This document shows, one piece after another, positions 1-64,000 of a stretch of DNA of 64,000 nt. The position numbers and the translations under genes were made by a program. The notes beneath the pieces were generated by a model that saw nothing but the letters and a program-made list of their open reading frames with translations, made no database searches and was not told where the DNA came from. This DNA comes from an uncultured Cytophagales bacterium (GTDB lineage Bacteria; Bacteroidota; Bacteroidia; Cytophagales; Cyclobacteriaceae), in the NCBI GenBank assembly GCA_964514385.1, contig CAZEQJ010000011.1, positions 14,295-78,294 on the forward strand, read 5' to 3'. Numbering within the stretch: the first letter of the stretch is position 1; the number at the start of each line of letters is the position of its first letter.

Positions 1-91
1 CGAGGCCGAGGTCAGAGCCAGAGGCATCACAGCAGATTCATTTATTGAGATAAAGGAGAGCCTTGAAAATCAGCTGCTATCGGCATTTACA

Positions 92-478
92 TTGGAGATG
101 CTGAAGGTGAATGCCGGTATTCGCTTTGTTCATTTTCTAGTGGATAGCAGCATTATTTTTCTATTGTATTTCGTGGTGCTTGCCTTTTTGCCCGAGCGTT
201 GGTTTCAGGATAGCGGGGCCGGTAATTTTAATCAGTCTATGAGCTTTATAACACTCTATGTGCTTTACTATGGCGGTATGGAGGTGATTTTTAAGAAGAC
301 AGCAGGCAAATTCCTTACCGGTACTAAAGTTGTAACATCCGACGGATCAGATCCGGGCATCATACACATTATCAGCCGCACATTTTCCCGTTTAATACCA
401 TTTGATCAGCTATCCTTCCTTTTTACCCGGAATGGCATCCACGATTTGGTTTCTCGTACCATTGTCATCAGAATATAA
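92..478 (+). CDS. RDD-family membrane protein. The frame stays open to window position 2, so the true N-terminus may lie upstream.
   Basis: Has the RDD-like pattern AGIRFVHFLVDSSII followed by hydrophobic helices. The same frame reads EAEVRARGITADSF... with no stop from position 2. Confidence 0.5.
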   Translation: MEMLKVNAGIRFVHFLVDSSIIFLLYFVVLAFLPERWFQDSGAGNFNQSMSFITLYVLYYGGMEVIFKKTAGKFLTGTKVVTSDGSDPGIIHIISRTFSRLIPFDQLSFLFTRNGIHDLVSRTIVIRI

Positions 479-545
479 AAAAAGCCCGGCCGGCATCTAC
501 GCCAACCGAGCTCCTAACCACCAACCATATGTATTCACACTCAAC

Positions 546-1093
546 CTAATGCCATGTTATTAAATATTCATCATGAGTAGCTCCAAGCTCAACTTCCTTC
601 ACATAGTCGACCTTTACACCTGACACGCCTGTTTTTCTAACAATTCCATCCAGGAGTCCTAACTGAAGTTTACTATTGAAATCCTGTGTTCTTTTCATGA
701 TGATGGATTTATCTTTTATTTCCAGGATCTCCCATCCTTTCTTTTCAGGGTCCTGGATCATTTCATTTGCAACAACTACTAGTGCCTTTAGTACATCTGA
801 AGGTTTGGATGAGCTATTCACCATATTATTAGCTTTCATAGCCTCGAATGCTGTCTCACCAATTTTTCTACCTGCTTTTATGAGGTTGAATTTACCCAGG
901 TTTTTTCCAGCCAGTCACACATCTCATTGTATATCGCGAAATCCACTTTATTGAATGGATCAGAAAGATCGGCCTTGCTGGCAATATCGAAAAGAGGTTT
1001 ATACTCGTCTTTTTTATCTTGATATATATTTAATATATCATGAAGGAAAACTGCAAAAAGCGTTACTTTGGGTTTGTCTGCTAACAAGGTCAT
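546..1093 (-). pseudogene. One gene split by a frameshift in an A6 run, giving ORFs 878..1093 and 546..839. Product is an unknown small ligand-binding-like protein.
   Basis: The downstream frame is open upstream of its ATG (LAGKNLGKFNLIKAGRKIGETAFEAMKAN...) back to within the upstream ORF. The two frames meet at ctgGAAAAAAcc (plus-strand T6 at 901-906). Adding one A, or a -1 slip, gives a continuous protein of about 175 aa. Confidence 0.5.
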
Positions 1094-1257
1094 AATGTTT
1101 TCGTTTGTTATTCAATGGTTCAAAGGTAGGCGCTGTTTATTTTAATCAGTGCCGCATTGACTGCATTATATTACATGGTTTATATTTACATCAATATTTA
1201 ACTAATCGCTGCAGAACCATTTCCTTTTCCGGGCGGTTGTTGTAAAAAACATATGTT

Positions 1258-1704
1258 ATGGCCAAAGCTTCACCACAATTAATAGCATCAATTCGAAATG
1301 CGGCAAAGAAGATAGCTGCTTCCGCCAAATATCAATGGGGCCATATGGGCAGCTGCAACTGTGGTTTTCTGGCGCAGGAAATCACCTCCCTTACAAAAGG
1401 GCAAATACATGCCTATGCCATGGAAAAGCATGGTGACTGGACCGATCAGGTCAGCGACTTCTGCCCTACTTCAGGACTTCCTTTTGACCTGCTGATATCG
1501 GAATTGCTCAAAGCCGGTCTGAGCCTGGAAGACCTCAAAAACCTCGAAAAACTGAAAGATCCTGACGTACTTAGGAATATGCCGGAGGCTTTCAGGTATC
1601 CCTCGCATAATAACAAAAAGCACGTGGTTTCCTACATGCTCACATGGGCTGACCTGCTGGAAAAACGATTGCCTGTGGAAGAAAATATCAAAGTAAACGC
1701 TTGA
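1258..1704 (+). CDS. hypothetical protein with a GSCNCGF motif
   Basis: Clean 148-aa ORF in an otherwise non-coding gap, with no competing frame. I do not recognise the family. Confidence 0.55.
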   Translation: MAKASPQLIASIRNAAKKIAASAKYQWGHMGSCNCGFLAQEITSLTKGQIHAYAMEKHGDWTDQVSDFCPTSGLPFDLLISELLKAGLSLEDLKNLEKLKDPDVLRNMPEAFRYPSHNNKKHVVSYMLTWADLLEKRLPVEENIKVNA

Positions 1705-1943
1705 AAACCGGAGCGATTGTTCATCAATACTTCAAAAAGGTATTCGAAGACGGCACCGTTTTGGTGAAGGTAAACCCCATTCACTTTACAGGAGAGGAAA
1801 TATTCATTCCTTCAGGAGGCGAACCACCTGTTATTCAGAAGAATATGACATTTGATGAGGAGATATTCGACGACCTCAGCCATGATGGTTTTCTGGAAAG
1901 CAGCGCACTTGAATTTCAACTGGTGGCCAAAGGTCTCGCCTGA
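1701..1943 (+). CDS. hypothetical small protein, coupled to the upstream ORF
   Basis: TTG start overlaps the upstream TGA (TTGA at 1701-1704). The 80-aa ORF fills the gap up to the dcd stop. Confidence 0.4.
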   Translation: MKTGAIVHQYFKKVFEDGTVLVKVNPIHFTGEEIFIPSGGEPPVIQKNMTFDEEIFDDLSHDGFLESSALEFQLVAKGLA

Positions 1944-2462
1944 TCATTCAAAATCCTTATACAGCATGCTGGGCTGTATACCTTTATTATGCTGATATTT
2001 ATTTGATTTATAAAGCTCATATGCCCCATCTATACTATGAAAATAGATCTGGCATATTTCAATGTCAGGATAAATACGGATGGGATGTATGCAGAACATC
2101 TCCAACGTCCAGTAACCTGAAAAACCGACGTCACCAAAACCTGCGGTTACATGCACAAATAGCCCAAGCCGCCCGATAGAACTGCGGCCTTCCAGCATAG
2201 GAACATAAGCGGAACTGGTGGTATGCTCCACAGTGCGTCCTAGATATAACCGGTTAGGCTCCATGACCAGTCCATTTTCCGGTATGGTCAACGGAGATGC
2301 TGAATTGGGCTTTTTCATATCCAGCGGGAATGTATCATAGACCAGCATATCGTCAGAAAGCCTGAGGTTATAACTGTTAGGGTTAAGTTGCTTTTCATTC
2401 CATGGATCGATGTGAATGGTTTTACCCAATTGTGCTTTGATCTCCTTACCCGATAATATCAC
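1944..2462 (-). CDS. dcd: dCTP deaminase
   Basis: MILSGKEI...NPNSYNLRL and EGRSSIGRLGLFVHVTAGFGDVGFSGYWTLE are characteristic of the Dcd/dUTPase-fold family. Confidence 0.9.
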   Translation of the reverse strand: MILSGKEIKAQLGKTIHIDPWNEKQLNPNSYNLRLSDDMLVYDTFPLDMKKPNSASPLTIPENGLVMEPNRLYLGRTVEHTTSSAYVPMLEGRSSIGRLGLFVHVTAGFGDVGFSGYWTLEMFCIHPIRIYPDIEICQIYFHSIDGAYELYKSNKYQHNKGIQPSMLYKDFE

Positions 2463-2590
2463 GTCATATTCATTTTAGGAATGCAAAATTAATTTTCGCA
2501 GGATATTTAGCACGTGATTTTCGAAAATTGTTGTTAATGAACTACTTAATCGCAAATTTTGTCCTTTGATTAAGCTTATCAGAATACTGC

Positions 2591-3028
2591 ATGAAGGGCA
2601 ACTTAGATGAAATCAAAGGTATATTTACTGAATTTCTGGAAGATAAAAATCTGAGAAAAACACCGGAAAGATTTGCGATATTAGAAGAAATATATGCAAA
2701 TCCCGGCCATTTTGACGTGGAGTCGCTTTACCTGAATATGAAAAATAAAAACTACAGGGTAAGTCGTGCTACCGTATACAACACTCTCGACCTGCTGCTG
2801 GAATGTGACCTTGTCACAAAACATCAGTTTGGTAAAAATCTCTCGCTGTACGAGGCCAGTCATGGATATAAGCAGCACGATCACCTGATCGACCTTAACA
2901 CAAATGAGATCTTTGAATTTTGCGATCCCCGCATACAGACCATACAAAAACTGGTGGAAGACACCTTCGAATATGAGGTTATCAGCCATACCCTGTATTT
3001 CTACGGGCGAAAGAAACAAAAAGAATAG
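2591..3028 (+). CDS. Fur-family transcriptional regulator
   Basis: Winged-helix [14 protein letters not shown] and an HDHLID metal-site motif; the size (145 aa) fits the family. Confidence 0.85.
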
Positions 3029-3059
3029 CATGTCGTTTCTTTCTTTAGAATAAAGACCT

Positions 3060-3067
3060 TAATTTTG
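3060..3067 (+). promoter_or_regulatory. Bacteroidota -7 promoter box (TAnnTTTG) for the SRP RNA
   Basis: TAATTTTG sits 5-6 nt upstream of the first base of the closing helix of the SRP RNA. Confidence 0.5.
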
Positions 3068-3072
3068 GCATT

Positions 3073-3160
3073 GCAAACTGGTACGACCAGCTCCTGCTGA
3101 ATCCCCCAGGTCCGGAAGGAAGCAAGGGTAGGCGGTTGTAGCGGTGCGATATCAGTTTGC
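3073..3160 (+). ncRNA. ffs: signal recognition particle RNA (small/4.5S type)
   Basis: Contains the conserved helix-8 core CCAGGTCCGGAAGGAAGCA with a GGAA tetraloop. A terminal helix pairs GCAAACTG (3073-3080) with CAGTTTGC (3153-3160), followed by TTTTTTATT. Confidence 0.85.
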
Positions 3161-3195
3161 TTTTTTATTGTAATCAAATCCAAACCTAATAAATC

Positions 3196-3852
3196 ATGCA
3201 GTTTTTCATTGACACAGCTAACCTTGATGAGATCAGGGAAGCTCATGCCCTGGGTATTCTTGATGGTGTGACAACAAATCCTTCGCTCATGGCGAAAGAG
3301 GGTATAACAGGCCATGACAATATCATAAAACATTATAAAGACATTTGTGATATTGTAGATGATAATGTGAGCGCCGAGGTTATCGCAACCGATTATGACA
3401 ATATTATTAAGGAAGGACGTGAACTTGCCAAAATAGACGACAAAATCGTCGTAAAAGTGCCTATGATCCGCGATGGTGTAAAGGCCATCAACACGTTTTA
3501 CTCTGAAGGAATACGCACAAACTGCACCCTTGTATTTTCACCTGGTCAGGCGATACTTGCTGCTAAGGCGGGTGCCAGCTATGTAAGCCCGTTCATGGGC
3601 CGCCTGGACGATATCGGCCATGATGGTATAGAGCTGATAGACCAGATTGTGAATATTTATGACAATTTCGGTTTTGAAACTGAGGTGCTGGCTGCGTCTG
3701 TACGGCATGTAAATCACCTGATTCGTTGTGCTGAAGTAGGCGCAGATGTGGTCACATGTCCGTTAAATGTCATAACCGGACTGCTTAAGCATCCACTTAC
3801 GGATATAGGATTAGAAAAATTCCTGTCTGACTACAAAAAAGGTAATTCATAA
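3196..3852 (+). CDS. fsa: fructose-6-phosphate aldolase / transaldolase-like (TalC/Fsa type)
   Basis: MQFFIDTANLDEIREA...GVTTNPSL and the Schiff-base lysine context IVVKVPM; 218 aa. Confidence 0.9.
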   Translation: MQFFIDTANLDEIREAHALGILDGVTTNPSLMAKEGITGHDNIIKHYKDICDIVDDNVSAEVIATDYDNIIKEGRELAKIDDKIVVKVPMIRDGVKAINTFYSEGIRTNCTLVFSPGQAILAAKAGASYVSPFMGRLDDIGHDGIELIDQIVNIYDNFGFETEVLAASVRHVNHLIRCAEVGADVVTCPLNVITGLLKHPLTDIGLEKFLSDYKKGNS

Positions 3853-3861
3853 AATAGTAAT

Positions 3862-3888
3862 ATGCGGTCGCTATTGACCGCATTTTTT
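3862..3888 (+). terminator. rho-independent terminator of fsa
   Basis: Stem ATGCGGTC, loop GCTATT, stem GACCGCAT, followed by TTTTTT. Confidence 0.7.
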
Positions 3889-4098
3889 ATGTTTATACTA
3901 AAAGTAAAAGGAAAGAAGAAAATTCCGGATTACATCCAGCTCCGTGACGACAACTATGTGCTGGTAGCTTATTTCAGCTACCGGCAGGAGCGACCATTTA
4001 AAAATCTGGAAAAATATGGCCTTGAAGGTAAGGACGATGAATTCCGTATCTTCGTTGAGCAAATGCCATATGGCAAACTAATGAAACTGGAACTGTAG
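3889..4098 (+). CDS. hypothetical small protein upstream of ftsE; start moved to the ATG after the terminator
   Basis: The first 9 codons of the track ORF 3862..4098 are the fsa terminator hairpin. The next ATG at 3889 gives 69 aa, and the stop TAG overlaps the ftsE GTG by 1 nt. Confidence 0.4.
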   Translation: MFILKVKGKKKIPDYIQLRDDNYVLVAYFSYRQERPFKNLEKYGLEGKDDEFRIFVEQMPYGKLMKLEL

Positions 4099-4805
4099 TG
4101 TTTTCCTCAGAACCCATCGTAGAGATACGTGATGCCCATATATTTCAGGAGCATCACGTTGTACTACAGGATATCAACCTTGATATCCATAAGGGTGAGT
4201 TTGTGTTTCTGATTGGCAGGACAGGATCAGGCAAGTCCAGCCTGATGAAAACGCTATATGCTGACCTCCCGCTGCGGGTAGGCCATGTCAATATTACGGG
4301 ATTTGAATTACATAAAATAAAGGACAGGGAAGTGCCCTACCTGCGTCGTAAACTTGGCATAATATTTCAGGATTTTCAGCTTTTCCCGGACCGCACCGTA
4401 GCTGAAAATATTAACTTCGTCATGCGTGCTACCGGCTGGAAGGATAAGGCCAAAATGAAGGCCAAGCTGGTAGAAGTGTTGATGCGCGTAGGACTCGGCT
4501 CAGTGGCGGGTAAGTTTCCGCATCAACTCTCCGGTGGTGAACAACAACGCGTTGTGATAGCCAGGTCACTCGTGAATGACCCCGTGTTGCTGCTGGCGGA
4601 TGAGCCTACCGGAAACCTCGATCCTGATGTAAGCGAAGGTATTTTTAAAGTATTTCGTGAAATCAATAATGGTGGCACTGCAGTACTGATGGCAACGCAT
4701 GATTATCATTTCCTGGAAAAGAACGACTACCGTGTACTTAAATGTGATCAGACAAAGATCCTGGATTCGGCGAAAGAGCGTTTCGAATATGGAAATAAAT
4801 ATTAA
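4098..4805 (+). CDS. ftsE: cell-division ABC ATPase FtsE
   Basis: Walker A GRTGSGKSS, signature LSGGEQQR, Walker B LLLADEPTGNLD. Size and sequence are FtsE-like. No ftsX is adjacent. Confidence 0.8.
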   Translation: MFSSEPIVEIRDAHIFQEHHVVLQDINLDIHKGEFVFLIGRTGSGKSSLMKTLYADLPLRVGHVNITGFELHKIKDREVPYLRRKLGIIFQDFQLFPDRTVAENINFVMRATGWKDKAKMKAKLVEVLMRVGLGSVAGKFPHQLSGGEQQRVVIARSLVNDPVLLLADEPTGNLDPDVSEGIFKVFREINNGGTAVLMATHDYHFLEKNDYRVLKCDQTKILDSAKERFEYGNKY

Positions 4806-4808
4806 AAA

Positions 4809-4827
4809 AGGCAGCTAAAAGCTGCCT
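4809..4827. terminator. hairpin between convergent ftsE and the DUF4097-like gene
   Basis: Stem AGGCAGCT, loop AAA, stem AGCTGCCT. An A-run on the plus side gives a T-run for the minus-strand transcript. Confidence 0.55.
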
Positions 4828-4857
4828 CTACTGAAATACCATGGCCTTGTATTTATC

Positions 4858-5916
4858 CTATCGGGAGTTTTTAATTTTAAGACCCCCAAACCGTGAACTG
4901 AGAATAACACGGCCATTCCCTGCTGCCACCGTACGTCCTGTATATTCTTTGCTATTGCTTTCTTCCTTTATGCTTGCAAAGTTAAAATCATCTTCATCGT
5001 AGCTGAAGCCACCATATCCAACCTCCAGATCTATTTCATATCCTGCATCTTCCTCGAAATACAGGTCAACATTGGTATATTTTGCCTCAATGTCAATTAA
5101 TTTAAAGCCCTTGCGTATTTTTTTGATTTCAAAACCGGAAGAAAAAGCCAGCTCCAGCTCAGCAGCATCCGTCACCTCTCCTATTTCTACTCCACTGTAG
5201 CTTATTTCTCCTTCAATACGCGATACTTCACCAATTTCAAGGCCACCAAAGCCGCAATCAATTTCTACATCGCTTGCTGACTCGATCTCAAGCTTGGAGT
5301 ATTTAGCGGTTATCTCCAGTTCATTGGCATTGCCAACGGCGAAAAAGCCACTGGCAAAAGATATATTGAGTTCAGCATTATTTACATCTCCTATCTGGCC
5401 GCCACCATAGGATTGTTTGATCTCAACATTTTCATGTGCGAGATCTCCTACCTGCATTTTACCAAAACTCTGGTCTATCTCCAGTGGCCCGTCATAGTCG
5501 CTGAGCACCAGCTCACCAAACTTGAGTTTTATTTCAAGGGGGTTCTTTGCCGGCATTTTTATAGTATAGTCAATATGAAACTCCCCGCCATCCATATTCC
5601 TGCCGATGTTGGTGATAAAAGAAATATCGCCGTTGGACGGATCATCGTCGATTTCAATACTTATGGCCTCCATAAGCTCGGAACGTTTGCGCTCCGAACG
5701 ATGATCTACCTCGATTTCGATCACAATATCAAATTCATTTTTATCCCAGGTTGATATATTTACCTGACCGAATTTATTGCTGATCAATACCTCAGTCGAT
5801 TCCTTGATTTTAATATTGCGTGTAACCTCGCGAGTCTCCTGCGGCCCTGTTGATGTAGCTGCCCTAAGGTAAATGGGCGCTACTAAAATGCTAAATATTA
5901 ATGCTATAGTCTTCAT
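4858..5916 (-). CDS. secreted beta-strand-repeat protein (DUF4097 / putative adhesin-like)
   Basis: Signal peptide MKTIALIFSILVAPIYLRA. Degenerate repeats (GDV..AEL.ISFASG, G.V...E.E.SYSG). Third gene of a sigma/anti-sigma operon. Confidence 0.65.
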   Translation of the reverse strand: MKTIALIFSILVAPIYLRAATSTGPQETREVTRNIKIKESTEVLISNKFGQVNISTWDKNEFDIVIEIEVDHRSERKRSELMEAISIEIDDDPSNGDISFITNIGRNMDGGEFHIDYTIKMPAKNPLEIKLKFGELVLSDYDGPLEIDQSFGKMQVGDLAHENVEIKQSYGGGQIGDVNNAELNISFASGFFAVGNANELEITAKYSKLEIESASDVEIDCGFGGLEIGEVSRIEGEISYSGVEIGEVTDAAELELAFSSGFEIKKIRKGFKLIDIEAKYTNVDLYFEEDAGYEIDLEVGYGGFSYDEDDFNFASIKEESNSKEYTGRTVAAGNGRVILSSRFGGLKIKNSR

Positions 5917-6403
5917 TATTATCCTGATTAATACCTTTTAATAATTCAATCTGTTCTTCCAGTATGTCTTTGCGCAGCTGAAGGTTGTAGATCATGGCAT
6001 TCCGCAACTCTTCATTACCTGAGCTCAGGTATTCCTTCTTAAGTGCACCATAGGCAGAGTCGAGTATTTCCATTTCCGATACAAGCTCATTCTCATCCTG
6101 TACATCGAATTCAACAAGTGTCTCCTGATAGTTGCGGATATTGGACAGATAGAAATATTCCATCTGCCTGAACTCCTCGTCCAGGGAGGCTACACCTGCC
6201 GTCTGGCTGTTAAGCTGCATGATATAAGCAAACAGTCCGATGGTTGTGGCCAGAAATATAGCCGCAGCTGCTTTCCATATCAGCATAGGTTGTCTTCTTT
6301 TGCCGGGCAGGTGGCTTTCTATAGCTGACCACGTATCGCTGGCTGGCGATTTATCGTCAAACGCCTGCCTGTTATTCTGAATAAACTTCTCCAGCTCGTC
6401 CAT
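5891..6403 (-). CDS. anti-sigma factor (single-pass membrane protein)
   Basis: Lies immediately downstream of, and overlaps, the ECF sigma gene. Has one TM helix (LIWKAAAAIFLATTIGLFAYI). Confidence 0.6.
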   Translation of the reverse strand: MDELEKFIQNNRQAFDDKSPASDTWSAIESHLPGKRRQPMLIWKAAAAIFLATTIGLFAYIMQLNSQTAGVASLDEEFRQMEYFYLSNIRNYQETLVEFDVQDENELVSEMEILDSAYGALKKEYLSSGNEELRNAMIYNLQLRKDILEEQIELLKGINQDNNEDYSINI

Positions 6404-6932
6404 CTAAAAGAATGTTTTTAAGTCTCTGTTTACCTCTCACATACTGTGTTTTACTTGTACTCACAGAAATATTAAGTATTTCCGCTATCTCCTGATGGTC
6501 ATACCCTTCGAAAAGGTATAAACTCAGCACCGTTCGAAAGCCGGAGGGGAGCTTTTCCATGGCTGATCTGATGTTTTCAACAGAATAAGCCGGCTCCTCG
6601 TATGTGCTTTCTGGCATGTCGTCGGATAGTAAGGATGGGGATTCTTCCGGTACAAATTTTGACTCGGTTTTTACCTTATTCAAGGCAGCGTTTATCACGA
6701 TACGCTTGAGCCATGCACCGAAGGTGGCATCACCTTTAAAGGTATTGATCTTATTGAACGCACTGATAAATGCTTCCTGCATAGCGTCCTGCGCATCATC
6801 ATACGAATTGGTGATACGGAATGCAGTGTTGAACATGGCCCGTGAATAGCGCGAGTAGAGCTCATACTGCGCCTTACGGTTGTGTTCCTTACATTTATTT
6901 ATCAGCTCTTCCTGCAGATCAATGGAAACCAC
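6372..6932 (-). CDS. ECF-type RNA polymerase sigma-70 factor
   Basis: Region 2 DAQDAMQEAFISAF...FGAWLKRIVINAA and region 4 HTH HQEIAEILNISVSTSKTQYVRGKQRLK. Confidence 0.9.
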   Translation of the reverse strand: MVSIDLQEELINKCKEHNRKAQYELYSRYSRAMFNTAFRITNSYDDAQDAMQEAFISAFNKINTFKGDATFGAWLKRIVINAALNKVKTESKFVPEESPSLLSDDMPESTYEEPAYSVENIRSAMEKLPSGFRTVLSLYLFEGYDHQEIAEILNISVSTSKTQYVRGKQRLKNILLDGRAGEVYSE

Positions 6933-6992
6933 TTCATCTTTACATTATCCGCGACAAAGACAAGTGGGGATCTGCAAGGGTTGCATGGAGGG

Positions 6993-7715
6993 TTATAATT
7001 TCTCCATATTATTTTTGGCCAGTTCAAACTCCGGATTGATGACCAGTGCCTTTTCGAAATTATCACGTGCAGCTTCCTTGTCGTTCATCTGCATTTTCAC
7101 CAGCCCAAGCAGATTAAACAGACTGGCCTGCATACTTACCTGCTGACGCTGGTTGTTTGAAGCTGCATGGTATACATCTATTTCAGCTGTAGAATCATTT
7201 TCCAATAGTATATTGATATTGGTTGTGCACTCAGCATATCGCCCAAGCTCATATTGCAAAAATGACACTTTATATAAGGTAAATGGATCATCATTCAGCA
7301 GATAGAGCTCTTCATAGTTTTCAAGCGCTTTTGCCTTTAATCCAAGATTATCATAAGAAAGACCGGCAATTTCAAGTGCAAGCTGATCTTCCGGGCTTGC
7401 CTGGATGACATCGTTTGCCACAAGGACAGCTTTGGCATATTGGCGGTCCTGGAAGTAGATTAATGCGAGCGAGTCATACAATGGAAGATTGTTGGGTACG
7501 ATCGCAAGGATATTGTAGATAGCATTTACCGCCATTGCATTATCACCATATCTTCGCGCCCTGTTGTAGATATTATTTTGTATCTGCAATACATTGTCTA
7601 CCGTGATGGAAGGGGATTGCTGGGCTTCTGCCTGTCCATCGCCACTTTGGACTTCCTGGGCCACGGCAGTGAGTATACTGAATATGATGGTAATAAGTAG
7701 TAAAGACTTTTTCAT
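6993..7715 (-). CDS. secreted TPR-repeat protein
   Basis: Signal peptide plus repeated A..Y..AL...P-type TPR helices. ATGA overlap with the cca stop. Confidence 0.7.
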   Translation of the reverse strand: MKKSLLLITIIFSILTAVAQEVQSGDGQAEAQQSPSITVDNVLQIQNNIYNRARRYGDNAMAVNAIYNILAIVPNNLPLYDSLALIYFQDRQYAKAVLVANDVIQASPEDQLALEIAGLSYDNLGLKAKALENYEELYLLNDDPFTLYKVSFLQYELGRYAECTTNINILLENDSTAEIDVYHAASNNQRQQVSMQASLFNLLGLVKMQMNDKEAARDNFEKALVINPEFELAKNNMEKL

Positions 7716-9154
7716 AGTGTATTTCTTTCCAGTAGTTTTTCTTTGACCACGAATTTATGCATAAATTCTTTAGCTTCCTGATAATCATTACGGATTCGCC
7801 CTTCTAATATTGCTTCACGTATCTCCTCCTTAATAATGCCTACGATTTTGCCTGGCTGTATATTGAACGTAACCATAATCTCCTCACCAGAGATGGGAGG
7901 TTGAAAACTCCTCAGCCGGTCTTTTTCTTCCACCAGCTTCATTTTCTGTTCTACCAGGTCGAAATTGCGGAGGTATTTTTTTACCCTGAAGTCATTTTTT
8001 GAAGTAATATCGGCACGGCAAAGCATCATCAGATCGTCAATATCCTCGCCTGCCTCATACAGCAGCCTCCTTACCGCAGTATCGGTTACTTCACTCTTCA
8101 CCAGCGCTATAGGGCGCAAATGCAATCGCACAAGCTTCTGAACGTATTTCAATCTATGGTCCATAGGCAGTTTGAGGCGACGGAAAATACCCGGTACCAT
8201 TCGTGCACCCTTGTCTTCATGGCCATGAAAGGTCCACCCTGCTTTGGGATGAAATCGTTTGGTAGGCGGCTTTGCTATATCGTGCAACAAGGCAGCCCAG
8301 CGCAAAAAGAGGTCGTCTGTGTGTTCTGAAAGATTATCCAACACCTGCAGGGTATGGTAAAAATTGTCCTTATGGCGTTTACCATTGCGTTCTTCCACCC
8401 CATGCAAGGCCACCAACTCGGGAAAGAACTGATGCAACAGCCCTAGATGGAATGCAAGACTCAAGCCATAGCTAGGCTTTGGGCTGCTCATGATCTTATT
8501 GAATTCATCAATAATTCGTTCGGCAGATACGATTTTTAAACGTTCAGCTTCCTGCTGTATACCTGCAGCCGTCAATGGCTCAATATCAAAGCCAAGCTGC
8601 GAGGCAAACCGAACAGCCCGCATCATACGCAGCGGGTCATCAGAAAAAGTGCGGGATGGGTCAAGTGGCGTTCTGAGTAATTTTTTGTCAAGGTCCTTTA
8701 GCCCGTCAAACGGGTCGATGAGCTGACCGAGATTTTCCATATTCAACGATATGGCCATGGCATTGATAGTAAAATCACGCCGCTTCTGATCGTCTTCAAT
8801 GGTGCCTTCCTCAACTGCAGGCTTACGTGAATCTTCGTTGTAGGACTCTTTGCGGGCTCCCACGAACTCTACCTCCCAGTCCCCAATCCGGATCATGGCA
8901 GTACCGAATCGCTTAAATATAGCAATTTCCCCCTTTTTGCCCAGTTTTTGATGAATTGCTCCAGCCAATTCAATGCCGCTGCCTTCTGTCACAATATCAA
9001 TATCCTTTGACGTTCTTCCCAGTATGAGGTCACGCACATAGCCGCCTACCACAAATGCAGGGCGTCCGAGATTTTTCACCTCCCGGACAATGGTATCAAG
9101 CCCATCAATTTCACGTAACTCCGCTGAAAAATTACGATGCTGCATATGCTCCAT
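7712..9154 (-). CDS. cca: CCA-adding tRNA nucleotidyltransferase with HD domain
   Basis: GGYVRDLILGR..KDIDIV polymerase-beta head motif and the HD motif LLHDIAKP. Confidence 0.8.
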   Translation of the reverse strand: MEHMQHRNFSAELREIDGLDTIVREVKNLGRPAFVVGGYVRDLILGRTSKDIDIVTEGSGIELAGAIHQKLGKKGEIAIFKRFGTAMIRIGDWEVEFVGARKESYNEDSRKPAVEEGTIEDDQKRRDFTINAMAISLNMENLGQLIDPFDGLKDLDKKLLRTPLDPSRTFSDDPLRMMRAVRFASQLGFDIEPLTAAGIQQEAERLKIVSAERIIDEFNKIMSSPKPSYGLSLAFHLGLLHQFFPELVALHGVEERNGKRHKDNFYHTLQVLDNLSEHTDDLFLRWAALLHDIAKPPTKRFHPKAGWTFHGHEDKGARMVPGIFRRLKLPMDHRLKYVQKLVRLHLRPIALVKSEVTDTAVRRLLYEAGEDIDDLMMLCRADITSKNDFRVKKYLRNFDLVEQKMKLVEEKDRLRSFQPPISGEEIMVTFNIQPGKIVGIIKEEIREAILEGRIRNDYQEAKEFMHKFVVKEKLLERNTL

Positions 9155-9179
9155 GCCGCAAAGGTAAGGATTAAACTAT

Positions 9180-10184
9180 TTACAGGTTCATAAATGCAGG
9201 ACAGGGAAGCACTTTATCCTTCTTTTTTACCCTGTGCGATTCGGGTAATTTAAGGTTGTACTGAAGACTTAATTCATGAGCTCCACCTGAGGCAACACTT
9301 AAGCGTGAGATGGTAAAGTCGAAGCTGTAACCAAAGTCAATATCCAACCAGTGTACCCCGAAAACAAATACTATCGCATCACGACTGAATTCTTCATTAA
9401 AGTCTGTCTTGAAAATCGGAGCTCCCCGAAACCAAAGTCCACAGGTGATAGGCTCATAAAGAAAATGAACACCGACATCAAGCTGTGAGAAATTGCCCTG
9501 CTGCTGATATACGAAAGAGGGCGCAAGTGAAGAAATGACATCTTTTTCACGAATTCCGCGGTAAAGCGGAATACGGGTACCGCCGTGGATGGAAAATTTG
9601 GCAGGCAGCCTGCTTTCAACGGTAAGCAGCGACTGATTGGGCTGATTAAGGTGCCAGCCGGAAATACCAAGCCAGTATTTTTTGCTGTAAATAACTATCC
9701 CCGTGGCAATGTCTATCCATTGTGATGTGCGCAAAGCCCTGGATGCAGGGTCGTCTGTACCCCCGTTCCGGCCCAGCTGATCACCAAAAATCGCCTTATT
9801 GATATCAAGTCCACGACTTCCGACGCCAAAATACAATCCCGGGCTGAATACGATTTTCTGGTTGAGCTGCAACTTATAAGAGTATAACAGCCCTCCCTGT
9901 GTAGTAGTCTGTCCGGCTGACCCTGCCTGATCAGCATTGAGCAAGATACCTAAACCGCTGCGGATATCCTCTAAATTGTAGTCATAGGAAAAAGCATAGG
10001 TATTGAATGCCCGTGGCAGACTGGGCCACTGCAGACGCATATTGGCAATGAAACGGTGATTCTCCGTTGCTCCGGCAAAACCGGGATTGAGGTAAAGAGG
10101 GGCCGCATAATACTGAGAGAAATGCGGATCCTGTGCCAGGCAGGCGAAAGATATAAAACACAAACCTACTAATTTCTTTATCAT
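9180..10184 (-). CDS. PorP/SprF-family type IX secretion outer-membrane protein
   Basis: Signal peptide, then the family signature QDPHFSQYYAAPLYLNPGFAG. ATGA overlap with the upstream cargo gene. Confidence 0.85.
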   Translation of the reverse strand: MIKKLVGLCFISFACLAQDPHFSQYYAAPLYLNPGFAGATENHRFIANMRLQWPSLPRAFNTYAFSYDYNLEDIRSGLGILLNADQAGSAGQTTTQGGLLYSYKLQLNQKIVFSPGLYFGVGSRGLDINKAIFGDQLGRNGGTDDPASRALRTSQWIDIATGIVIYSKKYWLGISGWHLNQPNQSLLTVESRLPAKFSIHGGTRIPLYRGIREKDVISSLAPSFVYQQQGNFSQLDVGVHFLYEPITCGLWFRGAPIFKTDFNEEFSRDAIVFVFGVHWLDIDFGYSFDFTISRLSVASGGAHELSLQYNLKLPESHRVKKKDKVLPCPAFMNL

Positions 10185-13100
10185 CGCAGCAATGTTACAT
10201 CTCCAACCCTGATTTCCTCACGACCACTCGAAAAGCGTATATCCAACTTGTATACGTAGACACCCTGTGGGCTTAGCCGACCATTCTTATCGTACCCGTC
10301 CCATCCCTGATCTATTGAGTTACTTTCAAAGATTAGTTCTCCCCAGCGGTTGTAGATCAACATATTGAATTCTTCAACGCCTTCCAGATCCGGAATGAAT
10401 ACATTATTGTTCGAACCGGGCCCTGAACCTGCACCATTCCCGACAAAACCTCCTGATGGCCCGTCAAAGCTGGGTGTGAAAATATTAGGCACTCTGATAG
10501 TCCCTCCATCCAGCACTGTTACAGCAGCATCTACTACGAGTGTGTCGATACATCCCCGGTCGCTTTCAGAAATCAGCGTGATGTCATAGGTGCCGGTTTC
10601 TTCATAAATGTGTACCGGCTCGGGTTGTGTATAAATATTGCCGTCACCAAAATCCCATTGAAAAAAGGAGGCATCAAGCGATAAGTTGGTGGTATACACC
10701 GGGTCGAAAGGTACATACACTGTATCCGGATTGACCTGAAAAACAGATCTGGGAGTTACAAAAACTTCGATGACCTCCTCCTTCACTTCGATATCAGTAT
10801 CCCCGGCCGGATTTGATGCAGTAAGTGAAACAGTATATCTGCCCGGCTCATTGTAGGTGTACACCGGGCTAACTGCAGTACTGCTGCCGACACCATCTCC
10901 AAAATTCCATACGTAAGAATCAGGGTCAGTGGAAATACTCAGGTTTTCAAATTCTACCGTAAGCGGTGCACAGCCTGAGTTTGGCGTAAAGGCAAAATTC
11001 ACATTTGGCTCTACTGCCAGTATACGGACAGTTCGTCTGCGCGAGGCACGGCATTGATCACTTTCTATGGTTAATGTAATTTGAAATTCACCAAAAGTAC
11101 CATATTCGAAGGGCGGAGGTGTACGAACAAATGCCGAATCTCTGTCATTTCCGAAGTCCCATGTATAATTGAAATCACCATCCACAGAGTTGTTGGTAAA
11201 TGTAACCGTGCTCTCAGGCAACTCCTGTACCAGTGGGTCAACACTGAATATGGGGGTGACATCCGGAAACACCTTGATCTGCTGCACTGTATCATCAAAA
11301 CATCCGTCTATTGTACTTACAGCCAGCCGGATATCGTATAGTTTTGCTTCAGCTGTATTATTTTCCAGCTCGAAACCACTTGGAATTACAGATGATGGTC
11401 CATATAGACGTTCATTCGTTTCAGTGTCAATGATGAACCATGTTTTGGTATCAATCACAGACTGATTTGTGCTGTTTTCAACAAAAATGGGAATTAACGG
11501 AGCGCATCCACTATCCAGGTTGCTTCTGAACCCTGCCATGGTAACCGGGTTGACCCGAATGGAAAAGGTCGTATCCAGCAGGCAGTTCTCTTCTTCTGCA
11601 ATAAATGTCACCAGATAATTGCCCGGCTCCTCATATTGTACCCCAAAATCATTATTTATGTTTCCTGAGGTAATCGAAACCGTATCTCTGCCGTTATTAC
11701 CTCTTCTTTGCAGAAAATAATAGGTGACACCGGGCCCAAAACCTGTGGAATTGTTTGAAAAATTCAGGATATCGGGAGGACAGATATTGTCCTGTTGCGC
11801 TTCCACCTCAAGGAGACGAGGAGATCTTCCCGGGATCGTAACCGTTCTGGTGACAACTTCACTCTGGCAGTTTACATTATTTCTTGTCTGAAGCTGTACT
11901 TCTATTGTGTTATCAGATGTCAGCTGCGGATATTCGGCGGTAAACTCACCGTCAAATACTATGAAGTTTTCGTTTGAAGGGCTTTCATTAAATGTCCAGT
12001 CATACCTGCTCGCAGGGAGCCCGGCTTCCTCTGCTTCAATTGATATTTCAACGAAATCACACTCGAGACGGCTGATTTCGGCGTTAAATTCACCTGAAGG
12101 TACCGGATTTACCCGTATGGTCAGTACAGAATCACGAAAGCAAACATTGTTTTTATTCGCCGATAAATTAATCCTGAAATCCCGGACAAATGAGGAATCA
12201 TTTTCAAACAAAAAATTGTAGTCGGTATCGCTGGCATTCTGCACTTCTTCAGATATGGTGTCATTTTCACCAATAATAGTCCATACATATTCATCGGGAT
12301 TAAGGGCCTGCGTATTGGCATCAACCTGAAAATTGACTTCTACCGGAGAGCAGTTTTGAGCAAAAATATCATAATCGATATCGCTAAAACCAAGCTTTGG
12401 TGCCGGGAAAACCGTAATTTGCAATGTGTCCGCTCCGGCAGTGCAGCCGTTGGAAGTTTCAGCAAGCATCGTGACGCTGAATAACCTGTCTGACTCGGTA
12501 TTATTGACAAAAGTACGGGCAAAAACAGAATCGGTAAATTGCTGCACCGAGTCAACAATGAAGCCGCCACCGCTATCCACAAACCATCGGTACACTGTGG
12601 ATGAATCGACGTTCTGATTCTGACTTTCATTACTGAATAGTATACTAAGGTCTGTACACCCTTGTAGCGTATCTGCAATGAAAACCGATTCCGGTAAGGG
12701 GTAAACTTCGTAATTCAGGCTGATGGTATCGGTACACCCAATGGATGATTCCGCAACCAGCCCGGCTACATAATTTCCTGATGCAGAAGGCTCTGTATTG
12801 ACTGAGGCAAGAACTGTGGCCGTATCAGCAATAAAGGCACCATTCTGATCAAAATCCCAATACAGCGTATCTACAGTGGCTCCGGCAAAACTAACTACAG
12901 TCGAATTACTCATAAAGGAAAGTGCCTGATCCTCACATATGCTATTCACCTGAGCTGACGCTACAGGAGGGTTATCTATAATAAATGAAACCGAGTCGAC
13001 TGTAAAACATTCATTGGCAGAATCGATCTTAAATAACCTTACCTGATAGATGCCCGCATCAGAAAAGTCACCAAAATCAACTCCTGTGCGCAGCGACGCT

Positions 13101-14497
13101 GTCTGTGTGTCTGAAAAAAAGCCCGCAGATGGTATCGAAAAGTCACTTCCATCAGGAAATTCAACCTCCCAACGCCATGAAGGGTTAATGTTTTCATCAG
13201 TAGTACTATCTGCAAAAATGATATCATACGGAGTGTCGATAAAGCAATTCTCCAGCGGTGCATCTGCAAGGGTATTGCCATCAAGTGTGGCAATTCTGGC
13301 AATATCATTGGGTGCCATACGCACATATAGACTATCTATTGCCTCGCATGCGCCAAAGGCATCCTGATCACTGACAATCAACCTTACTTTCTTTACGCCC
13401 GGCGTGTTAAAGGTGAAGGAAGGATTCGCATTATTGCTTGTAGCTTCCAGACTCGTACCTAGTGAATCGCTGTAAAATTCGTAGGTATATTGGAGATCAC
13501 CTCCTCCTACGATAACATTACTTGTAAAATTTATCTCCTCTCCCAGACAGAAAATATTGGTCGGGTCGTTTGTCTCAATCTCAACTACGGGAGCGTCTAC
13601 TATGATTATCTGTGCTGTAATGTCTACGAACATATTATCACCATTAACCGGATCACCCGGGTTCAGCGGATCGCCATCAAGCAGATCATCGTCATAAGGA
13701 TTACAAATATTCCAGTTGCGTAGTGTTACCTCAAACAATTCACCAGGTGTTGCCGTGGCGGGTATGGTAATCTGAAATGATTCAGCATCGGATGCAAATA
13801 ACTGGTTATCTGCATCATTCTGGTATTCAACAGGCCCAGTGTAGGGTGCATCTCCACTATTCAGGGTGACAGCTCCGCCCGGATCGTCCACTACCACCCC
13901 GTTAATATCAGAGCCGCCTGTGTTATACAGAAACTGCGTCCACCGGTTAGCTCCGTTTGCTACTTCAGGTTCTGTAGCCGGCGGCACGCAATTAAATCTG
14001 GAGTTGTCAGTAAAACTGAGGGTAACTTGATTGCCTGCACATACAAGATACTGCTGAGGGTTGATCCTTAATTGTCCGCTGTTGGTGTCGTCGTTGTCCC
14101 ACACAATGATGGACGATTCAATTGCGTTATCATCACAACGTACACCGTCCAGTATCAGTGTTGCTACTGCCTCGTATATACACTGATCGTCGTTATTATC
14201 ATAGATATGAGTTCCAAAGGTGCCCCAGCGGGCACCAAATGCATTAGAGCTGATAAAATTAGCCGGAAGTATATCGACCGATCCGTCACCCCAGTCAAAT
14301 TCAATCTCTACAGTGGCAACTGTCAGAGGTATACGATTCCACGAAACGTCAAAAGAAATGACATTCAATGGTGCACAAATCCCGGAGGATTCGATATTGA
14401 ATGAGCGGTCGGGGTTGTTGGGACATTGGGCAAATGTCTTTAAATCCGAACATAATACGACTAGGCATACAGATAATAGTATATGCTTTACTTTCAT
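10181..14497 (-). CDS. large PKD-repeat cell-surface protein with a T9SS type-B C-terminal sorting domain
   Basis: About 10 PKD-like modules (W.FGDG...S....P.H.Y...G.Y.V.L). C-terminus VPNIFTPSFDG...FNMLIYNRWGELIFES...GWDGY...GVYVYKL matches the gliding-motility CTD (type B). Confidence 0.85.
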   Translation of the reverse strand: MKVKHILLSVCLVVLCSDLKTFAQCPNNPDRSFNIESSGICAPLNVISFDVSWNRIPLTVATVEIEFDWGDGSVDILPANFISSNAFGARWGTFGTHIYDNNDDQCIYEAVATLILDGVRCDDNAIESSIIVWDNDDTNSGQLRINPQQYLVCAGNQVTLSFTDNSRFNCVPPATEPEVANGANRWTQFLYNTGGSDINGVVVDDPGGAVTLNSGDAPYTGPVEYQNDADNQLFASDAESFQITIPATATPGELFEVTLRNWNICNPYDDDLLDGDPLNPGDPVNGDNMFVDITAQIIIVDAPVVEIETNDPTNIFCLGEEINFTSNVIVGGGDLQYTYEFYSDSLGTSLEATSNNANPSFTFNTPGVKKVRLIVSDQDAFGACEAIDSLYVRMAPNDIARIATLDGNTLADAPLENCFIDTPYDIIFADSTTDENINPSWRWEVEFPDGSDFSIPSAGFFSDTQTASLRTGVDFGDFSDAGIYQVRLFKIDSANECFTVDSVSFIIDNPPVASAQVNSICEDQALSFMSNSTVVSFAGATVDTLYWDFDQNGAFIADTATVLASVNTEPSASGNYVAGLVAESSIGCTDTISLNYEVYPLPESVFIADTLQGCTDLSILFSNESQNQNVDSSTVYRWFVDSGGGFIVDSVQQFTDSVFARTFVNNTESDRLFSVTMLAETSNGCTAGADTLQITVFPAPKLGFSDIDYDIFAQNCSPVEVNFQVDANTQALNPDEYVWTIIGENDTISEEVQNASDTDYNFLFENDSSFVRDFRINLSANKNNVCFRDSVLTIRVNPVPSGEFNAEISRLECDFVEISIEAEEAGLPASRYDWTFNESPSNENFIVFDGEFTAEYPQLTSDNTIEVQLQTRNNVNCQSEVVTRTVTIPGRSPRLLEVEAQQDNICPPDILNFSNNSTGFGPGVTYYFLQRRGNNGRDTVSITSGNINNDFGVQYEEPGNYLVTFIAEEENCLLDTTFSIRVNPVTMAGFRSNLDSGCAPLIPIFVENSTNQSVIDTKTWFIIDTETNERLYGPSSVIPSGFELENNTAEAKLYDIRLAVSTIDGCFDDTVQQIKVFPDVTPIFSVDPLVQELPESTVTFTNNSVDGDFNYTWDFGNDRDSAFVRTPPPFEYGTFGEFQITLTIESDQCRASRRRTVRILAVEPNVNFAFTPNSGCAPLTVEFENLSISTDPDSYVWNFGDGVGSSTAVSPVYTYNEPGRYTVSLTASNPAGDTDIEVKEEVIEVFVTPRSVFQVNPDTVYVPFDPVYTTNLSLDASFFQWDFGDGNIYTQPEPVHIYEETGTYDITLISESDRGCIDTLVVDAAVTVLDGGTIRVPNIFTPSFDGPSGGFVGNGAGSGPGSNNNVFIPDLEGVEEFNMLIYNRWGELIFESNSIDQGWDGYDKNGRLSPQGVYVYKLDIRFSSGREEIRVGDVTLLR

Positions 14498-14620
14498 AGC
14501 TGATTATTATACTATTCGTATAATAAATATAAAATTATGAAGACTGATTTAGTTTTCCAACTATTTCCGATCATTTAAATATTTATGCTGCTGAATGGGT
14601 AATAATTAAGATTCATGCCC

Positions 14621-14628
14621 TACCTTTG
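14621..14628 (+). promoter_or_regulatory. Bacteroidota -7 promoter box upstream of pyrG
   Basis: TACCTTTG matches TAnnTTTG and lies 14 nt upstream of the pyrG ATG. Confidence 0.4.
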
Positions 14629-14641
14629 TATCCCATAAGTC

Positions 14642-16279
14642 ATGAAAAAAGAGCTTGTGGACACCAAATATATTTTTGTTACCGGAGGCGTTACTTCCTC
14701 CCTGGGGAAGGGTATAATCTCGGCATCTCTGGGAAAACTATTACAGGCACGGGGCTACCGGGTGACGATCCAGAAATTTGATCCTTATATCAATATTGAC
14801 CCTGGCACATTGAATCCCTATGAGCATGGAGAATGCTATGTAACCGACGATGGCGCTGAAACCGACCTGGATCTCGGGCATTATGAGCGTTTTCTCAATA
14901 TTACGACATCACAGGCTAACAATGTGACGACGGGGCGTATTTATTTTAACGTCATCAGCAAGGAACGCAAAGGTGATTATCTGGGTAAAACCGTACAGGT
15001 TATCCCGCATATTACCGACGAGATCAAAGCAAATATTTTTTCCCTCGGTAAAACAGGAGACTATGACATCATCATTACCGAAATCGGAGGATGTGTCGGA
15101 GATATCGAGTCCCTTCCTTTTATTGAAGCCGTGCGGCAGGCTCGATGGGATCTTGGCCCAAGCAACTTTGTCGTCATACATTTAACACTTGTACCCTACC
15201 TTAAAGCTGCCGGCGAAATCAAAACCAAACCTACACAACACAGTGTAAAACAACTACTGGAAGAAGGTATTCAGCCTGATGTATTGGTTTGCCGGACGGA
15301 GAAGAAACTGGGGCCTGATATTCGAAAGAAGCTGGCGTTATTCTGTAATGTGAATTACAATTCCGTCATTGAGGCGATGGATGCTGAGAGCATCTATGAT
15401 GTGCCGCTGGCAATGAGAAAAGAGAAGCTGGATGAGCGTGTTTTGGTGAAGCTAAAATTACCCCATAAGACAGAGCCGGATATTTCAGAGTGGAAGGAAT
15501 TTCTCGGACGTCTGAAAAATCCGACAGCTGAAGTGAAAATCGGGTTGATCGGAAAATATGTGGAGTTGCCAGATGCCTATAAATCCATCATGGAGTCGTT
15601 TATCCATGCCAGTGCCGAAAATGAATGCCGCGTAAACGTCACCTCTATATCATCTGAAACAATCAATGACGAAAATGTCGGAAAACTATTTGAAGGCCTC
15701 GACGGGATATTAGTTGCGCCGGGTTTTGGCGAGCGGGGTATCGAAGGTAAAATTGCAGCTATAAAATACGCCAGAGAAAATCTTATCCCGTTTTTTGGCA
15801 TTTGCCTTGGTTTGCAATGTGCCATAATGGAATTTGGAAGAAATGTACTCGGGTTAAAGGACGCTTACAGCACTGAAATTAAACCAAAGGCTAAAGACCC
15901 CGTTATTCATTTGATGCATGAGCAGCGTAATATCAAGGAAAAAGGTGGCACTATGCGTCTTGGTTCTTATGCCTGTGCGTTAAAAAAGCAGTCAAAAGTG
16001 TCTCAGGTATACGGTAAAAATAACATTGAAGAGCGCCACAGGCATCGTTATGAGTTCAACAACGACTACCTGGAGCAATACGAGAAGGCGGGCTTCATGG
16101 CTACCGGTAAAAACCCGGATAAGAATCTGGTTGAAATTATGGAACTCCGGGACCACCCATGGTTTATCGGCACACAATTTCATCCGGAACTAAAAAGTAC
16201 AGTACAGAATCCACATCCGCTGTTCGTATCATTTGTGAAAGCAGCACTAGAAAATAAAAAAGTTAATTTAGAAAATTAA
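14642..16279 (+). CDS. pyrG: CTP synthase
   Basis: [18 protein letters not shown]-terminus and the glutaminase GICLGLQ nucleophile motif; 545 aa. Confidence 0.97.
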
Positions 16280-16281
16280 AA

Positions 16282-18114
16282 ATGGATAGAAACCAGGCAA
16301 TCGGATTGGTCATCATGACCGGTTTGTTATTTGTGTACTTCTTTTTTCTTGCTCCTCAGCCGGAAAAAAACGTACCTGGTACAATAGTTTCAGATTCTAC
16401 AACGACATCATCATCTGTGGATACCTCAGGCACGGATCCCGTTGCTGAAAATCAGGAGGAGCTACTACCCGACAGCCTAAGAACGGCCATGCTGCAAAGT
16501 AAATATGGTCCTTTTGCATCTGCAGCTTCCGGTGAGGAGCGGGAGATAACCATAGAAAACATTGATATTATCGCCCGGTTTTCTACCAAAGGCGGCTACC
16601 TCAAATATGTAGAATTAAAAAATTTCAAAACTTATAATCAGGAGCCTCTGGTACTTCTGGATGAAGAACACAGTGAGATAGATATTGAAGCTACAACGCC
16701 CAATGGTTTTGTGAATCTTTCCGAACTATATTTCACTACCAATGCTGGTAACAGAGTAATTTCAGAAGACGACAGCTATACATTTGACCTTACGCTTACT
16801 ACGAGTACCGGTGGATCGCTGACATATCGATATACCATACCGGGTACAGGTTACAAAATCGGATATGAAATCATGACCAGTAACATGGGAAATGTATTGC
16901 GTGAGCCTCTGGCCTTCAGATGGGTTAATCATCAAAAGCTTTTTGAGAAAGACATCGAAGATGTGCGGCAGCGGGCAACTGTAAAATGGTCCCTGACAGA
17001 CAGAGATGTCAATAACATCAAGGAAAGGTCGACCTCGGACATTGAAAAAACTGCAGATGGTCCGGTGTTATGGGCCAGCAGTAAGCAGAAATTCTTCAAC
17101 AGCTCAATTCTGTCAGAAGGTGGAGCCCTTACTGGTGGTCAGTTTAAAGTCACTGTAGATGAATCAGATCCTACCGTGGTTAAAACCACGACCATGAACC
17201 TAAACATGGAGTTTGAAAGCTTTGACGATGGGTCCATGAAGCTTGCCTATTTCGTCGGGCCGAATAACTACAAGATGCTCAAAAAAATTGCACCTGAATT
17301 TGAGTCAATCGTGTATCTGGGTTATCCGCTGGTATCATGGGTGAATAAACTGATTATAATTAACATATTCAGCTGGCTGGAATCTTTTATCGGAAACTAT
17401 GGCCTGATTATTTTCATTTTGGTGTTGTTGATAAAGCTGGCCTTGTCGCCATTGTCCTACAGTTCTTATAAATCAACTGCGAAAACCAAGGTGTTGAAGC
17501 CAGAAATTGATGCTATCAAAGCTAAATATGGTGATGATATGCAGAAAGTGCAGCAGGAGCAAATGCAGCTGTATCAGAAAGCCGGTGTCAATCCACTCGC
17601 CGGATGTATTCCATTGCTTTTGCAAATGCCTTTTCTTCTGGCGATGTTTTTCTTTTTCCCAAACAGTATAGAGTTGCGACAGGAGGCATTCCTTTGGGCT
17701 GATGACCTCAGCTCATATGACAGCATTCTTAATCTTCCCTTCACTATTCCGGGGTATGGATCGCATGTGAGCCTATTTACGATTCTGATGACAGCCTCCA
17801 CCATACTTATTACCTGGAGCAATCAGCAGGTGACAACGGTGCAGGGCCCAATGAAATCCCTTTCCTATATCATGCCGCTGGTTTTTATGTTCGTTCTCAA
17901 TAGTTTTCCTGCAGCGTTGAGCTACTATTATTTCGTATCCAACATCGTAACGTTTGGTCAGCAGGCACTTATCAAGCAGTTTATCGACGAAGATAAAATC
18001 AGGAAAATCATGGAAGAAAACCGTAAAAAGAACGCAAATAAGAAGAAATCCGGTTTTCAGGCCAGGCTGGAGCAGGCAATGAAAGCAGCCGAAGAAAACA
18101 AGAAGAAGAAATAA
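16282..18114 (+). CDS. yidC: membrane protein insertase YidC
   Basis: N-terminal TM helix, large periplasmic domain, conserved C-terminal 5-TM core (LLIKLALSPL...QKAGVNPLAGCIPLLLQMP) and a basic tail. Confidence 0.92.
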   Translation: MDRNQAIGLVIMTGLLFVYFFFLAPQPEKNVPGTIVSDSTTTSSSVDTSGTDPVAENQEELLPDSLRTAMLQSKYGPFASAASGEEREITIENIDIIARFSTKGGYLKYVELKNFKTYNQEPLVLLDEEHSEIDIEATTPNGFVNLSELYFTTNAGNRVISEDDSYTFDLTLTTSTGGSLTYRYTIPGTGYKIGYEIMTSNMGNVLREPLAFRWVNHQKLFEKDIEDVRQRATVKWSLTDRDVNNIKERSTSDIEKTADGPVLWASSKQKFFNSSILSEGGALTGGQFKVTVDESDPTVVKTTTMNLNMEFESFDDGSMKLAYFVGPNNYKMLKKIAPEFESIVYLGYPLVSWVNKLIIINIFSWLESFIGNYGLIIFILVLLIKLALSPLSYSSYKSTAKTKVLKPEIDAIKAKYGDDMQKVQQEQMQLYQKAGVNPLAGCIPLLLQMPFLLAMFFFFPNSIELRQEAFLWADDLSSYDSILNLPFTIPGYGSHVSLFTILMTASTILITWSNQQVTTVQGPMKSLSYIMPLVFMFVLNSFPAALSYYYFVSNIVTFGQQALIKQFIDEDKIRKIMEENRKKNANKKKSGFQARLEQAMKAAEENKKKK

Positions 18115-18120
18115 AAAAAA

Positions 18121-18142
18121 AGTCCGGAAAACCGGACTTTTA
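18121..18142 (+). terminator. rho-independent terminator after yidC
   Basis: Stem AGTCCGG, loop AAAA, stem CCGGACT, followed by TTTT and preceded by an A-run (potentially bidirectional). Confidence 0.7.
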
Positions 18143-18226
18143 ATTTACTAAACCCACACGTATTGACCAGTTCAACGGTCTAACGCTATCTGAATAACGA
18201 ATATACGAAACTATTGTTGTATTTGA

Positions 18227-19903
18227 CTAATTATTGATATCAATAATATCTTTTGGTATCACGATACCTTCACTGAACCGTACGGTTTCCATACTTGGTA
18301 TCAGAAATGCATTGGACCGTATACCTACAACATCTGGCTGGCTTACACGCAAATTATCCCTGTAATATAGCGGAATGACAGGGCTGTCATCGAGTAATAT
18401 CTCCTCCATCTCGGCGTGCAGACGATCAGACAGATCACCGACTGTCATCAGGCTTTGCCGATACAGGGAGTCAAAATCCGGGTTGGTATAATGCATATTA
18501 TTATCCTCTGATAAGCTGTAAAACTGATCCAGAAAGGCACTGGGTGATGAATAAGACGGGCTAAAGGTATATGGACTAAAAGGAGCATTCAGTAATTCAG
18601 CACGCGTCTGTTTTATACTGATATTCAGAGTGACACCAATGGCAGACCACGATTCCTTAAGAAACTCAGCGAGCTCCAGATAATCCCTGCTGATCGTAAG
18701 CGTCAGAGGGGCTATCGAATCCATATCGATGCCTGATTGCTCCAGCAACAGCCTGGCTTTGTTGATATCATAGCTATATCCTCTTATCAGGTAGCTGTCA
18801 TACAATACCGGATGCACAACCCCTGATGTGGCCGGGTCACCGAGATCTTTCAGCACCTGGTTTACAAGGCGCTCACGGTCGATTGCATAATTTAATGCCT
18901 GACGAAACTTGTAGTTGCTAAGCGGACTTTCTTTGATAATCGTAGAGGTCAGGTCAAGACGTATAAATGTGGCGGAAAGATCAGGTATCTTCTGAACCAG
19001 GAATACGCCTTCCCAGTCTTCCCTTATTTTTCCGTTATCATCCAGCAGCATTTCAATATCAGCATCATCTATACCAAATAACAGGTCGATGTCCTTTTGC
19101 AGGAAAGCAAGCAATATTTCACTCCATTTGCTTTTGAATGACACATCGATCACCTCCAGGTATGGAAGCGGTTTACCGTATTCATTCTTCTTCCAGTAAC
19201 TGCTATTCTTTTCAAGGAGCATGCCATTGTTTACATCAAGAGATTTCAGGAAAAAGGCACCCGTGCCTACCGGTTTATTTTTAAATGTATTCCCATAGGC
19301 AACAGCCGGCTCCCGAGGCACGATGCCTGTCCACGGCATGGCCAGTACGTATATAAACGGTGAAAAAGGACGGTTGAGATGGATCGTAAATGAGTCGGAT
19401 CTATGTATGGTGAGTGGGTCATCTCCGAGGTATTTCCTGAGAAACTGCTGATAAGGACTTACACGTTCAGGATCGAGAATGCGCTCAAATGTTTGTTGTA
19501 CATCAAGTGCTTCAACTCTTTTGCCCTCCCCGCCGGGAAAATTGGGATCGTCGTGAAAATACGCCTCCCGAAGCCTGATGTGTATATTCATTCCACTATC
19601 ATCGACAAGGTAACTGTGAGCCAGCTCAGGAACAGGTTCAAACCGATCATCAAGGGTAAAAAGTGAATTATAAAGTTGTGTGACAGCCCAGAAATCTCCT
19701 GGTGTTACAGCCAGTGAAGGGTCCATCACCGGAAGTCCTTCCGGAATATTGTACCTGAAGATAGTGCGGTTATCCTTTTCCTGATCCGTATTGGTGGTAC
19801 AACCTGCTACCCACCAGAAAAATAAAATTGCCACCCATGCATTTATATTCATACCCAAATCCCGGACTAACGGTGATGTTTTATTATACTTTTTTAAAAC
19901 CAA
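18227..19903 (-). CDS. ABC-transporter substrate-binding protein, family 5 (peptide/nickel type), orphan
   Basis: The length and the pattern of conserved blocks (e.g. LAHSY, WKKNEYGKPLPYLE, FRQALNYAIDRE) fit SBP family 5. No permease gene is adjacent. Confidence 0.75.
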   Translation of the reverse strand: MVLKKYNKTSPLVRDLGMNINAWVAILFFWWVAGCTTNTDQEKDNRTIFRYNIPEGLPVMDPSLAVTPGDFWAVTQLYNSLFTLDDRFEPVPELAHSYLVDDSGMNIHIRLREAYFHDDPNFPGGEGKRVEALDVQQTFERILDPERVSPYQQFLRKYLGDDPLTIHRSDSFTIHLNRPFSPFIYVLAMPWTGIVPREPAVAYGNTFKNKPVGTGAFFLKSLDVNNGMLLEKNSSYWKKNEYGKPLPYLEVIDVSFKSKWSEILLAFLQKDIDLLFGIDDADIEMLLDDNGKIREDWEGVFLVQKIPDLSATFIRLDLTSTIIKESPLSNYKFRQALNYAIDRERLVNQVLKDLGDPATSGVVHPVLYDSYLIRGYSYDINKARLLLEQSGIDMDSIAPLTLTISRDYLELAEFLKESWSAIGVTLNISIKQTRAELLNAPFSPYTFSPSYSSPSAFLDQFYSLSEDNNMHYTNPDFDSLYRQSLMTVGDLSDRLHAEMEEILLDDSPVIPLYYRDNLRVSQPDVVGIRSNAFLIPSMETVRFSEGIVIPKDIIDINN

Positions 19904-19923
19904 TAGGATTCAATACCGTTACT

Positions 19924-19931
19924 TAACTTTG
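19924..19931 (+). promoter_or_regulatory. Bacteroidota -7 promoter box upstream of trxA
   Basis: TAACTTTG matches TAnnTTTG and lies 37 nt upstream of the trxA ATG. Confidence 0.4.
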
Positions 19932-19967
19932 TAAAAAAAATGATCCTGCGTAAAAATTTAATTAAAT

Positions 19968-20291
19968 ATGGGAAAACCTATTGAAATAACAGACGATAAC
20001 TTTGAGGAAATCCTCAAATCCGATAAGCCGGTAATGATTGATTTCTGGGCAGAGTGGTGTGGTCCCTGTAAAATGATCGGTCCTATTGTCGAGGAAATGG
20101 CTGGTGAGTTTGATGGCAAAGCTGTCATTGGTAAAGTAGACGTAGACAATAACCCTAATGTGTCTGCTAAATTTGGCATCAGAAGCATTCCTACTCTTCT
20201 TTTCTTTAAAGATGGTGAGATTGTAGACAAGCAGGTAGGTGCAGTGCCCAAAAGCATTTTATCACAAAAGCTGGAATCTCAGGTAGCCTAG
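19968..20291 (+). CDS. trxA: thioredoxin
   Basis: Active site WAEWCGPCK; 107 aa. Confidence 0.95.
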   Translation: MGKPIEITDDNFEEILKSDKPVMIDFWAEWCGPCKMIGPIVEEMAGEFDGKAVIGKVDVDNNPNVSAKFGIRSIPTLLFFKDGEIVDKQVGAVPKSILSQKLESQVA

Positions 20292-20298
20292 TTATTCG

Positions 20299-20322
20299 GC
20301 CCGTCAAATGACGGGCTTTTTT
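20299..20322 (+). terminator. rho-independent terminator of trxA
   Basis: Stem GCCCGTC, loop AAAT, stem GACGGGC, followed by TTTTTT. Confidence 0.75.
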
Positions 20323-23122
20323 ATTTTCTCATAAAAGCAAACTGTATACTTTCCATGTCCGGACGCTCTGCACGTTCATTAAAGCGGAAAGGTATTGTGG
20401 GATTACGGATTTCTTCTACCAACCGTATCAACTCTTTTTCAAATAATGGAATATAAGGTTTTGCATCCACTATCGGTTGTTTATTGATCATAATTCTATA
20501 GTCAAAATCTTTTTTGAATAACTCCTTGCTGATAAAAAGACCCGGCAATAGTTTCATTTGATTTTCGGGGTGATTGCGCTGGTATAAAAAAGCATAGGCC
20601 AATGTCTGCAAAGCGGCTTTATTGCGTTTTTCGATCGGAATAAATAGATCTGCAAGTTCACCCCTAACATCACGTTTATCCCCTCCGGTTTTATAGTCAA
20701 TTAACCTTATCACATCACCAACCTGATCCACACGGTCGATATTTCCTTTAAACCGGAAGGCAAAACCATCGGTTGTAGCAAGATCAACATTATATCTGGC
20801 CTCATTGGATATAATTTTTAGCGGAAGGGCATTGAAATCAAGATCTACGATACGATTAACAAAGTTTTCTATCACTGATTTTACTACCAGATGGTGCCCC
20901 TCGTATTCAAAGCTGCTACTTTTACGCTCATTTTTCTTGAAATAATCACGAAATGCCAGCTTTATTGCTCCGCTGACACTCCCCCTGATCTGCAGCAGTT
21001 GATTTTGCTGAAGGGTCTGTCCTTCAAAATACTGGTAGAGGTATTCAATAGATTTATGCAACAATGAACCAAAATGCCGCGCATCGATGATACGGTTTTT
21101 GTTCTCAGGTGTATTGATGCGCATTACAGACTGCAAAAAAAAGGTGATGGGGTCATCAAGGTAATTATTGAGCGCTGTTGGGCTTATGCCTTCCTGTAAA
21201 AACCTGTCGATCTGATGCAGTACATAGTCCGATTTCTCGATTTCATTCAGAGGGTTTTGGTTCACTTTCACATCACTGCTGATGGTATGACGACGCACGG
21301 GTAACCCAGACTCAATCTCAAGCTGCAACAGAAACCGGCTTTGTTCACCGTCGCGAATATCGTCTGACCCCGTTTTATAAAAAAGATGCAAATGCTGCGA
21401 CCGCTGAAGAAGACGATAAAACAGGTAGGCAAAAATACTATCCTGCTGATCTGTTGTAGGCAGGTTGAATGCTTTTCGTACGCTAAACGGAATGTAGGAA
21501 GAGCTATTCTCAACAGATGGAAAGACCCCTTCATTGAGCCCCATGAAAAACACATACTGAAAATCGAGGTTACGTGTTTCGAAGACACCCATCACCTGCA
21601 AACCTTCCAGCGGCTCACCGCTAAATGGTATCCGCATTTCATTCGCAAGCTGCCTGAACAGCTGCCTGAAAAAGGGCACATCGACCTGAATACTATTTTC
21701 CTTCAGCAACTGACTCAACCGCCCAAGGTGAGCAGTAAGGTGACTGAGATACTCTTTCTCCAACAGAAAATGTTCCTGCTGTTCATACCAATCGTAAATA
21801 ATCTGAATGACGTCTTTTAAATAATCCAGTATGCTGCCATCCGGTATTTGCCGGAATATACGCGCACAAAGTGGGGATATATCAGCAATCTGATGAAGAT
21901 GAAAATAGAGATCGTCTTGCTGTATAAGTTGCCGGATTTCCTTTTTCTTATCACCATCATGGCAGTTGAGAATAATCTCAGTACCAAGGATAATGCGTAC
22001 TATATCGCGGTATACCTTCTGATCATTCCGCATATACTTTTCCTGTAAGAGAAGTATATTTTCTGAAAGGCTGTAAACCGGTGTATCCCGGATAGGAAAT
22101 CCCATCGTTACATTGAGTCTGGAAAGGTTTTCCGGAAGGCTATTCAACACCGGGAAAAGCAGATTTTCATCAGGCAGCACAATGGCAATTTGTTCCGGCT
22201 TTACATCCTGACTGAGCAGTTCACCAATCTTAATACCGATCATCTTCACCTGATCTGTAATGGTGCTGGCAGCATATATGTCAAGCTGCTTCTCCTTTAC
22301 TATATTTTCAGGGAAATGCTCCGGAAAGGTTTTTTGAAAAACCCGGTCTTTCATGTACCCTCTGAAAAACCGTCCGGCCTCCTGCCTTTCATCTTCCATG
22401 TAATAATGATCCAGATCCCAGTAAATACGTGCACCGTATTCATCGGCCAGCACCCTGATCAATCGGCTTTCCGTTACCTGTAGCGCATTGAACCCGACAA
22501 ATACCATTGTTTTGTTAGAATACAGCTCCCGGAACTTTTCCTTTTCCACCACCTCACGATATACCATGCCCGGATAGGCCATACCACTTTTCCTCAGCGA
22601 TGCCTTATATTCGCTGTATATGGGATAGAGCTTTTCCCATGTGATCATAAACTTATCATCACTGGATTTATGTAGGGCATTCGTCCAGAAATTTCTTAAA
22701 AAAGCGCGTTGTGACTCGGTAAGGAAATCAAAAAGGGAATCAATTTCCTTCAGGTTACGGACCACACGGAAAAGATGATTTGCATTCACCAGGTTCTTGT
22801 CGATGGTATCGAAATCAGAAACCAGCATATTGCCCCAGTAGAAGAATTCATGAAAAGGCTCATTGGTCGGGATATGGCGACGATATATCTGAAAGAGCTC
22901 GAATACAAGCGTTATGTTATCAGCATAAATCAGGTCATTACAGGCCTGAAATAAATCCTCGATGGTAATGCATTGCGGTGCCCATACAGGCTGGTTTGTT
23001 ACCTGCGACAGGTATTTATTAAAAAAAAGTGAAGCCCTTCGGTTCGGGAATACAACTACCACATCTTCCGGTTGATGATGCTTCAATAAGTCAGCTGCAA
23101 CTTGTTTTAAGAAGGGCATCAT
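20321..23122 (-). CDS. PD-(D/E)XK nuclease subunit, AddB-like
   Basis: C-terminal nuclease motif GNIDRVD...RLIDYKTG. Overlap-coupled (ATGATG/TGA) to the upstream UvrD-type helicase-nuclease. Confidence 0.7.
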   Translation of the reverse strand: MMPFLKQVAADLLKHHQPEDVVVVFPNRRASLFFNKYLSQVTNQPVWAPQCITIEDLFQACNDLIYADNITLVFELFQIYRRHIPTNEPFHEFFYWGNMLVSDFDTIDKNLVNANHLFRVVRNLKEIDSLFDFLTESQRAFLRNFWTNALHKSSDDKFMITWEKLYPIYSEYKASLRKSGMAYPGMVYREVVEKEKFRELYSNKTMVFVGFNALQVTESRLIRVLADEYGARIYWDLDHYYMEDERQEAGRFFRGYMKDRVFQKTFPEHFPENIVKEKQLDIYAASTITDQVKMIGIKIGELLSQDVKPEQIAIVLPDENLLFPVLNSLPENLSRLNVTMGFPIRDTPVYSLSENILLLQEKYMRNDQKVYRDIVRIILGTEIILNCHDGDKKKEIRQLIQQDDLYFHLHQIADISPLCARIFRQIPDGSILDYLKDVIQIIYDWYEQQEHFLLEKEYLSHLTAHLGRLSQLLKENSIQVDVPFFRQLFRQLANEMRIPFSGEPLEGLQVMGVFETRNLDFQYVFFMGLNEGVFPSVENSSSYIPFSVRKAFNLPTTDQQDSIFAYLFYRLLQRSQHLHLFYKTGSDDIRDGEQSRFLLQLEIESGLPVRRHTISSDVKVNQNPLNEIEKSDYVLHQIDRFLQEGISPTALNNYLDDPITFFLQSVMRINTPENKNRIIDARHFGSLLHKSIEYLYQYFEGQTLQQNQLLQIRGSVSGAIKLAFRDYFKKNERKSSSFEYEGHHLVVKSVIENFVNRIVDLDFNALPLKIISNEARYNVDLATTDGFAFRFKGNIDRVDQVGDVIRLIDYKTGGDKRDVRGELADLFIPIEKRNKAALQTLAYAFLYQRNHPENQMKLLPGLFISKELFKKDFDYRIMINKQPIVDAKPYIPLFEKELIRLVEEIRNPTIPFRFNERAERPDMESIQFAFMRK

Positions 23123-26100
23123 AATACATTCACTATTTTTGATTCAAGGGCATAAATCAGGTACCCCTCTACCTTTTTTTGTGGGTACATTTCACTCATA
23201 AACCGCATATACTGTCGTATCTGATGATCATCTTCTTTTTTTGGATAGCCAGTTTTGTAATCAATTACAACCATCTGCGTTTTGGAAGCCACTACCCTGT
23301 CGAGCCGCAGCTGGTTTCCGTCAGGCAACAACAAAGCCTGTTCGGTATAAACATCCCATTCGGTTGAAAACCATTGTCGCACTTCACTGTCTTTGGTTAT
23401 GAAGTCGAAGAATGCAATGAGCTGATTTTTTTCATCATGTGTCAGGCTACCATCAGTATCCAGTTTTACCTTTACTTTTGGGATATCATCAAGTGTGCGC
23501 ACGATTGCCATATACTGATGGAAACGGGTGCCGAATAGAGCTGCAGCGGAAGAATCATCACTGAGTTTCATAATATTTCTCCGTATTGTGATCTTGTTAT
23601 TCCATCTGAAATATGGGAACTCTGTATGTTTAAGCAGGGATAGCGATGACTTTGACGCTCTGGCAGGTGGAGTCAATTCTCCATAACACCATCTGAAATG
23701 AGGGCTGTCAATCACAAAATCACCAAAATCAGCCTTTTCCACTACAGTACGGACTTCAGTTGCTATGTTATTTTTATCTTCTCTGCCATGCACGATAAGG
23801 GCATTTGCTGCCCTTGTAAAGGCGACATATAAAAGGTTAAGGTTATCAAGGTATGCCTTATTTTTTTCTGATCTGTATTCTTCAGCATAGACCGTTTTGT
23901 CCATTCCGGATGTGTACATAAGGGGAAAAAGACCCTTTTCATCGGGTAAAAACTTTTGTATTTCTACCCACATCCATTCCTTATTGGAGCTGTGATCCGT
24001 TGACCAGCTCACTTCAGGAATAATGACGGCCGGAAACTCAAGACCTTTGGCCTTATGTATGGTCATGACCCGGATAGCTTCTTCATCTTCGGGAATATCG
24101 ATGGCTTTGGATTTTCCAATAGTTTCCCACCATTGTAAAAAATTATATAAGTCAGACCCCTGTCGTACCATAAATTTCCATACCTCATCCATGAATGCTG
24201 CAAGATAATTATGTTCGCCCGTCAGGCTGGATATGTTGAAGGCATCTGCTATCCTTTCTGCCAGGTCATACAATGGCAGCTGCTTCCACTCCCTGACATG
24301 CGTAAAAAAACCTGAAGGTAAAAATGGGCCCAGGCTATCCTCAGATGAACGACCGTAAAGTGCCTTCACAAATGTCGTTAGCTTTTTGCCTCTGACGGAT
24401 GTCTGGTAGTCATAAATAATATTAGCCATCGAGAATTTGTCCCTGGGATCGGCCATATATCGGATCACATTGACAATGAGGCGCACCGAAACCGCCTGCG
24501 CGAGCATAAGTGCCACGTTGCTGACAACACGGTATTTTTCGGATTCCGCATTCTCCATCCTGTTCCTTTTATCCAGGATGATACGTGCCAATGCAGCTGC
24601 TTCATTGTTATTGCGTACAAGAAAGCAGATATCTGAAGGACTGAAGCCACGGTCAAATAACCTTTCCAGATCACCTAACACTATGTCTTCCAGGCTTTTC
24701 TCAGTATCCTTAGGGTATAGTGAGATGTCTACATAACCGGCATTCAGATCCTTTTTTGACTGCTGGGTGACATCAGCATAGGTGGCATTTAGTATCTCAT
24801 CTTCCATTTTATTCACCAGGGTCCTGAAAAAGAAATTGTTGAACTCCACCACTCTGCCGTCGCTGCGCCAGTTTGCAGACAGGATTTTTTCATTTACCTG
24901 GCCTAAAAACGACCGGGGCACCTTATCCACCATCAGTTCAGCATCTCCTCCCCTCCATCGGTATATAGCCTGCTTAGGATCTCCAACAATGAGGCTGGCA
25001 TAGCCACTGTCGACACTTTCGCGTATAAGCGGGAAGAAGTTTTGCCATTGCATGGTACTGGTGTCCTGAAATTCATCCAGCAGATAATGGTTGTACCGGG
25101 TGCCAATTTTTTCAAGAATAAAGGGCGTCTCCTCATTATTGATGATTTTGTGGAGAAATACATTAAAATCAGATATCAACAGCACTTCGTTTTCGCTCCG
25201 GTAATGCGCAATTTCCTGTTTAAGGGCACCGAATAATCCATAGGAATATAAATGTTTACGCATTTCAATCGCTGTTGCATACGCCTCGTTGTTTTCCTGA
25301 TAATAGCTTACAAGATCATTCAGCAATTCGTACAGGCCGTTGTCGCGTGCAGCTGCGATATCTTCCTTACGTTTCGTAGTGGTACCGACCCATTTATCCC
25401 GATCATCGACCGCCTCTTGAAGCCTTTTGCCAATTTCCTTGCTGTAATCGCCTTTTAGGGAGATGGCAGACTGCATAAATCCTTTTTCTTTATGAGGGAA
25501 GTCTTCAGCATGCAAGCCAAAGTCAGCCAGCTTACGGATTAGCTTATTGCAGCGGTCGTCGATGGATTTTCTGAATATTGAGATCTTATCATCAAGCTTT
25601 GCCCTGATCTGTTCATAATTAAGCTCATTGCCTTCCACATTATCTGCCCTGAAATAGGCTTCATCGAATAGCTCATTGGATAGATTTTCAAGTTCATTAC
25701 GAATATCCCAACCTCTTCCCTCCTGTATTCTTTCAGTTGCATGTGCTATCATCCATTTCAGTATATCCTGATCCTTGTTCAGCTTATCGATCAGGTTTTC
25801 TATGATGGATTTCAACACCAGATTCTGGTCAATTTCGATACTATGGTTACCAAAGAGGTCAATTTCCCGGGCAAAAGATCTTATAATTTTGTAGAAGAAG
25901 CTGTCAATGGTGGTAATAGAAAAATAGGAATAATCGTGAAGCAGATTATTCATCAGGTTATTTGCACGGCGTCTTATCTCCGGTTCATTTACAGAGAGTT
26001 TGTCACAAAGAAGCGAAAGGTATGCACTCTCCTCTCCTTCAGCCAGCTGGTGAAGAGCTTTAAGCACCCGTGATTTCATCTCATGGGTAGCCTTATGCGT

Positions 26101-26241
26101 AAAGGTGACTGCAAGTGTTTGTTTCCAGTTTACTTCATCAGAAAGGCTGAGCAACAGGTAATGAAATACCAGTGAAAAGGTTTTGCCTGATCCGGCGGAG
26201 GACCGATAAAGCGTTAAGCCGTTTTCCATATTAGTGGTCAA
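23119..26241 (-). CDS. UvrD/Rep-type helicase with a C-terminal PD-(D/E)XK nuclease, AddA-like
   Basis: Walker A SAGSGKTFSL, motif II DEFQDTS, and C-terminal LDRVV...VIDYKTG. Confidence 0.85.
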   Translation of the reverse strand: MTTNMENGLTLYRSSAGSGKTFSLVFHYLLLSLSDEVNWKQTLAVTFTHKATHEMKSRVLKALHQLAEGEESAYLSLLCDKLSVNEPEIRRRANNLMNNLLHDYSYFSITTIDSFFYKIIRSFAREIDLFGNHSIEIDQNLVLKSIIENLIDKLNKDQDILKWMIAHATERIQEGRGWDIRNELENLSNELFDEAYFRADNVEGNELNYEQIRAKLDDKISIFRKSIDDRCNKLIRKLADFGLHAEDFPHKEKGFMQSAISLKGDYSKEIGKRLQEAVDDRDKWVGTTTKRKEDIAAARDNGLYELLNDLVSYYQENNEAYATAIEMRKHLYSYGLFGALKQEIAHYRSENEVLLISDFNVFLHKIINNEETPFILEKIGTRYNHYLLDEFQDTSTMQWQNFFPLIRESVDSGYASLIVGDPKQAIYRWRGGDAELMVDKVPRSFLGQVNEKILSANWRSDGRVVEFNNFFFRTLVNKMEDEILNATYADVTQQSKKDLNAGYVDISLYPKDTEKSLEDIVLGDLERLFDRGFSPSDICFLVRNNNEAAALARIILDKRNRMENAESEKYRVVSNVALMLAQAVSVRLIVNVIRYMADPRDKFSMANIIYDYQTSVRGKKLTTFVKALYGRSSEDSLGPFLPSGFFTHVREWKQLPLYDLAERIADAFNISSLTGEHNYLAAFMDEVWKFMVRQGSDLYNFLQWWETIGKSKAIDIPEDEEAIRVMTIHKAKGLEFPAVIIPEVSWSTDHSSNKEWMWVEIQKFLPDEKGLFPLMYTSGMDKTVYAEEYRSEKNKAYLDNLNLLYVAFTRAANALIVHGREDKNNIATEVRTVVEKADFGDFVIDSPHFRWCYGELTPPARASKSSLSLLKHTEFPYFRWNNKITIRRNIMKLSDDSSAAALFGTRFHQYMAIVRTLDDIPKVKVKLDTDGSLTHDEKNQLIAFFDFITKDSEVRQWFSTEWDVYTEQALLLPDGNQLRLDRVVASKTQMVVIDYKTGYPKKEDDHQIRQYMRFMSEMYPQKKVEGYLIYALESKIVNVL

Positions 26242-26293
26242 GTTTAAAACATAATACGTAAAACTATTACCTTTAACTCAAAATAATAAATAA

Positions 26294-26890
26294 ATGGACA
26301 ACACCTTCTGGAATGCCAAATATGCAGGTGAGGAATATATTTATGGGACTTTGCCCAACGCATTTATGGCCGCGCAAATAAGTCAGATCAAGCCGGGTAA
26401 AGCATTGGTGCCGGCAGATGGTGAGGGTCGGAACGGTGTGTTTCTGGCCACTCAATCATGGAAGGTTACCGCTTTTGATATCAGTGAGGTAGCGAGAGAC
26501 AAAGCGCTGCAACTGGCAAAAAAGCATAATGTATCAGTAGATTACCAATTAACAGGATACGACAATTTTGACGCTGAAGATGAAAGTTTTGACATGCTGG
26601 TATTATGCTTTGCGCATATGCCACCACATAGACGCAGGGAATGGCACAGGAAATTGGTATCCTACCTTCGCCCCGGTGGGCATCTCATCCTTCAGGGCTT
26701 TCATAAAGATCAGCTCAGATTCCAGTCCGGTGGCCCAAAAAACATTGACATGCTTTTTAGTGCAGAGGAGTTGAGGGAAGATTTTGAGGGATTATCTAGT
26801 TGCAGCATCAAGGAACACCAAAACGTTTTGGATGAGGGCGCCCATCACCACGGCATGGCCGCATTGGTATCTGTATATGGCATTAAATGA
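26294..26890 (+). CDS. class I SAM-dependent methyltransferase
   Basis: Motif I-like VPADGEGRNGVFLA and acidic loop AFDIS; 198 aa. Confidence 0.7.
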   Translation: MDNTFWNAKYAGEEYIYGTLPNAFMAAQISQIKPGKALVPADGEGRNGVFLATQSWKVTAFDISEVARDKALQLAKKHNVSVDYQLTGYDNFDAEDESFDMLVLCFAHMPPHRRREWHRKLVSYLRPGGHLILQGFHKDQLRFQSGGPKNIDMLFSAEELREDFEGLSSCSIKEHQNVLDEGAHHHGMAALVSVYGIK

Positions 26891-26891
26891 T

Positions 26892-29800
26892 TCAGGCTTC
26901 TATACCCTGATAGGACCGTAATATATCGACCACCTTATCTGATTCTTCGATATACCGGTCAAGCATTTTTTCGAGATTCTTTTTATTGCTGGTAGCATTC
27001 ATTTCCATGTCCAGGCATACATCTGCAAGTTCTTTAAAACCCAAAGCCAGCGCGCTGCCTTTTATTTTATGTGCCTGTGCTTTTATGGCCTGATGCTCAT
27101 TGTTATGGATGGCTTCACCCAAGAGGGTTTTGCCTTGTATAAACATCTTCTCTGATATAGCCAGCAAATGTCTTAGAGCATCTGTATCGCCATTTACAAG
27201 TTGGTTTAATTCGTCAATTTTATTGTTTGCCTGATCCTCAATCTCAGTTCTGACTATTTCAGCGGAGGTGATCTTATCTGTCCACCTGATCAGGGTCTTC
27301 TGAAAATCATCCTGTTTGATTGGCTTTGACATATAATCATCCATGCCTGCATTCAATGCTTTTTCCCTGTCCCCTTCCAGTGCTCCGGCGGTAAGGGCAA
27401 TGATAATGGTATCTTTACCTTCCTCAAGTTTTCTTACCTGCCTGGCCAGCTCATAGCCGTTCATTTCAGGCATCTGAATATCGGTAAGTACAATATCAGG
27501 TTGTAACGCCTTGAATTTTTGCAGGGCTGACTTTCCATTGGTAGCTTCATATACCATAAAAGGACCTTTCATTCGTTCGAAAAATGACCTTACCAACACC
27601 ATATTCAGCTCATTATCCTCTGCTACCAGTACCTTTAACTGTTTATCGGTTTTGAGTACAGCTTCAGTTGATTCTTCTTCTATTTTTACCTTTTTTGTAT
27701 CAATAGTGGAATCCTTTATTTTACTCAATGCCTTGAGGAATGACTCAAACTGAACAGGTTTTACTAAAGCGAGGTCAATTTTCAGGTTATCCACCTTTCG
27801 CTTATATTCTTCGCTGCTGGAGGAACTGCTGAGAATAACTTTATATATTTTCTTACCCCAGCTTCCGGTAAGCTGGTTTATTTTATCCATGGTTTCAAAC
27901 CCATCCATTACCGGCATATGAAGATCCATAATGATAAGATCCACGTCCTCATCTCCTGATAATATATCAAGTGCACGAAATCCGTTTGTCGCTGATATCG
28001 TCTTGAGGCCGGCTATTTTAAGCATATCTTCAAGTAGCCTGAGATTGGTCTCATTATCGTCTACAATCATTACCTTTTCAAAGCCAAGGTCAACGATTGC
28101 ATCACCCTGATCCTCATAGCTGCAATCCACATCAATATCAAAATAGAACGTGCTGCCTTTGCCGAGTGTACTCTTTAAGCTCAGCTGGCTATCCATCATA
28201 CTCAGCAGCTTGTTGGAGATGGTAAGTCCAAGTCCGGTACCTCCAAACTGACGCGTTGTCGATGAATCTTCCTGTGTAAATGCTTCGAATATTTTTTCTT
28301 GTTTTTCCTTTGCGATACCTATACCTGTATCCCTTACAAGAAAACGTAATTTCACCCTGTCATCTGAAAGCTTATCCAATACCTTAACCTGAAATTCCAC
28401 CTCTCCTTTTCTGGTAAACTTGATGGCATTACTCAGCAGGTTGATACATACCTGCCGCAGACGTAATGGATCAATATTGATATAGCGGGGCAAATCCATG
28501 GGGAGATTCAGGATAAGTTCAAGCTGCTTCTGATGTGCCTGGTATTTGGTGATCTCCGCAATCTCAGCGCCGAGTGACGGCAGGTCGGTCATTTCAGGCG
28601 CAAGCTCCAGCTTACCGGCTTCAATTTTGGAGAAATCAAGTATATCGTTGATAAGGCCAAGCAAAGTTCCTGCGGAGCTGTTGACCGTCTTCATGTACTC
28701 CTGCTGGGTGCCATCCAGTGGTGTTTTCATCAACAGGTCAGTAAAGCCGATAATACCGTTGAGCGGAGTACGTATCTCATGGCTCATGTTTGCCAGAAAC
28801 TCCGATTTAAAACGGCTGGCCTCCTCTGCCTTTTCCTTTTCTACTTCCAACAGATGCTGACTTTTAATCTCTTCAGTGACATCGGTCAGGGTGCCGAACC
28901 AGATGAATTCCCCGGAATTTTCTAGCCATGGCTCTGATTTTAGTTCAAACCAAACCAGATTTTCCTGAAGCCGGTACCTGAAGCGGGCGCTGAAAGGTTG
29001 TATTTTGTTCAGGGCATTCGATATTGTTTCCTTTAATAAATCAATATCATCTTCATGGATATACTCGTAGATATTTCCTACACTGCCCAATACTTCCTCC
29101 TCCTGTTTTTCCAGCATCTGATAGAATACCGGACTTAAAAATATCAGCTCACCATGCTGGTTCATTTTGAAGATACCGACAGATACCAATGATAATATGC
29201 GGTTTAGCTCGGTCGATTTTTCTTCCAGCTTCTGGTTGGCCATTTTCTTTTCATGGATATCCTGAAATAATCCATGCAGGTATTTACATTTTCCATCTTC
29301 AAATTCGGGTATGCCTACTGCCCTGATCCACCGATAATTTCCTTTTGCTGTTTTAATCAGGGCTTCGAGGTCAAAATGCTTTCCATTTTGGATGGCGTTA
29401 TCTACTGCATTGGTGATTATCTCCTTGTATTTTCCCTGGTAGTAGCTGATACCTTTTTCAACATTAGTTTGATCAAAATAATCTACTTCATGGATCTCAC
29501 ATGTGATGGGGCTCCATTGTGTGGACATGTCGCTTAGGTTTACTTCCCACGTGCCGATACGCCCCAATTCATTGGTTTTAATGAATAAGTCGTTAAGACG
29601 CTCCAGTTTTTCGCGTTCTATGACAGATTCAGTGATGTCGTCGAGGTAACCATGCCATAATACGCCACCCGTGACTTTTTCCGGTTTGGAGATACCCGAA
29701 ATATGGCGTATTACACCATTTTTATTGATACGGTATTCCATGACCCAGTTGGTCAGTTCCTGATACGACTGCTGTATAGATTGCTGTACCTGTATCAGAT

Positions 29801-31193
29801 CTGCAGGTAAAATGGTTTCAAATATTGTCTCTGCGCGACTTTTGACATCCTCCTCTTTCACGCCGTGTAATTTTGCCAGCCCTTTATGCCCAAAAGGTAC
29901 TGCAATTGAGCCGTCATCCTTCATCATAAACTGGTAAACGGTGCCTGGCAGGTTTTCAATCATATTGGAAAGAAGGCGTTCATTTCTGGCACTCTCCATT
30001 TCAGAAAGCTTTCTATCCGTAATATCATCGAGATAGCCATAAAAAATTACACCATTTTCCACTCTTTCTGGCGTACCCACACTTAAAAGATAGCGTAATC
30101 CCCTCTTTTCGCTCAGGGATCGGAATTCCGATTTGAATAGGGTAAGATCCTGAAGGGATTTCTGAATGGCTTCATTTACAGACTGAAGGTCATCCGGATG
30201 GACGTTTGCCATTGACATCTGAGGGTCGTCTCTGATTTGCTGTTCCTCAAGACCATGTAGCTCAGCAATTCCTTTATGGCCAAACAGTATATCTGCTGTG
30301 CCGTCGTCATATAAAATATTCTGGTATACCGTACCTGGTAAGTTATTGATCAGGGTTGTGAGGATCTTTTCATTTCTTGTGGCACTTAATTCCTCTTCCT
30401 TCTGAGCCGAAATATCGATTATAGTGCCGAAAATATATTTTGATCTCCCCTCCTCGTCAAATTCAAATACTTTACCGCGCGCCAGTACCCATACCCAATG
30501 TCCATCTTTATGCTTCATACGGTGTGTACAGGTATACCGGTCTGTTTCGCCATTCACATGTGCATTCAACTGCTTTTCACATTTGCGCAAATCTTCCGGA
30601 TGCACTCGTTCCGCCCAGGTATTTTTAGAGAGTGGCTTAAGCTCCTCCAGTTTAAAGCCGATTATTTCTGCCCATATATGATTATAGTTAGCCTTACCCG
30701 AAATCAGATCCAGTTCCCAGGTTCCTGAGTCAGTACCTTCTACGAGATATCCGTATTTTTTAGATTTTGATGTAAGGTGATTATCGGTCTTGAGGTCCGT
30801 TATATCCTGGTAAACTCCTATCATACGGTACGGTATTCCTTCATTATTCCATATGATAATACATTGTGTTTTGACCCATTTATATATGCCGTTTTTATGT
30901 TTTAGCCTTTGTTCGAGTTGGAACCGATTGATACCTTCCTGCATAGATCTTTGACCCACCTCCTGAGCCTTATCCAGATCTTCCGGGTGTATAACCTCAC
31001 GCATAAAGGAGGATTCCGTATCTGCACTATAGCCCAGCCAACTCCAGATATTGGGGTTTACCCAGGCCTTTTCATGGTTTTCCAGATCCCATATCCAGGT
31101 GGCATTAATTCCGGAATCCAGCAAAAGGTCGAAGACCGAAGCATCATTTTGTATGATCTTGTATAATTCTTTTTTCAGATTGTTGGTATCCAT
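26892..31193 (-). CDS. soluble multi-PAS hybrid sensor histidine kinase (PAS x ~6, HisKA, HATPase, REC, REC, Hpt)
   Basis: H-box FLANMSHEIRTPL, G-boxes RDTGIGI and GGTGLGLTIS. Two receivers (IIMDLHMPVMDG, VLTDIQMPEMNG). Hpt motif HKIKGSALALG. No TM helix. Confidence 0.9.
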   Translation of the reverse strand: MDTNNLKKELYKIIQNDASVFDLLLDSGINATWIWDLENHEKAWVNPNIWSWLGYSADTESSFMREVIHPEDLDKAQEVGQRSMQEGINRFQLEQRLKHKNGIYKWVKTQCIIIWNNEGIPYRMIGVYQDITDLKTDNHLTSKSKKYGYLVEGTDSGTWELDLISGKANYNHIWAEIIGFKLEELKPLSKNTWAERVHPEDLRKCEKQLNAHVNGETDRYTCTHRMKHKDGHWVWVLARGKVFEFDEEGRSKYIFGTIIDISAQKEEELSATRNEKILTTLINNLPGTVYQNILYDDGTADILFGHKGIAELHGLEEQQIRDDPQMSMANVHPDDLQSVNEAIQKSLQDLTLFKSEFRSLSEKRGLRYLLSVGTPERVENGVIFYGYLDDITDRKLSEMESARNERLLSNMIENLPGTVYQFMMKDDGSIAVPFGHKGLAKLHGVKEEDVKSRAETIFETILPADLIQVQQSIQQSYQELTNWVMEYRINKNGVIRHISGISKPEKVTGGVLWHGYLDDITESVIEREKLERLNDLFIKTNELGRIGTWEVNLSDMSTQWSPITCEIHEVDYFDQTNVEKGISYYQGKYKEIITNAVDNAIQNGKHFDLEALIKTAKGNYRWIRAVGIPEFEDGKCKYLHGLFQDIHEKKMANQKLEEKSTELNRILSLVSVGIFKMNQHGELIFLSPVFYQMLEKQEEEVLGSVGNIYEYIHEDDIDLLKETISNALNKIQPFSARFRYRLQENLVWFELKSEPWLENSGEFIWFGTLTDVTEEIKSQHLLEVEKEKAEEASRFKSEFLANMSHEIRTPLNGIIGFTDLLMKTPLDGTQQEYMKTVNSSAGTLLGLINDILDFSKIEAGKLELAPEMTDLPSLGAEIAEITKYQAHQKQLELILNLPMDLPRYINIDPLRLRQVCINLLSNAIKFTRKGEVEFQVKVLDKLSDDRVKLRFLVRDTGIGIAKEKQEKIFEAFTQEDSSTTRQFGGTGLGLTISNKLLSMMDSQLSLKSTLGKGSTFYFDIDVDCSYEDQGDAIVDLGFEKVMIVDDNETNLRLLEDMLKIAGLKTISATNGFRALDILSGDEDVDLIIMDLHMPVMDGFETMDKINQLTGSWGKKIYKVILSSSSSSEEYKRKVDNLKIDLALVKPVQFESFLKALSKIKDSTIDTKKVKIEEESTEAVLKTDKQLKVLVAEDNELNMVLVRSFFERMKGPFMVYEATNGKSALQKFKALQPDIVLTDIQMPEMNGYELARQVRKLEEGKDTIIIALTAGALEGDREKALNAGMDDYMSKPIKQDDFQKTLIRWTDKITSAEIVRTEIEDQANNKIDELNQLVNGDTDALRHLLAISEKMFIQGKTLLGEAIHNNEHQAIKAQAHKIKGSALALGFKELADVCLDMEMNATSNKKNLEKMLDRYIEESDKVVDILRSYQGIEA

Positions 31194-31274
31194 ACCTCGA
31201 CATTAACAATCACCAATTTACTGCTTTAACCAATACGTATTGATTAAAATTCAGGCATTTTATTACCTGTATCA

Positions 31275-32186
31275 TTATTGATCTGAAATAAAATCGTGGA
31301 GGTTTTTATTGAATTCCCTGATCTTAACGTCCAGGTCAAGTGCTTCCCGGCGGATTAATTCGTAGTATTTTTCGGGATCATTTTCAGGTAAGGTATTGAT
31401 ATGAATAAGGCCAAGAATACGTGCCAGAGGCCCCCTTATCATATGTGCATTGTTGAAGGCCAGCTGAATAAGATGTTCGTTCACTTGTTTGATGTATTTT
31501 GTCTTTTCACTTAAGGAGGAAGATAGCAGCTGATTGAGCTCATTTAGTTTTTTCTGCTTTTGAATTAGATCACGATATTGATCTTCAAGTAATCTGGTTT
31601 TAATACTTATGTCCCGCTCGGCTATTCTCAGGTCACCCTGTAAGGATTGAAAATGGATGCGCATGGTACCGGCCAGCACGGTTAATAATACATACAGTAG
31701 CGAATAGGGAATAATAAAGGATAGAAAAGCAGCATCCCATTGTTGTGTGATGATAGTAAAAGCCACGGCAATTATCATCGTCATGCTGTTGATCAGGTGA
31801 ATAATATTTCTGTAAAATCTCGCGAGCACAAAACTTGAAAAAAATGCAGCAATAGGGATGATGCTTAGCGCTACACGAGATTGATCAAAGCCAAATAAAA
31901 AAATATTACTGAAGAGGTAGGTATAAAGTATAAAAAAAGTAAGTAGCCCCGAAAACCGGACCTCCATTTTACCTATTAATAAATAGCATATAATGAGGGC
32001 CACCAGAAAAGCGCTAAATGTAATATATTGAAAAGCTTCCCACTCTCCTGCAAGAAGGCGAAATGTCAGGTATATAACGGATAATGAAACGGAGCTTACT
32101 ACGAAAATCCTGATCAGAAAAACCTCAAAGGCCTCCTTACTCCCTGCCTGCCTTAAAAAGGAAAAGAGCTTAGCTTCCATATCCAT
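31275..32186 (-). CDS. multi-TM membrane protein with a C-terminal coiled coil and an H-box (DHp-only) module; no ATPase domain
   Basis: About 6 hydrophobic helices, then the coiled coil DQYRDLIQKQKKLNELNQLL, then NNAHMIRGPLARILGL (an SHxLRxPLxxIxG-like H-box). The protein ends about 55 aa later. Confidence 0.6.
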   Translation of the reverse strand: MDMEAKLFSFLRQAGSKEAFEVFLIRIFVVSSVSLSVIYLTFRLLAGEWEAFQYITFSAFLVALIICYLLIGKMEVRFSGLLTFFILYTYLFSNIFLFGFDQSRVALSIIPIAAFFSSFVLARFYRNIIHLINSMTMIIAVAFTIITQQWDAAFLSFIIPYSLLYVLLTVLAGTMRIHFQSLQGDLRIAERDISIKTRLLEDQYRDLIQKQKKLNELNQLLSSSLSEKTKYIKQVNEHLIQLAFNNAHMIRGPLARILGLIHINTLPENDPEKYYELIRREALDLDVKIREFNKNLHDFISDQ

Positions 32187-32378
32187 TAATTAATCCCGTT
32201 TAACCAATTCTATAAAATGTACAAACTACAACATTTTATAATGCTAATCTATTAAAAAAATAGAGTTACGCATGATGATTCATTAACTAATTGTTAGCAA
32301 AATGAACATTGGTTAAGCTATTTCTCACAAAACGACTGGTTTTGCCTATATTTATTATCTCAAAAAAACATTGAAACA

Positions 32379-33953
32379 ATGCGTTATATTTTTTTAACAC
32401 TGCTTATCGTGGTATCCTGTACACCAAAAAAGGGTGACAATACCTCTTTAGGAAAGCTGGATCATGATTTCAGTATCAGTGAGTCTTCCAGCGCCGATTT
32501 TGATAAAGGGTTGTTGTTACTTCATAGTTTTGAGTATGATGATGCCGGGGAGGCCTTTGCTAAGGCGAGGAAGAAAGACCCGGATGAGGTGATGGCATAT
32601 TGGGGTGAAGCTATGTCCTACTACAAGGCATTATGGGGTCTGCAGGAAATTGAAAAGGGCCGAGCTGTGCTTAAGGAGCTGGGCGCAACACATGAAGAAA
32701 GAGTAGAGAAAGCTGAGAATGAACTTGAAATTGATTTTCTGAAAGGTGTGGAGATACTTTTTGGCGACGGGGAAGAGGCGTACCGGCAGAAGGAGTTCTC
32801 AAAGCATATGTCATCCCTGTATGATAAATACCCCGGCAATCAGGAGGTAGCGGCATTTTACTCCTTGTCGCTGATGTGGGCCTCAGGTGATGGACGAGAT
32901 GAAGCATTGTTCGATCTCTCCTCTCATGTTGCCGCAGGCATTCTGGAGGAAAACCCCAGTCACCCCGGAGCACTCCATTATATGATCCACGCAAATGATG
33001 ACCCAGCCTATGCGGCACTGGCCAGAGACGCCGCAGACCTCTATGCAGATGTAGCACCTGATGCAGCACATGCCCTTCATATGCCTTCGCATATTTACCT
33101 GGCATTAGGCATGTGGGAAGAGGTAGTAGCATCAAACATTGATTCATATCAGGCCAGCGTAGCAAGAATGGAGAAAAAAGGCCTGGATGATAAGGCCAGG
33201 GGCTATCATTCTTACGCATGGCTCCATTATGGTCACCTGCAACTTGGCCAGTTTGAAGAAGCTGAGCGTTTGCTCAGCGATATGTATCAATTTACAAATT
33301 CTGCTGATACCAGAAGTGCACGAAGCTACCTGGTAGACATGCAAACAGCACAACGTGTAGAATACGGAAAATGGCCGGAAAATCTGAAAATAGCCCGCGT
33401 CAGGGATGCAGATCTTGGTATCATAACTCAGATGAAACAGCTCTTTTTTCGCACGCTGATCGCTTTTGATCAACAAGATATGCCGAAAGCAGAAGCACTT
33501 ATTGATACGGCCAAAATCAGAATTAACACGGCTGAAATCATCGCCTCTCCGGATAAAGGTGTAAGCCTTTGCGGAATGGCTAACTATTCAAGGTATACCC
33601 CCTCGCAATCCGATATTGATAAAAGCCGTGTGATGCTACAGCAAATGATGGCTATGCATGCTTTACTCGATCGGGATACCGCACAGGCTGATGCATTATT
33701 TCAGGATGCAGTGAGAAGAGAGTCCGCTACCGAGTATAGCTATGGCCCTCCTGATATTCCGTATCCCTCGTTTGAGCAATATGGCTATTTCTTACTTGAG
33801 CAGGGTCATGGTGATAAAGCTGCATCCTTTTTTGAGCAGAGTCTTGCACGCGCAGCTAACAGGAGAATGGCTGTGGAAGGTAAGGCTAAAGCACTGGAAT
33901 CAGGCGTTAGCAATAGGGAAGATAAATCAATAGCCCAAAGTAGTCCTTTTTAG
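32379..33953 (+). CDS. TPR-like helical-repeat lipoprotein, function unknown
   Basis: Lipoprotein signal LLIVVSC and helical repeats. I do not recognise a catalytic motif. Confidence 0.5.
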   Translation: MRYIFLTLLIVVSCTPKKGDNTSLGKLDHDFSISESSSADFDKGLLLLHSFEYDDAGEAFAKARKKDPDEVMAYWGEAMSYYKALWGLQEIEKGRAVLKELGATHEERVEKAENELEIDFLKGVEILFGDGEEAYRQKEFSKHMSSLYDKYPGNQEVAAFYSLSLMWASGDGRDEALFDLSSHVAAGILEENPSHPGALHYMIHANDDPAYAALARDAADLYADVAPDAAHALHMPSHIYLALGMWEEVVASNIDSYQASVARMEKKGLDDKARGYHSYAWLHYGHLQLGQFEEAERLLSDMYQFTNSADTRSARSYLVDMQTAQRVEYGKWPENLKIARVRDADLGIITQMKQLFFRTLIAFDQQDMPKAEALIDTAKIRINTAEIIASPDKGVSLCGMANYSRYTPSQSDIDKSRVMLQQMMAMHALLDRDTAQADALFQDAVRRESATEYSYGPPDIPYPSFEQYGYFLLEQGHGDKAASFFEQSLARAANRRMAVEGKAKALESGVSNREDKSIAQSSPF

Positions 33954-34048
33954 AATAAACACCTTTCATCAAATATTTATACTGGTAAAATATTTTGGAT
34001 AGCAGATAAAAAATTCACTTTTTAAGTTTAATCAACAAATAATTTGTT

Positions 34049-36091
34049 ATGCGAATTTTATTATTGCTGATCCTTATTTTCCGTGGTATTACTGTTTCAG
34101 CCCAAATGCAACTGTTCAAATTTGGTGAAATAGATCAAAAACTGCTCACCAAAGAGACGCATGCTGAATATCCTGAAGCTAAAGCGGAAATCATTTACGA
34201 CAAAGGGCAGGTTGAATTTGTCGAACATGGTTTTTACACTTCGGTAGGCATGATGGATTACAGCAATATTAGCAGTGACTTTCGCCGTGTACAATACTCC
34301 TCTACCAATGACCCCGAACCCTACTGGATCAGATTTCAGCATACACAACGAAAAAAGATATATGATGCCACTGACCCGCAACAGACACGACTGACTATCC
34401 GGTTAAAGCCAGGCGAAGAACTAAAGGAGCTACTGCTGGCAGTATATAACCTGGATGAAGCGGGTATTACACAAACCTATTTTGACAGAAATAATCTGGA
34501 GGAAGAAGTATTAAATGATTACATCACACTAAATCATGTTGATTTTCCTGAAGTCAGAAACGGTAGTGTGGTTGAGTTCCGCTATGTAATTGAAAGCCCA
34601 AATCTGGTGAAAATGCCGGAGTGGAATTTCCAGCATGATATTCCTTTGTTTTACAGCGAATTCAAATTTATACGCATACCATTTTATGAGTATCAGTTTT
34701 TTACACAGCAGATAGATGAATTTAATTATGCTCAAAGTGAAGAAGGGCGTGAACGACAGCTTGGACAGGAAACTACCGGAAATATCACCAACACTGTTGC
34801 GCCCAAATTCAAAGAAAGCGTGACCACCTTCGTTATGCGTGATGTCGCACCTTTTCAGGATACAGCGTTTATTACTTCGAAAACTGACCATATAAAAAAG
34901 ATATTCTTCTACCTCAGTAAAAAATACCTCTTCAATGGAGGAACATTAGATTATGTCCCTACGCAGGAAACTCTTACCAAAACCATACTGGAGGACAATG
35001 ATTTTAAGAAGTATCTGCGCGGTGTAAAAAAATATGCTCGCGATATAGCCAAATCCAATAACATTGATGAGCTTTCAAAACCAGATCAGATACAATGGGT
35101 AATTAATTATATCAAAGATGAGTTTCACTGGAATGGAAACAAAAGCGTGTTTCCATCCCAGAGTGTAAAAGACTTCGTAGACGGAAAAACAGGTAATAAT
35201 GCTGATATCAACCTTTTTCTAATCGGGGTGATGGACTATCTGGACATCGATGCTCATCCGGTAATACTTAGCACCAGAGATAATGGGAGGGTTCTTACTG
35301 ACTTCCCATCCCTGACCAGCTTCAATTATCTCCTTGCCGGCGTCGATTTTGATGAAAGGCTCCTGACGGATGCCTCCCGTCCCCTGCTGGCCAACGATCT
35401 GATTCCATCAGAATGCCTGCATGATTTTGGGCTCTTCCTAGATAAAAAATATGAAGGTTGGGTAACGTTAACGAATGTTGAAAAATCGTCTACCACTAAA
35501 AATATCACCATCAGACCGGACATTGAAAATATGCAGGCTGCTGTCATAATCGACATCAGAGCTACTGATATGGAAGCACATAAACTTAGATTGAATGCAG
35601 GAAATACCCGGGAAAATATTATATCTTATTTTGATGTACTTGATAGCTACGAAAGCGCTGATGTAAGCGATTTTACAGAGCGCAACTCCCCCGTAGCCTA
35701 TACTCTTAATGGCAAAATGAAAATGTCCGGCAATGCCGATAGCGTTGCAATATATCCTTTGCTTGGCTTTTACCCCGATGAAAACCCATTCCCGTTTGAC
35801 TACCGCAAATATCCGATTGAAATGGATTATCCGCTGAAAGACTCCGTTTCCGTCACGCTGCACATTCCAGATGGATACACCATAGCATCGCTACCCAAAA
35901 ATATCAATAGCAATTCCGGTGACTTACAGTTGTCTGTGAATTATCAGCAAAACGGCAACGAACTACAGATACACGGATATTATGCTATTGAAAGAGCAAC
36001 GTTTAAGGTGCGTGAATTCATTACCGTCAGAAATTTTTATAACCGGTTAACAGAAGCATTAAATCCCGAAATACTGCTGGTAAAAGAATAG
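34049..36091 (+). CDS. DUF3857 / transglutaminase-like / DUF3858-type secreted protein, catalytic Cys absent
   Basis: Signal peptide. Central block GNNADINLFLIGVMDYLDIDAHPVILSTRDNG resembles the transglutaminase-core helix but has no Cys. Confidence 0.45.
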   Translation: MRILLLLILIFRGITVSAQMQLFKFGEIDQKLLTKETHAEYPEAKAEIIYDKGQVEFVEHGFYTSVGMMDYSNISSDFRRVQYSSTNDPEPYWIRFQHTQRKKIYDATDPQQTRLTIRLKPGEELKELLLAVYNLDEAGITQTYFDRNNLEEEVLNDYITLNHVDFPEVRNGSVVEFRYVIESPNLVKMPEWNFQHDIPLFYSEFKFIRIPFYEYQFFTQQIDEFNYAQSEEGRERQLGQETTGNITNTVAPKFKESVTTFVMRDVAPFQDTAFITSKTDHIKKIFFYLSKKYLFNGGTLDYVPTQETLTKTILEDNDFKKYLRGVKKYARDIAKSNNIDELSKPDQIQWVINYIKDEFHWNGNKSVFPSQSVKDFVDGKTGNNADINLFLIGVMDYLDIDAHPVILSTRDNGRVLTDFPSLTSFNYLLAGVDFDERLLTDASRPLLANDLIPSECLHDFGLFLDKKYEGWVTLTNVEKSSTTKNITIRPDIENMQAAVIIDIRATDMEAHKLRLNAGNTRENIISYFDVLDSYESADVSDFTERNSPVAYTLNGKMKMSGNADSVAIYPLLGFYPDENPFPFDYRKYPIEMDYPLKDSVSVTLHIPDGYTIASLPKNINSNSGDLQLSVNYQQNGNELQIHGYYAIERATFKVREFITVRNFYNRLTEALNPEILLVKE

Positions 36092-36559
36092 CTAATCGGT
36101 TGTGCTCTTTTTCGCGATGCTGGTATGAAGATCGTTTAATTGCAAAAGGGCGGCTGAACCATACCATGGTTTTAACTCCATCCGTAGTAGCCCCTGCTGA
36201 GTACTTGGATCTGTGTTTGTGAGGGCTTCAGCTTCCTCTATTGTGCTTACATCAAAAATATAAATACCTCGCAATTCACCCCCGTCAAGAAAAGGTCCTG
36301 CAAGTACCAGTTTGTTTTGCTCAGCCATCCGGTTGATATTTTCAAGATGTTTGAGCTGCAATTCCATACGCGCAGCCGAATCCAGTGATTGATTTTCACC
36401 ACGGTAAAGAAAGGCCATGACATAAGACTTCATACCATAGTCATCAGCACCAAGTGCGCTGGCAAGTTGAGCGTCATATTCAGTAGCGCTATTGTCGCTG
36501 ACATTAGCCTGACAGGACAACAACCACATAAGTGATACAAGAAATGCAATTGACTTCAT
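36092..36559 (-). CDS. YciI-like protein with a lipoprotein signal peptide
   Basis: Signal peptide with lipobox LLSC. The C-terminal part LVLAGPFLDGGELRGIYIFDV..EEAEAL...DP is YciI-like. Confidence 0.6.
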   Translation of the reverse strand: MKSIAFLVSLMWLLSCQANVSDNSATEYDAQLASALGADDYGMKSYVMAFLYRGENQSLDSAARMELQLKHLENINRMAEQNKLVLAGPFLDGGELRGIYIFDVSTIEEAEALTNTDPSTQQGLLRMELKPWYGSAALLQLNDLHTSIAKKSTTD

Positions 36560-36619
36560 ATGGATTTTTTTTCCGGCAAGTTAAGTTTATTACTTTTGAT
36601 ATTCATAAATCAATTCAAC

Positions 36620-37222
36620 ATGCTGATCCGGGAAGTAAAAGTAAGTCAGATCAATAACCTGAGTCATGCCAGATATTGTGCGGGTATGGGAGTGCAGTGG
36701 CTGTCATTCGAGACGCATCCCGATAGCAGTTTTTATATTGACCCTGCACTTATGAAGGAAATTGCCGGATGGGTGTCAGGACCTGAAATGGTACTCAATG
36801 TCAATCTTTATAAAACAGAAGAAGATATCAGGCAGGTAGCCGCTGTGTACGGCACCGATCTGATCGAAATTGACCTGGATCATCCGGCTTATGTGAACCT
36901 TGATGACCTGGATAAGATTACCCTCATCAACAGCGATCAATTTAACAAACTGGAGGATCTACCGGCTGGCTTGCCAGGCCATAAATTCTTCAGTATCGAA
37001 GTCAGGCATGATATTTCTGAACAACAAAAAGAAAAAATTCGGTTATGGGCAGGTAAAAACAGCTTCTTGCTGGGCATAATCTTTGCACCCGAAGATATAG
37101 AAGGATGGATAAATACAGAAATACGAGGTTTTACACTCTACAGCAACGAAGAGGAACGTCCTGGTTATACTAGCTACGACCACCTGGGAGATATTCTGGA
37201 AAAGCTGGAGGAAGAGGGATAG
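36620..37222 (+). CDS. hypothetical protein, weakly TrpF-like (PRAI-fold); start moved to an internal ATG
   Basis: VKVSQINNLSHARYCAGMGVQWLSFE loosely parallels K[IV]CGIT...A...GAD.LGF of TrpF but lacks the Cys-Gly. The track start at 36560 abuts the divergent gene with zero spacer. Confidence 0.3.
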   Translation: MLIREVKVSQINNLSHARYCAGMGVQWLSFETHPDSSFYIDPALMKEIAGWVSGPEMVLNVNLYKTEEDIRQVAAVYGTDLIEIDLDHPAYVNLDDLDKITLINSDQFNKLEDLPAGLPGHKFFSIEVRHDISEQQKEKIRLWAGKNSFLLGIIFAPEDIEGWINTEIRGFTLYSNEEERPGYTSYDHLGDILEKLEEEG

Positions 37223-37437
37223 AATAGAAAGGGATTGTGAAGAATCACAACCCCTTGTCAACCAACCTAACCTAACCAACTACGAAAACAATTTTCCTAG
37301 CTGTTATCAATTGAACGGCACAGTTAAAAAAATGTTATAATAAATTTAATTTTTTGGTATCATTAAGAAATATGGTTCATATTGCAGCCTGAGAACCGAT
37401 TTCCCGTACAAACTTTAATATAACGAAATAATATCTT

Positions 37438-38259
37438 ATGGAACGCAGAACAGTAGGTGTGATTGCAGTAGTTGCTGCCATCATCATATTCATTATCGTT
37501 TTTTCAAGCTCGATCTTTTATACCGTTGAAGCCGGTGAACGAGCGGTCATTTTCAAACCTATCGGAGGAGGCCTGGATAAGGAAAATGTAATTCAGCCCG
37601 GTTTGAATTTTAAAATGCCCTGGAATCAGGCCATTGTTATAGACGTAACAGAAAACCAGATAGAGGAAACTATGGATGTCCTGGACAAGAATGGCCTGGG
37701 CATCAGTGTAGATGTCACGGTAAGATTCTTCCCTAAATATGGTCTGATCGGTGATGTGTATGAAAAGTTTAAAGCCGAATACGTAAGCCGACTGGTAATC
37801 CCTGAAGTGCGGTCTACGGTACGACAGGTTATGGGCCGCTACACGGCTGAAGAAATTTACTCTACCAAACGTGCCGAGGTAGAAAATGCCATTAAAACGG
37901 AGACTGATCAGATACTGGGTGCCCCCGGGAATAACATTCAGATGAAAGCCCTGCTCATACGCTCCATTTCACTGCCGGACCAGATCAGGGAAGCTATCGA
38001 AAATAAATTAAAGCAGGAACAGGAAGCATTAGCTTACGAATTTAGGCTTGATCGTGAAAAGAGTGAAGCAGAAAGAAAACGTATCGCAGCAGAAGGTGAA
38101 GCGCGTGCGAACCAGATTATAAACAGTAGCCTTACAAAAGAATTGCTGCAAATGAGAGGAATTGAAGCAACAACTAAGCTGGCCGAGTCAGAAAATTCAA
38201 AAGTTGTGGTAATTGGTAGTGGTGAAGGTGGTTTACCACTCATCTTAGGTGGTAACTAA
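37438..38259 (+). CDS. SPFH/band-7 (prohibitin-like) membrane protein
   Basis: N-terminal TM helix, an SPFH core, and a C-terminal EA-rich coiled coil (KQEQEALAYEFRLDREKSEAERKRIAAEGEARA). Confidence 0.85.
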   Translation: MERRTVGVIAVVAAIIIFIIVFSSSIFYTVEAGERAVIFKPIGGGLDKENVIQPGLNFKMPWNQAIVIDVTENQIEETMDVLDKNGLGISVDVTVRFFPKYGLIGDVYEKFKAEYVSRLVIPEVRSTVRQVMGRYTAEEIYSTKRAEVENAIKTETDQILGAPGNNIQMKALLIRSISLPDQIREAIENKLKQEQEALAYEFRLDREKSEAERKRIAAEGEARANQIINSSLTKELLQMRGIEATTKLAESENSKVVVIGSGEGGLPLILGGN

Positions 38260-38283
38260 TTCAAGATCATAAAGAAATATAAT

Positions 38284-39570
38284 ATGTCCAATACAGCCGA
38301 ATTAAAAATTAATGGGTCGACCTACGAACTCCCGCTGGTCGAAGGTACAGAAAACGAAATTGGGATTGATATCAGCAAATTAAGGGCTGAGACAGGTGCT
38401 ATCACACTGGATATTGGTTACAAAAATACCGGATCTACCCAAAGTGCTATCACTTTTCTCGATGGAGAGAAAGGTATACTCAGGTATCGGGGGTATAGCA
38501 TCGAGGAACTTGCAGAAAAATCCAGTTTTCTGGAAGTGGCATACCTCCTGATGTTTGGTGAACTTCCCAATGAAGAAGAGTACAAAGCGTTTACACATGA
38601 GATCACCATGCATACGCTTATTCATGAGGATTTTCATAAAATCTTGGATGGCTTCCCTAGTGCTGCCCACCCCATGGGTGTGCTGTCTTCACTGGTGACC
38701 GCCATGACAGCTTTTTATCCAAAGAGCCTTGATCCTAACCGATCATGGGAAGAGGTTAGGCTAAGTATAATCCGTATTATCGCCAAACTCCCTACCATGG
38801 CGGCATTTACCTATAAAAATAAAATAGGTCATCCGCTGGTTTATCCTGACAACAGACTGGACTACTGCACCAATTTTCTCCATATGATGTTTGGCCTGCC
38901 CAGTCAGCCCTATGACATTGATCCTGTCGTAACGAAGGCACTCGACAAGCTCCTGATCCTGCATGCCGATCATGAGCAAAACTGCTCAGCATCTACAGTG
39001 AGAATAGTAGGTTCATCGCAAGCCAGCCTATATGCATCCATATCTGCCGGTATTAATGCACTTTGGGGACCCCTACATGGTGGGGCAAACCAGGCTGTTA
39101 TTGAGATGCTTGAAAATATCAAAGCCGATGGCGGCGATGTGAAAAAATGGATGGATAAGGCGAAAGATAAAAATGACCCTTTCCGTCTGATGGGATTCGG
39201 ACACCGGGTTTACAAAAATTTCGACCCGAGAGCCCGTATCATTAAGAAGGCGGCGGATGATGTGCTGGCAGCGCTGGGTATTGTAGACCCTGTACTGGAT
39301 ATTGCGAAGGGACTGGAAGAAGTGGCCCTCAGCGATGAATATTTTATCGAACGTAAATTATATCCGAACGTCGATTTTTACTCAGGTATAATTTATCGTG
39401 CCCTGGATATACCGACCGAAATGTTTACGGTGATGTTTGCTTTAGGCCGACTGCCCGGCTGGATTGCACAGTGGAAAGAAATGAGGGAAAGCCACGAGCC
39501 TATTGGAAGACCAAGACAGATATACACGGGTTATAATGAACGTTCATATGTAACGATGGACAAACGATGA
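38284..39570 (+). CDS. gltA: citrate synthase
   Basis: Signature GFGHRVYKNFDPRA and LILHADHEQNCS. Confidence 0.95.
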   Translation: MSNTAELKINGSTYELPLVEGTENEIGIDISKLRAETGAITLDIGYKNTGSTQSAITFLDGEKGILRYRGYSIEELAEKSSFLEVAYLLMFGELPNEEEYKAFTHEITMHTLIHEDFHKILDGFPSAAHPMGVLSSLVTAMTAFYPKSLDPNRSWEEVRLSIIRIIAKLPTMAAFTYKNKIGHPLVYPDNRLDYCTNFLHMMFGLPSQPYDIDPVVTKALDKLLILHADHEQNCSASTVRIVGSSQASLYASISAGINALWGPLHGGANQAVIEMLENIKADGGDVKKWMDKAKDKNDPFRLMGFGHRVYKNFDPRARIIKKAADDVLAALGIVDPVLDIAKGLEEVALSDEYFIERKLYPNVDFYSGIIYRALDIPTEMFTVMFALGRLPGWIAQWKEMRESHEPIGRPRQIYTGYNERSYVTMDKR

Positions 39571-39830
39571 CACTTGAGGAGAAGTTTTATGAAGCGGCGG
39601 GGGCTGTAAAAGAGGTCAGCTCCCGCCCTTCCAATGAAGATCTGCTAAAATTATACAGCCTTTTCAAGCAGGCTACTGAAGGGGATGTTTCAGGTGAACG
39701 ACCCGGCGGCTTTGATTTTAAAGCCATTGCCAAGTATGAAGCCTGGAAAGACCTGAAAGGTAAATCAAAAGAAGAAGCAATGGAAGGTTATATCCAGCTT
39801 GTGGAAACCATCCGGGAAAAGCATGGATAG
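39567..39830 (+). CDS. acyl-CoA-binding protein (ACBP)
   Basis: ACBP motifs LYSLFKQATEGD and KYEAWKDLKGKSKEEAMEGYI; 87 aa. ATGA overlap with the gltA stop. Confidence 0.85.
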   Translation: MTLEEKFYEAAGAVKEVSSRPSNEDLLKLYSLFKQATEGDVSGERPGGFDFKAIAKYEAWKDLKGKSKEEAMEGYIQLVETIREKHG

Positions 39831-40512
39831 ACCGCTTTTCTATGCCCCTGAATTTCCGGATCAGAATATCCTGCCTGAAGCAGAACAACATCATGCCGTC
39901 AGGACATTACGTTTAAAAACAGGAGACCACATTATCATCACAAACGGGAAAGGTCTGCTTGCCGATGCTATCCTTTACGTTGAAGGAAAAAAAGTGACCT
40001 ATGTAGTTACCTTAGAAAAGGAACTGTCACCCCCACCACCTCTTTACCTTGCCATTGCCCCAACAAAAAATTCTGACCGCATAGAGTGGCTGATCGAAAA
40101 AGCAACAGAAATCGGAATACGGGAGGTATTTCTGATCCAGACGCTTCATACAGAGCGCCCACGTATAAAAACAGAACGATTACGCCAGAAGGCTGTCCAG
40201 GCCATGAAGCAGTCCCAGAGAGCTCATCTGCCTTTAATTCATGATATGATGCCCTTTTCCGGATTACTCCAATTACAATTCAAACATAAATTACTCGCTC
40301 ATTTTCAGACTTCTAACCAGCATTTGAAAGACGCCGTTAGTGCAGGGGAAGAAGTGCTTGCAGTAGTGGGACCTGAGGGTGATTTTAGCCCGGAAGAGAT
40401 CGAAATGAGTAAAAATAATGGCTTCAGGCTCATAAATCTGGGCCAAAACAGGTTACGTACAGAAACAGCTGCGCTGTATATCTGCATGGAATATGCCATT
40501 ATCAACCGCTGA
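39823..40512 (+). CDS. rsmE: 16S rRNA (uracil1498-N3)-methyltransferase RsmE
   Basis: MDRPLFYAP...HH..RVLRL-type PUA N-terminus and VVGPEGDFSPEEI. The internal ATG is preferred over the track's TTG at 39799. Confidence 0.8.
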   Translation: MDRPLFYAPEFPDQNILPEAEQHHAVRTLRLKTGDHIIITNGKGLLADAILYVEGKKVTYVVTLEKELSPPPPLYLAIAPTKNSDRIEWLIEKATEIGIREVFLIQTLHTERPRIKTERLRQKAVQAMKQSQRAHLPLIHDMMPFSGLLQLQFKHKLLAHFQTSNQHLKDAVSAGEEVLAVVGPEGDFSPEEIEMSKNNGFRLINLGQNRLRTETAALYICMEYAIINR

Positions 40513-40575
40513 TGTAAATACACTCGTATTTTACGTTAATCCTGAATATTCTTGTTTGAATAAACAAACTGAATT

Positions 40576-43026
40576 ATGACTGTAGTGAAGAAACTCATAT
40601 ACCTATCTATGATTACAGGCTTTCTTGCCCTGACGGGTTGTGCTGCCCTGAAAAAGAAAGAAGACAACACAGCGCAAACCAAAAAAGAAGAAGAAAAAGG
40701 CCCCTATAAGGCTTACAACAAAGTAATCACCTCCAAAGCCGTGACAGATGACGGATTGATCACGGTGCACCAGGTTGAAGATAAATTTTACTTCGAAATA
40801 CCTGAAGATGTGCTGAACCGGGATATTCTGCTGGTAACACGCGTAGCAGGTGCCCCACAGAATTTTAGCTTTGGTGGAGCCGGACAAAAAGCAAGGGGAC
40901 AGCAGGTAATTAAATTTGAGAAAAATGGTAAATCCATTCTCCTGCGACATGTTTCCTACTCTGATGTGGCAGACTTTGATCAGCCCATTTATAACGCAGT
41001 CAGAAACAACAATTTCGAACCCATTATTGAGAAGTTTGACATAGAGGCCATCTCTAAGGATTCAAGTGGGTACGTGATCCAGGTTGATAAATTCTTCCTT
41101 TCGGATGTACCCCTACTTAGCGGGTTTAGCTCCCGCCAGCGCAGCCAGTTTGGTGTAAGGAGACTGGATGGAGGACGAAGCTTTATTGATCATATCCACT
41201 CCTATCCGGAAAATGTGGAAGTACGTCATCTCATGACTTACGAAGCTACTTCACCTCCCGACAGAGAAGAAACAGGTACTATCACACTGTGGATGAATCA
41301 GTCGATGATCATTCTTCCTGAAGAAAAAATGAGGCCCCGCCTTGCTGACAACCGGGTAGGATATTTTTCACTTAGGCAATACGACTACGGCGCAGATGAG
41401 CAAAAAGCAGCCAGACGTACCTATGCTGTTAGATGGAAGCTGGTACCCAGTGACGTTGAAGCATATAAACGGGGAGAGCTCGTTGAGCCTGTAGAACCTA
41501 TTGTATACTATATTGATGCAAATACTCCTGAAAAATGGAGACCATATCTCATCAAAGGTGTTGAAGACTGGCAGGTAGCATTTGAAGCAGCCGGATTTAA
41601 GAATGCCATCATCGCAAAGGTGGCTCCAACCCCGGAAGAAGATTCTACATTTTCACCTGAAGATGCGCGCTATTCAGTAATACGATATATCACAAATCCT
41701 ATTCAAAATGCACAGGGCCCGAATGTTCATGACCCTCGAACCGGCCAGATTCTTGAAAGTGATATACTCTGGTATCATAATGTAATGAACCTGCTACGTA
41801 ACTGGTACTTCATTCAAACAGCAGCCAGCAACGAAGAGGCACGTGCACCCAAATTTGATGATGAAGTAATGGGCGAACTAATACGCTTTGTTGCAGCGCA
41901 TGAAGTAGGTCACACCTTGGGACTGCCTCATAACTGGGGTTCAAGCTATGCCTACCCTGTAGACTCCCTCCGTTCAAAGACATTCACCGATACCCATGGT
42001 ACAGCCCCCTCCATCATGGATTATGCGCGTTTCAATTATGTCGCTCAACCTGAAGATGGTGTCACGAATTTCAAGCCAAGAATAGGTGAATATGATAAGT
42101 GGTCAATAAAATGGGGTTACACCTATTTCCCTGAAAATGATACACCTGAAGAGGACAAGGAAATCCTGGACGAATGGGTACTGGAAAGAGCCGGCGACCC
42201 TGTCTACTTCTATGGTCGTCAGACAGGAGCTAAAATAGATCCCCGCTCACAAAATGAAGATCTTACCAATGATGCTGTGCTGGCATCAGAACTGGGAATG
42301 AAAAACCTGGAACGTATTGTGCCTAATCTCATCGAATGGACCTATGAGGAGGATAAGGACTATGATAACCTCGACGAGCTCTATGGTCAGGTGATGGGGC
42401 AATGGAATCGTTACGTTGGCCACGTTACCAAAAATATTGGAGGTGTATACCAGGACAATAAGACCTATAATCAGGAAGGTGTGGTTTACCAGGGTGTTCC
42501 TGAAAGCTATCAGCGAAAATCCATGGGATTCCTCGCTAAATATGCTTTCAGCACCCCACAGTGGTTGCTGAATAATGCGATTCTGGAAAGAATAGAGCAT
42601 GCCGGCGCGGTTGACAGAATACGTCGCTACCAGGCAAATATGCTGGCTGACCTGATCTCCCCGGACAGAATTGCCCGTCTTATCGAGCTTGAGGCACGTG
42701 AAGGAGATACCTACACCGCTATTGAAATGATGGATGACTTACGTAAAATGGTTTGGTCAGAAGTATATTCAGGCAAAGCCATCGACACTTACAGAAGAAA
42801 CCTTCAAAGAGCCTATCTGGAGGGTATTGAAGGGCTGATGACGGAAGAACCTTCGTACTCCAGCACTCCGGTAGATGTAAGCCAGTCTGATATCCGTGCT
42901 CTGGCAAGAGATCAGTTGCTTACACTGGAGCGGGATATCAACAGAGCCAGAATGAGCGACCGATATTCAAGGATACACCTGGATGATGTTGTATACCGGA
43001 TAGAGAATATCCTGGATCAGGATTAA
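40576..43026 (+). CDS. zinc-dependent metalloprotease lipoprotein (DUF5117/DUF4953-type)
   Basis: Lipobox LALTGC and zincin motif HEVGHTLGLPHN; 816 aa. Confidence 0.8.
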   Translation: MTVVKKLIYLSMITGFLALTGCAALKKKEDNTAQTKKEEEKGPYKAYNKVITSKAVTDDGLITVHQVEDKFYFEIPEDVLNRDILLVTRVAGAPQNFSFGGAGQKARGQQVIKFEKNGKSILLRHVSYSDVADFDQPIYNAVRNNNFEPIIEKFDIEAISKDSSGYVIQVDKFFLSDVPLLSGFSSRQRSQFGVRRLDGGRSFIDHIHSYPENVEVRHLMTYEATSPPDREETGTITLWMNQSMIILPEEKMRPRLADNRVGYFSLRQYDYGADEQKAARRTYAVRWKLVPSDVEAYKRGELVEPVEPIVYYIDANTPEKWRPYLIKGVEDWQVAFEAAGFKNAIIAKVAPTPEEDSTFSPEDARYSVIRYITNPIQNAQGPNVHDPRTGQILESDILWYHNVMNLLRNWYFIQTAASNEEARAPKFDDEVMGELIRFVAAHEVGHTLGLPHNWGSSYAYPVDSLRSKTFTDTHGTAPSIMDYARFNYVAQPEDGVTNFKPRIGEYDKWSIKWGYTYFPENDTPEEDKEILDEWVLERAGDPVYFYGRQTGAKIDPRSQNEDLTNDAVLASELGMKNLERIVPNLIEWTYEEDKDYDNLDELYGQVMGQWNRYVGHVTKNIGGVYQDNKTYNQEGVVYQGVPESYQRKSMGFLAKYAFSTPQWLLNNAILERIEHAGAVDRIRRYQANMLADLISPDRIARLIELEAREGDTYTAIEMMDDLRKMVWSEVYSGKAIDTYRRNLQRAYLEGIEGLMTEEPSYSSTPVDVSQSDIRALARDQLLTLERDINRARMSDRYSRIHLDDVVYRIENILDQD

Positions 43027-43045
43027 GCAGCATATCTGAATTGTA

Positions 43046-43072
43046 GAAAGGGGGATTTTAATCCCCTTTTTT
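43046..43072 (+). terminator. rho-independent terminator after the metalloprotease gene
   Basis: Stem GGGGAT, loop TTTA, stem ATCCCC, followed by TTTTTT. Confidence 0.7.
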
Positions 43073-43835
43073 ATTTTCTAAGAAAATCTATGGCAAGTGA
43101 ATTGAATAGATCTGGCCTTTCCATGTGACAGGTATGGCTGGTCATGGGAATCAGGGATAATGAGGCACTTGCTGTCCTGTCGGCAAAAGCTCTGGCTGCA
43201 TTAAGAAAAGTATAATCCTCCGATCCCATTACGATCAGTATTGGAAAATGGAAATGCTGCTTTTTAAACTTGCGCAATACTTTAAAAAACTCATGCTGCA
43301 TGCCTAACCAACGCAGGTAAGCATCCTGCTTTATTTTTTTTGCCTGCAACCAGTACACTCTTCTTGACGCCTGGTGCCGTGCATAAGGCATTAAAATATA
43401 AGAAAACACCTGATATATGAGACGATATGGTAGAAAAGGGCTTAAAAAGCGCACAATATATGTGATTATACGCAAAGGGGCTGATATCCAGAATACACCG
43501 CCTGCATTCACAATTTTGTCGACATAACCGGGATATTTCAATGAAAAATAAAGGGTAAAAACGCTCCCAAAGGAAAAGGTGACAAAATGTGCTTTCGTAA
43601 TACCTTCGTGATCCAGCACTTCCTTAAGATCTTCTATGATTATATCAAAGCTGTATTTGTGATGAGACGGCAACGCTGAGTCACCATGATCTCTCAGCTC
43701 TATGGTCAACAAGTTGAAATGCTCCCTGAATTCATTGATCTGGCGTCGCCAGGTTTGCACATTTCCCCCGGCGCCGTGAACGAATACCACCCAGGGCAGC
43801 TCTTTATCCTGTATGTATGTTTTGTAGTTAAGCAC
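43071..43835 (-). CDS. alpha/beta-fold hydrolase
   Basis: VVFVHGAGGN oxyanion region, nucleophile-elbow-like FSFGS, and a C-terminal His (SHTCHMERP). Confidence 0.7.
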   Translation of the reverse strand: MLNYKTYIQDKELPWVVFVHGAGGNVQTWRRQINEFREHFNLLTIELRDHGDSALPSHHKYSFDIIIEDLKEVLDHEGITKAHFVTFSFGSVFTLYFSLKYPGYVDKIVNAGGVFWISAPLRIITYIVRFLSPFLPYRLIYQVFSYILMPYARHQASRRVYWLQAKKIKQDAYLRWLGMQHEFFKVLRKFKKQHFHFPILIVMGSEDYTFLNAARAFADRTASASLSLIPMTSHTCHMERPDLFNSLAIDFLRK

Positions 43836-44299
43836 TAAGGTGTATGAGTTAAAGTCACAGCTCCCTGACCGGGATTTAATATAGTAAACTCTGCCTGATC
43901 AGGCAGAAGTTTCACTAACTCCAAAAAAATTGTATCCCGAAAGGCAAGCATCGTGTCACTTTCTACGATAAGTGAATCATAATTAAATAAAAAAAGGACG
44001 GAATCTACCGGGTCGTTAAAAAGGGAAGTAGTGGCAAAGGTTGCCCTGTTGGTCACTAACCCATCCTCACAATACCCATCAGAGGTGAAAGTTACGGTAT
44101 CCCCATTATAAAAGGTAATCGTATTCTGATCCCAGCAGGATAGTGAGCCCCACTGACTTACTTGCCATGTTTTGGACGAATCGCCCTGAAAAAGGCGTTT
44201 TACCTCAAACTGATTGTAGCCTTCAAATGCTATAGGCTCCTGTGTGCAGGATAAAATATAAAAACAAAATGCTAAGATGAATACTGATACTCTGATCAT
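43835..44299 (-). CDS. hypothetical lipoprotein; start moved to an internal ATG
   Basis: MIRVSVFILAFCFYILSC is a lipoprotein signal. The 39 upstream codons in the track ORF look non-coding. Confidence 0.5.
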   Translation of the reverse strand: MIRVSVFILAFCFYILSCTQEPIAFEGYNQFEVKRLFQGDSSKTWQVSQWGSLSCWDQNTITFYNGDTVTFTSDGYCEDGLVTNRATFATTSLFNDPVDSVLFLFNYDSLIVESDTMLAFRDTIFLELVKLLPDQAEFTILNPGQGAVTLTHTP

Positions 44300-44465
44300 A
44301 AAGTGCAAACTCTTTTTGGATGATGGTGGTTTCAAATTTCGGCATTTCATCGATAAAAATGTCGGAAGTAAGTTTTGAGTGCTATTTTTTATCGAAAAGC
44401 GCTGCCCGTTGTGCAATTAAATTCTATATTTGGCTACTATAGTTCGGTAAAATCTTCAATACCAT

Positions 44466-44903
44466 ATGGCTTCTATTCAAAAAACAATTTATGACAATGC
44501 GAAAAATCATTTTTTGGGCAATTTCCCTGACTCATTGCCTATAGAACAGGCCTATGTGCACATTGGGATGTATCTGGGCTGGATCATTGACAATGAATTG
44601 TATTCACCCTATTTTGAAGAAGAGGCTGGAACCGAAATATACCGATTCAAGCGCAGAGAGCTTTCAGCTACCATCCTGAGTGAAATCTGGGATGGATATC
44701 TGGGATATGAGCTTTTCAATGATGAGGGCAACTTGTTCACCTATCACTATTATGGTGGAGGTATTTACAAAAATGACTACGAAAAGCTCCTGGTAAAGGA
44801 CCTGCCTTCTTATTACCATGTAGACGATAGCTGGGACAACTACGGCCTTCTTTCAGAACGGATCAGCAAACGTTTTGAAGAATGGAAGAAAATGCTTGAG
44901 TAG
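44466..44903 (+). CDS. hypothetical cytoplasmic protein
   Basis: Clean 145-aa ORF rich in aromatic residues. Family not recognised. Confidence 0.5.
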   Translation: MASIQKTIYDNAKNHFLGNFPDSLPIEQAYVHIGMYLGWIIDNELYSPYFEEEAGTEIYRFKRRELSATILSEIWDGYLGYELFNDEGNLFTYHYYGGGIYKNDYEKLLVKDLPSYYHVDDSWDNYGLLSERISKRFEEWKKMLE

Positions 44904-44905
44904 CG

Positions 44906-46645
44906 TTATTCTGTAATTTCCCCTTCGTTGGTAATCCTGTAAATATTATCCTTATCTGCCACAATAAGACTTTCGCCAAGACAGCTTATCTGTGGCCGAA
45001 TTTCTCCACTTAATGGTAATGATACTACCCAGTCCGGCGCTGCTAACCCCTCACCAAGATGGAGAATGAAGTACTGTTTTACTCTTTTCATCATATAATA
45101 GGTACTGACGTGACAGCTTAGGCTTTCTGTGCTTATCGGAATATCAGATGATTGATCATAGGTGATGGTATCACGCCCAAGCAGAACTCCATAAGCATTG
45201 TGGTAAATGAGTTCATAGGTTTCACCAACGCTGACAGGTGTCTGAAGTGAATCTGCTGCGGCCGTTGCTGTCGAATCAACTGGTTGTCCATTTTCATTAA
45301 CCGCGGTCAGCGTGTCTTCTTCAGCCGGTGTCGTTATTGCGGTGCTATTCAAATCGGGTATCTTGAGGCTGGAAAGTGATATGAAAAGGTTATCGATTGT
45401 ATCCGTAAAGATGAAAGTGTAGCTATCAAGGTATAATGTATCTGCTTCATCGGCAAGATAAGAAGACCTATATTCAACCAGCTCTATTAGTTCCCGCAGA
45501 CCTTCTTCTGTATTGCTGATTTGCTTTCTTTTCGTTTCCAATCGTGTACGTAGCCCCTCCGTCAGCCCGGGAAAATCCTTTTCTACCTGCTCAAAATCGA
45601 TTTTTTCAAACTCACCGATTAACTTTCTTTGATTTTCCATGGATTCGTCCATCCATTTCAGTGAATCCAATGCCTTTTTTAACTCGATACTATCTGTCTC
45701 ATTCCATTTGAAGACATCTATATAGCTAAGATCTACCTCCAGGAACTTTTTCAGCATTGGAAAAAACCGCTGATCGTCATAAGGCTGCAATACAGTAAGC
45801 GTATTGCTGATATCCACTGACTGATCTTCAAGCCAAACCCGCATATTGGATATAGCGTTTTGTAAATCTACTTTTTGCTGCGCCGAAGCCTCAGCCCACT
45901 CTTTATAATTTACCAGATTGATATTGTCTTCATACACGTCCAGCAACTCACGATCATGCTGCAGATCCTCCATAGTGTTGAGCTCATAAGAAAATTTGGT
46001 ATAATCATCGGCCAGTCTGTCAAAAAATGAGAGGGCGCTGTCAAACCGAATGGCTATTCGCTCCATGTCATTTGTAATATCCTCCGGAGAATTTAAAATC
46101 AGACCTTTTTGGTTATCATAACGATCTTCCAGCGTATTTAACCGGGTTGTAAGTGCATTGTAGAGACGTTCTCCTTCTGCCCACAGGCCACCCATTTCAT
46201 CAGCTACTTTTTTCCGCTCTTGCAGCATTTCGATACGCTGCTCTATATCCAGCTGTACATCCGAAAGTTTAATATCAAATTTACCTGTACGCATATCCCG
46301 ACGATTATAGGCCTGATAATATTCGTCATTTCGCCTAAGCTCCCTGTCATCGATGAGCTCGTATGCCCGCTGATAAAAAAATATCGCACTATCAGCATCC
46401 TGCATAAAGGCATTACGATCTTCGATCGGATGGATATCTTCCAGTTGTTCGGTGTAGATGATCGCCATCTGAAAATGACCGTTAGGATGATCATCCTCAT
46501 CCTGCAAAAATTGATACAGCAGGGGCTTTGCAATTTCGAATTGCTGCGTTTCCAGCAAAGGATACAAATCCTTGTATTTGATACGCTGAGAAAGGCCGGG
46601 AAGAGTAATTCCTAAGAAAAATAATAGTAGAATCAGTCTATTCAT
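44906..46645 (-). CDS. hypothetical secreted protein (helical/coiled-coil N-terminal part, beta-rich C-terminal part)
   Basis: Signal peptide MNRLILLLFFLGITLPGLSQ. A long acidic ORF with no competing frame. Confidence 0.6.
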   Translation of the reverse strand: MNRLILLLFFLGITLPGLSQRIKYKDLYPLLETQQFEIAKPLLYQFLQDEDDHPNGHFQMAIIYTEQLEDIHPIEDRNAFMQDADSAIFFYQRAYELIDDRELRRNDEYYQAYNRRDMRTGKFDIKLSDVQLDIEQRIEMLQERKKVADEMGGLWAEGERLYNALTTRLNTLEDRYDNQKGLILNSPEDITNDMERIAIRFDSALSFFDRLADDYTKFSYELNTMEDLQHDRELLDVYEDNINLVNYKEWAEASAQQKVDLQNAISNMRVWLEDQSVDISNTLTVLQPYDDQRFFPMLKKFLEVDLSYIDVFKWNETDSIELKKALDSLKWMDESMENQRKLIGEFEKIDFEQVEKDFPGLTEGLRTRLETKRKQISNTEEGLRELIELVEYRSSYLADEADTLYLDSYTFIFTDTIDNLFISLSSLKIPDLNSTAITTPAEEDTLTAVNENGQPVDSTATAAADSLQTPVSVGETYELIYHNAYGVLLGRDTITYDQSSDIPISTESLSCHVSTYYMMKRVKQYFILHLGEGLAAPDWVVSLPLSGEIRPQISCLGESLIVADKDNIYRITNEGEITE

Positions 46646-46718
46646 TATTTTTGAAAGTTAACGAATTATTACGGATTTATACCATAATCAAGGATTATAC
46701 CAAAACGATCGAAATATA

Positions 46719-47321
46719 TTGCCTATGCAAAGTTCTAAAAATCCTACTTCTCCTAAAGGCCGATGGGCGAAAAAAATACTGGACTGGGCATTACCAATAC
46801 TTGTCATCCTTATGCTGGCAATACCATCAGTACGTGTATTTATTGCAGGTAATTTACAGCGTGTGATTATGCTGACCGGGGTATTCAATACTTCAGTAAA
46901 GAAGGAATTATCAATACCTTTGGAAGAAGATATCGTTTTTACAACAGCTGAAGGTGAAACACAGAAACTATCATCTATCCAAACCAAGTATATTTTCATC
47001 AATTACTGGGCCACGTGGTGTCCTCCATGTGTCGCTGAGCTCCCTTCCATATCAGGGTTAAAGGGCAAGCTGCCCGAAAATCAGGTCACATTCCTTCTTT
47101 TCAGTCAGGATGAAGATTATCAGAAATCGGTAGATTTTCTTCGAAAAAGAGCACCCAACCTGAATAGTTTCCGGCAAATTTCGCGCATGCCTGACCCGTT
47201 TATGCACAACTCTATTCCACGTACATATATTATTGATAATGAGCGCAATACGATTGTATATGAGCATGTTGGCATTGGTGACTACAACACACGAGCTATG
47301 GTTAAATTTTTAAGCCAATAA
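46719..47321 (+). CDS. TlpA-family thiol:disulfide oxidoreductase (membrane-anchored thioredoxin fold)
   Basis: TM anchor plus active site WATWCPPC. Confidence 0.8.
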   Translation: MPMQSSKNPTSPKGRWAKKILDWALPILVILMLAIPSVRVFIAGNLQRVIMLTGVFNTSVKKELSIPLEEDIVFTTAEGETQKLSSIQTKYIFINYWATWCPPCVAELPSISGLKGKLPENQVTFLLFSQDEDYQKSVDFLRKRAPNLNSFRQISRMPDPFMHNSIPRTYIIDNERNTIVYEHVGIGDYNTRAMVKFLSQ

Positions 47322-47384
47322 AGATCACTACCTCTGCTGATCGCCATCACCATGTACGCGACATAGCATGTCGAAATTTGTGGC

Positions 47385-48047
47385 ATGAAACAGTTGGCTA
47401 TATTTCTTCTGGTCATAGCGAGTATTCAGGTGAATGCCCAGCTGAACCACAGCTTCCAAAACTGGAATGGATTAATGACTTCTACCAGCATCAACGACAA
47501 GTGGTCGTGGTGGAACGACAGCCATTTGGTACCCGGGTCCTTCTGGATTGCGCGCACCGGGGTTTCCCGTCATTTTGACAACTTTACGTTTACAGGCGGT
47601 ATTGCTCATATGTGGCTGAGTATGTCAACTGAAAAATTTCAAAGAAATGAGATCCGACCCTGGTTCCAACTGACCAGTTCACATCGTATCAACGAAAAAT
47701 GGTTATTTAGCCAGCGCTTTCGGTATGATGCACGCTTTCAGGAAGACATGATTGATGAAAACTTTGATTTTCATAACCGGCTTCGCTTTATGATGGGAGT
47801 GAAACGGTATTACCTGAACCCGGGTCCGGTAAAACTATTCTTCAATTTCAGTCATGAGTTTCTGATTCGCACAGGCGGTGTAGTAGAAACCGGAACGGAT
47901 CAGATTCGCTTTTGGCTTATGCAGGGATTCAATTATAAGTCAACCACATTGCAGGTTGGCTATGGTAACCGTACCGTCACACGCAGCCTACCATATACCA
48001 TGAATCATACCCTTACAATATGGGTCAGCCAAAAGTTTAGTTTCTGA
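47385..48047 (+). CDS. DUF2490-like outer-membrane beta-barrel protein
   Basis: Signal peptide, alternating aromatic beta-strand pattern, and a C-terminal F. Confidence 0.6.
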   Translation: MKQLAIFLLVIASIQVNAQLNHSFQNWNGLMTSTSINDKWSWWNDSHLVPGSFWIARTGVSRHFDNFTFTGGIAHMWLSMSTEKFQRNEIRPWFQLTSSHRINEKWLFSQRFRYDARFQEDMIDENFDFHNRLRFMMGVKRYYLNPGPVKLFFNFSHEFLIRTGGVVETGTDQIRFWLMQGFNYKSTTLQVGYGNRTVTRSLPYTMNHTLTIWVSQKFSF

Positions 48048-48070
48048 TATTATATTGCTTTTTTTGTATC

Positions 48071-48211
48071 ATGAAGCCCATATTTAAACTATTGGCAAAG
48101 GTGAATAAAGCCATCTTACCCAGCCTTGCAAAAAAGGATCTGAATAAATTATCGAAATCAGAAAAGCTGCTGGTAGCCTACAGGTACTGGGTTACTAAAA
48201 ACGCGTTATAA
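48071..48211 (+). CDS. 46-aa basic small protein, below the ORF-track cutoff
   Basis: ATG..TAA ORF reading MKPIFKLLAKVNKAILPSLAKKDLNKLSKSEKLLVAYRYWVTKNAL. It fills almost the entire 171-nt gap. Confidence 0.4.
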   Translation: MKPIFKLLAKVNKAILPSLAKKDLNKLSKSEKLLVAYRYWVTKNAL

Positions 48212-48281
48212 CTTTTTTTTGCATCTTATCAGTTTTGGTCTTATTTTCATGGTAAGATCGGAGATAATTACTATTACCAGC

Positions 48282-48872
48282 ATGAACAGAACTGACTTTG
48301 TCAATGCTGAAGAAAGGAAGAGTCTGATATTAGCAGAGGCGAGGGAGTTATTTATAAATGAAGGCTACGACCAGACGAGCATCAGAAAGATTGCTTCCCG
48401 CATTCAGTATAGCCCTGCATCCATTTATCTTTATTATCGGGATAAAAAAGCAATTTTTAATGATATACTGGACAATGGCTTTTCGGACCTTCATAACCGG
48501 TTTAAAGAAGCACACCACTCTGCTGACCCTTTGGACAAACTACGCACCCTGCTAAATGCTTATTTATCCTTTGCAATTGAAAACCGGGAGCTTTACCGGC
48601 TTACCAGTCAGAATGTAGCAGACCTCTCATCGATAAGCACCCGAATATTTGAAGAATTTAAGAAAGTAGTTGATGAGGGCATAAAACTTAAAGCCATACA
48701 ACGTAAGAACAGCGATGAAGTGGTATATTATATCTGGTCGACTGTGCATGGCTTTGCCCTACTGCTTATCAACGATCAGGTGATGCTGGAAGAAAGTAAA
48801 ATTCAATCATTTAAGGCTAAAATGGTGATGTCGCTTATCAGTTTTCTTAGCCGGGAGTCTATACTAGGCTAA
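48282..48872 (+). CDS. TetR-family transcriptional regulator
   Basis: HTH TSIRKIASRIQYSPASIYLYYRDKKAIF. The internal ATG (MNRTDF...) is preferred over the track start. Confidence 0.85.
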   Translation: MNRTDFVNAEERKSLILAEARELFINEGYDQTSIRKIASRIQYSPASIYLYYRDKKAIFNDILDNGFSDLHNRFKEAHHSADPLDKLRTLLNAYLSFAIENRELYRLTSQNVADLSSISTRIFEEFKKVVDEGIKLKAIQRKNSDEVVYYIWSTVHGFALLLINDQVMLEESKIQSFKAKMVMSLISFLSRESILG

Positions 48873-49627
48873 TGCCGTGAAGCATCACGTATAGCGCGCA
48901 TGGTATTATTGGCATATACGAAGTCATTAAGCTCTTTGCGGTCACTGCTGGTAATATCTTTTGACGTACCTTCCCAAAGCTTGTGACCCTGGTGTAAAAA
49001 CATCACATTGTCACCAATCTGCAATACCGAATTCATGTCATGGGTGACGACAATGGTGGTAATATTAAACTCATAGGTGATCTCCTGAATCAGTTCGTCA
49101 ATAAGAATAGAGGTCTGAGGGTCAAGGCCGGAATTGGGTTCATCGCAAAACAGATAGCGGGAGCTGTTCACAATGGCACGTGCAATGCCTACTCTTTTTT
49201 TCATTCCGCCGCTTATCTCAGAAGGCATCTTATCGTTTACATTTTCAAGTCCCACACGCTGTAAACAGAAATTTACGCGCTCGATCTTTTGCTCCCTCGG
49301 CATACGGGTAAGCACATCAAGTGGAAACATCACATTTTCTTCGACGGTTTTGGAATCAAAAAGTGCCCCACCCTGGAATAGCATACCTATTTCACGACGA
49401 ATATCGGTTTTAACATCTTTGTGGGCATGTGTAAATTCTCTTCCATCGTATTTTACAAGTCCGGTATCAGGTTGCACCAGACCGACAATGCATTTCAACA
49501 GTACACTTTTACCCGTACCACTGCTGCCTATAATGAGATTACATTTACCAGCTTCAAACCTTCCGCTGATGTCATAAAGTACCTGCTTTCCTTTAAAGGA
49601 CTTGGAAATATTTTCAATTTCAATCAT
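48869..49627 (-). CDS. ABC transporter ATP-binding protein, MlaF-like
   Basis: Walker A GSSGTGKS, signature ISGGMKKR, Walker B LFCDEPNSGLD. Overlap-coupled to the MlaE-like permease. Confidence 0.85.
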   Translation of the reverse strand: MIEIENISKSFKGKQVLYDISGRFEAGKCNLIIGSSGTGKSVLLKCIVGLVQPDTGLVKYDGREFTHAHKDVKTDIRREIGMLFQGGALFDSKTVEENVMFPLDVLTRMPREQKIERVNFCLQRVGLENVNDKMPSEISGGMKKRVGIARAIVNSSRYLFCDEPNSGLDPQTSILIDELIQEITYEFNITTIVVTHDMNSVLQIGDNVMFLHQGHKLWEGTSKDITSSDRKELNDFVYANNTMRAIRDASRH

Positions 49628-50361
49628 AACAATAATTGAGCAAGAAGATAATCGGTTACCAATATGGCTATACAGCTATTCGTGACGGCAATAGTACTGG
49701 AACGGCCTACCTCAAGCGCTCCACCCTGCGTATAAAATCCCTGAAAAGAAGCAATGGTACTTACCAGAAAAGCAAAAGCAAAAGATTTGATAATACCGAA
49801 AAACACGTTAAATTCTTTAAATCCATCACGTATACCCATAATATACTCCTGCTCGGTCAGCACCCCTGCCATTGACCCTACTATAAAGCCTCCATAGAGG
49901 GAAAGAAACATTGCCATGATCACCAGCAACGGATACATTATTAAAGCTGCTATCAACTTTGGCAACACAAGATATGAAGTGGCATTTATGCCCATCACCT
50001 CCAATGCGTCAATCTGCTCTGTGATACGCATTGTACCAAGTTCGCCTGCAATATTAGAACCAACCTTACCTGCAAATACAATTGCCGTCACAGTAGGTGC
50101 CAACTCAAGTAAAACGGCGTCACGTACCACCAGTGCAATAACAGACTTGGGAATATAGGGCGCAATCAGGTTATAAGCAGTCTGTAACGTCATTACTGCA
50201 CCCATAAAAAGCGAGATAATGGCTACAATAAATATAGAATTCAGACCGATTTTGCCACATTCAAGCAATATCAGCCGTATGTAGGTACGAAAAGATTCCA
50301 GACGCGTGAAAAGCTGGCCCAGAAACATTATATATTTACCAATGGATTCGATTAATTTCAA
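49624..50361 (-). CDS. ABC transporter permease, MlaE-like
   Basis: 245 aa with multiple TM helices and conserved TEQIDALEVMG. Confidence 0.85.
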   Translation of the reverse strand: MKLIESIGKYIMFLGQLFTRLESFRTYIRLILLECGKIGLNSIFIVAIISLFMGAVMTLQTAYNLIAPYIPKSVIALVVRDAVLLELAPTVTAIVFAGKVGSNIAGELGTMRITEQIDALEVMGINATSYLVLPKLIAALIMYPLLVIMAMFLSLYGGFIVGSMAGVLTEQEYIMGIRDGFKEFNVFFGIIKSFAFAFLVSTIASFQGFYTQGGALEVGRSSTIAVTNSCIAILVTDYLLAQLLL

Positions 50362-50462
50362 AAGAAAGATTTTTGTTGGTTAATGATTTTAACAAAAATA
50401 CGTAAACAAAATTGCAGTCTTAATCGGATTTATCCTAATTTGTTCTCAACCAATATATAGTT

Positions 50463-51167
50463 ATGAATCCATTTGCAATTGTTACCGGAGGGTCGAAAGG
50501 TATAGGAAAAGCAGTCATCAAAGCACTGGCTGCCAGCGGGTTTGATGTCTTGACCTGCGCAAGAAAATTCGCGGATCTTGAGCTGTTAAAAGCTGATATT
50601 GAGCGGGAATTTGGCACCACCCTTTTTATTGAAAAAGCCGACCTGAGCATTCGCTCGGATATTGAAGACTTTTATTCAGCGTTTGAGTCACTGCACCGCC
50701 CTCTGGATGTATTGGTGCATAATGCCGGGACTTTTGCACCCGGATCTATCCTGGAAGAAGAAATTGGCGTGTTTGAGCAGCTTATGGATACCAACATTGC
50801 CAGCGCCTATCATTTAAGCCGCAGGTTTATTCCACATATGGTCAGGAGAAAAAGCGGTCACGTGTTTACCATATGCTCTACAGCCAGTATTATGGGATAC
50901 CCGAACGGTGGCTCATATTGTATATCGAAACATGCGCTGTTAGGGCTCAGCAGGGTTTTGCGGGAAGAACTGAAACCACATAATATCCGCGTGACGGCTA
51001 TACTACCGGGAGCCACTTACACCCAAAGCTGGGAAGCATCAGGTTTGCCGGAAGAGCGCTTCATGAAAGCTGAAGACGTAGCGGAAGCGTTAATATCTGC
51101 ATATGCGCTTTCGCCAGGAGCAGTAGCCGAAGAAATATTATTGCGACCAATGCAGGGTGATATTTAG
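50463..51167 (+). CDS. short-chain dehydrogenase/reductase (SDR)
   Basis: Cofactor motif VTGGSKGIGKA, NAG, and catalytic YCISK. Confidence 0.85.
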   Translation: MNPFAIVTGGSKGIGKAVIKALAASGFDVLTCARKFADLELLKADIEREFGTTLFIEKADLSIRSDIEDFYSAFESLHRPLDVLVHNAGTFAPGSILEEEIGVFEQLMDTNIASAYHLSRRFIPHMVRRKSGHVFTICSTASIMGYPNGGSYCISKHALLGLSRVLREELKPHNIRVTAILPGATYTQSWEASGLPEERFMKAEDVAEALISAYALSPGAVAEEILLRPMQGDI

Positions 51168-51227
51168 TATTCATTCCCAACATTTGGTAGTCATTAAATG
51201 TTAACGAAGCAACGCTTTTGATACATC

Positions 51228-53189
51228 ATGATCACAAAAGAAATCGATACATTAAAAAAGTACTGTAACAGTCTGGTTGCCTACGACAGAAGAAAATCTG
51301 TAGAGGTAAATATCGGATGGATTCCTCTCGGTGGAAACTACCCGATCCGGGTTCAATCTATGACCACCGTAGACACCATGGATACAGAAGGATCAATAGC
51401 GCAATCCATACGGATGGCGGAAGCTGGCTGTGAGTACATCCGAATTACGGCACCCAGTATCAAGGAAGCTGAGAATCTGCGAAATATACGTGAGGGCCTG
51501 CGCAAAAGAGGCTATGATGTACCCCTTATCGCGGATATTCATTTTACACCCAATGCTGCAGAGCTGGCAGCCCGAATTGTGGAGAAAGTACGTATCAACC
51601 CGGGTAACTATGCTGATAAAAAGAAATTTGAAATTATTGAGTACAGCGATGCTCAATATCAGGGCGAGCTCGACAGGATCCGTGAAAAATTCCTTCCTCT
51701 GGTAAAAATCTGTAAGGAGTATGGTACTGCCATGCGTATCGGTACAAACCATGGCTCATTGTCAGATCGGATCATGAGCAGGTATGGCGATACACCGCTG
51801 GGTATGGTGGAGTCAGCGCTGGAATTTTTAAGGATCACACATGATGAAGGCTATCATAATATCGTACTTTCCATGAAAGCTTCCAACACGCAGGTGATGG
51901 TACAGGCCTATCGATTGCTCGTTCAAAAGCTGGAAGAAGAAGGTTTCCCGCCCTACCCTCTTCATCTGGGTGTAACAGAGGCAGGAGAGGCGGAAGACGG
52001 TCGCATAAAGTCTGCCGTAGGTATAGGCACCCTGCTGGAAGATGGCCTCGGCGATACCGTAAGAGTTTCACTTACAGAAGAGCCTGAATTTGAAGCACCG
52101 GTAGCAGCCACCCTTATCAACCGGTATGCCGACCGATTACCTCACAACAATATACCGGAAATCACAGAAAGCCCAGTAGACCCGTTCACCTATAACCGAA
52201 GAAGCACCACAGAAGTATTTAACTTTGGCCATGAAAATGTGCCGCGCGTAATCGCTGATCTGACCCATGTAAAAATAAGCGATTGGAAAGATCTGAAGGC
52301 GATTGGCCATTTTTATCTTCCCGAGCTGGATAAATGGAGCATGAATGATACCGGAGTTGATTTTATCTATACCGGTAACAATCCAGTTGATTTTATGCTG
52401 CCTAACGGGTTGCGTGAAATTATGGATTATGAAATCTGGCTGAAACATCAGGAGCGCAATAATGCTTATCCGATGATATCTGCCAACCAACTGAAAGAAG
52501 ATCTTCATCCGGTATTGAACTTTCTGGAACTTTCCACTTCGGAGTCATATGATATACTGGACGACCTTAAAAATATTTCCAACATTGTATTACTGCTGAA
52601 AACAAATAACAGACACGCTATGGCAGACCTCAGAAGGGTCTTCTTTGAGCTGGTAAAAAGAGGAATTAATCTCCCGGTAGTAATACGTAGAGAATATCAT
52701 GATCTGAGTTACGATCAGCTGCAACTGTTTGCGTCCACTGATGCAGGAGGATTGCTTATAGACGGTTTTGGAGATGGAATTATGCTGACTTATGCAGCAA
52801 ATAACACCTGGGATAACGTAAAAATGACAAATGCACTGGCCTTTGGCATACTTCAGGCTGCACGTACCCGGATTACGAAAACAGAATATATCTCATGCCC
52901 TTCCTGTGGTCGCACATTATTTGACCTGCAGGAGACCACAGCCATGATCAGAAAAAGAACCGATCACCTTAAGGGAATTAAAATCGGAATTATGGGTTGT
53001 ATAGTAAACGGACCCGGCGAGATGGCCGACGCAGACTACGGATATGTAGGAAGCGGAAAGGGTAAAATCACATTATACAAAGGAAAAGATGTAGTAAAGC
53101 GCTCCATACCCTCAGAGAAAGCACTTGACGAGCTTATTGAGATCATACGGGAAGATGGTAACTGGGTGGAGCCGGAAAAAGTACAATAA
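51228..53189 (+). CDS. ispG: 4-hydroxy-3-methylbut-2-enyl diphosphate synthase, long form with an inserted domain
   Basis: TIM-barrel N-terminal domain and C-terminal Fe-S motifs SCPSCGRT and GCIVNGPGE. The 653-aa length implies a central insertion of about 270 aa. Confidence 0.92.
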   Translation: MITKEIDTLKKYCNSLVAYDRRKSVEVNIGWIPLGGNYPIRVQSMTTVDTMDTEGSIAQSIRMAEAGCEYIRITAPSIKEAENLRNIREGLRKRGYDVPLIADIHFTPNAAELAARIVEKVRINPGNYADKKKFEIIEYSDAQYQGELDRIREKFLPLVKICKEYGTAMRIGTNHGSLSDRIMSRYGDTPLGMVESALEFLRITHDEGYHNIVLSMKASNTQVMVQAYRLLVQKLEEEGFPPYPLHLGVTEAGEAEDGRIKSAVGIGTLLEDGLGDTVRVSLTEEPEFEAPVAATLINRYADRLPHNNIPEITESPVDPFTYNRRSTTEVFNFGHENVPRVIADLTHVKISDWKDLKAIGHFYLPELDKWSMNDTGVDFIYTGNNPVDFMLPNGLREIMDYEIWLKHQERNNAYPMISANQLKEDLHPVLNFLELSTSESYDILDDLKNISNIVLLLKTNNRHAMADLRRVFFELVKRGINLPVVIRREYHDLSYDQLQLFASTDAGGLLIDGFGDGIMLTYAANNTWDNVKMTNALAFGILQAARTRITKTEYISCPSCGRTLFDLQETTAMIRKRTDHLKGIKIGIMGCIVNGPGEMADADYGYVGSGKGKITLYKGKDVVKRSIPSEKALDELIEIIREDGNWVEPEKVQ

Positions 53190-53401
53190 TGGCAACGCAA
53201 CAAGAAGACAACAGAGATAAAAATTCACTGAAAGATTATTTCAGACTGGGTGAGGTATTTGGATACTGGTTTCGTAAAAAAGATGAAAACAGGCCCTCCA
53301 ACTTCAATATCAGAACCATGCATACCATTAATAAGATATCGATGGTTATGTTTCTGGTGTGCGTGATCGTGATCGTTGTGCGCGCTATACTTCGTGCATG
53401 A
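53189..53401 (+). CDS. small tail-anchored membrane protein coupled to ispG
   Basis: TAATG overlap with the ispG stop. Basic N-terminal part and one C-terminal TM helix (ISMVMFLVCVIVIVV). Confidence 0.5.
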   Translation: MATQQEDNRDKNSLKDYFRLGEVFGYWFRKKDENRPSNFNIRTMHTINKISMVMFLVCVIVIVVRAILRA

Positions 53402-53751
53402 ATATTGAGGATTTCCGATCCTATTGTTTCAGTCTGCCCGGAGTGACGGAGGATACCCCATTTGATGAAACTACACTCGCCATGCGTATGGAAAACAAAA
53501 TATTCGCCCTGACGGATATAGATAATTTCGCATTTATCAACCTGAAATGTGACCCGGAAAAGGCTGTCGAACTCCGGGATACCTACGTAGAGATTCAGCC
53601 CGGCTATCATATGAATAAGCGATCATGGAATTCTGTCTATGTTACCGGATCGTTATCAGATGCATTGATTGAGGAACTCATCAGCGATAGCTATTACCTT
53701 ATCTTTAACAGCCTTTCCAAAAAAGTAAAAGAGAAAATCATCTCAGGTTAA
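53398..53751 (+). CDS. MmcQ/YjbR-family protein
   Basis: MNIEDFRSYCFSLPGVTEDTPFDE...NKIFAL is typical of YjbR. ATGA overlap with the preceding ORF. Confidence 0.75.
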   Translation: MNIEDFRSYCFSLPGVTEDTPFDETTLAMRMENKIFALTDIDNFAFINLKCDPEKAVELRDTYVEIQPGYHMNKRSWNSVYVTGSLSDALIEELISDSYYLIFNSLSKKVKEKIISG

Positions 53752-53788
53752 TGGAAATCCTTATTTTTGTGCAAACTGTAGTTATTCT

Positions 53789-54415
53789 ATGAAGAATTTA
53801 GCTGTTTATCTTCTTCTCATTTTACTTTTCGTTATCAGTTGTACAGAGACACGCAACGTGACGGTATTCACGGAGGATCAACTAGAAATGATCTTTGATG
53901 CGGACAGCAGCTTGCCAATGCGTGTCTATAAAATCACGAATAAAGACGATTCTGTACTGTTGCGCACCAAAAGCGAAGATGTCATCATTGATCCTGCCGA
54001 CACCACGCTGTCTTATTTCGTCAACAGGCTTTACAAAACTGTTACCGACAGCATGTCGCTTGGCGTTGGCATCGCAGCACCACAGGTAGGCATATTGAAA
54101 AATATTATTTGGGTGCAACGCCTTGACAAAGAAAACCTGCCCTGGGAAGTTTACCTCAACCCAAGAATCACACAATACTCTGAACTCAAGCAAACACAGC
54201 GCGAAGGTTGCTTATCCATTCCGGACAGACTTGACACTCTCGACTCACGAGCTTACGCAATACTGATCGAATATGATAAAATAGATGGCAGCCATCATAC
54301 AGAAATGGTAGAGGGGTTTACCGCCGTAATATTTCAGCACGAGATTGATCACCTCAATGGTATCCTTTACATCGATCATCTGGAACAGGAGATGAGAGAT
54401 GCACTAAATATGTAA
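53789..54415 (+). CDS. def: peptide deformylase homolog with an N-terminal lipoprotein signal
   Basis: All three PDF motifs are present: GVGIAAPQVG, EGCLSIP and HEIDHLNG. The N-terminus MKNLAVYLLLILLFVISC is a signal peptide with a lipobox. Confidence 0.8.
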   Translation: MKNLAVYLLLILLFVISCTETRNVTVFTEDQLEMIFDADSSLPMRVYKITNKDDSVLLRTKSEDVIIDPADTTLSYFVNRLYKTVTDSMSLGVGIAAPQVGILKNIIWVQRLDKENLPWEVYLNPRITQYSELKQTQREGCLSIPDRLDTLDSRAYAILIEYDKIDGSHHTEMVEGFTAVIFQHEIDHLNGILYIDHLEQEMRDALNM

Positions 54416-55180
54416 TCAACCCAAGGCTGCTCTCACTGCTTTTTTATACGTTCGGCCAATGGGGAGTTCAAGCTCTCCGATCGAGATTGATTCGCTATGA
54501 TAACCTGTGATTTTGGATGTATTGATAAGGAATGACCGGTGGGTTCGCAGAAACCGTGTATCGAGCCGTGCTTCCAGATGACTAATCTTCTCACGTGTAA
54601 TAAACGCATTACCATTTGTGTATATATGGACATAATCGGACAAGCTCTCGATATAGATAATGTCTTCAATGTTTACAGGGATATTTTTGCGGTCTACTTT
54701 AATATTTAAAACCGACACTGCATGCTTGTTTATTTTTTCAAGTAAGTCGTCCAGCTCTTTATGGGTGGCCATATATTGAACATAGAGCTTGATCAAACTG
54801 AAAATGGCTACCGCCAGATACATCATTACCGATACTTTAAAGACATCTACAGATATCGGATTGAGATTATTGTATTGATAATTCGCAAAAAGCACAAAGG
54901 CTCCTGTCTGTACTAAAAACTGGATATAAATTGAAATGATAAATGTATATGTCAGGTATAGTATCAGTTTAGAGAAACGCTGCTGAAAAAGATATTTTGG
55001 AAAAAGAACCTCACTTATGAAATAAGCTGTGACCAAGGTGACAGGTAAAAGCATGCATACAAAATAAAGCGATTGCATAAAATCGCTGTTTTCCCATCCG
55101 AATACAATGGTAAAAAGCAGACCAACAAATGACCAGTAAAGAAATTGTACAGCGGGTTTCATGGTGACAAAAATTGCCAA
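54416..55180 (-). CDS. membrane-anchored LytTR-domain DNA-binding protein
   Basis: About 4 N-terminal TM helices. C-terminal LytTR block IIYIESLSDYVHIYT...FLRTHRSFLIN. Confidence 0.8.
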   Translation of the reverse strand: MAIFVTMKPAVQFLYWSFVGLLFTIVFGWENSDFMQSLYFVCMLLPVTLVTAYFISEVLFPKYLFQQRFSKLILYLTYTFIISIYIQFLVQTGAFVLFANYQYNNLNPISVDVFKVSVMMYLAVAIFSLIKLYVQYMATHKELDDLLEKINKHAVSVLNIKVDRKNIPVNIEDIIYIESLSDYVHIYTNGNAFITREKISHLEARLDTRFLRTHRSFLINTSKITGYHSESISIGELELPIGRTYKKAVRAALG

Positions 55181-55289
55181 TATTTATTAGAAACAAAGTT
55201 TTTATCGACAAACTGCAGATTTAGCACCGTATATGACCTTGTGAAATGGTCGATATCCGTGGAGATTTGTGACATCACTAAATAAAAAA

Positions 55290-55640
55290 ATGATGTTCAA
55301 TTTATTCTACATGGGTGGACCTCTTTTTATGAGTATCCTTACCCTCATTCTTATTGCTGTTATTATATTATTTATCGGAGCATGGCTCAGAAAAACAACA
55401 GGTGAGCTGATAAAGGAAGCCGGGTTACTCGGTCTCGTAATTGGTATTCTGGGGCAATTAATCGGACTGTTTTCAGCTTTTCAGGGAATTGAAACCATGG
55501 GAAATGTATCCCCTGCCATGTTGGCCGGTGGCCTGAAGGTATCCATGATTACCACAGTATATGGCATGCTGATATATATTATCGCACTGATACTTTGGTT
55601 TGTAGTGAAAGCAAGGTCAGTGAATGAGAGCGGTGAATAA
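55290..55640 (+). CDS. minimal MotA/TolQ/ExbB-family proton-channel-like protein
   Basis: Three TM helices, with the conserved C-terminal pair (GLLGLVIGILGQLIGLFSAF...GGLKVSMITTVYGMLI) resembling the ExbB/TolQ channel core. No ExbD or TonB is adjacent. Confidence 0.65.
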   Translation: MMFNLFYMGGPLFMSILTLILIAVIILFIGAWLRKTTGELIKEAGLLGLVIGILGQLIGLFSAFQGIETMGNVSPAMLAGGLKVSMITTVYGMLIYIIALILWFVVKARSVNESGE

Positions 55641-55653
55641 CCGCTCTTTTTTT
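55627..55653 (+). terminator. rho-independent terminator
   Basis: Stem AGAGCGG, loop TGAATAA (contains the stop codon), stem CCGCTCT, followed by TTTTTT. Confidence 0.7.
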
Positions 55654-55669
55654 ATCCTTCCACTTCAAA

Positions 55670-56311
55670 TCAAATATTAAGTATATCCTGTACGACGGGT
55701 TTTAATCCGCTAAAAAAGAATTCAACAGCGATTACCATAACGATCAAACCCATCAATCGCATTAGCACGTTGTTGCCTGTAGTACCCAGTAGCCTGATGA
55801 TGCGACTTGAACTGTAAAGTATGAGGAAGGTGAGACCGATTACAACAATTAAAACAAGTAAAAGGGTGATTTTTTCGCCAATATTTTCTGCATCCTCCAT
55901 CAATATAATCGAATTCGTGATAGCTCCGGGTCCGCTGATCATGGGTATTGCCAATGGCGTTATGGAAATATCATCGACATAAGTCTTTATCTCCGAGTCC
56001 TTTACTTTTACCCTACCCAAACGAGCCTGCAGCATATCCATTCCCATAAGGAAAAATATTATGCCACCTACAATACGAAGGCCATTGACTGAAATCCCAA
56101 AAAAACTAAACAGTAACTGACCGGTAAAAGCAAAAAATATCAGGGTGATGAGGGCAACAAGGCTTGCTTTCCAGGCCGTTTTTGTTCGATGACTGGTGTC
56201 AAGTTCGGCCGTCATCGTCATAAATACAGGCATTGTTCCCAGCGGGTTGATCAGTGTAAAAAAAGAAGTAAAAGCCAGCAGGCCAAAAGAAAAAAGATCT
56301 GACATTATCAT
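55670..56311 (-). CDS. MarC-family (UPF0056) integral membrane protein
   Basis: N-terminal FTSFFTLINPLGTMPVF signature and 6 TM helices. Confidence 0.85.
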   Translation of the reverse strand: MIMSDLFSFGLLAFTSFFTLINPLGTMPVFMTMTAELDTSHRTKTAWKASLVALITLIFFAFTGQLLFSFFGISVNGLRIVGGIIFFLMGMDMLQARLGRVKVKDSEIKTYVDDISITPLAIPMISGPGAITNSIILMEDAENIGEKITLLLVLIVVIGLTFLILYSSSRIIRLLGTTGNNVLMRLMGLIVMVIAVEFFFSGLKPVVQDILNI

Positions 56312-56358
56312 TAGAAATTTGGGCCGAAATAATACATTCCTATTTAATAATCAACAGA

Positions 56359-57474
56359 TTATCTCCCATACTTTTTAATAATTTCTAGTACTTCTTTTTT
56401 TGGAATTGCTTCGATTTTATGCCCTTCATAGCCTGTCATAGTTTCAGCAGCAAACAGGGAGTTGTAAATGGCTTCCTCAGTCGCTTCTATCACTGCCAGA
56501 AATAATGGCGACATCGCATCATTACGCAGGTATTGACTTCGGGCAAGATCCTCATCCGATTGATAAGAAATAAAATTCTCACTGGCAGTAGAAAAAGCGA
56601 TGACATAATCACCACTCCCATTAGAGGCAATCCCTCCTGTTTTTGCTAACCCCATGATCGCACGCCTGGCCAATCTTTCCAGGTTTCGGGAGTCAAGCGG
56701 TGCATCGGTCGCTACTATAATCATACAAGAACCATCTTCCTGATTTCGGAGCTGATTTTGAAATGGATATCTGCCAAGCTCTTCACCAGCCGGTACTCCG
56801 GCAATCTGCAGTACCCCGCCAAAATTGGTTTGAACCAGCACTCCAACCGTATAAGCCCCGAGTTCTTCCGGCAGAAGCCGTGAACTTGTACCTATTCCCC
56901 CCTTAAAGCCAAAGCATACCGTTCCGGTCCCGGCACCTACATTCCCTTCTTGCACCGATTGATCTGCTGACCTAATTGCCTGAAAAACATGTTCTTCTGT
57001 CACATGCCTGCCTCTGATGTCATTTAGCCAACCGTCATTGGTTTCTCCTACTACCGCATTCACTGAGCGAACATCCTGATTATCTTTCTGATCAAGCGTA
57101 TAGGATATCAATGCATTTACTGCTGTAGCAACGCTTAAAGTATTGGTGAGAATGATTGGTGTTTCCAGATTGCCCAGCTCAGCTACCTGTGTGGAGCCCG
57201 CTAGTTTACCGAATCCATTTCCAACATACAGAGCAGCTGGTACTTTTTGCTGGAAAATATTCCCCGGATGTGGGATAATCGCAGTAACTCCCGTTCTGAT
57301 ATTCTCTCCTTCGATTACTGTTTGATGGCCTACCAGCACATTTCCGACATCGGTAATCGAATTCTGTTGGCCTGTTTGCAATACACCAACCTTGATACCA
57401 ATATCTCGTGCACGTTGTGAATATGAGAGGTTTACAGTCAAAGTACAGAAAATAAAAAAGCAAATGGTTTTCAT
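56359..57474 (-). CDS. P1-family (DmpA/S58-type) aminopeptidase, secreted
   Basis: Signal peptide. Conserved TGVTAII and GTGTVCFGFKGGIGTSS autoprocessing region. Confidence 0.75.
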   Translation of the reverse strand: MKTICFFIFCTLTVNLSYSQRARDIGIKVGVLQTGQQNSITDVGNVLVGHQTVIEGENIRTGVTAIIPHPGNIFQQKVPAALYVGNGFGKLAGSTQVAELGNLETPIILTNTLSVATAVNALISYTLDQKDNQDVRSVNAVVGETNDGWLNDIRGRHVTEEHVFQAIRSADQSVQEGNVGAGTGTVCFGFKGGIGTSSRLLPEELGAYTVGVLVQTNFGGVLQIAGVPAGEELGRYPFQNQLRNQEDGSCMIIVATDAPLDSRNLERLARRAIMGLAKTGGIASNGSGDYVIAFSTASENFISYQSDEDLARSQYLRNDAMSPLFLAVIEATEEAIYNSLFAAETMTGYEGHKIEAIPKKEVLEIIKKYGR

Positions 57475-57573
57475 TGGTTAAAAATAAAAAACCTGGCCAG
57501 ATATATTGTTTTACTTATGATGTTATTGAAGAAATTCAGCAAAGAGTCATATTCTGTTCAAATGTTGCAGGCA

Positions 57574-57602
57574 TAAAAAAAGGAAGACCAACTGGCCTTC
57601 CT
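57574..57602 (-). terminator. rho-independent terminator of pckG
   Basis: On the minus strand: stem AGGAAGGCC, loop AGTT, stem GGTCTTCCT (one G-U pair), followed by TTTTTTT. It lies 29 nt past the stop. Confidence 0.75.
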
Positions 57603-57630
57603 TTATCTAAACCTCAATTTTAATTATGGG

Positions 57631-59496
57631 TTATACTCTTTCCGGAGCAAGTTTCCATACTTCAGGAGATCGCCACAGGCTGCTGAGCAATAATTCGCGC
57701 ATAAAGAAAAATTCTTTAGGCAGTTTATCGAACATTTTTTCAAACAATTCCTCATGCAACAGCACTTCCTGCTTCCATTCTTCACGATTAATGTTCATGA
57801 TCTCATCGAACTGTTCACGGGTAAAGTCCATACCTTCAAGGTTCAGATCTTCAAATCGTGGCATGTAGCCTATCGGGCTTTCCACTGCACCGGCCTTGCC
57901 CTGTACACGACGTATAATCCAGTCCAGGACACGCATATTTTCACCAAAACCTGGCCATATGAATTTGCCTTCCTGGTCTTTACGGAACCAGTTCACCACA
58001 AATATTCGCGGAGGATTCTTAAGTGAACGGCCAAACTGCAACCAATGATTAAAATAATCCGCCATATGGTATCCACAGAAAGGCAGCATTGCGAAAGGGT
58101 CTCTCCTTACTTTGCCCACCTGCCCAAAGGCTGCTGCTGTCATTTCAGAGCCAATGGTAGAGGCAGCATATACTCCAAAGTTCCAGTTTACCGCCTGATA
58201 CACCAACGGTACGGTTGTACTTCTCCTGCCACCAACAATAAACGCAGATATAGGCACTCCTTCCGGATTTTCCCAGTTCTGGTCAAGGCTTGGGCAATTC
58301 ACCGCCGGAGCGGTAAAACGTGCATTGGGGTGTGCCGCAGTCTTATCAGAGTTCGGGTCATACGGGTTACCATGCCAGTCGATAAGTCCTTCAGGTACTT
58401 CTTTGGTCATTCCTTCCCACCATACATCACCATCAGGTGTGATCGCCACATTGGTAAATATGCTATCCTTTTCAATGGATTTCATGGCATTGGGATTGGT
58501 CTTATAGTTGGTACCCGGTGCCACACCGAAATAGCCTGCCTCAGGATTGATAGCATATAGCTTTCCGTCTTTACCCGGCTTTATCCAGGCAATATCATCG
58601 CCCACAGTCGTAATCTCCCACTCATTAAATGCTTCCGGTGGGATCATCATGGCGAAATTGGTTTTACCGCAGGCACTTGGAAATGCAGCTGCCACATAGG
58701 TTTTTTCCCCATCAGGATTTTTGGCGCCCATAATCAGCATATGCTCGGCGAGCCATCCCTCTTCCCGCGCCATAGAGGATGCGATGCGAAGAGCGAAGCA
58801 TTTTTTACCTAATAATGCATTACCACCATAGCCAGAACCATAGGAGACAATTGCTCTTTCTTCAGGATAATGAACAATATACTTGGTAGTCGGATTGCAT
58901 GGCCATTTTGCGTCTTTTCTTCCGTTACCCAAAGGTGCGCCGACACTGTGAAGGCATTTGATAAATTCGCCATTTTCTCCAAGCTGCTCAAGAGCAATAT
59001 TACCCATGCGGGTCATGATGCGCATGTTAACAACTACATACTCGGAATCCGTGATCTCGACCCCTATATGAGATTTGTCTGACCCTGCAGGTCCCATAAT
59101 AAAGGGAATGACATACATGGTGCGGCCTTTCATTGCACCTTTAAAAAGCGGGTTCAGGGTTTCTTTCATTTCCCTTGGGTCTACCCAGTTGTTGGTTGGG
59201 CCGGCATCTTCTTTTCTTCTGCTACAGATGTAGGTGCGGTCTTCCACACGTGCCACATCGCTCGGGTCGGAGAAGCAGGCGTAGCTATTGGGTCTTTTTT
59301 CCGGATTCAGACGGATGAAAGTTCCTTTATCTACAAGCACTTCACAAAGTGCGTCATATTCTTCCTGGGAGCCGTCGCACCAGTAGATCTGGTCGGGCGT
59401 ACATAAAGTAGCTACTTCAGAAACCCAATTTTTGAGTTCCTTATGCTTTAGAGCTACTTCGGCTTTGTTTTTCTGTGGTATGGTTAATTCTTCCAT
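57631..59496 (-). CDS. pckG: phosphoenolpyruvate carboxykinase, GTP-dependent
   Basis: P-loop FPSACGKTN and the WFRKD...[22 protein letters not shown]-terminal block; 621 aa. Confidence 0.95.
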
Positions 59497-59613
59497 AGGA
59501 CAAGAACTTAAAAGTGAATATTAATTTCGATGGTGAAATTAAGCCCCTTAGAAGCTCCAGTCATTGACCTGTGTCACGGAAAACCTTTTATTATGTCAGT
59601 TATGAACGAAATG

Positions 59614-60696
59614 TCATGTATTGAGCGCAGACTTGCGCACCGGGCGCAATATAAAGTCGCTGATAGATGACAGTGGCAGGATATGCTGGGCTGCATCGAG
59701 CTTCACAGCTTCTTTTGGCATACCATATACAATAGATGATTTTTCATCCTGAGCCACGGTAATAGCACCTGCTTCACGCATTTCAAGCAAGCCACGTGCC
59801 CCATCATCTCCCATACCTGTCATGATAATCCCGATAGCATTTTTACCAGCAAATTGTGCTGTGGAGCGAAAAAGAACATCCACTGAGGGGCGGTGACGGC
59901 TTACAAGCGGGCCATCTTTTACTTCCACATAATAGCGGGCGCCGCTTCTTTTCAGCAAGGTATGCTTATTGCCAGGTGCGATCAATACATGACCGCGAAT
60001 AACAGGATCACCGTTTTCTGCTTCCTTGACGTTGACATGACAGAGCTCATTTAGCCTGTTGGCAAAACTACGTGTGAAATTTTCCGGCATATGCTGCACG
60101 ATCACTATTCCCGGGCAATCCGGTGGCAGCGCCATCAAAACCTCACGAATAGCTTCAGTACCACCTGTAGAAGCCCCGAGTGCTACTACACGCTCCGTGG
60201 TACGGACCATGGCGTGATTGGCCGCTTTTTTTACAACCACATCGGCCGGAAGTTTTTTATCCGGCACCCAGCTGCTACGCTTTTTAGTAACATTTACCTT
60301 TGCCGCTGCCTTTACCGTATCACAAATACGGATTTTACTTTCCTCGAAAAACTCTTTGGTATGGAGTTCAGGTTTTTTAATTACCTCAACAGCACCAGAT
60401 TCCATTGCTTGAAGACCTGTTTCAGACGCCTTCTCGGTGAGGCTGCTGATCACCACGACAGGAATAGGACGTTGTTGAATGATTTTTTTAAGAAAGGTAA
60501 TGCCATCCATCCTGGGCATTTCAATATCGAGGGTAATGACATCTGGTACCTCTTTAGCAATATAACGGGCTGCCATATAGGGATCCGCAGCCTTACCTAT
60601 CACCTCGATTTCAGGATCCGCATCCAATATTCTCGTGAGAGCTGCTCTCACTACGGCAGAGTCATCGACTATTAAAACACGAATCCGATTTTTCAT
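59614..60696 (-). CDS. cheB: protein-glutamate methylesterase/response regulator CheB
   Basis: REC domain with LIVDDS and acceptor Asp ([12 protein letters not shown]). Esterase triad contexts GASTGG, VQHMP and GMGDDG. Confidence 0.93.
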
Positions 60697-61172
60697 ATTG
60701 ACTTTTTAACCATCCGCATATGTATCTCTCCGGTATGCGTGTAAAACCGAATGTTTCTACCCTGATGCCCTCCTGTATGCCTGGCCTTTATGGGTATCCC
60801 GTTCTCTGATAGCTTCTTTTCAGCCAGCACAATGTTTCGCTCACCAATGGTAAAACTGTTGACCGAAGATTTTAAACTTGCCGCACCGCCAAATATCTTG
60901 GCTATGATCCTTTTCGAACCGGCACCGGAGTGGATCATTTTTTCTATAAGCAGGTCGATAGCAATATCGCCATATTTAGGGCTTTCGAGGCCATTACCAT
61001 TCCACAGATCAAGCATATAGTGATTAATGCCACCAATCTGACTCACCGGATCGTAAAGGCACACGGCTACGCAGGATCCGAGAATGGTCGTCACTTCCAT
61101 AGGCTGTGCTGATACGATCAATGCAGATGGCATCAGGTAATGTTTTTTCAGTGAAAGTTCAGCCAATGCCAT
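60693..61172 (-). CDS. cheD: chemoreceptor glutamine deamidase CheD
   Basis: [11 protein letters not shown] catalytic-Cys context; 159 aa. Overlap-coupled to cheB. Confidence 0.88.
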
Positions 61173-62065
61173 TAAAATAATTCTACATCATTGAAAAGTT
61201 CTTCATTTGAAGCTTCTACCCGGTAGATCGCGCGGTCATCTTCATTCTGCAAAGGAAGTAATACTCCTGCCATAGTACCCTCCCCTTCCACACTGTTAAT
61301 TTCAATTGTACCTGAAAGCATGTCAACGAGAGCACTTACTATGCTCAATCCAAGGCCGTGACCCGGATAATTCTTGGTCGTACCTTCTTCACCCTGAACA
61401 AAGCGATCGAAAATCTGATCTCGCTTTTCATCCGGTATCCCTACTCCTGTATCTTTAATCAGAATGGATATATTATCCTCCAATATTCCAAGGTGCACTT
61501 CGATTTCACCACCTTCCTTATTGAACTTAAGGGCATTATCGATCAGATTTTCAATGATCATACGTGTTTTTTCAGTGTCCAGTATCAATGCCGCCTCCCG
61601 CTCTTCTATGGTGGAATAAATTCGGGTCGTTACTTTTTTTAATTCAAATTGAGAAGTCCTGTCACCTATGATTTCATGGATGATCGTGTGGAGATCCATT
61701 TTACTCAGCCGCAGCTCTGTCTGCCCGGCTTCAAGTTCGGCCGCATAGAAAATATTGGTAAGCTGAAAATTCATATTTTTCATTTCAGCATTAATGATAC
61801 CGGCAACCTCACGAACCTTATCCGCATCGGATATATTGCCGTTGCTGATATTTTGCGAAAGGCCCAACAGCGATGTCAGTGGGTTGACCAGCTCATTTCG
61901 GATATTGGAAAGAAACCTGGATTTCAACGATTCTGAAGCTCTGAGCTTTTTATTCATGTGCTCAAGCTCTGCCGTAAGTTTTCGCTCTGCATCCAGCAAC
62001 TTCCGCTGAAGGTCAAACCGGTTGCGGAGTTCTGTCAATAGCTGTTCATCTGTGATTTCCTTCAT
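61172..62065 (-). CDS. cytoplasmic class-I histidine-kinase-like protein (coiled coil, DHp, HATPase_c) lacking the H-box histidine
   Basis: The H-box position reads FLSNIRNELVNPL (Asn, codon AAT at 61895-61897, where SHELRTPL has His). N-box ENLIDNALKFN, G1 KDTGVGI and G2 GHGLGLS are intact. Confidence 0.85.
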   Translation of the reverse strand: MKEITDEQLLTELRNRFDLQRKLLDAERKLTAELEHMNKKLRASESLKSRFLSNIRNELVNPLTSLLGLSQNISNGNISDADKVREVAGIINAEMKNMNFQLTNIFYAAELEAGQTELRLSKMDLHTIIHEIIGDRTSQFELKKVTTRIYSTIEEREAALILDTEKTRMIIENLIDNALKFNKEGGEIEVHLGILEDNISILIKDTGVGIPDEKRDQIFDRFVQGEEGTTKNYPGHGLGLSIVSALVDMLSGTIEINSVEGEGTMAGVLLPLQNEDDRAIYRVEASNEELFNDVELF

Positions 62066-62071
62066 GATTCT

Positions 62072-62902
62072 TTATTTTTTAAATACTGTCGGCGCCACCT
62101 GCTGCACGGGTAGCTGCATATGATGAAGAGACTCGGAATGACCGATAAAGAGATATCCACCGGTTTTAAGCTGGCGGATAAGTTTGGCCAATACCTTTTT
62201 CTGTGTTTCCCTGTCAAAATAGATGATAACATTCCGGCAAAAAATGATATCAAATTTCGTATCCATATGGTAGTCATCATCCATGAAATTGAGCCTGCCA
62301 AACCGAACCCTGCTTCGGATTTTTTGATTCACCTTCACAAGGGCCTCTTCACGGTTTTTACTTCGCAGGAAATAGCGGGATTTTAATTCTGCTGACATGT
62401 CGCCCAGCTTTTTCTCTTCATAAATACCTCTGTTGGCTGTGCGCAACACTTCGGTGGAGAGGTCAGTTGCTGTAATGCGATAGTTTAGGTGTTCGTGGTT
62501 ACGGATATATTCCTCCATAACCATGGCCAATGTATAAGGCTCCTCGCCACTGCTGCATCCGGCGCTCCACATTTCCAGCTTTTTTCTGTCTGCAAGCAGC
62601 TCTGGAAGTACAGTGCCGGTCATAATGCTGTAATGTGCAGGTTCCCGATAAAAGTCGGTTTTGTTGGTAGTGACCACATCGATGAGTGAGGTAAATTCCT
62701 CAGGATGGATGACTTTCTTATTTTTGAATACCATATTGAGGTATTCATCCATCGTGTTCATCTCATTGACCTTCAGTCGCTTGGCCAGTCTCGCCTCAAG
62801 CAATACCTGCTTGGCTTCCGGTAACTGGATGCCGCAGGTATTGTATATCAGCGAGCTCAGCTCTGTGAACTGTTCCTTACTAAGCCTTTTTGTCAGGGTC
62901 AT
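62072..62902 (-). CDS. cheR: chemotaxis protein-glutamate O-methyltransferase CheR
   Basis: CheR N-terminal helical domain plus SAM fold (MWSAGCSSGEEPYTLAM, IFCRNVIIYFD). Confidence 0.92.
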   Translation of the reverse strand: MTLTKRLSKEQFTELSSLIYNTCGIQLPEAKQVLLEARLAKRLKVNEMNTMDEYLNMVFKNKKVIHPEEFTSLIDVVTTNKTDFYREPAHYSIMTGTVLPELLADRKKLEMWSAGCSSGEEPYTLAMVMEEYIRNHEHLNYRITATDLSTEVLRTANRGIYEEKKLGDMSAELKSRYFLRSKNREEALVKVNQKIRSRVRFGRLNFMDDDYHMDTKFDIIFCRNVIIYFDRETQKKVLAKLIRQLKTGGYLFIGHSESLHHMQLPVQQVAPTVFKK

Positions 62903-62911
62903 CTGATTACA

Positions 62912-64000
62912 CTAAAAACGCTCAAAGCCTGAATCACCATTATCATCGTCCATGATCAACTGAAATCCATTACTTTTATCCTTCGCATAATGTCCATTGG
63001 ACTTATGCGACTCTGCAGGGCGTGTTTCAGTATTTGCTGATTTTTTCACTTCTCTAAGTTGCATTTTCCGATGGCCGCTGCCATTATTGTCTACCTTGAA
63101 ATAGGCTATTGTACTTTTCAGTGAATCTGCCTGGCTGGCCAGTTCCTCAGAGCTGGTGGCCATTTCTTCAGAGCTGGCAGCATTTTGCTGTGTCACCATG
63201 TTGAGTTGCTGAATAGCCGTATTGACCTGATCGGCACCAGCATTTTGCTCAATACTTGCTGCGGTAATCTCCTGCACTAGCTTGGCTGTTTTCTGAATAT
63301 CCGGCACGATACTATCAAAAAGCTCGGCACTTCGAACTGCCACCTCGACACTACTCTTAGATACTTCATCGATTTCGGCTGCAGCAGCCTGGCTACGTTC
63401 GGCAAGCTTACGTACCTCAGCCGCTACTACGGCAAAGCCTTTGCCATGCTCGCCGGCACGAGCTGCTTCCACAGCTGCATTTAATGCCAGGATATTGGTC
63501 TGTCGGGCTATTTCGCCTATAATCGAAACCTTCTCTGCTATATCTTTCATAGAGGTAACAGTCTGCTTTACTGATTCGCTGCCATCAAGAATATCTTTGC
63601 TGGCCTTTTCAGCAATTTTCTCCGTCTGCTGCGCGTTTTCAGTATTTTGCTGAATGTTGGACGCCATCTCTTCCATAGAAGACGATACTTCCTCGGCTGA
63701 TGAGGCCTGCTGTGAAGCTCCCTGTGACACCTGCTGAGAGGCTGTACTAAGCTGCGAACTGGCTGCTGCGATATTATCAGCTCCGCTACGTACATCTGAT
63801 ACAATTTCCCGGATCTTATCTGCCATTCGTTTTAGTGTCTGGGCCAGCATGCCGATCTCGTCTTTCTGGTCTATCTCTACCGAAGCTGTCAGGTCACCTT
63901 TTTCGAGCGCTTCAGCAAATGAAACACCCTGACGTACAGGCCCTGTAATGGCACGGGTAATGATAAAGGCAAATGCTATACCTATAATGAGGGCAAAAAT
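62912..64000 (-). CDS. methyl-accepting chemotaxis protein, 5' end beyond the window
   Basis: Hairpin-tip signature [40 protein letters not shown]. The frame stays open upstream of the track's Met through a HAMP domain and a TM helix ([21 protein letters not shown]...) to position 64000. Confidence 0.92.

What the first reader, a model, noticed from the sequence alone, without database searches (positions are those of the whole stretch)
59614..64000. Che-like operon MCP-CheR-HK-CheD-CheB with a class-I kinase where CheA/CheW would be expected
Five minus-strand genes are packed with spacers of 9 and 6 nt and overlaps of 1 and 4 nt. They encode a transmembrane HAMP-MCP, CheR, a 297-aa HisKA-type kinase-like protein, CheD and CheB. 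Catalytic or family-signature motifs are recognisable in CheR, CheD and CheB, and CheB keeps its REC acceptor Asp. The rest of the window points to a T9SS, gliding-type Bacteroidota organism. No CheA or CheW is visible, although the operon may continue upstream past position 64000. The system could be an alternative-function chemosensory pathway. It could also be a methylation-tuned receptor coupled to a non-CheA kinase module, which to my knowledge has not been characterised.
Basis: partly seen in the sequence, partly recalled or inferred. Interest (0 to 1): 0.75.

Follow-up and report, generated by a model that had tools for sequence, protein, structure and literature searches.

The report
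His-less kinase-like partner of CheD
The five genes are the tail end of an ordinary CheA-type chemosensory operon cut off by the window edge, and the "kinase" in it belongs to a widespread, uncharacterised family of histidine-kinase look-alikes that lack the phosphorylatable histidine and always sit next to the receptor deamidase gene cheD.

Summary
MCP (cut at 64000), CheR, a 297-aa HisKA+HATPase protein, CheD and CheB lie on the minus strand with exactly the stated spacings.

The interpretation, a class-I kinase standing in for CheA/CheW, is not supported.

1. The kinase-like protein (HKL) has Asn57 where the phospho-accepting His should be. That Asn is present in all 120 best database relatives.
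2. In 19 of 21 related operons with enough upstream DNA, cheA-cheW lie directly upstream of the MCP. The window simply ends inside the MCP gene.
3. The receptor is class 34H with a C-terminal pentapeptide (GFERF). Together with CheD, this is the published signature of the F8 chemosensory class.

HKL is not a passenger gene either. About 450 species genomes encode a relative. In about 80 of 81 loci examined, cheD follows it immediately. In some Nitrospirota and Magnetococcales the pair stands alone.

HKL keeps the HisKA phosphatase motif (E-x-x-N) and all ATP-binding boxes. I infer that it is an auxiliary, CheD-partnered phosphatase or regulator, analogous to CheC. This is not shown.

I found no paper that describes the family.

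The parts
62912..64000 (-). 3' part of an MCP gene; the ORF is open to the window edge, with 362 aa visible. It contains the end of TM2 (about 63959-64000), HAMP (63806-63961), a class 34H signalling domain (MCPsignal, 63191-63640), many QQ/EE methylation or deamidation pairs, a roughly 50-aa linker and the C-terminal pentapeptide GFERF (62915-62929).
   Evidence: The alignment with E. coli Tar (36H) shows two symmetric 7-residue deletions, and GFERF aligns on NWETF.
62072..62902 (-). cheR, a receptor methyltransferase of 276 aa.
   Evidence: CheR_N and CheR match over the full length. The beta-subdomain loop has the same length as in pentapeptide-dependent E. coli CheR.
61172..62065 (-). HKL, a soluble His-less histidine-kinase-like protein of 297 aa. 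It has an N-terminal coiled-coil helix continuous with the DHp domain (61721-61930). Its H-box reads FLSNIRNELVNPL, with Asn57 at 61895-61897 in place of His. The E58-x-x-N61 motif is kept. The CA domain (61253-61708) has intact N, G1, F and G2 boxes. An acidic C-terminal tail ends in Phe (61175-61237).
60693..61172 (-). cheD, a receptor glutamine deamidase of 159 aa. Its start overlaps the HKL stop by 1 nt.
   Evidence: CheD Pfam hit 1e-26. Thr29, Cys34 and His51 are invariant. cheD follows HKL in about 80 of 81 loci.
59614..60696 (-). cheB, a REC plus methylesterase protein of 360 aa, and the last gene of the cluster. A GTP-type PEPCK gene follows after 117 nt.
   Evidence: NCBIfam CheB hit at 444 bits against a cutoff of 293.

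Best explanation
The locus is the promoter-distal part of an F8-like chemosensory operon, that is, one built around a 34H receptor with a pentapeptide. The window edge cuts it inside the MCP gene. The signalling kinase is almost certainly an ordinary CheA with CheW, encoded just upstream of the MCP beyond position 64000. That is the arrangement in related Bacteroidota: (STAS)-CheY-CheA-CheW-MCP-CheR-HKL-CheD-CheB.

The 297-aa protein is not a CheA substitute. It belongs to a conserved family of soluble DHp+CA proteins in which Asn replaces the phospho-acceptor His. The family forms an obligate two-gene module with CheD.

Most likely mechanism (inferred, not shown):
- HKL dimerises through its DHp domain and binds nucleotide in its intact CA domain.
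- It cannot autophosphorylate.
- It uses the retained HisKA phosphatase motif (N57-E58-x-x-N61) to dock and dephosphorylate a REC domain of the pathway, either CheY~P or CheB~P.
- It also interacts with CheD, coupling receptor deamidation and adaptation to the phosphorylation state. This would make it a functional analogue of CheC in the CheC-CheD pair.

How likely each step is:
- Not the receptor-coupled kinase: about 0.9.
- Conserved HKL-CheD module: about 0.95.
- CheA/CheW directly upstream in this genome: about 0.85.
- Phosphatase or REC-directed function: about 0.4.
For: 1. His to Asn.
- A profile alignment to solved HKs puts Asn57 exactly on the phospho-His of HK853 and 7z8n.
- Asn is present in 30 of 30 aligned members and in all 120 best hits.
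- It is present in 110 of 112 short members among the representatives of the 50% identity clusters, whereas long generic HKs in the same list keep His.

2. Retained motifs.
- E58, N61 and P62 are invariant, as are the N, G1, F and G2 boxes.
[quoted passage not shown] CheX uses ExxN (PMC3510030).
- ADP bound to the CA domain stimulates HisKA phosphatase activity (PMC7005713). This would explain why a protein that cannot autophosphorylate keeps its ATP site.

3. Structure.
- The AF2 model (pLDDT 81) is a canonical DHp+CA fold.
- The best Foldseek hits are HK853-RR468 complexes and the His-less DivL.

4. Genomic context.
- 452 genome loci encode relatives.
- cheD follows HKL immediately in about 80 of 81 loci, mostly with a gap of -4 to +15 nt.
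- The pair stands alone between dnaN and gyrB in Nitrospirota and alone in Magnetococcales.
- It appears as an extra HKL-cheD pair beside a complete che operon in Desulfuromonadales.

5. CheA and CheW.
- They lie directly upstream of the MCP in 19 of 21 CheR-HKL-CheD operons with enough upstream DNA.
- This includes Reichenbachiella and Bacteroidetes GWA2_31_9.

6. Chemosensory class.
- The receptor is 34H and carries a pentapeptide.
- CheD is present.
- This matches published F8 features (PMC11253619; PMC7184735; PMC9321776; Vibrionales preprint).

7. HKL distances correlate with those of CheR, CheD and CheB across 22 operons (r 0.89-0.93). HKL has therefore been co-inherited with the operon rather than recently inserted.

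8. A REC-HKL fusion exists (P0372).
Against: - The sequence upstream of 64000 could not be obtained. The source contig is not retrievable, so CheA/CheW in this genome are inferred from relatives.
- One lineage (L017, L083, L084) has unrelated genes upstream of the MCP.
- No phosphatase activity, CheD binding or REC binding has been shown for any family member.
- In HisKA kinases the His itself helps position the water for the phosphatase reaction (PMC7005713). Its loss could therefore weaken a phosphatase rather than dedicate the protein to that role.
- Flavobacteriales relatives also encode a weak CheC/CheX-like protein downstream. That makes a second phosphatase less obviously needed.
- The mirror-tree analysis gave no HKL-CheD signal beyond the shared operon history. 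The partial r was 0.37, against 0.49 for HKL-CheR.
- The F8 assignment was not tested with the MiST class HMMs.
Confidence: 0.6

Rival explanations
1. HKL is a nucleotide-dependent pseudokinase or scaffold that sequesters or releases CheD, or tethers it to the array, without acting on any REC domain. For example, it could act as an ATP/ADP-state sensor that gates receptor deamidation.
For: The link to cheD is obligate even where no che or REC gene is nearby. The ATP-binding boxes are invariant although the acceptor His is absent. The nearest structural analogues include the non-phosphorylating DivL and RetS.
Against: The invariant E58-x-x-N61 motif and the highly conserved DHp alpha-1 face are the REC-facing surface in HK853-RR468. 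A REC-HKL fusion exists, and REC genes lie next to HKL in Desulfuromonadales.
Confidence: 0.2
2. HKL is an atypical protein kinase that uses its intact CA domain to phosphorylate another residue or protein. Candidate targets are a STAS or SiaC-type partner-switch protein, CheD, or the receptor.
For: The ATP site is intact. There are weak HATPase_c_2 (SpoIIAB-like) hits. STAS, REC-PP2C and SiaC genes occur in many Bacteroidota clusters.
Against: The HKL-cheD pair occurs without any STAS, SiaC or PP2C neighbour in Nitrospirota and Magnetococcales. The fold is a full HisKA DHp+CA, not the DHp-less SpoIIAB type. Besides the H-box, the DHp has no conserved alternative acceptor residue beyond what generic HisKA domains show.
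Confidence: 0.1
3. One reading: this is a CheA/CheW-less system in which the methylation-tuned MCP signals through the class-I kinase to CheB.
For: No CheA or CheW is visible in the window. One related lineage lacks CheA/CheW directly upstream (L083 and L084).
Against: The acceptor His is absent. CheA-CheW lie upstream in 19 of 21 related operons. L085 carries the same HKL protein as L083 and does have CheA-CheW upstream. HKL has no CheW-like or receptor-binding domain.
Confidence: 0.04
4. HKL is a decaying two-component remnant or passenger gene with no role in the pathway.
For: The catalytic His is lost. HKL evolves fastest of the four proteins, with a mean p-distance of 0.52 against 0.37-0.42 for the others.
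Against: The family is conserved across at least four phyla, with about 35 invariant residues including all the ATP boxes. Synteny with cheD is fixed. The replacement residue is specifically Asn, not a random residue.
Confidence: 0.02

Closest known systems
F8-class chemosensory clusters and the related early F7 clusters (STAS-CheY-CheA-CheW-CheW-MCP-CheR-CheD-CheB)
   Same: The receptor is 34H, has two transmembrane segments plus HAMP, and carries a C-terminal pentapeptide. CheR, CheD and CheB run in the same order. In relatives, STAS, CheY, CheA and CheW lie upstream. The published descriptions are in PMC7184735, PMC11253619 and PMC9321776.
   Different: An extra HKL gene is inserted between cheR and cheD. 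The host is a non-flagellated, T9SS-type Bacteroidota. Relatives have PP2C/SiaC-type output genes. Class membership was not tested with MiST HMMs. [quoted passage not shown] I could not confirm that this is the same family.
CheC-CheD pair of Bacillus subtilis and Thermotoga maritima
   Same: An auxiliary protein is genetically coupled to CheD. In CheC, an ExxN-type catalytic motif dephosphorylates CheY~P (motif from PMC3510030; CheC-CheD biology from my own knowledge and the references).
   Different: HKL is not homologous to CheC, CheX or FliY. It has a HisKA+HATPase fold. No interaction or activity has been shown.
Bifunctional HisKA kinase/phosphatases (HK853, EnvZ, CrdS)
   Same: The fold is the same, DHp+CA. 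The H-box context is F-L-S-N-I-x-[H/N]-E-x-x-N-P. The ATP-lid boxes are present. Profile E-value is 1e-42 and Foldseek E-value is 6e-20.
   Different: The acceptor His is replaced by Asn in every member examined. There is no sensor or transmembrane domain. A conserved acidic C-terminal tail ends in Phe. cheD is an obligate neighbour.
His-less pseudo-histidine kinases (DivL, with Tyr at the His site, and RetS)
   Same: The HK fold is retained without canonical autophosphorylation. Both appear among the top structural and sequence matches.
   Different: The replacement residue is different (Asn), the partners are different, and there is no chemotaxis link in DivL or RetS. HKL keeps all its ATP-binding motifs.
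CheA3 of Rhodobacter sphaeroides (a kinase-derived CheY6~P phosphatase) and CheZ
   Same: The concept is the same: a kinase-derived or dedicated phosphatase in a Che pathway. Like the CheZ C-terminus, HKL has an acidic C-terminal peptide ending in hydrophobic-Phe. This comparison is from my own knowledge and is a lead only.
   Different: CheA3 is a class-II CheA fragment and CheZ is an unrelated helical bundle. Homology was not tested and is not expected.

Membership tests
Class-I (HisKA) autophosphorylating histidine kinase | HisKA-type DHp domain followed by an HATPase_c CA domain | tested here: met
   Pfam HisKA 3.5e-7 and HATPase_c 3e-26. PDB profile hits at 1e-42. AF2 model and Foldseek search.
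Class-I (HisKA) autophosphorylating histidine kinase | Phospho-accepting His in the H-box | tested here: not met
   Asn57 aligns on the His of HK853 and 7z8n. Asn is present in all 120 best relatives and in 110 of 112 cluster representatives.
Class-I (HisKA) autophosphorylating histidine kinase | N, G1, F and G2 nucleotide-binding boxes | tested here: met
   N173/N177, D205-x-G207-x-G209, R221-F222 and G235-H-G-L-G-L240 are invariant.
Class-I (HisKA) autophosphorylating histidine kinase | Autophosphorylation and phosphotransfer to a cognate response regulator | not testable with these tools
   This needs biochemistry.
CheA (class-II chemotaxis kinase) / CheW | Hpt (P1), H-kinase_dim (P3) and CheW-like (P5) domains | tested here: not met
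   None of these Pfam families hits the 297-aa protein. They do hit the CheA proteins of relatives.
F8 chemosensory class | Class 34H chemoreceptor encoded in the cluster | tested here: met
   Two symmetric 7-residue deletions relative to Tar (36H) flank the hairpin tip. The F8-34H link is from PMC9321776, PMC7184735 and PMC11253619.
F8 chemosensory class | Receptor C-terminal pentapeptide with a matching CheR | tested here: inconclusive
   GFERF aligns on NWETF. The CheR beta-subdomain loop has the same length as in E. coli CheR, but the contact residues are only partly conserved.
F8 chemosensory class | CheA, CheW, CheY, CheB, CheR and CheD in one cluster, with CheA classified as F8 by MiST HMMs | not testable with these tools
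   CheA, CheW and CheY are not in the window and the contig could not be extended. Class HMMs are not available. Relatives do have the full set.
HKL-CheD module (family defined here) | Soluble protein of about 300 aa with Asn at the His site, E-x-x-N-P, and an acidic C-terminal tail ending in Phe | tested here: met
   The window protein has N57-E-L-V-N61-P and ends ...NEELFNDVELF. 112 of the 120 relatives end in F.
HKL-CheD module (family defined here) | cheD immediately downstream on the same strand | tested here: met
   The overlap is 1 nt in the window. cheD follows HKL in about 80 of 81 loci.
CheC/CheX/FliY phosphatases | Homology to the CheC or CheX fold | tested here: not met
   HKL has no CheC or CheX Pfam hit. 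Only the ExxN motif is analogous.
CheD deamidase | CheD domain with conserved Thr, Cys and His catalytic residues | tested here: met
   Pfam hit 1e-26. T29, C34 and H51 are 100% conserved in 79 linked CheDs. Mapping them onto the T. maritima triad is from my own knowledge.
CheB methylesterase | REC domain with acceptor Asp plus a Ser-His-Asp esterase triad | tested here: met
   49% identity to E. coli CheB, with all motifs aligned. NCBIfam score above the cutoff.

The most novel reading that the evidence does not exclude
HKL-CheD is a previously unrecognised two-protein auxiliary module of chemosensory pathways. In this reading HKL is a HisKA kinase turned into a dedicated, nucleotide-dependent response-regulator phosphatase by a His-to-Asn change. 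That would make it a third evolutionary origin of chemotaxis phosphatases, after CheZ and CheC/CheX/FliY. It works obligately with the receptor deamidase CheD and is spread across Bacteroidota, Nitrospirota, Magnetococcales and Desulfuromonadales.
Probability: 0.35. Interest if true: 0.7.

Novelty: new variant of a known kind. Interest (0 to 1): 0.5.

Why it matters
The headline idea, receptors wired to a non-CheA kinase, would have been striking, but the evidence does not support it. This is an F8-like Che operon seen through a truncated window.

What remains is still useful. A conserved His-less kinase-like family is present in hundreds of species and always paired with CheD, and I could find no paper that describes it. 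How CheD is regulated is understood only where CheC is present. Many CheD-containing systems (the F7 and F8 classes) lack an obvious CheC partner. If HKL is that partner, or a new kind of CheY/CheB phosphatase, it would fill a gap in models of adaptation for these poorly studied systems.

It would also be a clean natural example of a bifunctional histidine kinase reduced to a single activity. And it warns annotators that 'sensor histidine kinase' is the wrong name for these genes.

Tried and rejected
1. Extending the contig. Exact-protein look-ups for HKL, its database copy P0001 and CheR found no record. CheB was found only on a 1.9-kb Logan contig that adds nothing upstream.

2. Recovering the full-length MCP. 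A homology search gave no 100% hit, and the 362-aa fragment is not in the collection. This is unexplained. The contig-end hypothesis could not be confirmed.

3. Mirror-tree and partial-correlation test for specific HKL-CheD co-evolution. All four operon proteins track the same history, with r from 0.84 to 0.93. The partial r for HKL-CheD (0.37) is no higher than for HKL-CheR (0.49). The test is uninformative.

4. Looking for a natural HKL-CheD fusion among the best 150 cluster representatives. None was found. The only fusion was a single REC-HKL protein.

5. Separating HKL-linked from unlinked CheDs by tree. My automatic labelling misassigned several linked copies, and the unlinked group was not cleanly resolved. 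I drew no conclusion beyond the conservation of the catalytic residues.

6. A tblastn search of annotated plasmids for named homologues found nothing.

7. Literature searches for a described CheD-associated, His-less or pseudo-kinase found nothing specific. The only traces were a figure legend listing 'K, histidine kinase' in Che gene orders (PMC9239204) and a remark about an 'isolated cheA adjacent to cheD' in Thiomicrospira crunogena (PMC2829493). The latter might be a misread HKL, but this is unverified.

8. I considered whether the HKL C-terminal tail is a CheR/CheB-binding pentapeptide and rejected the idea, because position -4 is not aromatic. Resemblances of the N-terminal LTDEQLLxEL motif to the FliM CheY-binding peptide, and of the tail to the CheZ C-terminus, are recalled from memory and were not tested.

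Full report
**1. Observation**

| Gene | Coordinates | Length |
|---|---|---|
| MCP | >64000..62912 | open at the window edge, 362 aa visible |
| CheR | 62902..62072 | 276 aa |
| Kinase-like protein (HKL) | 62065..61172 | 297 aa |
| CheD | 61172..60693 | 159 aa |
| CheB | 60696..59614 | 360 aa |

- The junctions are a 9-nt spacer, a 6-nt spacer, a 1-nt overlap and a 4-nt overlap.
- All Pfam domain assignments are strong.
- CheB is 49% identical to E. coli CheB, with the acceptor Asp and the esterase triad aligned.
- In CheD, Thr29, Cys34 and His51 are invariant among its relatives.
- A GTP-type PEPCK gene follows on the same strand after 117 nt. No convincing terminator was found there.
- The host is a Bacteroidota. 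A PKD/CHU_C type IX secretion (T9SS) substrate lies at 10181-14497. The PEPCK clusters at 90% identity or more with a Bacteroidota MAG protein. The best MCP relatives come from Bacteroidetes, Salinivirgaceae and Tenuifilaceae.

**2. The 'kinase' lacks its histidine**

- The H-box reads FLSNIRNELVNPL. A family profile aligned to solved kinases puts Asn57 exactly on the phospho-His of HK853 (FIANISHELRTPL) and of 7z8n.
- This is a family trait, not a sequencing error.

| Set examined | Asn at the His position |
|---|---|
| Aligned relatives | 30 of 30 |
| Best database hits | 120 of 120 |
| Short members (about 300 aa) among the best 150 representatives of 50%-identity clusters | 110 of 112 (one keeps His, one has Cys) |

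- The long generic kinases in that same list of representatives keep His.
- E58, N61 and P62 and all four nucleotide-binding boxes are invariant.
- The AF2 model (pLDDT 81) shows a long N-terminal helix running into a DHp hairpin, a normal CA domain and a low-confidence C-terminal helix.
- The best Foldseek matches are HK853-RR468 complexes and DivL.
- Members are soluble and about 300 aa long. They carry a conserved N-terminal motif (D6, L9, E12, R16) and an acidic tail, GNEFLFDxxExxxxF, that ends in Phe in 112 of 120.

**3. Context in other genomes**

A profile-guided scan of one genome per species found 452 loci that encode relatives. None is closer than 46% identity to the window protein, so this genome is not among the representatives. 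I labelled the genes around the best 80 loci, plus loci found by exact look-up. Two facts stand out.

(a) cheD follows HKL immediately.
- The script counted 77 of 81 loci.
- Two of the four apparent exceptions (L030, L074) turned out on inspection to have cheD, hidden by an ORF-overlap artefact.
- One exception (L077) is cut by the contig end. One (L064) was not inspected.
- Gaps are mostly -4 to +15 nt.
- In Nitrospirota the pair sits alone between dnaN and gyrB. In Magnetococcales it also stands alone.
- In Desulfuromonadales it accompanies a che operon that already has its own cheD.

(b) CheA and CheW lie upstream in Bacteroidota.
- The order there is (STAS)-REC-CheA-CheW-(CheW)-MCP(s)-CheR-HKL-CheD-CheB. 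It is often followed by REC, a weak CheC/CheX-like gene, REC-PP2C, DUF6272 and SiaC.
- Of 21 CheR-HKL-CheD operons with enough upstream DNA, 19 have CheA and CheW directly upstream of the MCP.
- The two exceptions (L017, L083) share one gene arrangement. A third contig carrying the same HKL protein as L083 does have CheA-CheW upstream (L085).

**4. What kind of Che system this is**

- Against E. coli Tar (36H), the window MCP has one 7-residue deletion in each arm of the hairpin. That makes it 34H.
- Its C-terminus, GFERF, aligns on the NWETF pentapeptide after a flexible linker.
- Three papers describe 34H receptors as the input of the F8 class (PMC9321776, PMC7184735, PMC11253619). The P. 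syringae paper (PMC11253619) adds a pentapeptide and a matching CheR. A Vibrionales preprint lists CheD as the F8 accessory protein.
- The early F7 order STAS-cheY-cheA-cheW-cheW-mcp-cheR-cheD-cheB (PMC7184735) is the Reichenbachiella order, minus HKL.
- I therefore call the window an F8-like cluster. This was not tested with class HMMs.

**5. Verdict on the interpretation**

The reading that a class-I kinase replaces CheA/CheW fails on three counts:
- HKL has no acceptor His.
- It has no receptor-coupling domain.
- CheA and CheW are present upstream in orthologous operons.

HKL is not a passenger gene either. Its pairwise distances track those of CheR, CheD and CheB across 22 operons (r 0.89-0.93). 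The absence of CheA and CheW from the window comes from where the window ends. I could not retrieve the rest of the 116,721-bp contig. Oddly, the full-length MCP is missing from the protein collection, although its neighbours are there.

**6. Mechanism (inferred)**

- HisKA kinases carry the motif H-E/D-x-x-T/N. [quoted passage not shown] The dedicated phosphatases CheX and CheZ use ExxN and DxxxQ respectively (PMC3510030).
- Nucleotide bound to the CA domain stimulates HisKA phosphatase activity (PMC7005713).
- HKL keeps E-x-x-N and the nucleotide site and loses only the His. That is the pattern expected for a kinase reduced to a REC-directed phosphatase or REC-binding protein.
- Its fixed pairing with cheD recalls CheC-CheD. 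A REC-HKL fusion and REC genes next to HKL in Desulfuromonadales fit this reading.
- Against it: the His normally helps the phosphatase reaction, no activity has been measured, and some clusters also encode a CheC/CheX-like protein.

**7. Novelty**

- The operon is a variant of a known class.
- I found no description of the HKL family itself in seven literature searches (and 37 for the F8 class).
- The only traces are a figure legend that lists a histidine-kinase gene in Che gene orders (PMC9239204) and an 'isolated cheA next to cheD' in Thiomicrospira (PMC2829493).
- Interest is moderate. The headline claim is wrong, but it points to an uncharacterised, widespread partner of CheD that can be tested directly.

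Noticed in passing
L090 8001-9379; L074 3568-4939: In magnetotactic Nitrospirota the HKL-cheD pair is inserted between dnaN and gyrB in the dnaA-dnaN-gyrB-gyrA origin-region cluster, far from other che genes.
   Followed up: partly
P0372 (413 aa), P0276 (309 aa), P0314 (298 aa): Three rare family variants turned up. P0372 is a REC domain fused to the N-terminus of HKL. P0276 keeps His at the H-box (NIKHEINNP). P0314 has Cys there.
   Followed up: partly
L083 12523-15857; similar in L002, L005, L015, L028, L065: Downstream of cheB, Flavobacteriales and Cytophagales relatives carry REC, a weak CheC/CheX-like protein of about 200 aa, REC-PP2C (SpoIIE), DUF6272 and SiaC. This looks like a SiaABC-like partner switch and is probably the pathway output. 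The window lacks these genes and has PEPCK after cheB instead.
   Followed up: partly
L092 16956-17306: In Bacteroidetes bacterium GWA2_31_9 a 116-aa 23S_rRNA_IVP-family gene sits between HKL and cheD. It is the only interruption of the pair that I saw.
   Followed up: no
window 62912-64000 and beyond: The full-length MCP of this contig is absent from the 15-billion-protein collection: there is no 100% hit and the fragment is not found. Yet CheR, HKL, CheD, CheB and PEPCK from the same 116,721-bp contig are all present. Possible causes are a pseudogene call, an assembly problem in a repeated MCP, or a contig break.
   Followed up: partly
window 26892-31193 (-): A large hybrid sensor kinase of 1433 aa, with four PAS domains, HisKA, HATPase, two REC domains and Hpt. 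Unlike HKL, it matches HisKA strongly (6e-23).
   Followed up: no
window 10181-14497 (-): A 1438-aa protein with PKD repeats and a CHU_C type IX secretion signal. This supports a Bacteroidota host with T9SS.
   Followed up: no
window 20321-26241 (-): Adjacent genes for a UvrD-like helicase (1040 aa) and a PD-(D/E)XK nuclease (933 aa), resembling an AddAB/RecBCD-type pair.
   Followed up: no
L001-L080 (one search list): Magnetotactic lineages are strikingly frequent among the best HKL-cheD loci: Magnetococcales and Ca. Magnetobacterium, Magnetominusculus, Magnetomicrobium and Magnetocorallium. This could reflect sampling bias or horizontal transfer among these bacteria.
   Followed up: no
PMC2829493: A 2010 survey reports an 'isolated cheA adjacent to a cheD gene' in Thiomicrospira crunogena. 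This could be an HKL misread as CheA through HATPase similarity.
   Followed up: no

Follow-up and report, generated by a model that had tools for sequence, protein, structure and literature searches.

CheD is widespread, and what is understood of its role comes, to our knowledge, only from its pairing with CheC, in Bacillus and Thermotoga. In Che2 or cluster III-type operons (P. aeruginosa Che2, V. cholerae cluster III), cheR is directly followed by cheD. CheC, considered here together with CheX and FliY, is encoded by a cheD-associated gene and uses a catalytic E-x-x-N pair to position water on phospho-aspartate. In B. subtilis, the physiologically important activity of CheD is its binding to CheC and to receptors, rather than catalysis, and is modulated by CheY-P; CheC has been proposed to gate CheD–receptor binding according to the CheY-P level (PMC3513319).

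DivL of Caulobacter crescentus (PDB 4Q20) keeps the DHp and CA fold of a histidine kinase, has Tyr in place of the phospho-His and works by binding a phosphorylated receiver, not by autophosphorylation, in the cell-cycle CckA/DivK circuit with no link to CheD. HisKA kinases use an Asn at position H+4, counted from the phospho-His, to position hydrolytic water. The H+4 Asn or Thr is required exclusively for phosphatase activity, which is boosted by the CA domain, and in CrdS the H+1 Glu is needed for kinase but not for phosphatase activity (PMC3510030, from which we take the roles of H+1 and H+4). The same work reports that phosphatase activity in EnvZ and CrdS does not depend on the His itself, being retained in EnvZ His243 variants and CrdS H371A, and that PleC H610A loses its phosphatase activity as well.

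Here we describe HKN, a protein of HisKA/HATPase_c type with Asn at the phospho-His position, encoded in a window of 64,000 nucleotides, the whole stretch of DNA analysed. Our best reading is that HKN and CheD form an obligate two-gene module, a conserved pseudo-histidine kinase with a receptor deamidase. HKN is probably no mutation or sequencing error but a new accessory component of chemotaxis-type signalling.

A kinase-like gene in a chemotaxis locus

HKN is a full-length ORF with an ATG start, encoding 297 aa (FLSNIRNELVNPLTSLLG). A sequence-only reading of the window had placed it among che genes, and Pfam confirms flanking CheR, CheD, CheB and MCP proteins (Table 1), the best NCBIfam match of the MCP being Aer2. 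Reichenbachiella, Thermophagus and Salinivirgaceae relatives have the order (STAS)-cheY-cheA-cheW-mcp-cheR-[ ]-cheD-cheB, where the empty brackets mark HKN. By gene order alone this is like the Che2 or cluster III-type operons, with HKN as an extra gene between cheR and cheD. No CheA or CheW is encoded in the 64-kb window, nor nearby in the related cluster L085. A role for HKN as a CheA replacement is unsupported: the MCP is truncated by the window end and, in the closest relatives, STAS-CheY-CheA-CheW with a genuine cheA lies just upstream. HKN has no Hpt (P1), H-kinase_dim (P3) or CheW-like (P5) domain.

Table 1. Features of the HKN locus, in window coordinates
Feature	Position	Strand	Remarks
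cheB (REC + methylesterase)	59614..60696	-	downstream of cheD
cheD	60693..61172	-	obligate downstream partner of HKN; ATG overlaps HKN stop, TAATG at 61170-61174
HKN (HisKA/HATPase_c, Asn at phospho-His position)	61172..62065	-	end coordinate includes stop codon
HKN C-terminal tail, acidic and aromatic	61175..61216	-	…SNEELFNDVELF; low pLDDT
HATPase_c (CA), residues 164-273	61247..61576	-	N box, G1 (DxGxG), G2 (GHGLGL)
DHp (HisKA) helical hairpin, residues 48-114	61724..61924	-	Pfam match and AlphaFold2 helices
Glu58-Leu-Val-Asn61-Pro62	61880..61894	-	H+1 acid, H+4 Asn (HisKA phosphatase residue), H+5 Pro
Asn57 codon AAT	61895..61897	-	phospho-acceptor column of H-box
N-terminal coiled-coil helix, residues 6-47	61925-62050	-	conserved; precedes DHp of HKN
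cheR (methyltransferase)	62072..62902	-	immediately upstream of HKN
MCP (TM/HAMP/signalling domain)	62912..64000	-	runs off window end; C-terminus …DSGFERF

Pfam matches HisKA (30.6 bits, cut-off 26.9) and HATPase_c (92.4 bits), with no sensor domain N-terminal to residue 48, where the matches begin. Weak matches to HATPase_c_2, the anti-sigma kinase type, were also recorded. NCBIfam yielded only generic kinase models, all far under their cut-offs, and no curated model. An AlphaFold2 model (pLDDT 80) has helices at residues 6–74 and 81–113, and Foldseek matches it to HK853 and WalK, the best hits being HK853 in RR468-bound complexes and DivL. On these predictions HKN is a soluble, sensor-less protein with a normal DHp and CA fold: as a HisKA-type kinase it has the DHp homology and fold and the CA boxes, but lacks the phospho-His. 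A canonical hybrid kinase elsewhere in the window (26892-31193) has its His intact (FLANMSHEIRTPL).

HKN shares with DivL the DHp and CA fold and the replaced phospho-His, and could likewise be a non-catalytic pseudokinase that senses a phosphorylated receiver or scaffolds CheD, relaying conformation without phospho-aspartate hydrolysis. We consider this rather unlikely. In its favour, besides the missing phospho-His, the structural match to DivL is as good as that to HK853, HKN has no sensor domain, and a REC–HKN fusion with cheD downstream shows that a receiver can be coupled to HKN as its input; in the CheC–CheD pair, too, binding outweighs catalysis. However, the H+4 Asn is invariant and the ATP motifs described below are fully conserved, which suggests more than passive binding, and HKN has no N-terminal sensor domain, its only matches being to HisKA and HATPase_c-type families from residue 48 onwards. 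HKN is not a DivL ortholog, having Asn rather than Tyr, no N-terminal domain, strictly conserved ATP-binding motifs and a cheD context. Although DivL is among the top structural matches, its sequence match (E = 1.5e-17) is weaker than those of WalK and HK853, and by sequence HKN is no nearer DivL than ordinary kinases. For HKN, the retained DHp face and the REC–HKN fusion suggest binding of a phosphorylated receiver, the input by which DivL works.

Asparagine at the acceptor column

In a phmmer search against the PDB, the HKN segment flsnirNELvnPLts aligns to fvsnvSHELrtPLts of VicK and WalK, which puts Asn57 (AAT, preceded by CGA for Arg56 and followed by GAG for Glu58) in the phospho-His column, in agreement with the sequence-only reading. 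Given the chemistry of Asn, this replacement would exclude canonical autophosphorylation.

That reading had left room for a sequencing error or a strain-specific mutation, and the orthologs, once aligned, speak clearly on the point. Asn occupies the column in 120 of 120 sequences in one sampling, in all 83 copies from species genomes and in 230 of 232 family members over several phyla, and the 83 genome loci use both Asn codons (44 AAC, 39 AAT). Near-universal Asn with synonymous turnover leaves no case for an error or a private mutation. A decaying pseudogene is no better supported, as the ORF is full length and the family, at 35–46% identity, conserves about 50 invariant or near-invariant positions. 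That AAT lies one transversion from CAT, and that one member, P0154, does carry CAT, are the points in favour of such an artefact, whose likelihood we regard as negligible. P0154, the single His-bearing member, is nested deep among Asn-bearing clades in a rough neighbour-joining tree; reversion is therefore more likely, and we rejected its His as the ancestral state.

The residues beside Asn57 are conserved to the same degree. Among the 232 members, Glu58 is found in 228, Asn61 in 229 and Pro62 in all, and elsewhere in the DHp domain Gln101 (230) and Asn104 (229) are near-invariant. A role as a phosphatase, or in binding a phosphorylated receiver, is made plausible by the retained E-x-x-N-P (H+1, H+4 and H+5), which had escaped the sequence-only reading together with the cheD pairing. 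In type, the HKN H-box (IRNEINNPL) matches LAHEIKNPL of NtrB and CrdS, and HKN resembles the laboratory-made kinase-minus, phosphatase-plus EnvZ His243 variants and CrdS H371A in having lost the phospho-His and kept the H+4 Asn or Thr. Those, however, are engineered mutants of bifunctional sensors tied to a cognate transcription-factor response regulator, whereas the HKN family is ancient and of natural origin, has no sensor and is tied to CheD.

Across the family, the DHp domain contains no conserved His, and the sole near-invariant one (213/232) sits in the G2 box (GHGLGL). The earlier suggestion that HKN might be a pseudokinase, scaffold or phosphatase still covers the leading readings, while its further option of a kinase acting through another residue loses its candidate: His36 is present 21 residues upstream of Asn57, but E, D, K and A dominate its column, where His does not rank among the six commonest residues. 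Column 50 was also rejected as an acceptor; 63 of 232 members have His there, fewer than have Asn, and in the window protein the residue is Arg.

A widespread family

HKN relatives occur in at least 467 species genomes, including Bacteroidota, Magnetococcales, Nitrospirota, Desulfuromonadales and Chlorobi, and in the neighbour-joining tree they are monophyletic with respect to canonical kinase domains. In hundreds of genomes, members are annotated as "HAMP domain-containing histidine kinase". For those scanned here the label misleads, as they have no HAMP match and no phospho-His. A literature search of open-access papers and bioRxiv, whose silence is no proof, found no earlier description of the family, and a paper on Geobacter che clusters mentions only unnamed non-che genes within cheD-containing clusters. 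The family is thus widespread in bacteria and apparently undescribed.

The ATP-binding domain

The N box (ENLIDNALKFN), G1 (KDTGVGI) and G2 (GHGLGLS) that the sequence-only reading had called intact are all present, and none of their key residues (N173, N177, D205, G207, G209, G235, G237 and G239) varies among the 83 genome copies. This conservation indicates strong purifying selection on all adenine- and Mg-binding motifs, as on the E, N and P next to Asn57. In canonical kinases, the N-box Lys and the F-box Arg often contact the ATP phosphates. In HKN, Glu takes the place of the Lys in 56 of 83 copies, and Gln that of the Arg in 80 of 83; nucleotide handling may thus be altered, which counts against the reading that we prefer.

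The preserved site could also mean that HKN is still an active kinase with a different target, whether another of its own residues, the DHp His of a partner kinase in trans, or a Ser or Thr of CheD or of a STAS/SiaC-type protein. Near-invariant ATP motifs and a near-invariant catalytic-base Glu58 would fit such activity, as would the weak HATPase_c_2 matches and the presence, in some HKN clusters, of hybrid kinases and of partner-switch proteins of the STAS or SiaC type. Yet these neighbouring kinases and STAS/SiaC genes vary across the family while CheD is constant, no His outside the G2 box is conserved, and the phosphate-contacting columns are mostly Glu and Gln. We think an active kinase quite improbable.

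Pairing with cheD

Overall, cheD directly follows HKN in 82 of 83 loci, the remaining locus being cut off downstream, and the stop and start codons often overlap or nearly abut. The pair also occurs in cultured Marinilabiliales and is kept even without other che genes nearby, so that the obligate cheD gene pair, and not che-operon membership as such, is the defining context of HKN. The cultured Thermophagus xiamenensis encodes an ortholog (L089:9089-9988), and Trichlorobacter, of the Geobacteraceae, and Reichenbachiella are among the carriers of the module. Among the matches listed, the REC–HKN protein is the only fusion, and no natural HKN–CheD fusion was seen. We define the HKN–CheD module as a soluble protein of ~300 aa with F-L-S-N-I-[RK]-N-E-[IL]-x-N-P, intact N, G1 and G2 boxes and a GN[DE]F[LI]F acidic tail, encoded with cheD immediately downstream. 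The window protein has each of these features: the H-box reads FLSNIRNELVNP, the boxes are present, cheD overlaps, and the tail (…SNEELFNDVELF) is a divergent form of the family consensus, in which GN[DE]F[LI]F is followed by acidic residues and a terminal Phe (64/83 genome copies).

The window CheD is homologous to T. maritima CheD (2F9Z_C). In HKN-linked CheDs, the catalytic Cys34 and His51 are 100% conserved, and a subfamily-specific loop, WNGxGL…PKYGN, is shared. Geobacteraceae clusters have a second, ordinary cheD between cheR and cheB besides the HKN-linked one.

Such absolute linkage with a catalytically intact CheD that has a conserved loop of its own, alongside an ordinary CheD in Geobacteraceae, could point to HKN as a receptor mimic. 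Its Asn/Gln-rich DHp four-helix bundle (N57, N60, N61, Q101, N104) would sit in the active site of CheD as a pseudo-substrate or be deamidated by it, the Phe-ended tail would imitate the receptor tether, and HKN would sequester CheD or report its activity. DHp domains and MCP signalling domains are both dimeric helical-hairpin bundles, and the MCPs of these clusters end in a D[FY]E[KR]F-type pentapeptide, the HKN tails in GN[DE]F[LI]F, acidic residues and Phe. We nonetheless find the idea doubtful, since CheD is known as a Gln, not an Asn, deamidase, the conserved ATP site would be left without a role, and HKN does not conserve the canonical modification motif [AS]xx[QE][QE]xx[AS], which only 10 of 83 copies contain, and at varying places, compared with 42 of 47 MCPs (mean 3.5 sites). 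A canonical receptor modification site in HKN was rejected on this ground.

A less likely form of the idea, which we hold to be a long shot, makes HKN a decoy receptor on a kinase scaffold. CheD would deamidate a DHp amide (Asn57 to Asp, or N60, N61 or Q101), either switching HKN between states or putting a carboxylate at the exact point to which the CA domain brings the gamma-phosphate of ATP. Receptor-type modification by CheD, and perhaps by CheR and CheB through the Phe-terminated tail, would then control an ATP-dependent phospho-signalling element.

Discussion

We tentatively favour the interpretation that HKN is a partner of CheD, a pseudo-kinase that binds nucleotide without autophosphorylating and whose E-x-x-N face would bind or dephosphorylate a receiver domain, like CheC. 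HKN would not autophosphorylate at the canonical site but would still bind nucleotide, and nucleotide binding to the CA domain would set its conformation. The DHp face with the H+4 Asn would bind, and probably dephosphorylate, a phosphorylated receiver, either the CheY of the cluster or the REC domain of CheB. By also binding CheD, HKN would tie the availability of CheD to chemoreceptors to the phosphorylation state of the pathway, doing the job that CheC does in B. subtilis CheC–CheD adaptation on a histidine-kinase scaffold. We infer the binding of CheD and of a receiver from gene linkage and motif retention only.

The likeness to CheC lies in genomic pairing with cheD and in the E-x-x-N dyad. 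HKN has no CheC Pfam match and lacks [DS]xxxExxN-x22-P; its fold, that of a histidine kinase with DHp and CA domains, is completely different from the alpha/beta fold of CheC, and HKN alone has an ATP-binding domain. A separate protein of ~202-207 aa in related loci, X207, carries ExxN-x22-P. Many Bacteroidota clusters with HKN also have a gene for a CheX/CheC-like protein after cheY and may therefore already possess a CheY-P phosphatase, which counts against our interpretation. So do the near-invariant Glu58, which a pure phosphatase role leaves unexplained, the behaviour of PleC H610A, and the solitary HKN–CheD pairs, which have no adjacent receiver gene.

If the preferred reading is true, HKN is a broadly conserved CheD partner on a histidine-kinase scaffold and would be a new component of chemosensory pathways, perhaps a receiver phosphatase or phospho-sensor of a new kind, or else a new way of controlling CheD. 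After DivL, it would be the second family of natural pseudo-histidine kinases in bacteria, with the ATP site kept, and would offer a clean system for studying the function left to a kinase domain that has lost phosphotransfer. If instead HKN is a decoy receptor, it would be a direct biochemical bridge from adaptation enzymes to two-component-type output, and we know of no such bridge in any chemosensory system.

The window gene and its H-box

The HisKA–HATPase_c protein HKN, whose name we also use for its family, carries the H-box F-L-S-N-I-R-N57-E-L-V-N-P in translated DNA. A phmmer comparison with PDB sequences paired its 'flsnirNELvnPLts' with 'fvsnvSHELrtPLts' of VicK and WalK, which places Asn57 in the phospho-His column. 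The codon and this alignment thus bear out the sequence-only reading, in which Asn stood in for the phospho-accepting His beside intact ATP-binding boxes; the N (ENLIDNALKFN), G1 (KDTGVGI) and G2 (GHGLGLS) boxes were all found. Pfam assigned HisKA to residues 48-114 (30.6 bits; cut-off 26.9) and HATPase_c to residues 164-273 (92.4 bits). As an in-window positive control, a hybrid kinase retains a canonical His-containing H-box, indicating that His-bearing kinases are called normally in this assembly. A functional histidine kinase was considered and rejected for HKN, which falls outside that class because the defining His is absent.

Coordinates of the features discussed (window positions unless a fetched locus, L, is named)
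Feature	Position	Strand	Detail
HKN ORF	61172-62065	-	297 aa
Asn57 codon AAT	61897-61895	-	…TTT CTT TCC AAT ATC CGA AAT GAG CTG GTC AAC CCA…
HKN stop/cheD start overlap	61170-61174		TAATG
Cluster MCP C-terminus	62915-62929	-	…DSGFERF, pentapeptide GFERF
Multi-PAS hybrid histidine kinase	26892-31193	-	1433 aa; H-box FLANMSHEIRTPL; 2 receiver domains; C-terminal Hpt-like region
P0154	L088:858-1787		His in phospho-His column
P0254	L087:1447-2688		REC-HKN fusion
Replication-origin block	L084:5532-14269		Nitrospirota
X207	L002:12443-13066; L085:12900-13508; 15 more Bacteroidota loci		Unannotated, ~202-207 aa; after cheB-cheY
Genes downstream of che/HKN cluster	L085:13510-15857; L089:17200-20474		PP2C (SpoIIE), DUF6272, SiaC

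In an AlphaFold2 model (30-member input alignment; pLDDT 80, pTM 0.71), a single long N-terminal helix (residues 6-74), a coiled-coil extension into α1 of the helical hairpin (DHp), is followed by α2 (residues 81-113), a standard α/β ATP-binding (CA) domain and a low-confidence C-terminal tail. No sensor, transmembrane or HAMP domain was found in the window protein, and HAMP was likewise absent by Pfam from three other members scanned. Several members are named 'HAMP domain-containing (sensor) histidine kinase' at NCBI, which looks like systematic misannotation, given these scans and the family's lack of a phospho-acceptor His. No NCBIfam model covers HKN, and a full-text search of open-access papers and bioRxiv found no description of the family; a 2008 Geobacter study only mentions cheD-containing clusters with unnamed non-che genes.

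Conservation of the asparagine

Searching 5.8 billion proteins returned 1058 matches to HKN at E <= 1e-10. Lengths among the top 120 run from 274 to 313 aa, with a median of 299; these proteins share 36-46% identity with the query (itself aside), and all carry Asn at the phospho-His column. When one genome was scanned for each species, relatives turned up in at least 467 genomes, and 80 retrieved loci came from Magnetococcales, magnetotactic Nitrospirota, Desulfuromonadales/Geobacteraceae, Bacteroidota (Flavobacteriales, Cytophagales, Bacteroidales) and Chlorobi. Across 83 genome copies, Asn57, Glu58, Asn61, Pro62, Gln101, Asn104 and the N, G1 and G2 residues are invariant, with Asn57 encoded by AAC 44 times and AAT 39 times; synonymous codons thus turn over while selection maintains Asn. 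The N-box Lys column holds Glu in 56/83 copies and the F-box Arg column Gln in 80/83, which hints at altered handling of ATP phosphates and counts against the mechanism proposed below.

When 1.84 billion cluster representatives were searched with a profile and the matches aligned, 232 short members emerged (230 with Asn, one with His and one with Cys); the same output contained 67 domains of canonical long kinases, 64 of which keep the His. The family is monophyletic with respect to canonical kinase domains in a rough neighbour-joining tree. Ortholog alignment found Asn conserved almost throughout (120/120, 83/83 and 230/232), and the idea of a sequencing error or strain-specific mutation falls away, with both Asn codons in use; we regard an erroneous Asn, or a pseudogene, as wildly improbable. 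The Cys occurs in P0192 (FLSNIRCEINNP). The His occurs in P0154 (FLSNIKHEINNP, codon CAT, cheD still next), whose position deep among Asn-bearing members in the rough tree suggests reversion. As an apparent natural N-to-H 'revertant', P0154 would be of use as an experimental control. His36, proposed as another acceptor, lies in a column that is not conserved, and the family's sole near-invariant His belongs to the G2 box; phosphorylation of another residue, or of a target in trans, by an active HKN is accordingly quite unlikely.

Pairing with cheD

We called ORFs in every fetched locus, using reference Che proteins for comparison. In 82/83 loci cheD lies directly 3' of HKN on the same strand, the remaining contig ending inside HKN; in the window the two genes overlap. 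The wider gene context varies between lineages and the pair is constant. The order in Bacteroidota is (STAS)-cheY-cheA-cheW-mcp-cheR-HKN-cheD-cheB, and cheY and X207 frequently come next. The window CheD has its nearest relatives in Marinilabiliales (52-59% identity), and Thermophagus xiamenensis and a Salinivirgaceae genome encode STAS-cheY-cheA-cheW-cheR-HKN-cheD-cheB, again with Asn (FISNISNEIVNP). On this gene similarity and order, the window probably derives from Marinilabiliales-type Bacteroidota. No CheA or CheW was found within the 64-kb window and the MCP runs off its end, so cheA and cheW most likely sit just past position 64000.

Geobacteraceae have cheR-cheD-cheB-(REC-HD)-HKN-cheD, an order indicating that the second cheD is dedicated to HKN. 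In eight Geobacteraceae/Desulfuromonadaceae loci (L034, L035, L042, L065, L071, L072, L075 and L081) cheD is present twice: one ordinary copy lies between cheR and cheB and the other is HKN-linked, which argues that HKN-linked CheD is a specialised paralog. HKN-linked CheDs align with Thermotoga maritima CheD (2F9Z), all retain the catalytic Cys and His, and share a WNGxGL…PKYGN loop that is absent from T. maritima CheD and the ordinary Geobacteraceae CheDs. In Magnetococcales and Nitrospirota the pair is often solitary, in one Nitrospirota genome inside dnaA-dnaN-HKN-cheD-gyrB-gyrA. P0254, in which REC is naturally fused to the N-terminus of an HKN (FIANMRNEINNP), likewise has cheD next, and its flanking genes encode a REC-EAL protein and a GAF kinase.

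MCPs beside HKN-cheD (loci L001-L079) have a conserved C-terminal pentapeptide of D[FY]E[KR]F type (Phe terminal in 38 and Tyr in 6 of 50 listed ORFs), which looks like an NWETF-type CheR/CheB tether with Phe/Tyr replacing Trp. HKN tails are also conserved (GN[DE]F[LI]F, then acidic residues, with terminal Phe in 64/83 copies) and appear loosely similar to these MCP ends.

Proposed mechanism

We infer that canonical autophosphorylation of HKN is excluded, because an Asn side chain cannot replace the His imidazole as phosphoryl acceptor for transfer. HKN keeps the Glu, Asn and Pro at H+1, H+4 and H+5 (counted from the phospho-His column). The H+4 Asn is required exclusively for HisKA phosphatase activity (CrdS N375 and equivalents in HK853, EnvZ, PleC, WalK and others), an activity strongly stimulated by the CA domain and retained without the phospho-His in EnvZ and CrdS, but not PleC (PMC3510030). 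In Bacillus subtilis, CheD binds receptors and also CheC, whose E-x-x-N active site dephosphorylates CheY-P; CheY-P strengthens the CheC-CheD interaction, and adaptation depends on that binding rather than on the enzymatic activities (PMC3513319). HKN resembles laboratory kinase-minus, phosphatase-plus mutants and, as a likely CheD partner with an E-x-x-N dyad, CheC. DivL ortholog, CheC-family protein and CheA were each rejected as identities.

We rate HKN as a pseudo-histidine kinase and probable CheD partner. Our best-supported, if tentative, reading is that it would bind nucleotide without autophosphorylating and would bind CheD, its intact DHp face binding, and probably dephosphorylating, a receiver (CheY or the CheB REC domain). 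Coupling CheD availability to pathway activity in this way would make HKN a functional counterpart of CheC with the scaffold of a kinase. The analysis establishes the fold, the conserved motifs and the linkage to cheD; binding of nucleotide, of CheD and of a receiver, and receiver hydrolysis, are inferred. Phosphatase activity does not call for the residue equivalent to Glu58 (PMC3510030), yet Glu58 hardly varies in the family, which counts against this activity, as do the many Bacteroidota clusters that already have a CheX-like protein with ExxN-x22-P; against a receiver target, solitary HKN-cheD pairs have no adjacent receiver gene. The AlphaFold2 model's top structural matches are HK853 in RR468-bound complexes and DivL, which is also a His-less kinase; a DivL-like non-catalytic sensor or scaffold is nevertheless unlikely. 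Similarly doubtful is a receptor mimic of, or substrate for, CheD: the cheD linkage is absolute, the linked CheD subfamily distinct and the HKN tail receptor-like, but the canonical motif [AS]xx[QE][QE]xx[AS] occurs in just 10/83 HKN copies, at scattered positions, compared with 42/47 MCPs.

Output context

X207 carries LEVDNIISASVITQFSNLLKVKIHGGVP, the ExxN-x22-P motif of CheC/CheX-type phosphatases, and is probably a divergent CheX; its Pfam match to CheC is weak (E = 0.009). The window lacks X207 and has PEPCK after cheB. Downstream of two che/HKN clusters lie genes for a PP2C (SpoIIE) phosphatase, fused to REC in L085 and GAF/PAS in L089, a DUF6272 protein and a SiaC-family phosphoprotein, and a STAS gene is the first of the cluster in L002, L009, L052 and L090. 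Together, these genes suggest that the output runs through a partner switch rather than controlling flagella.
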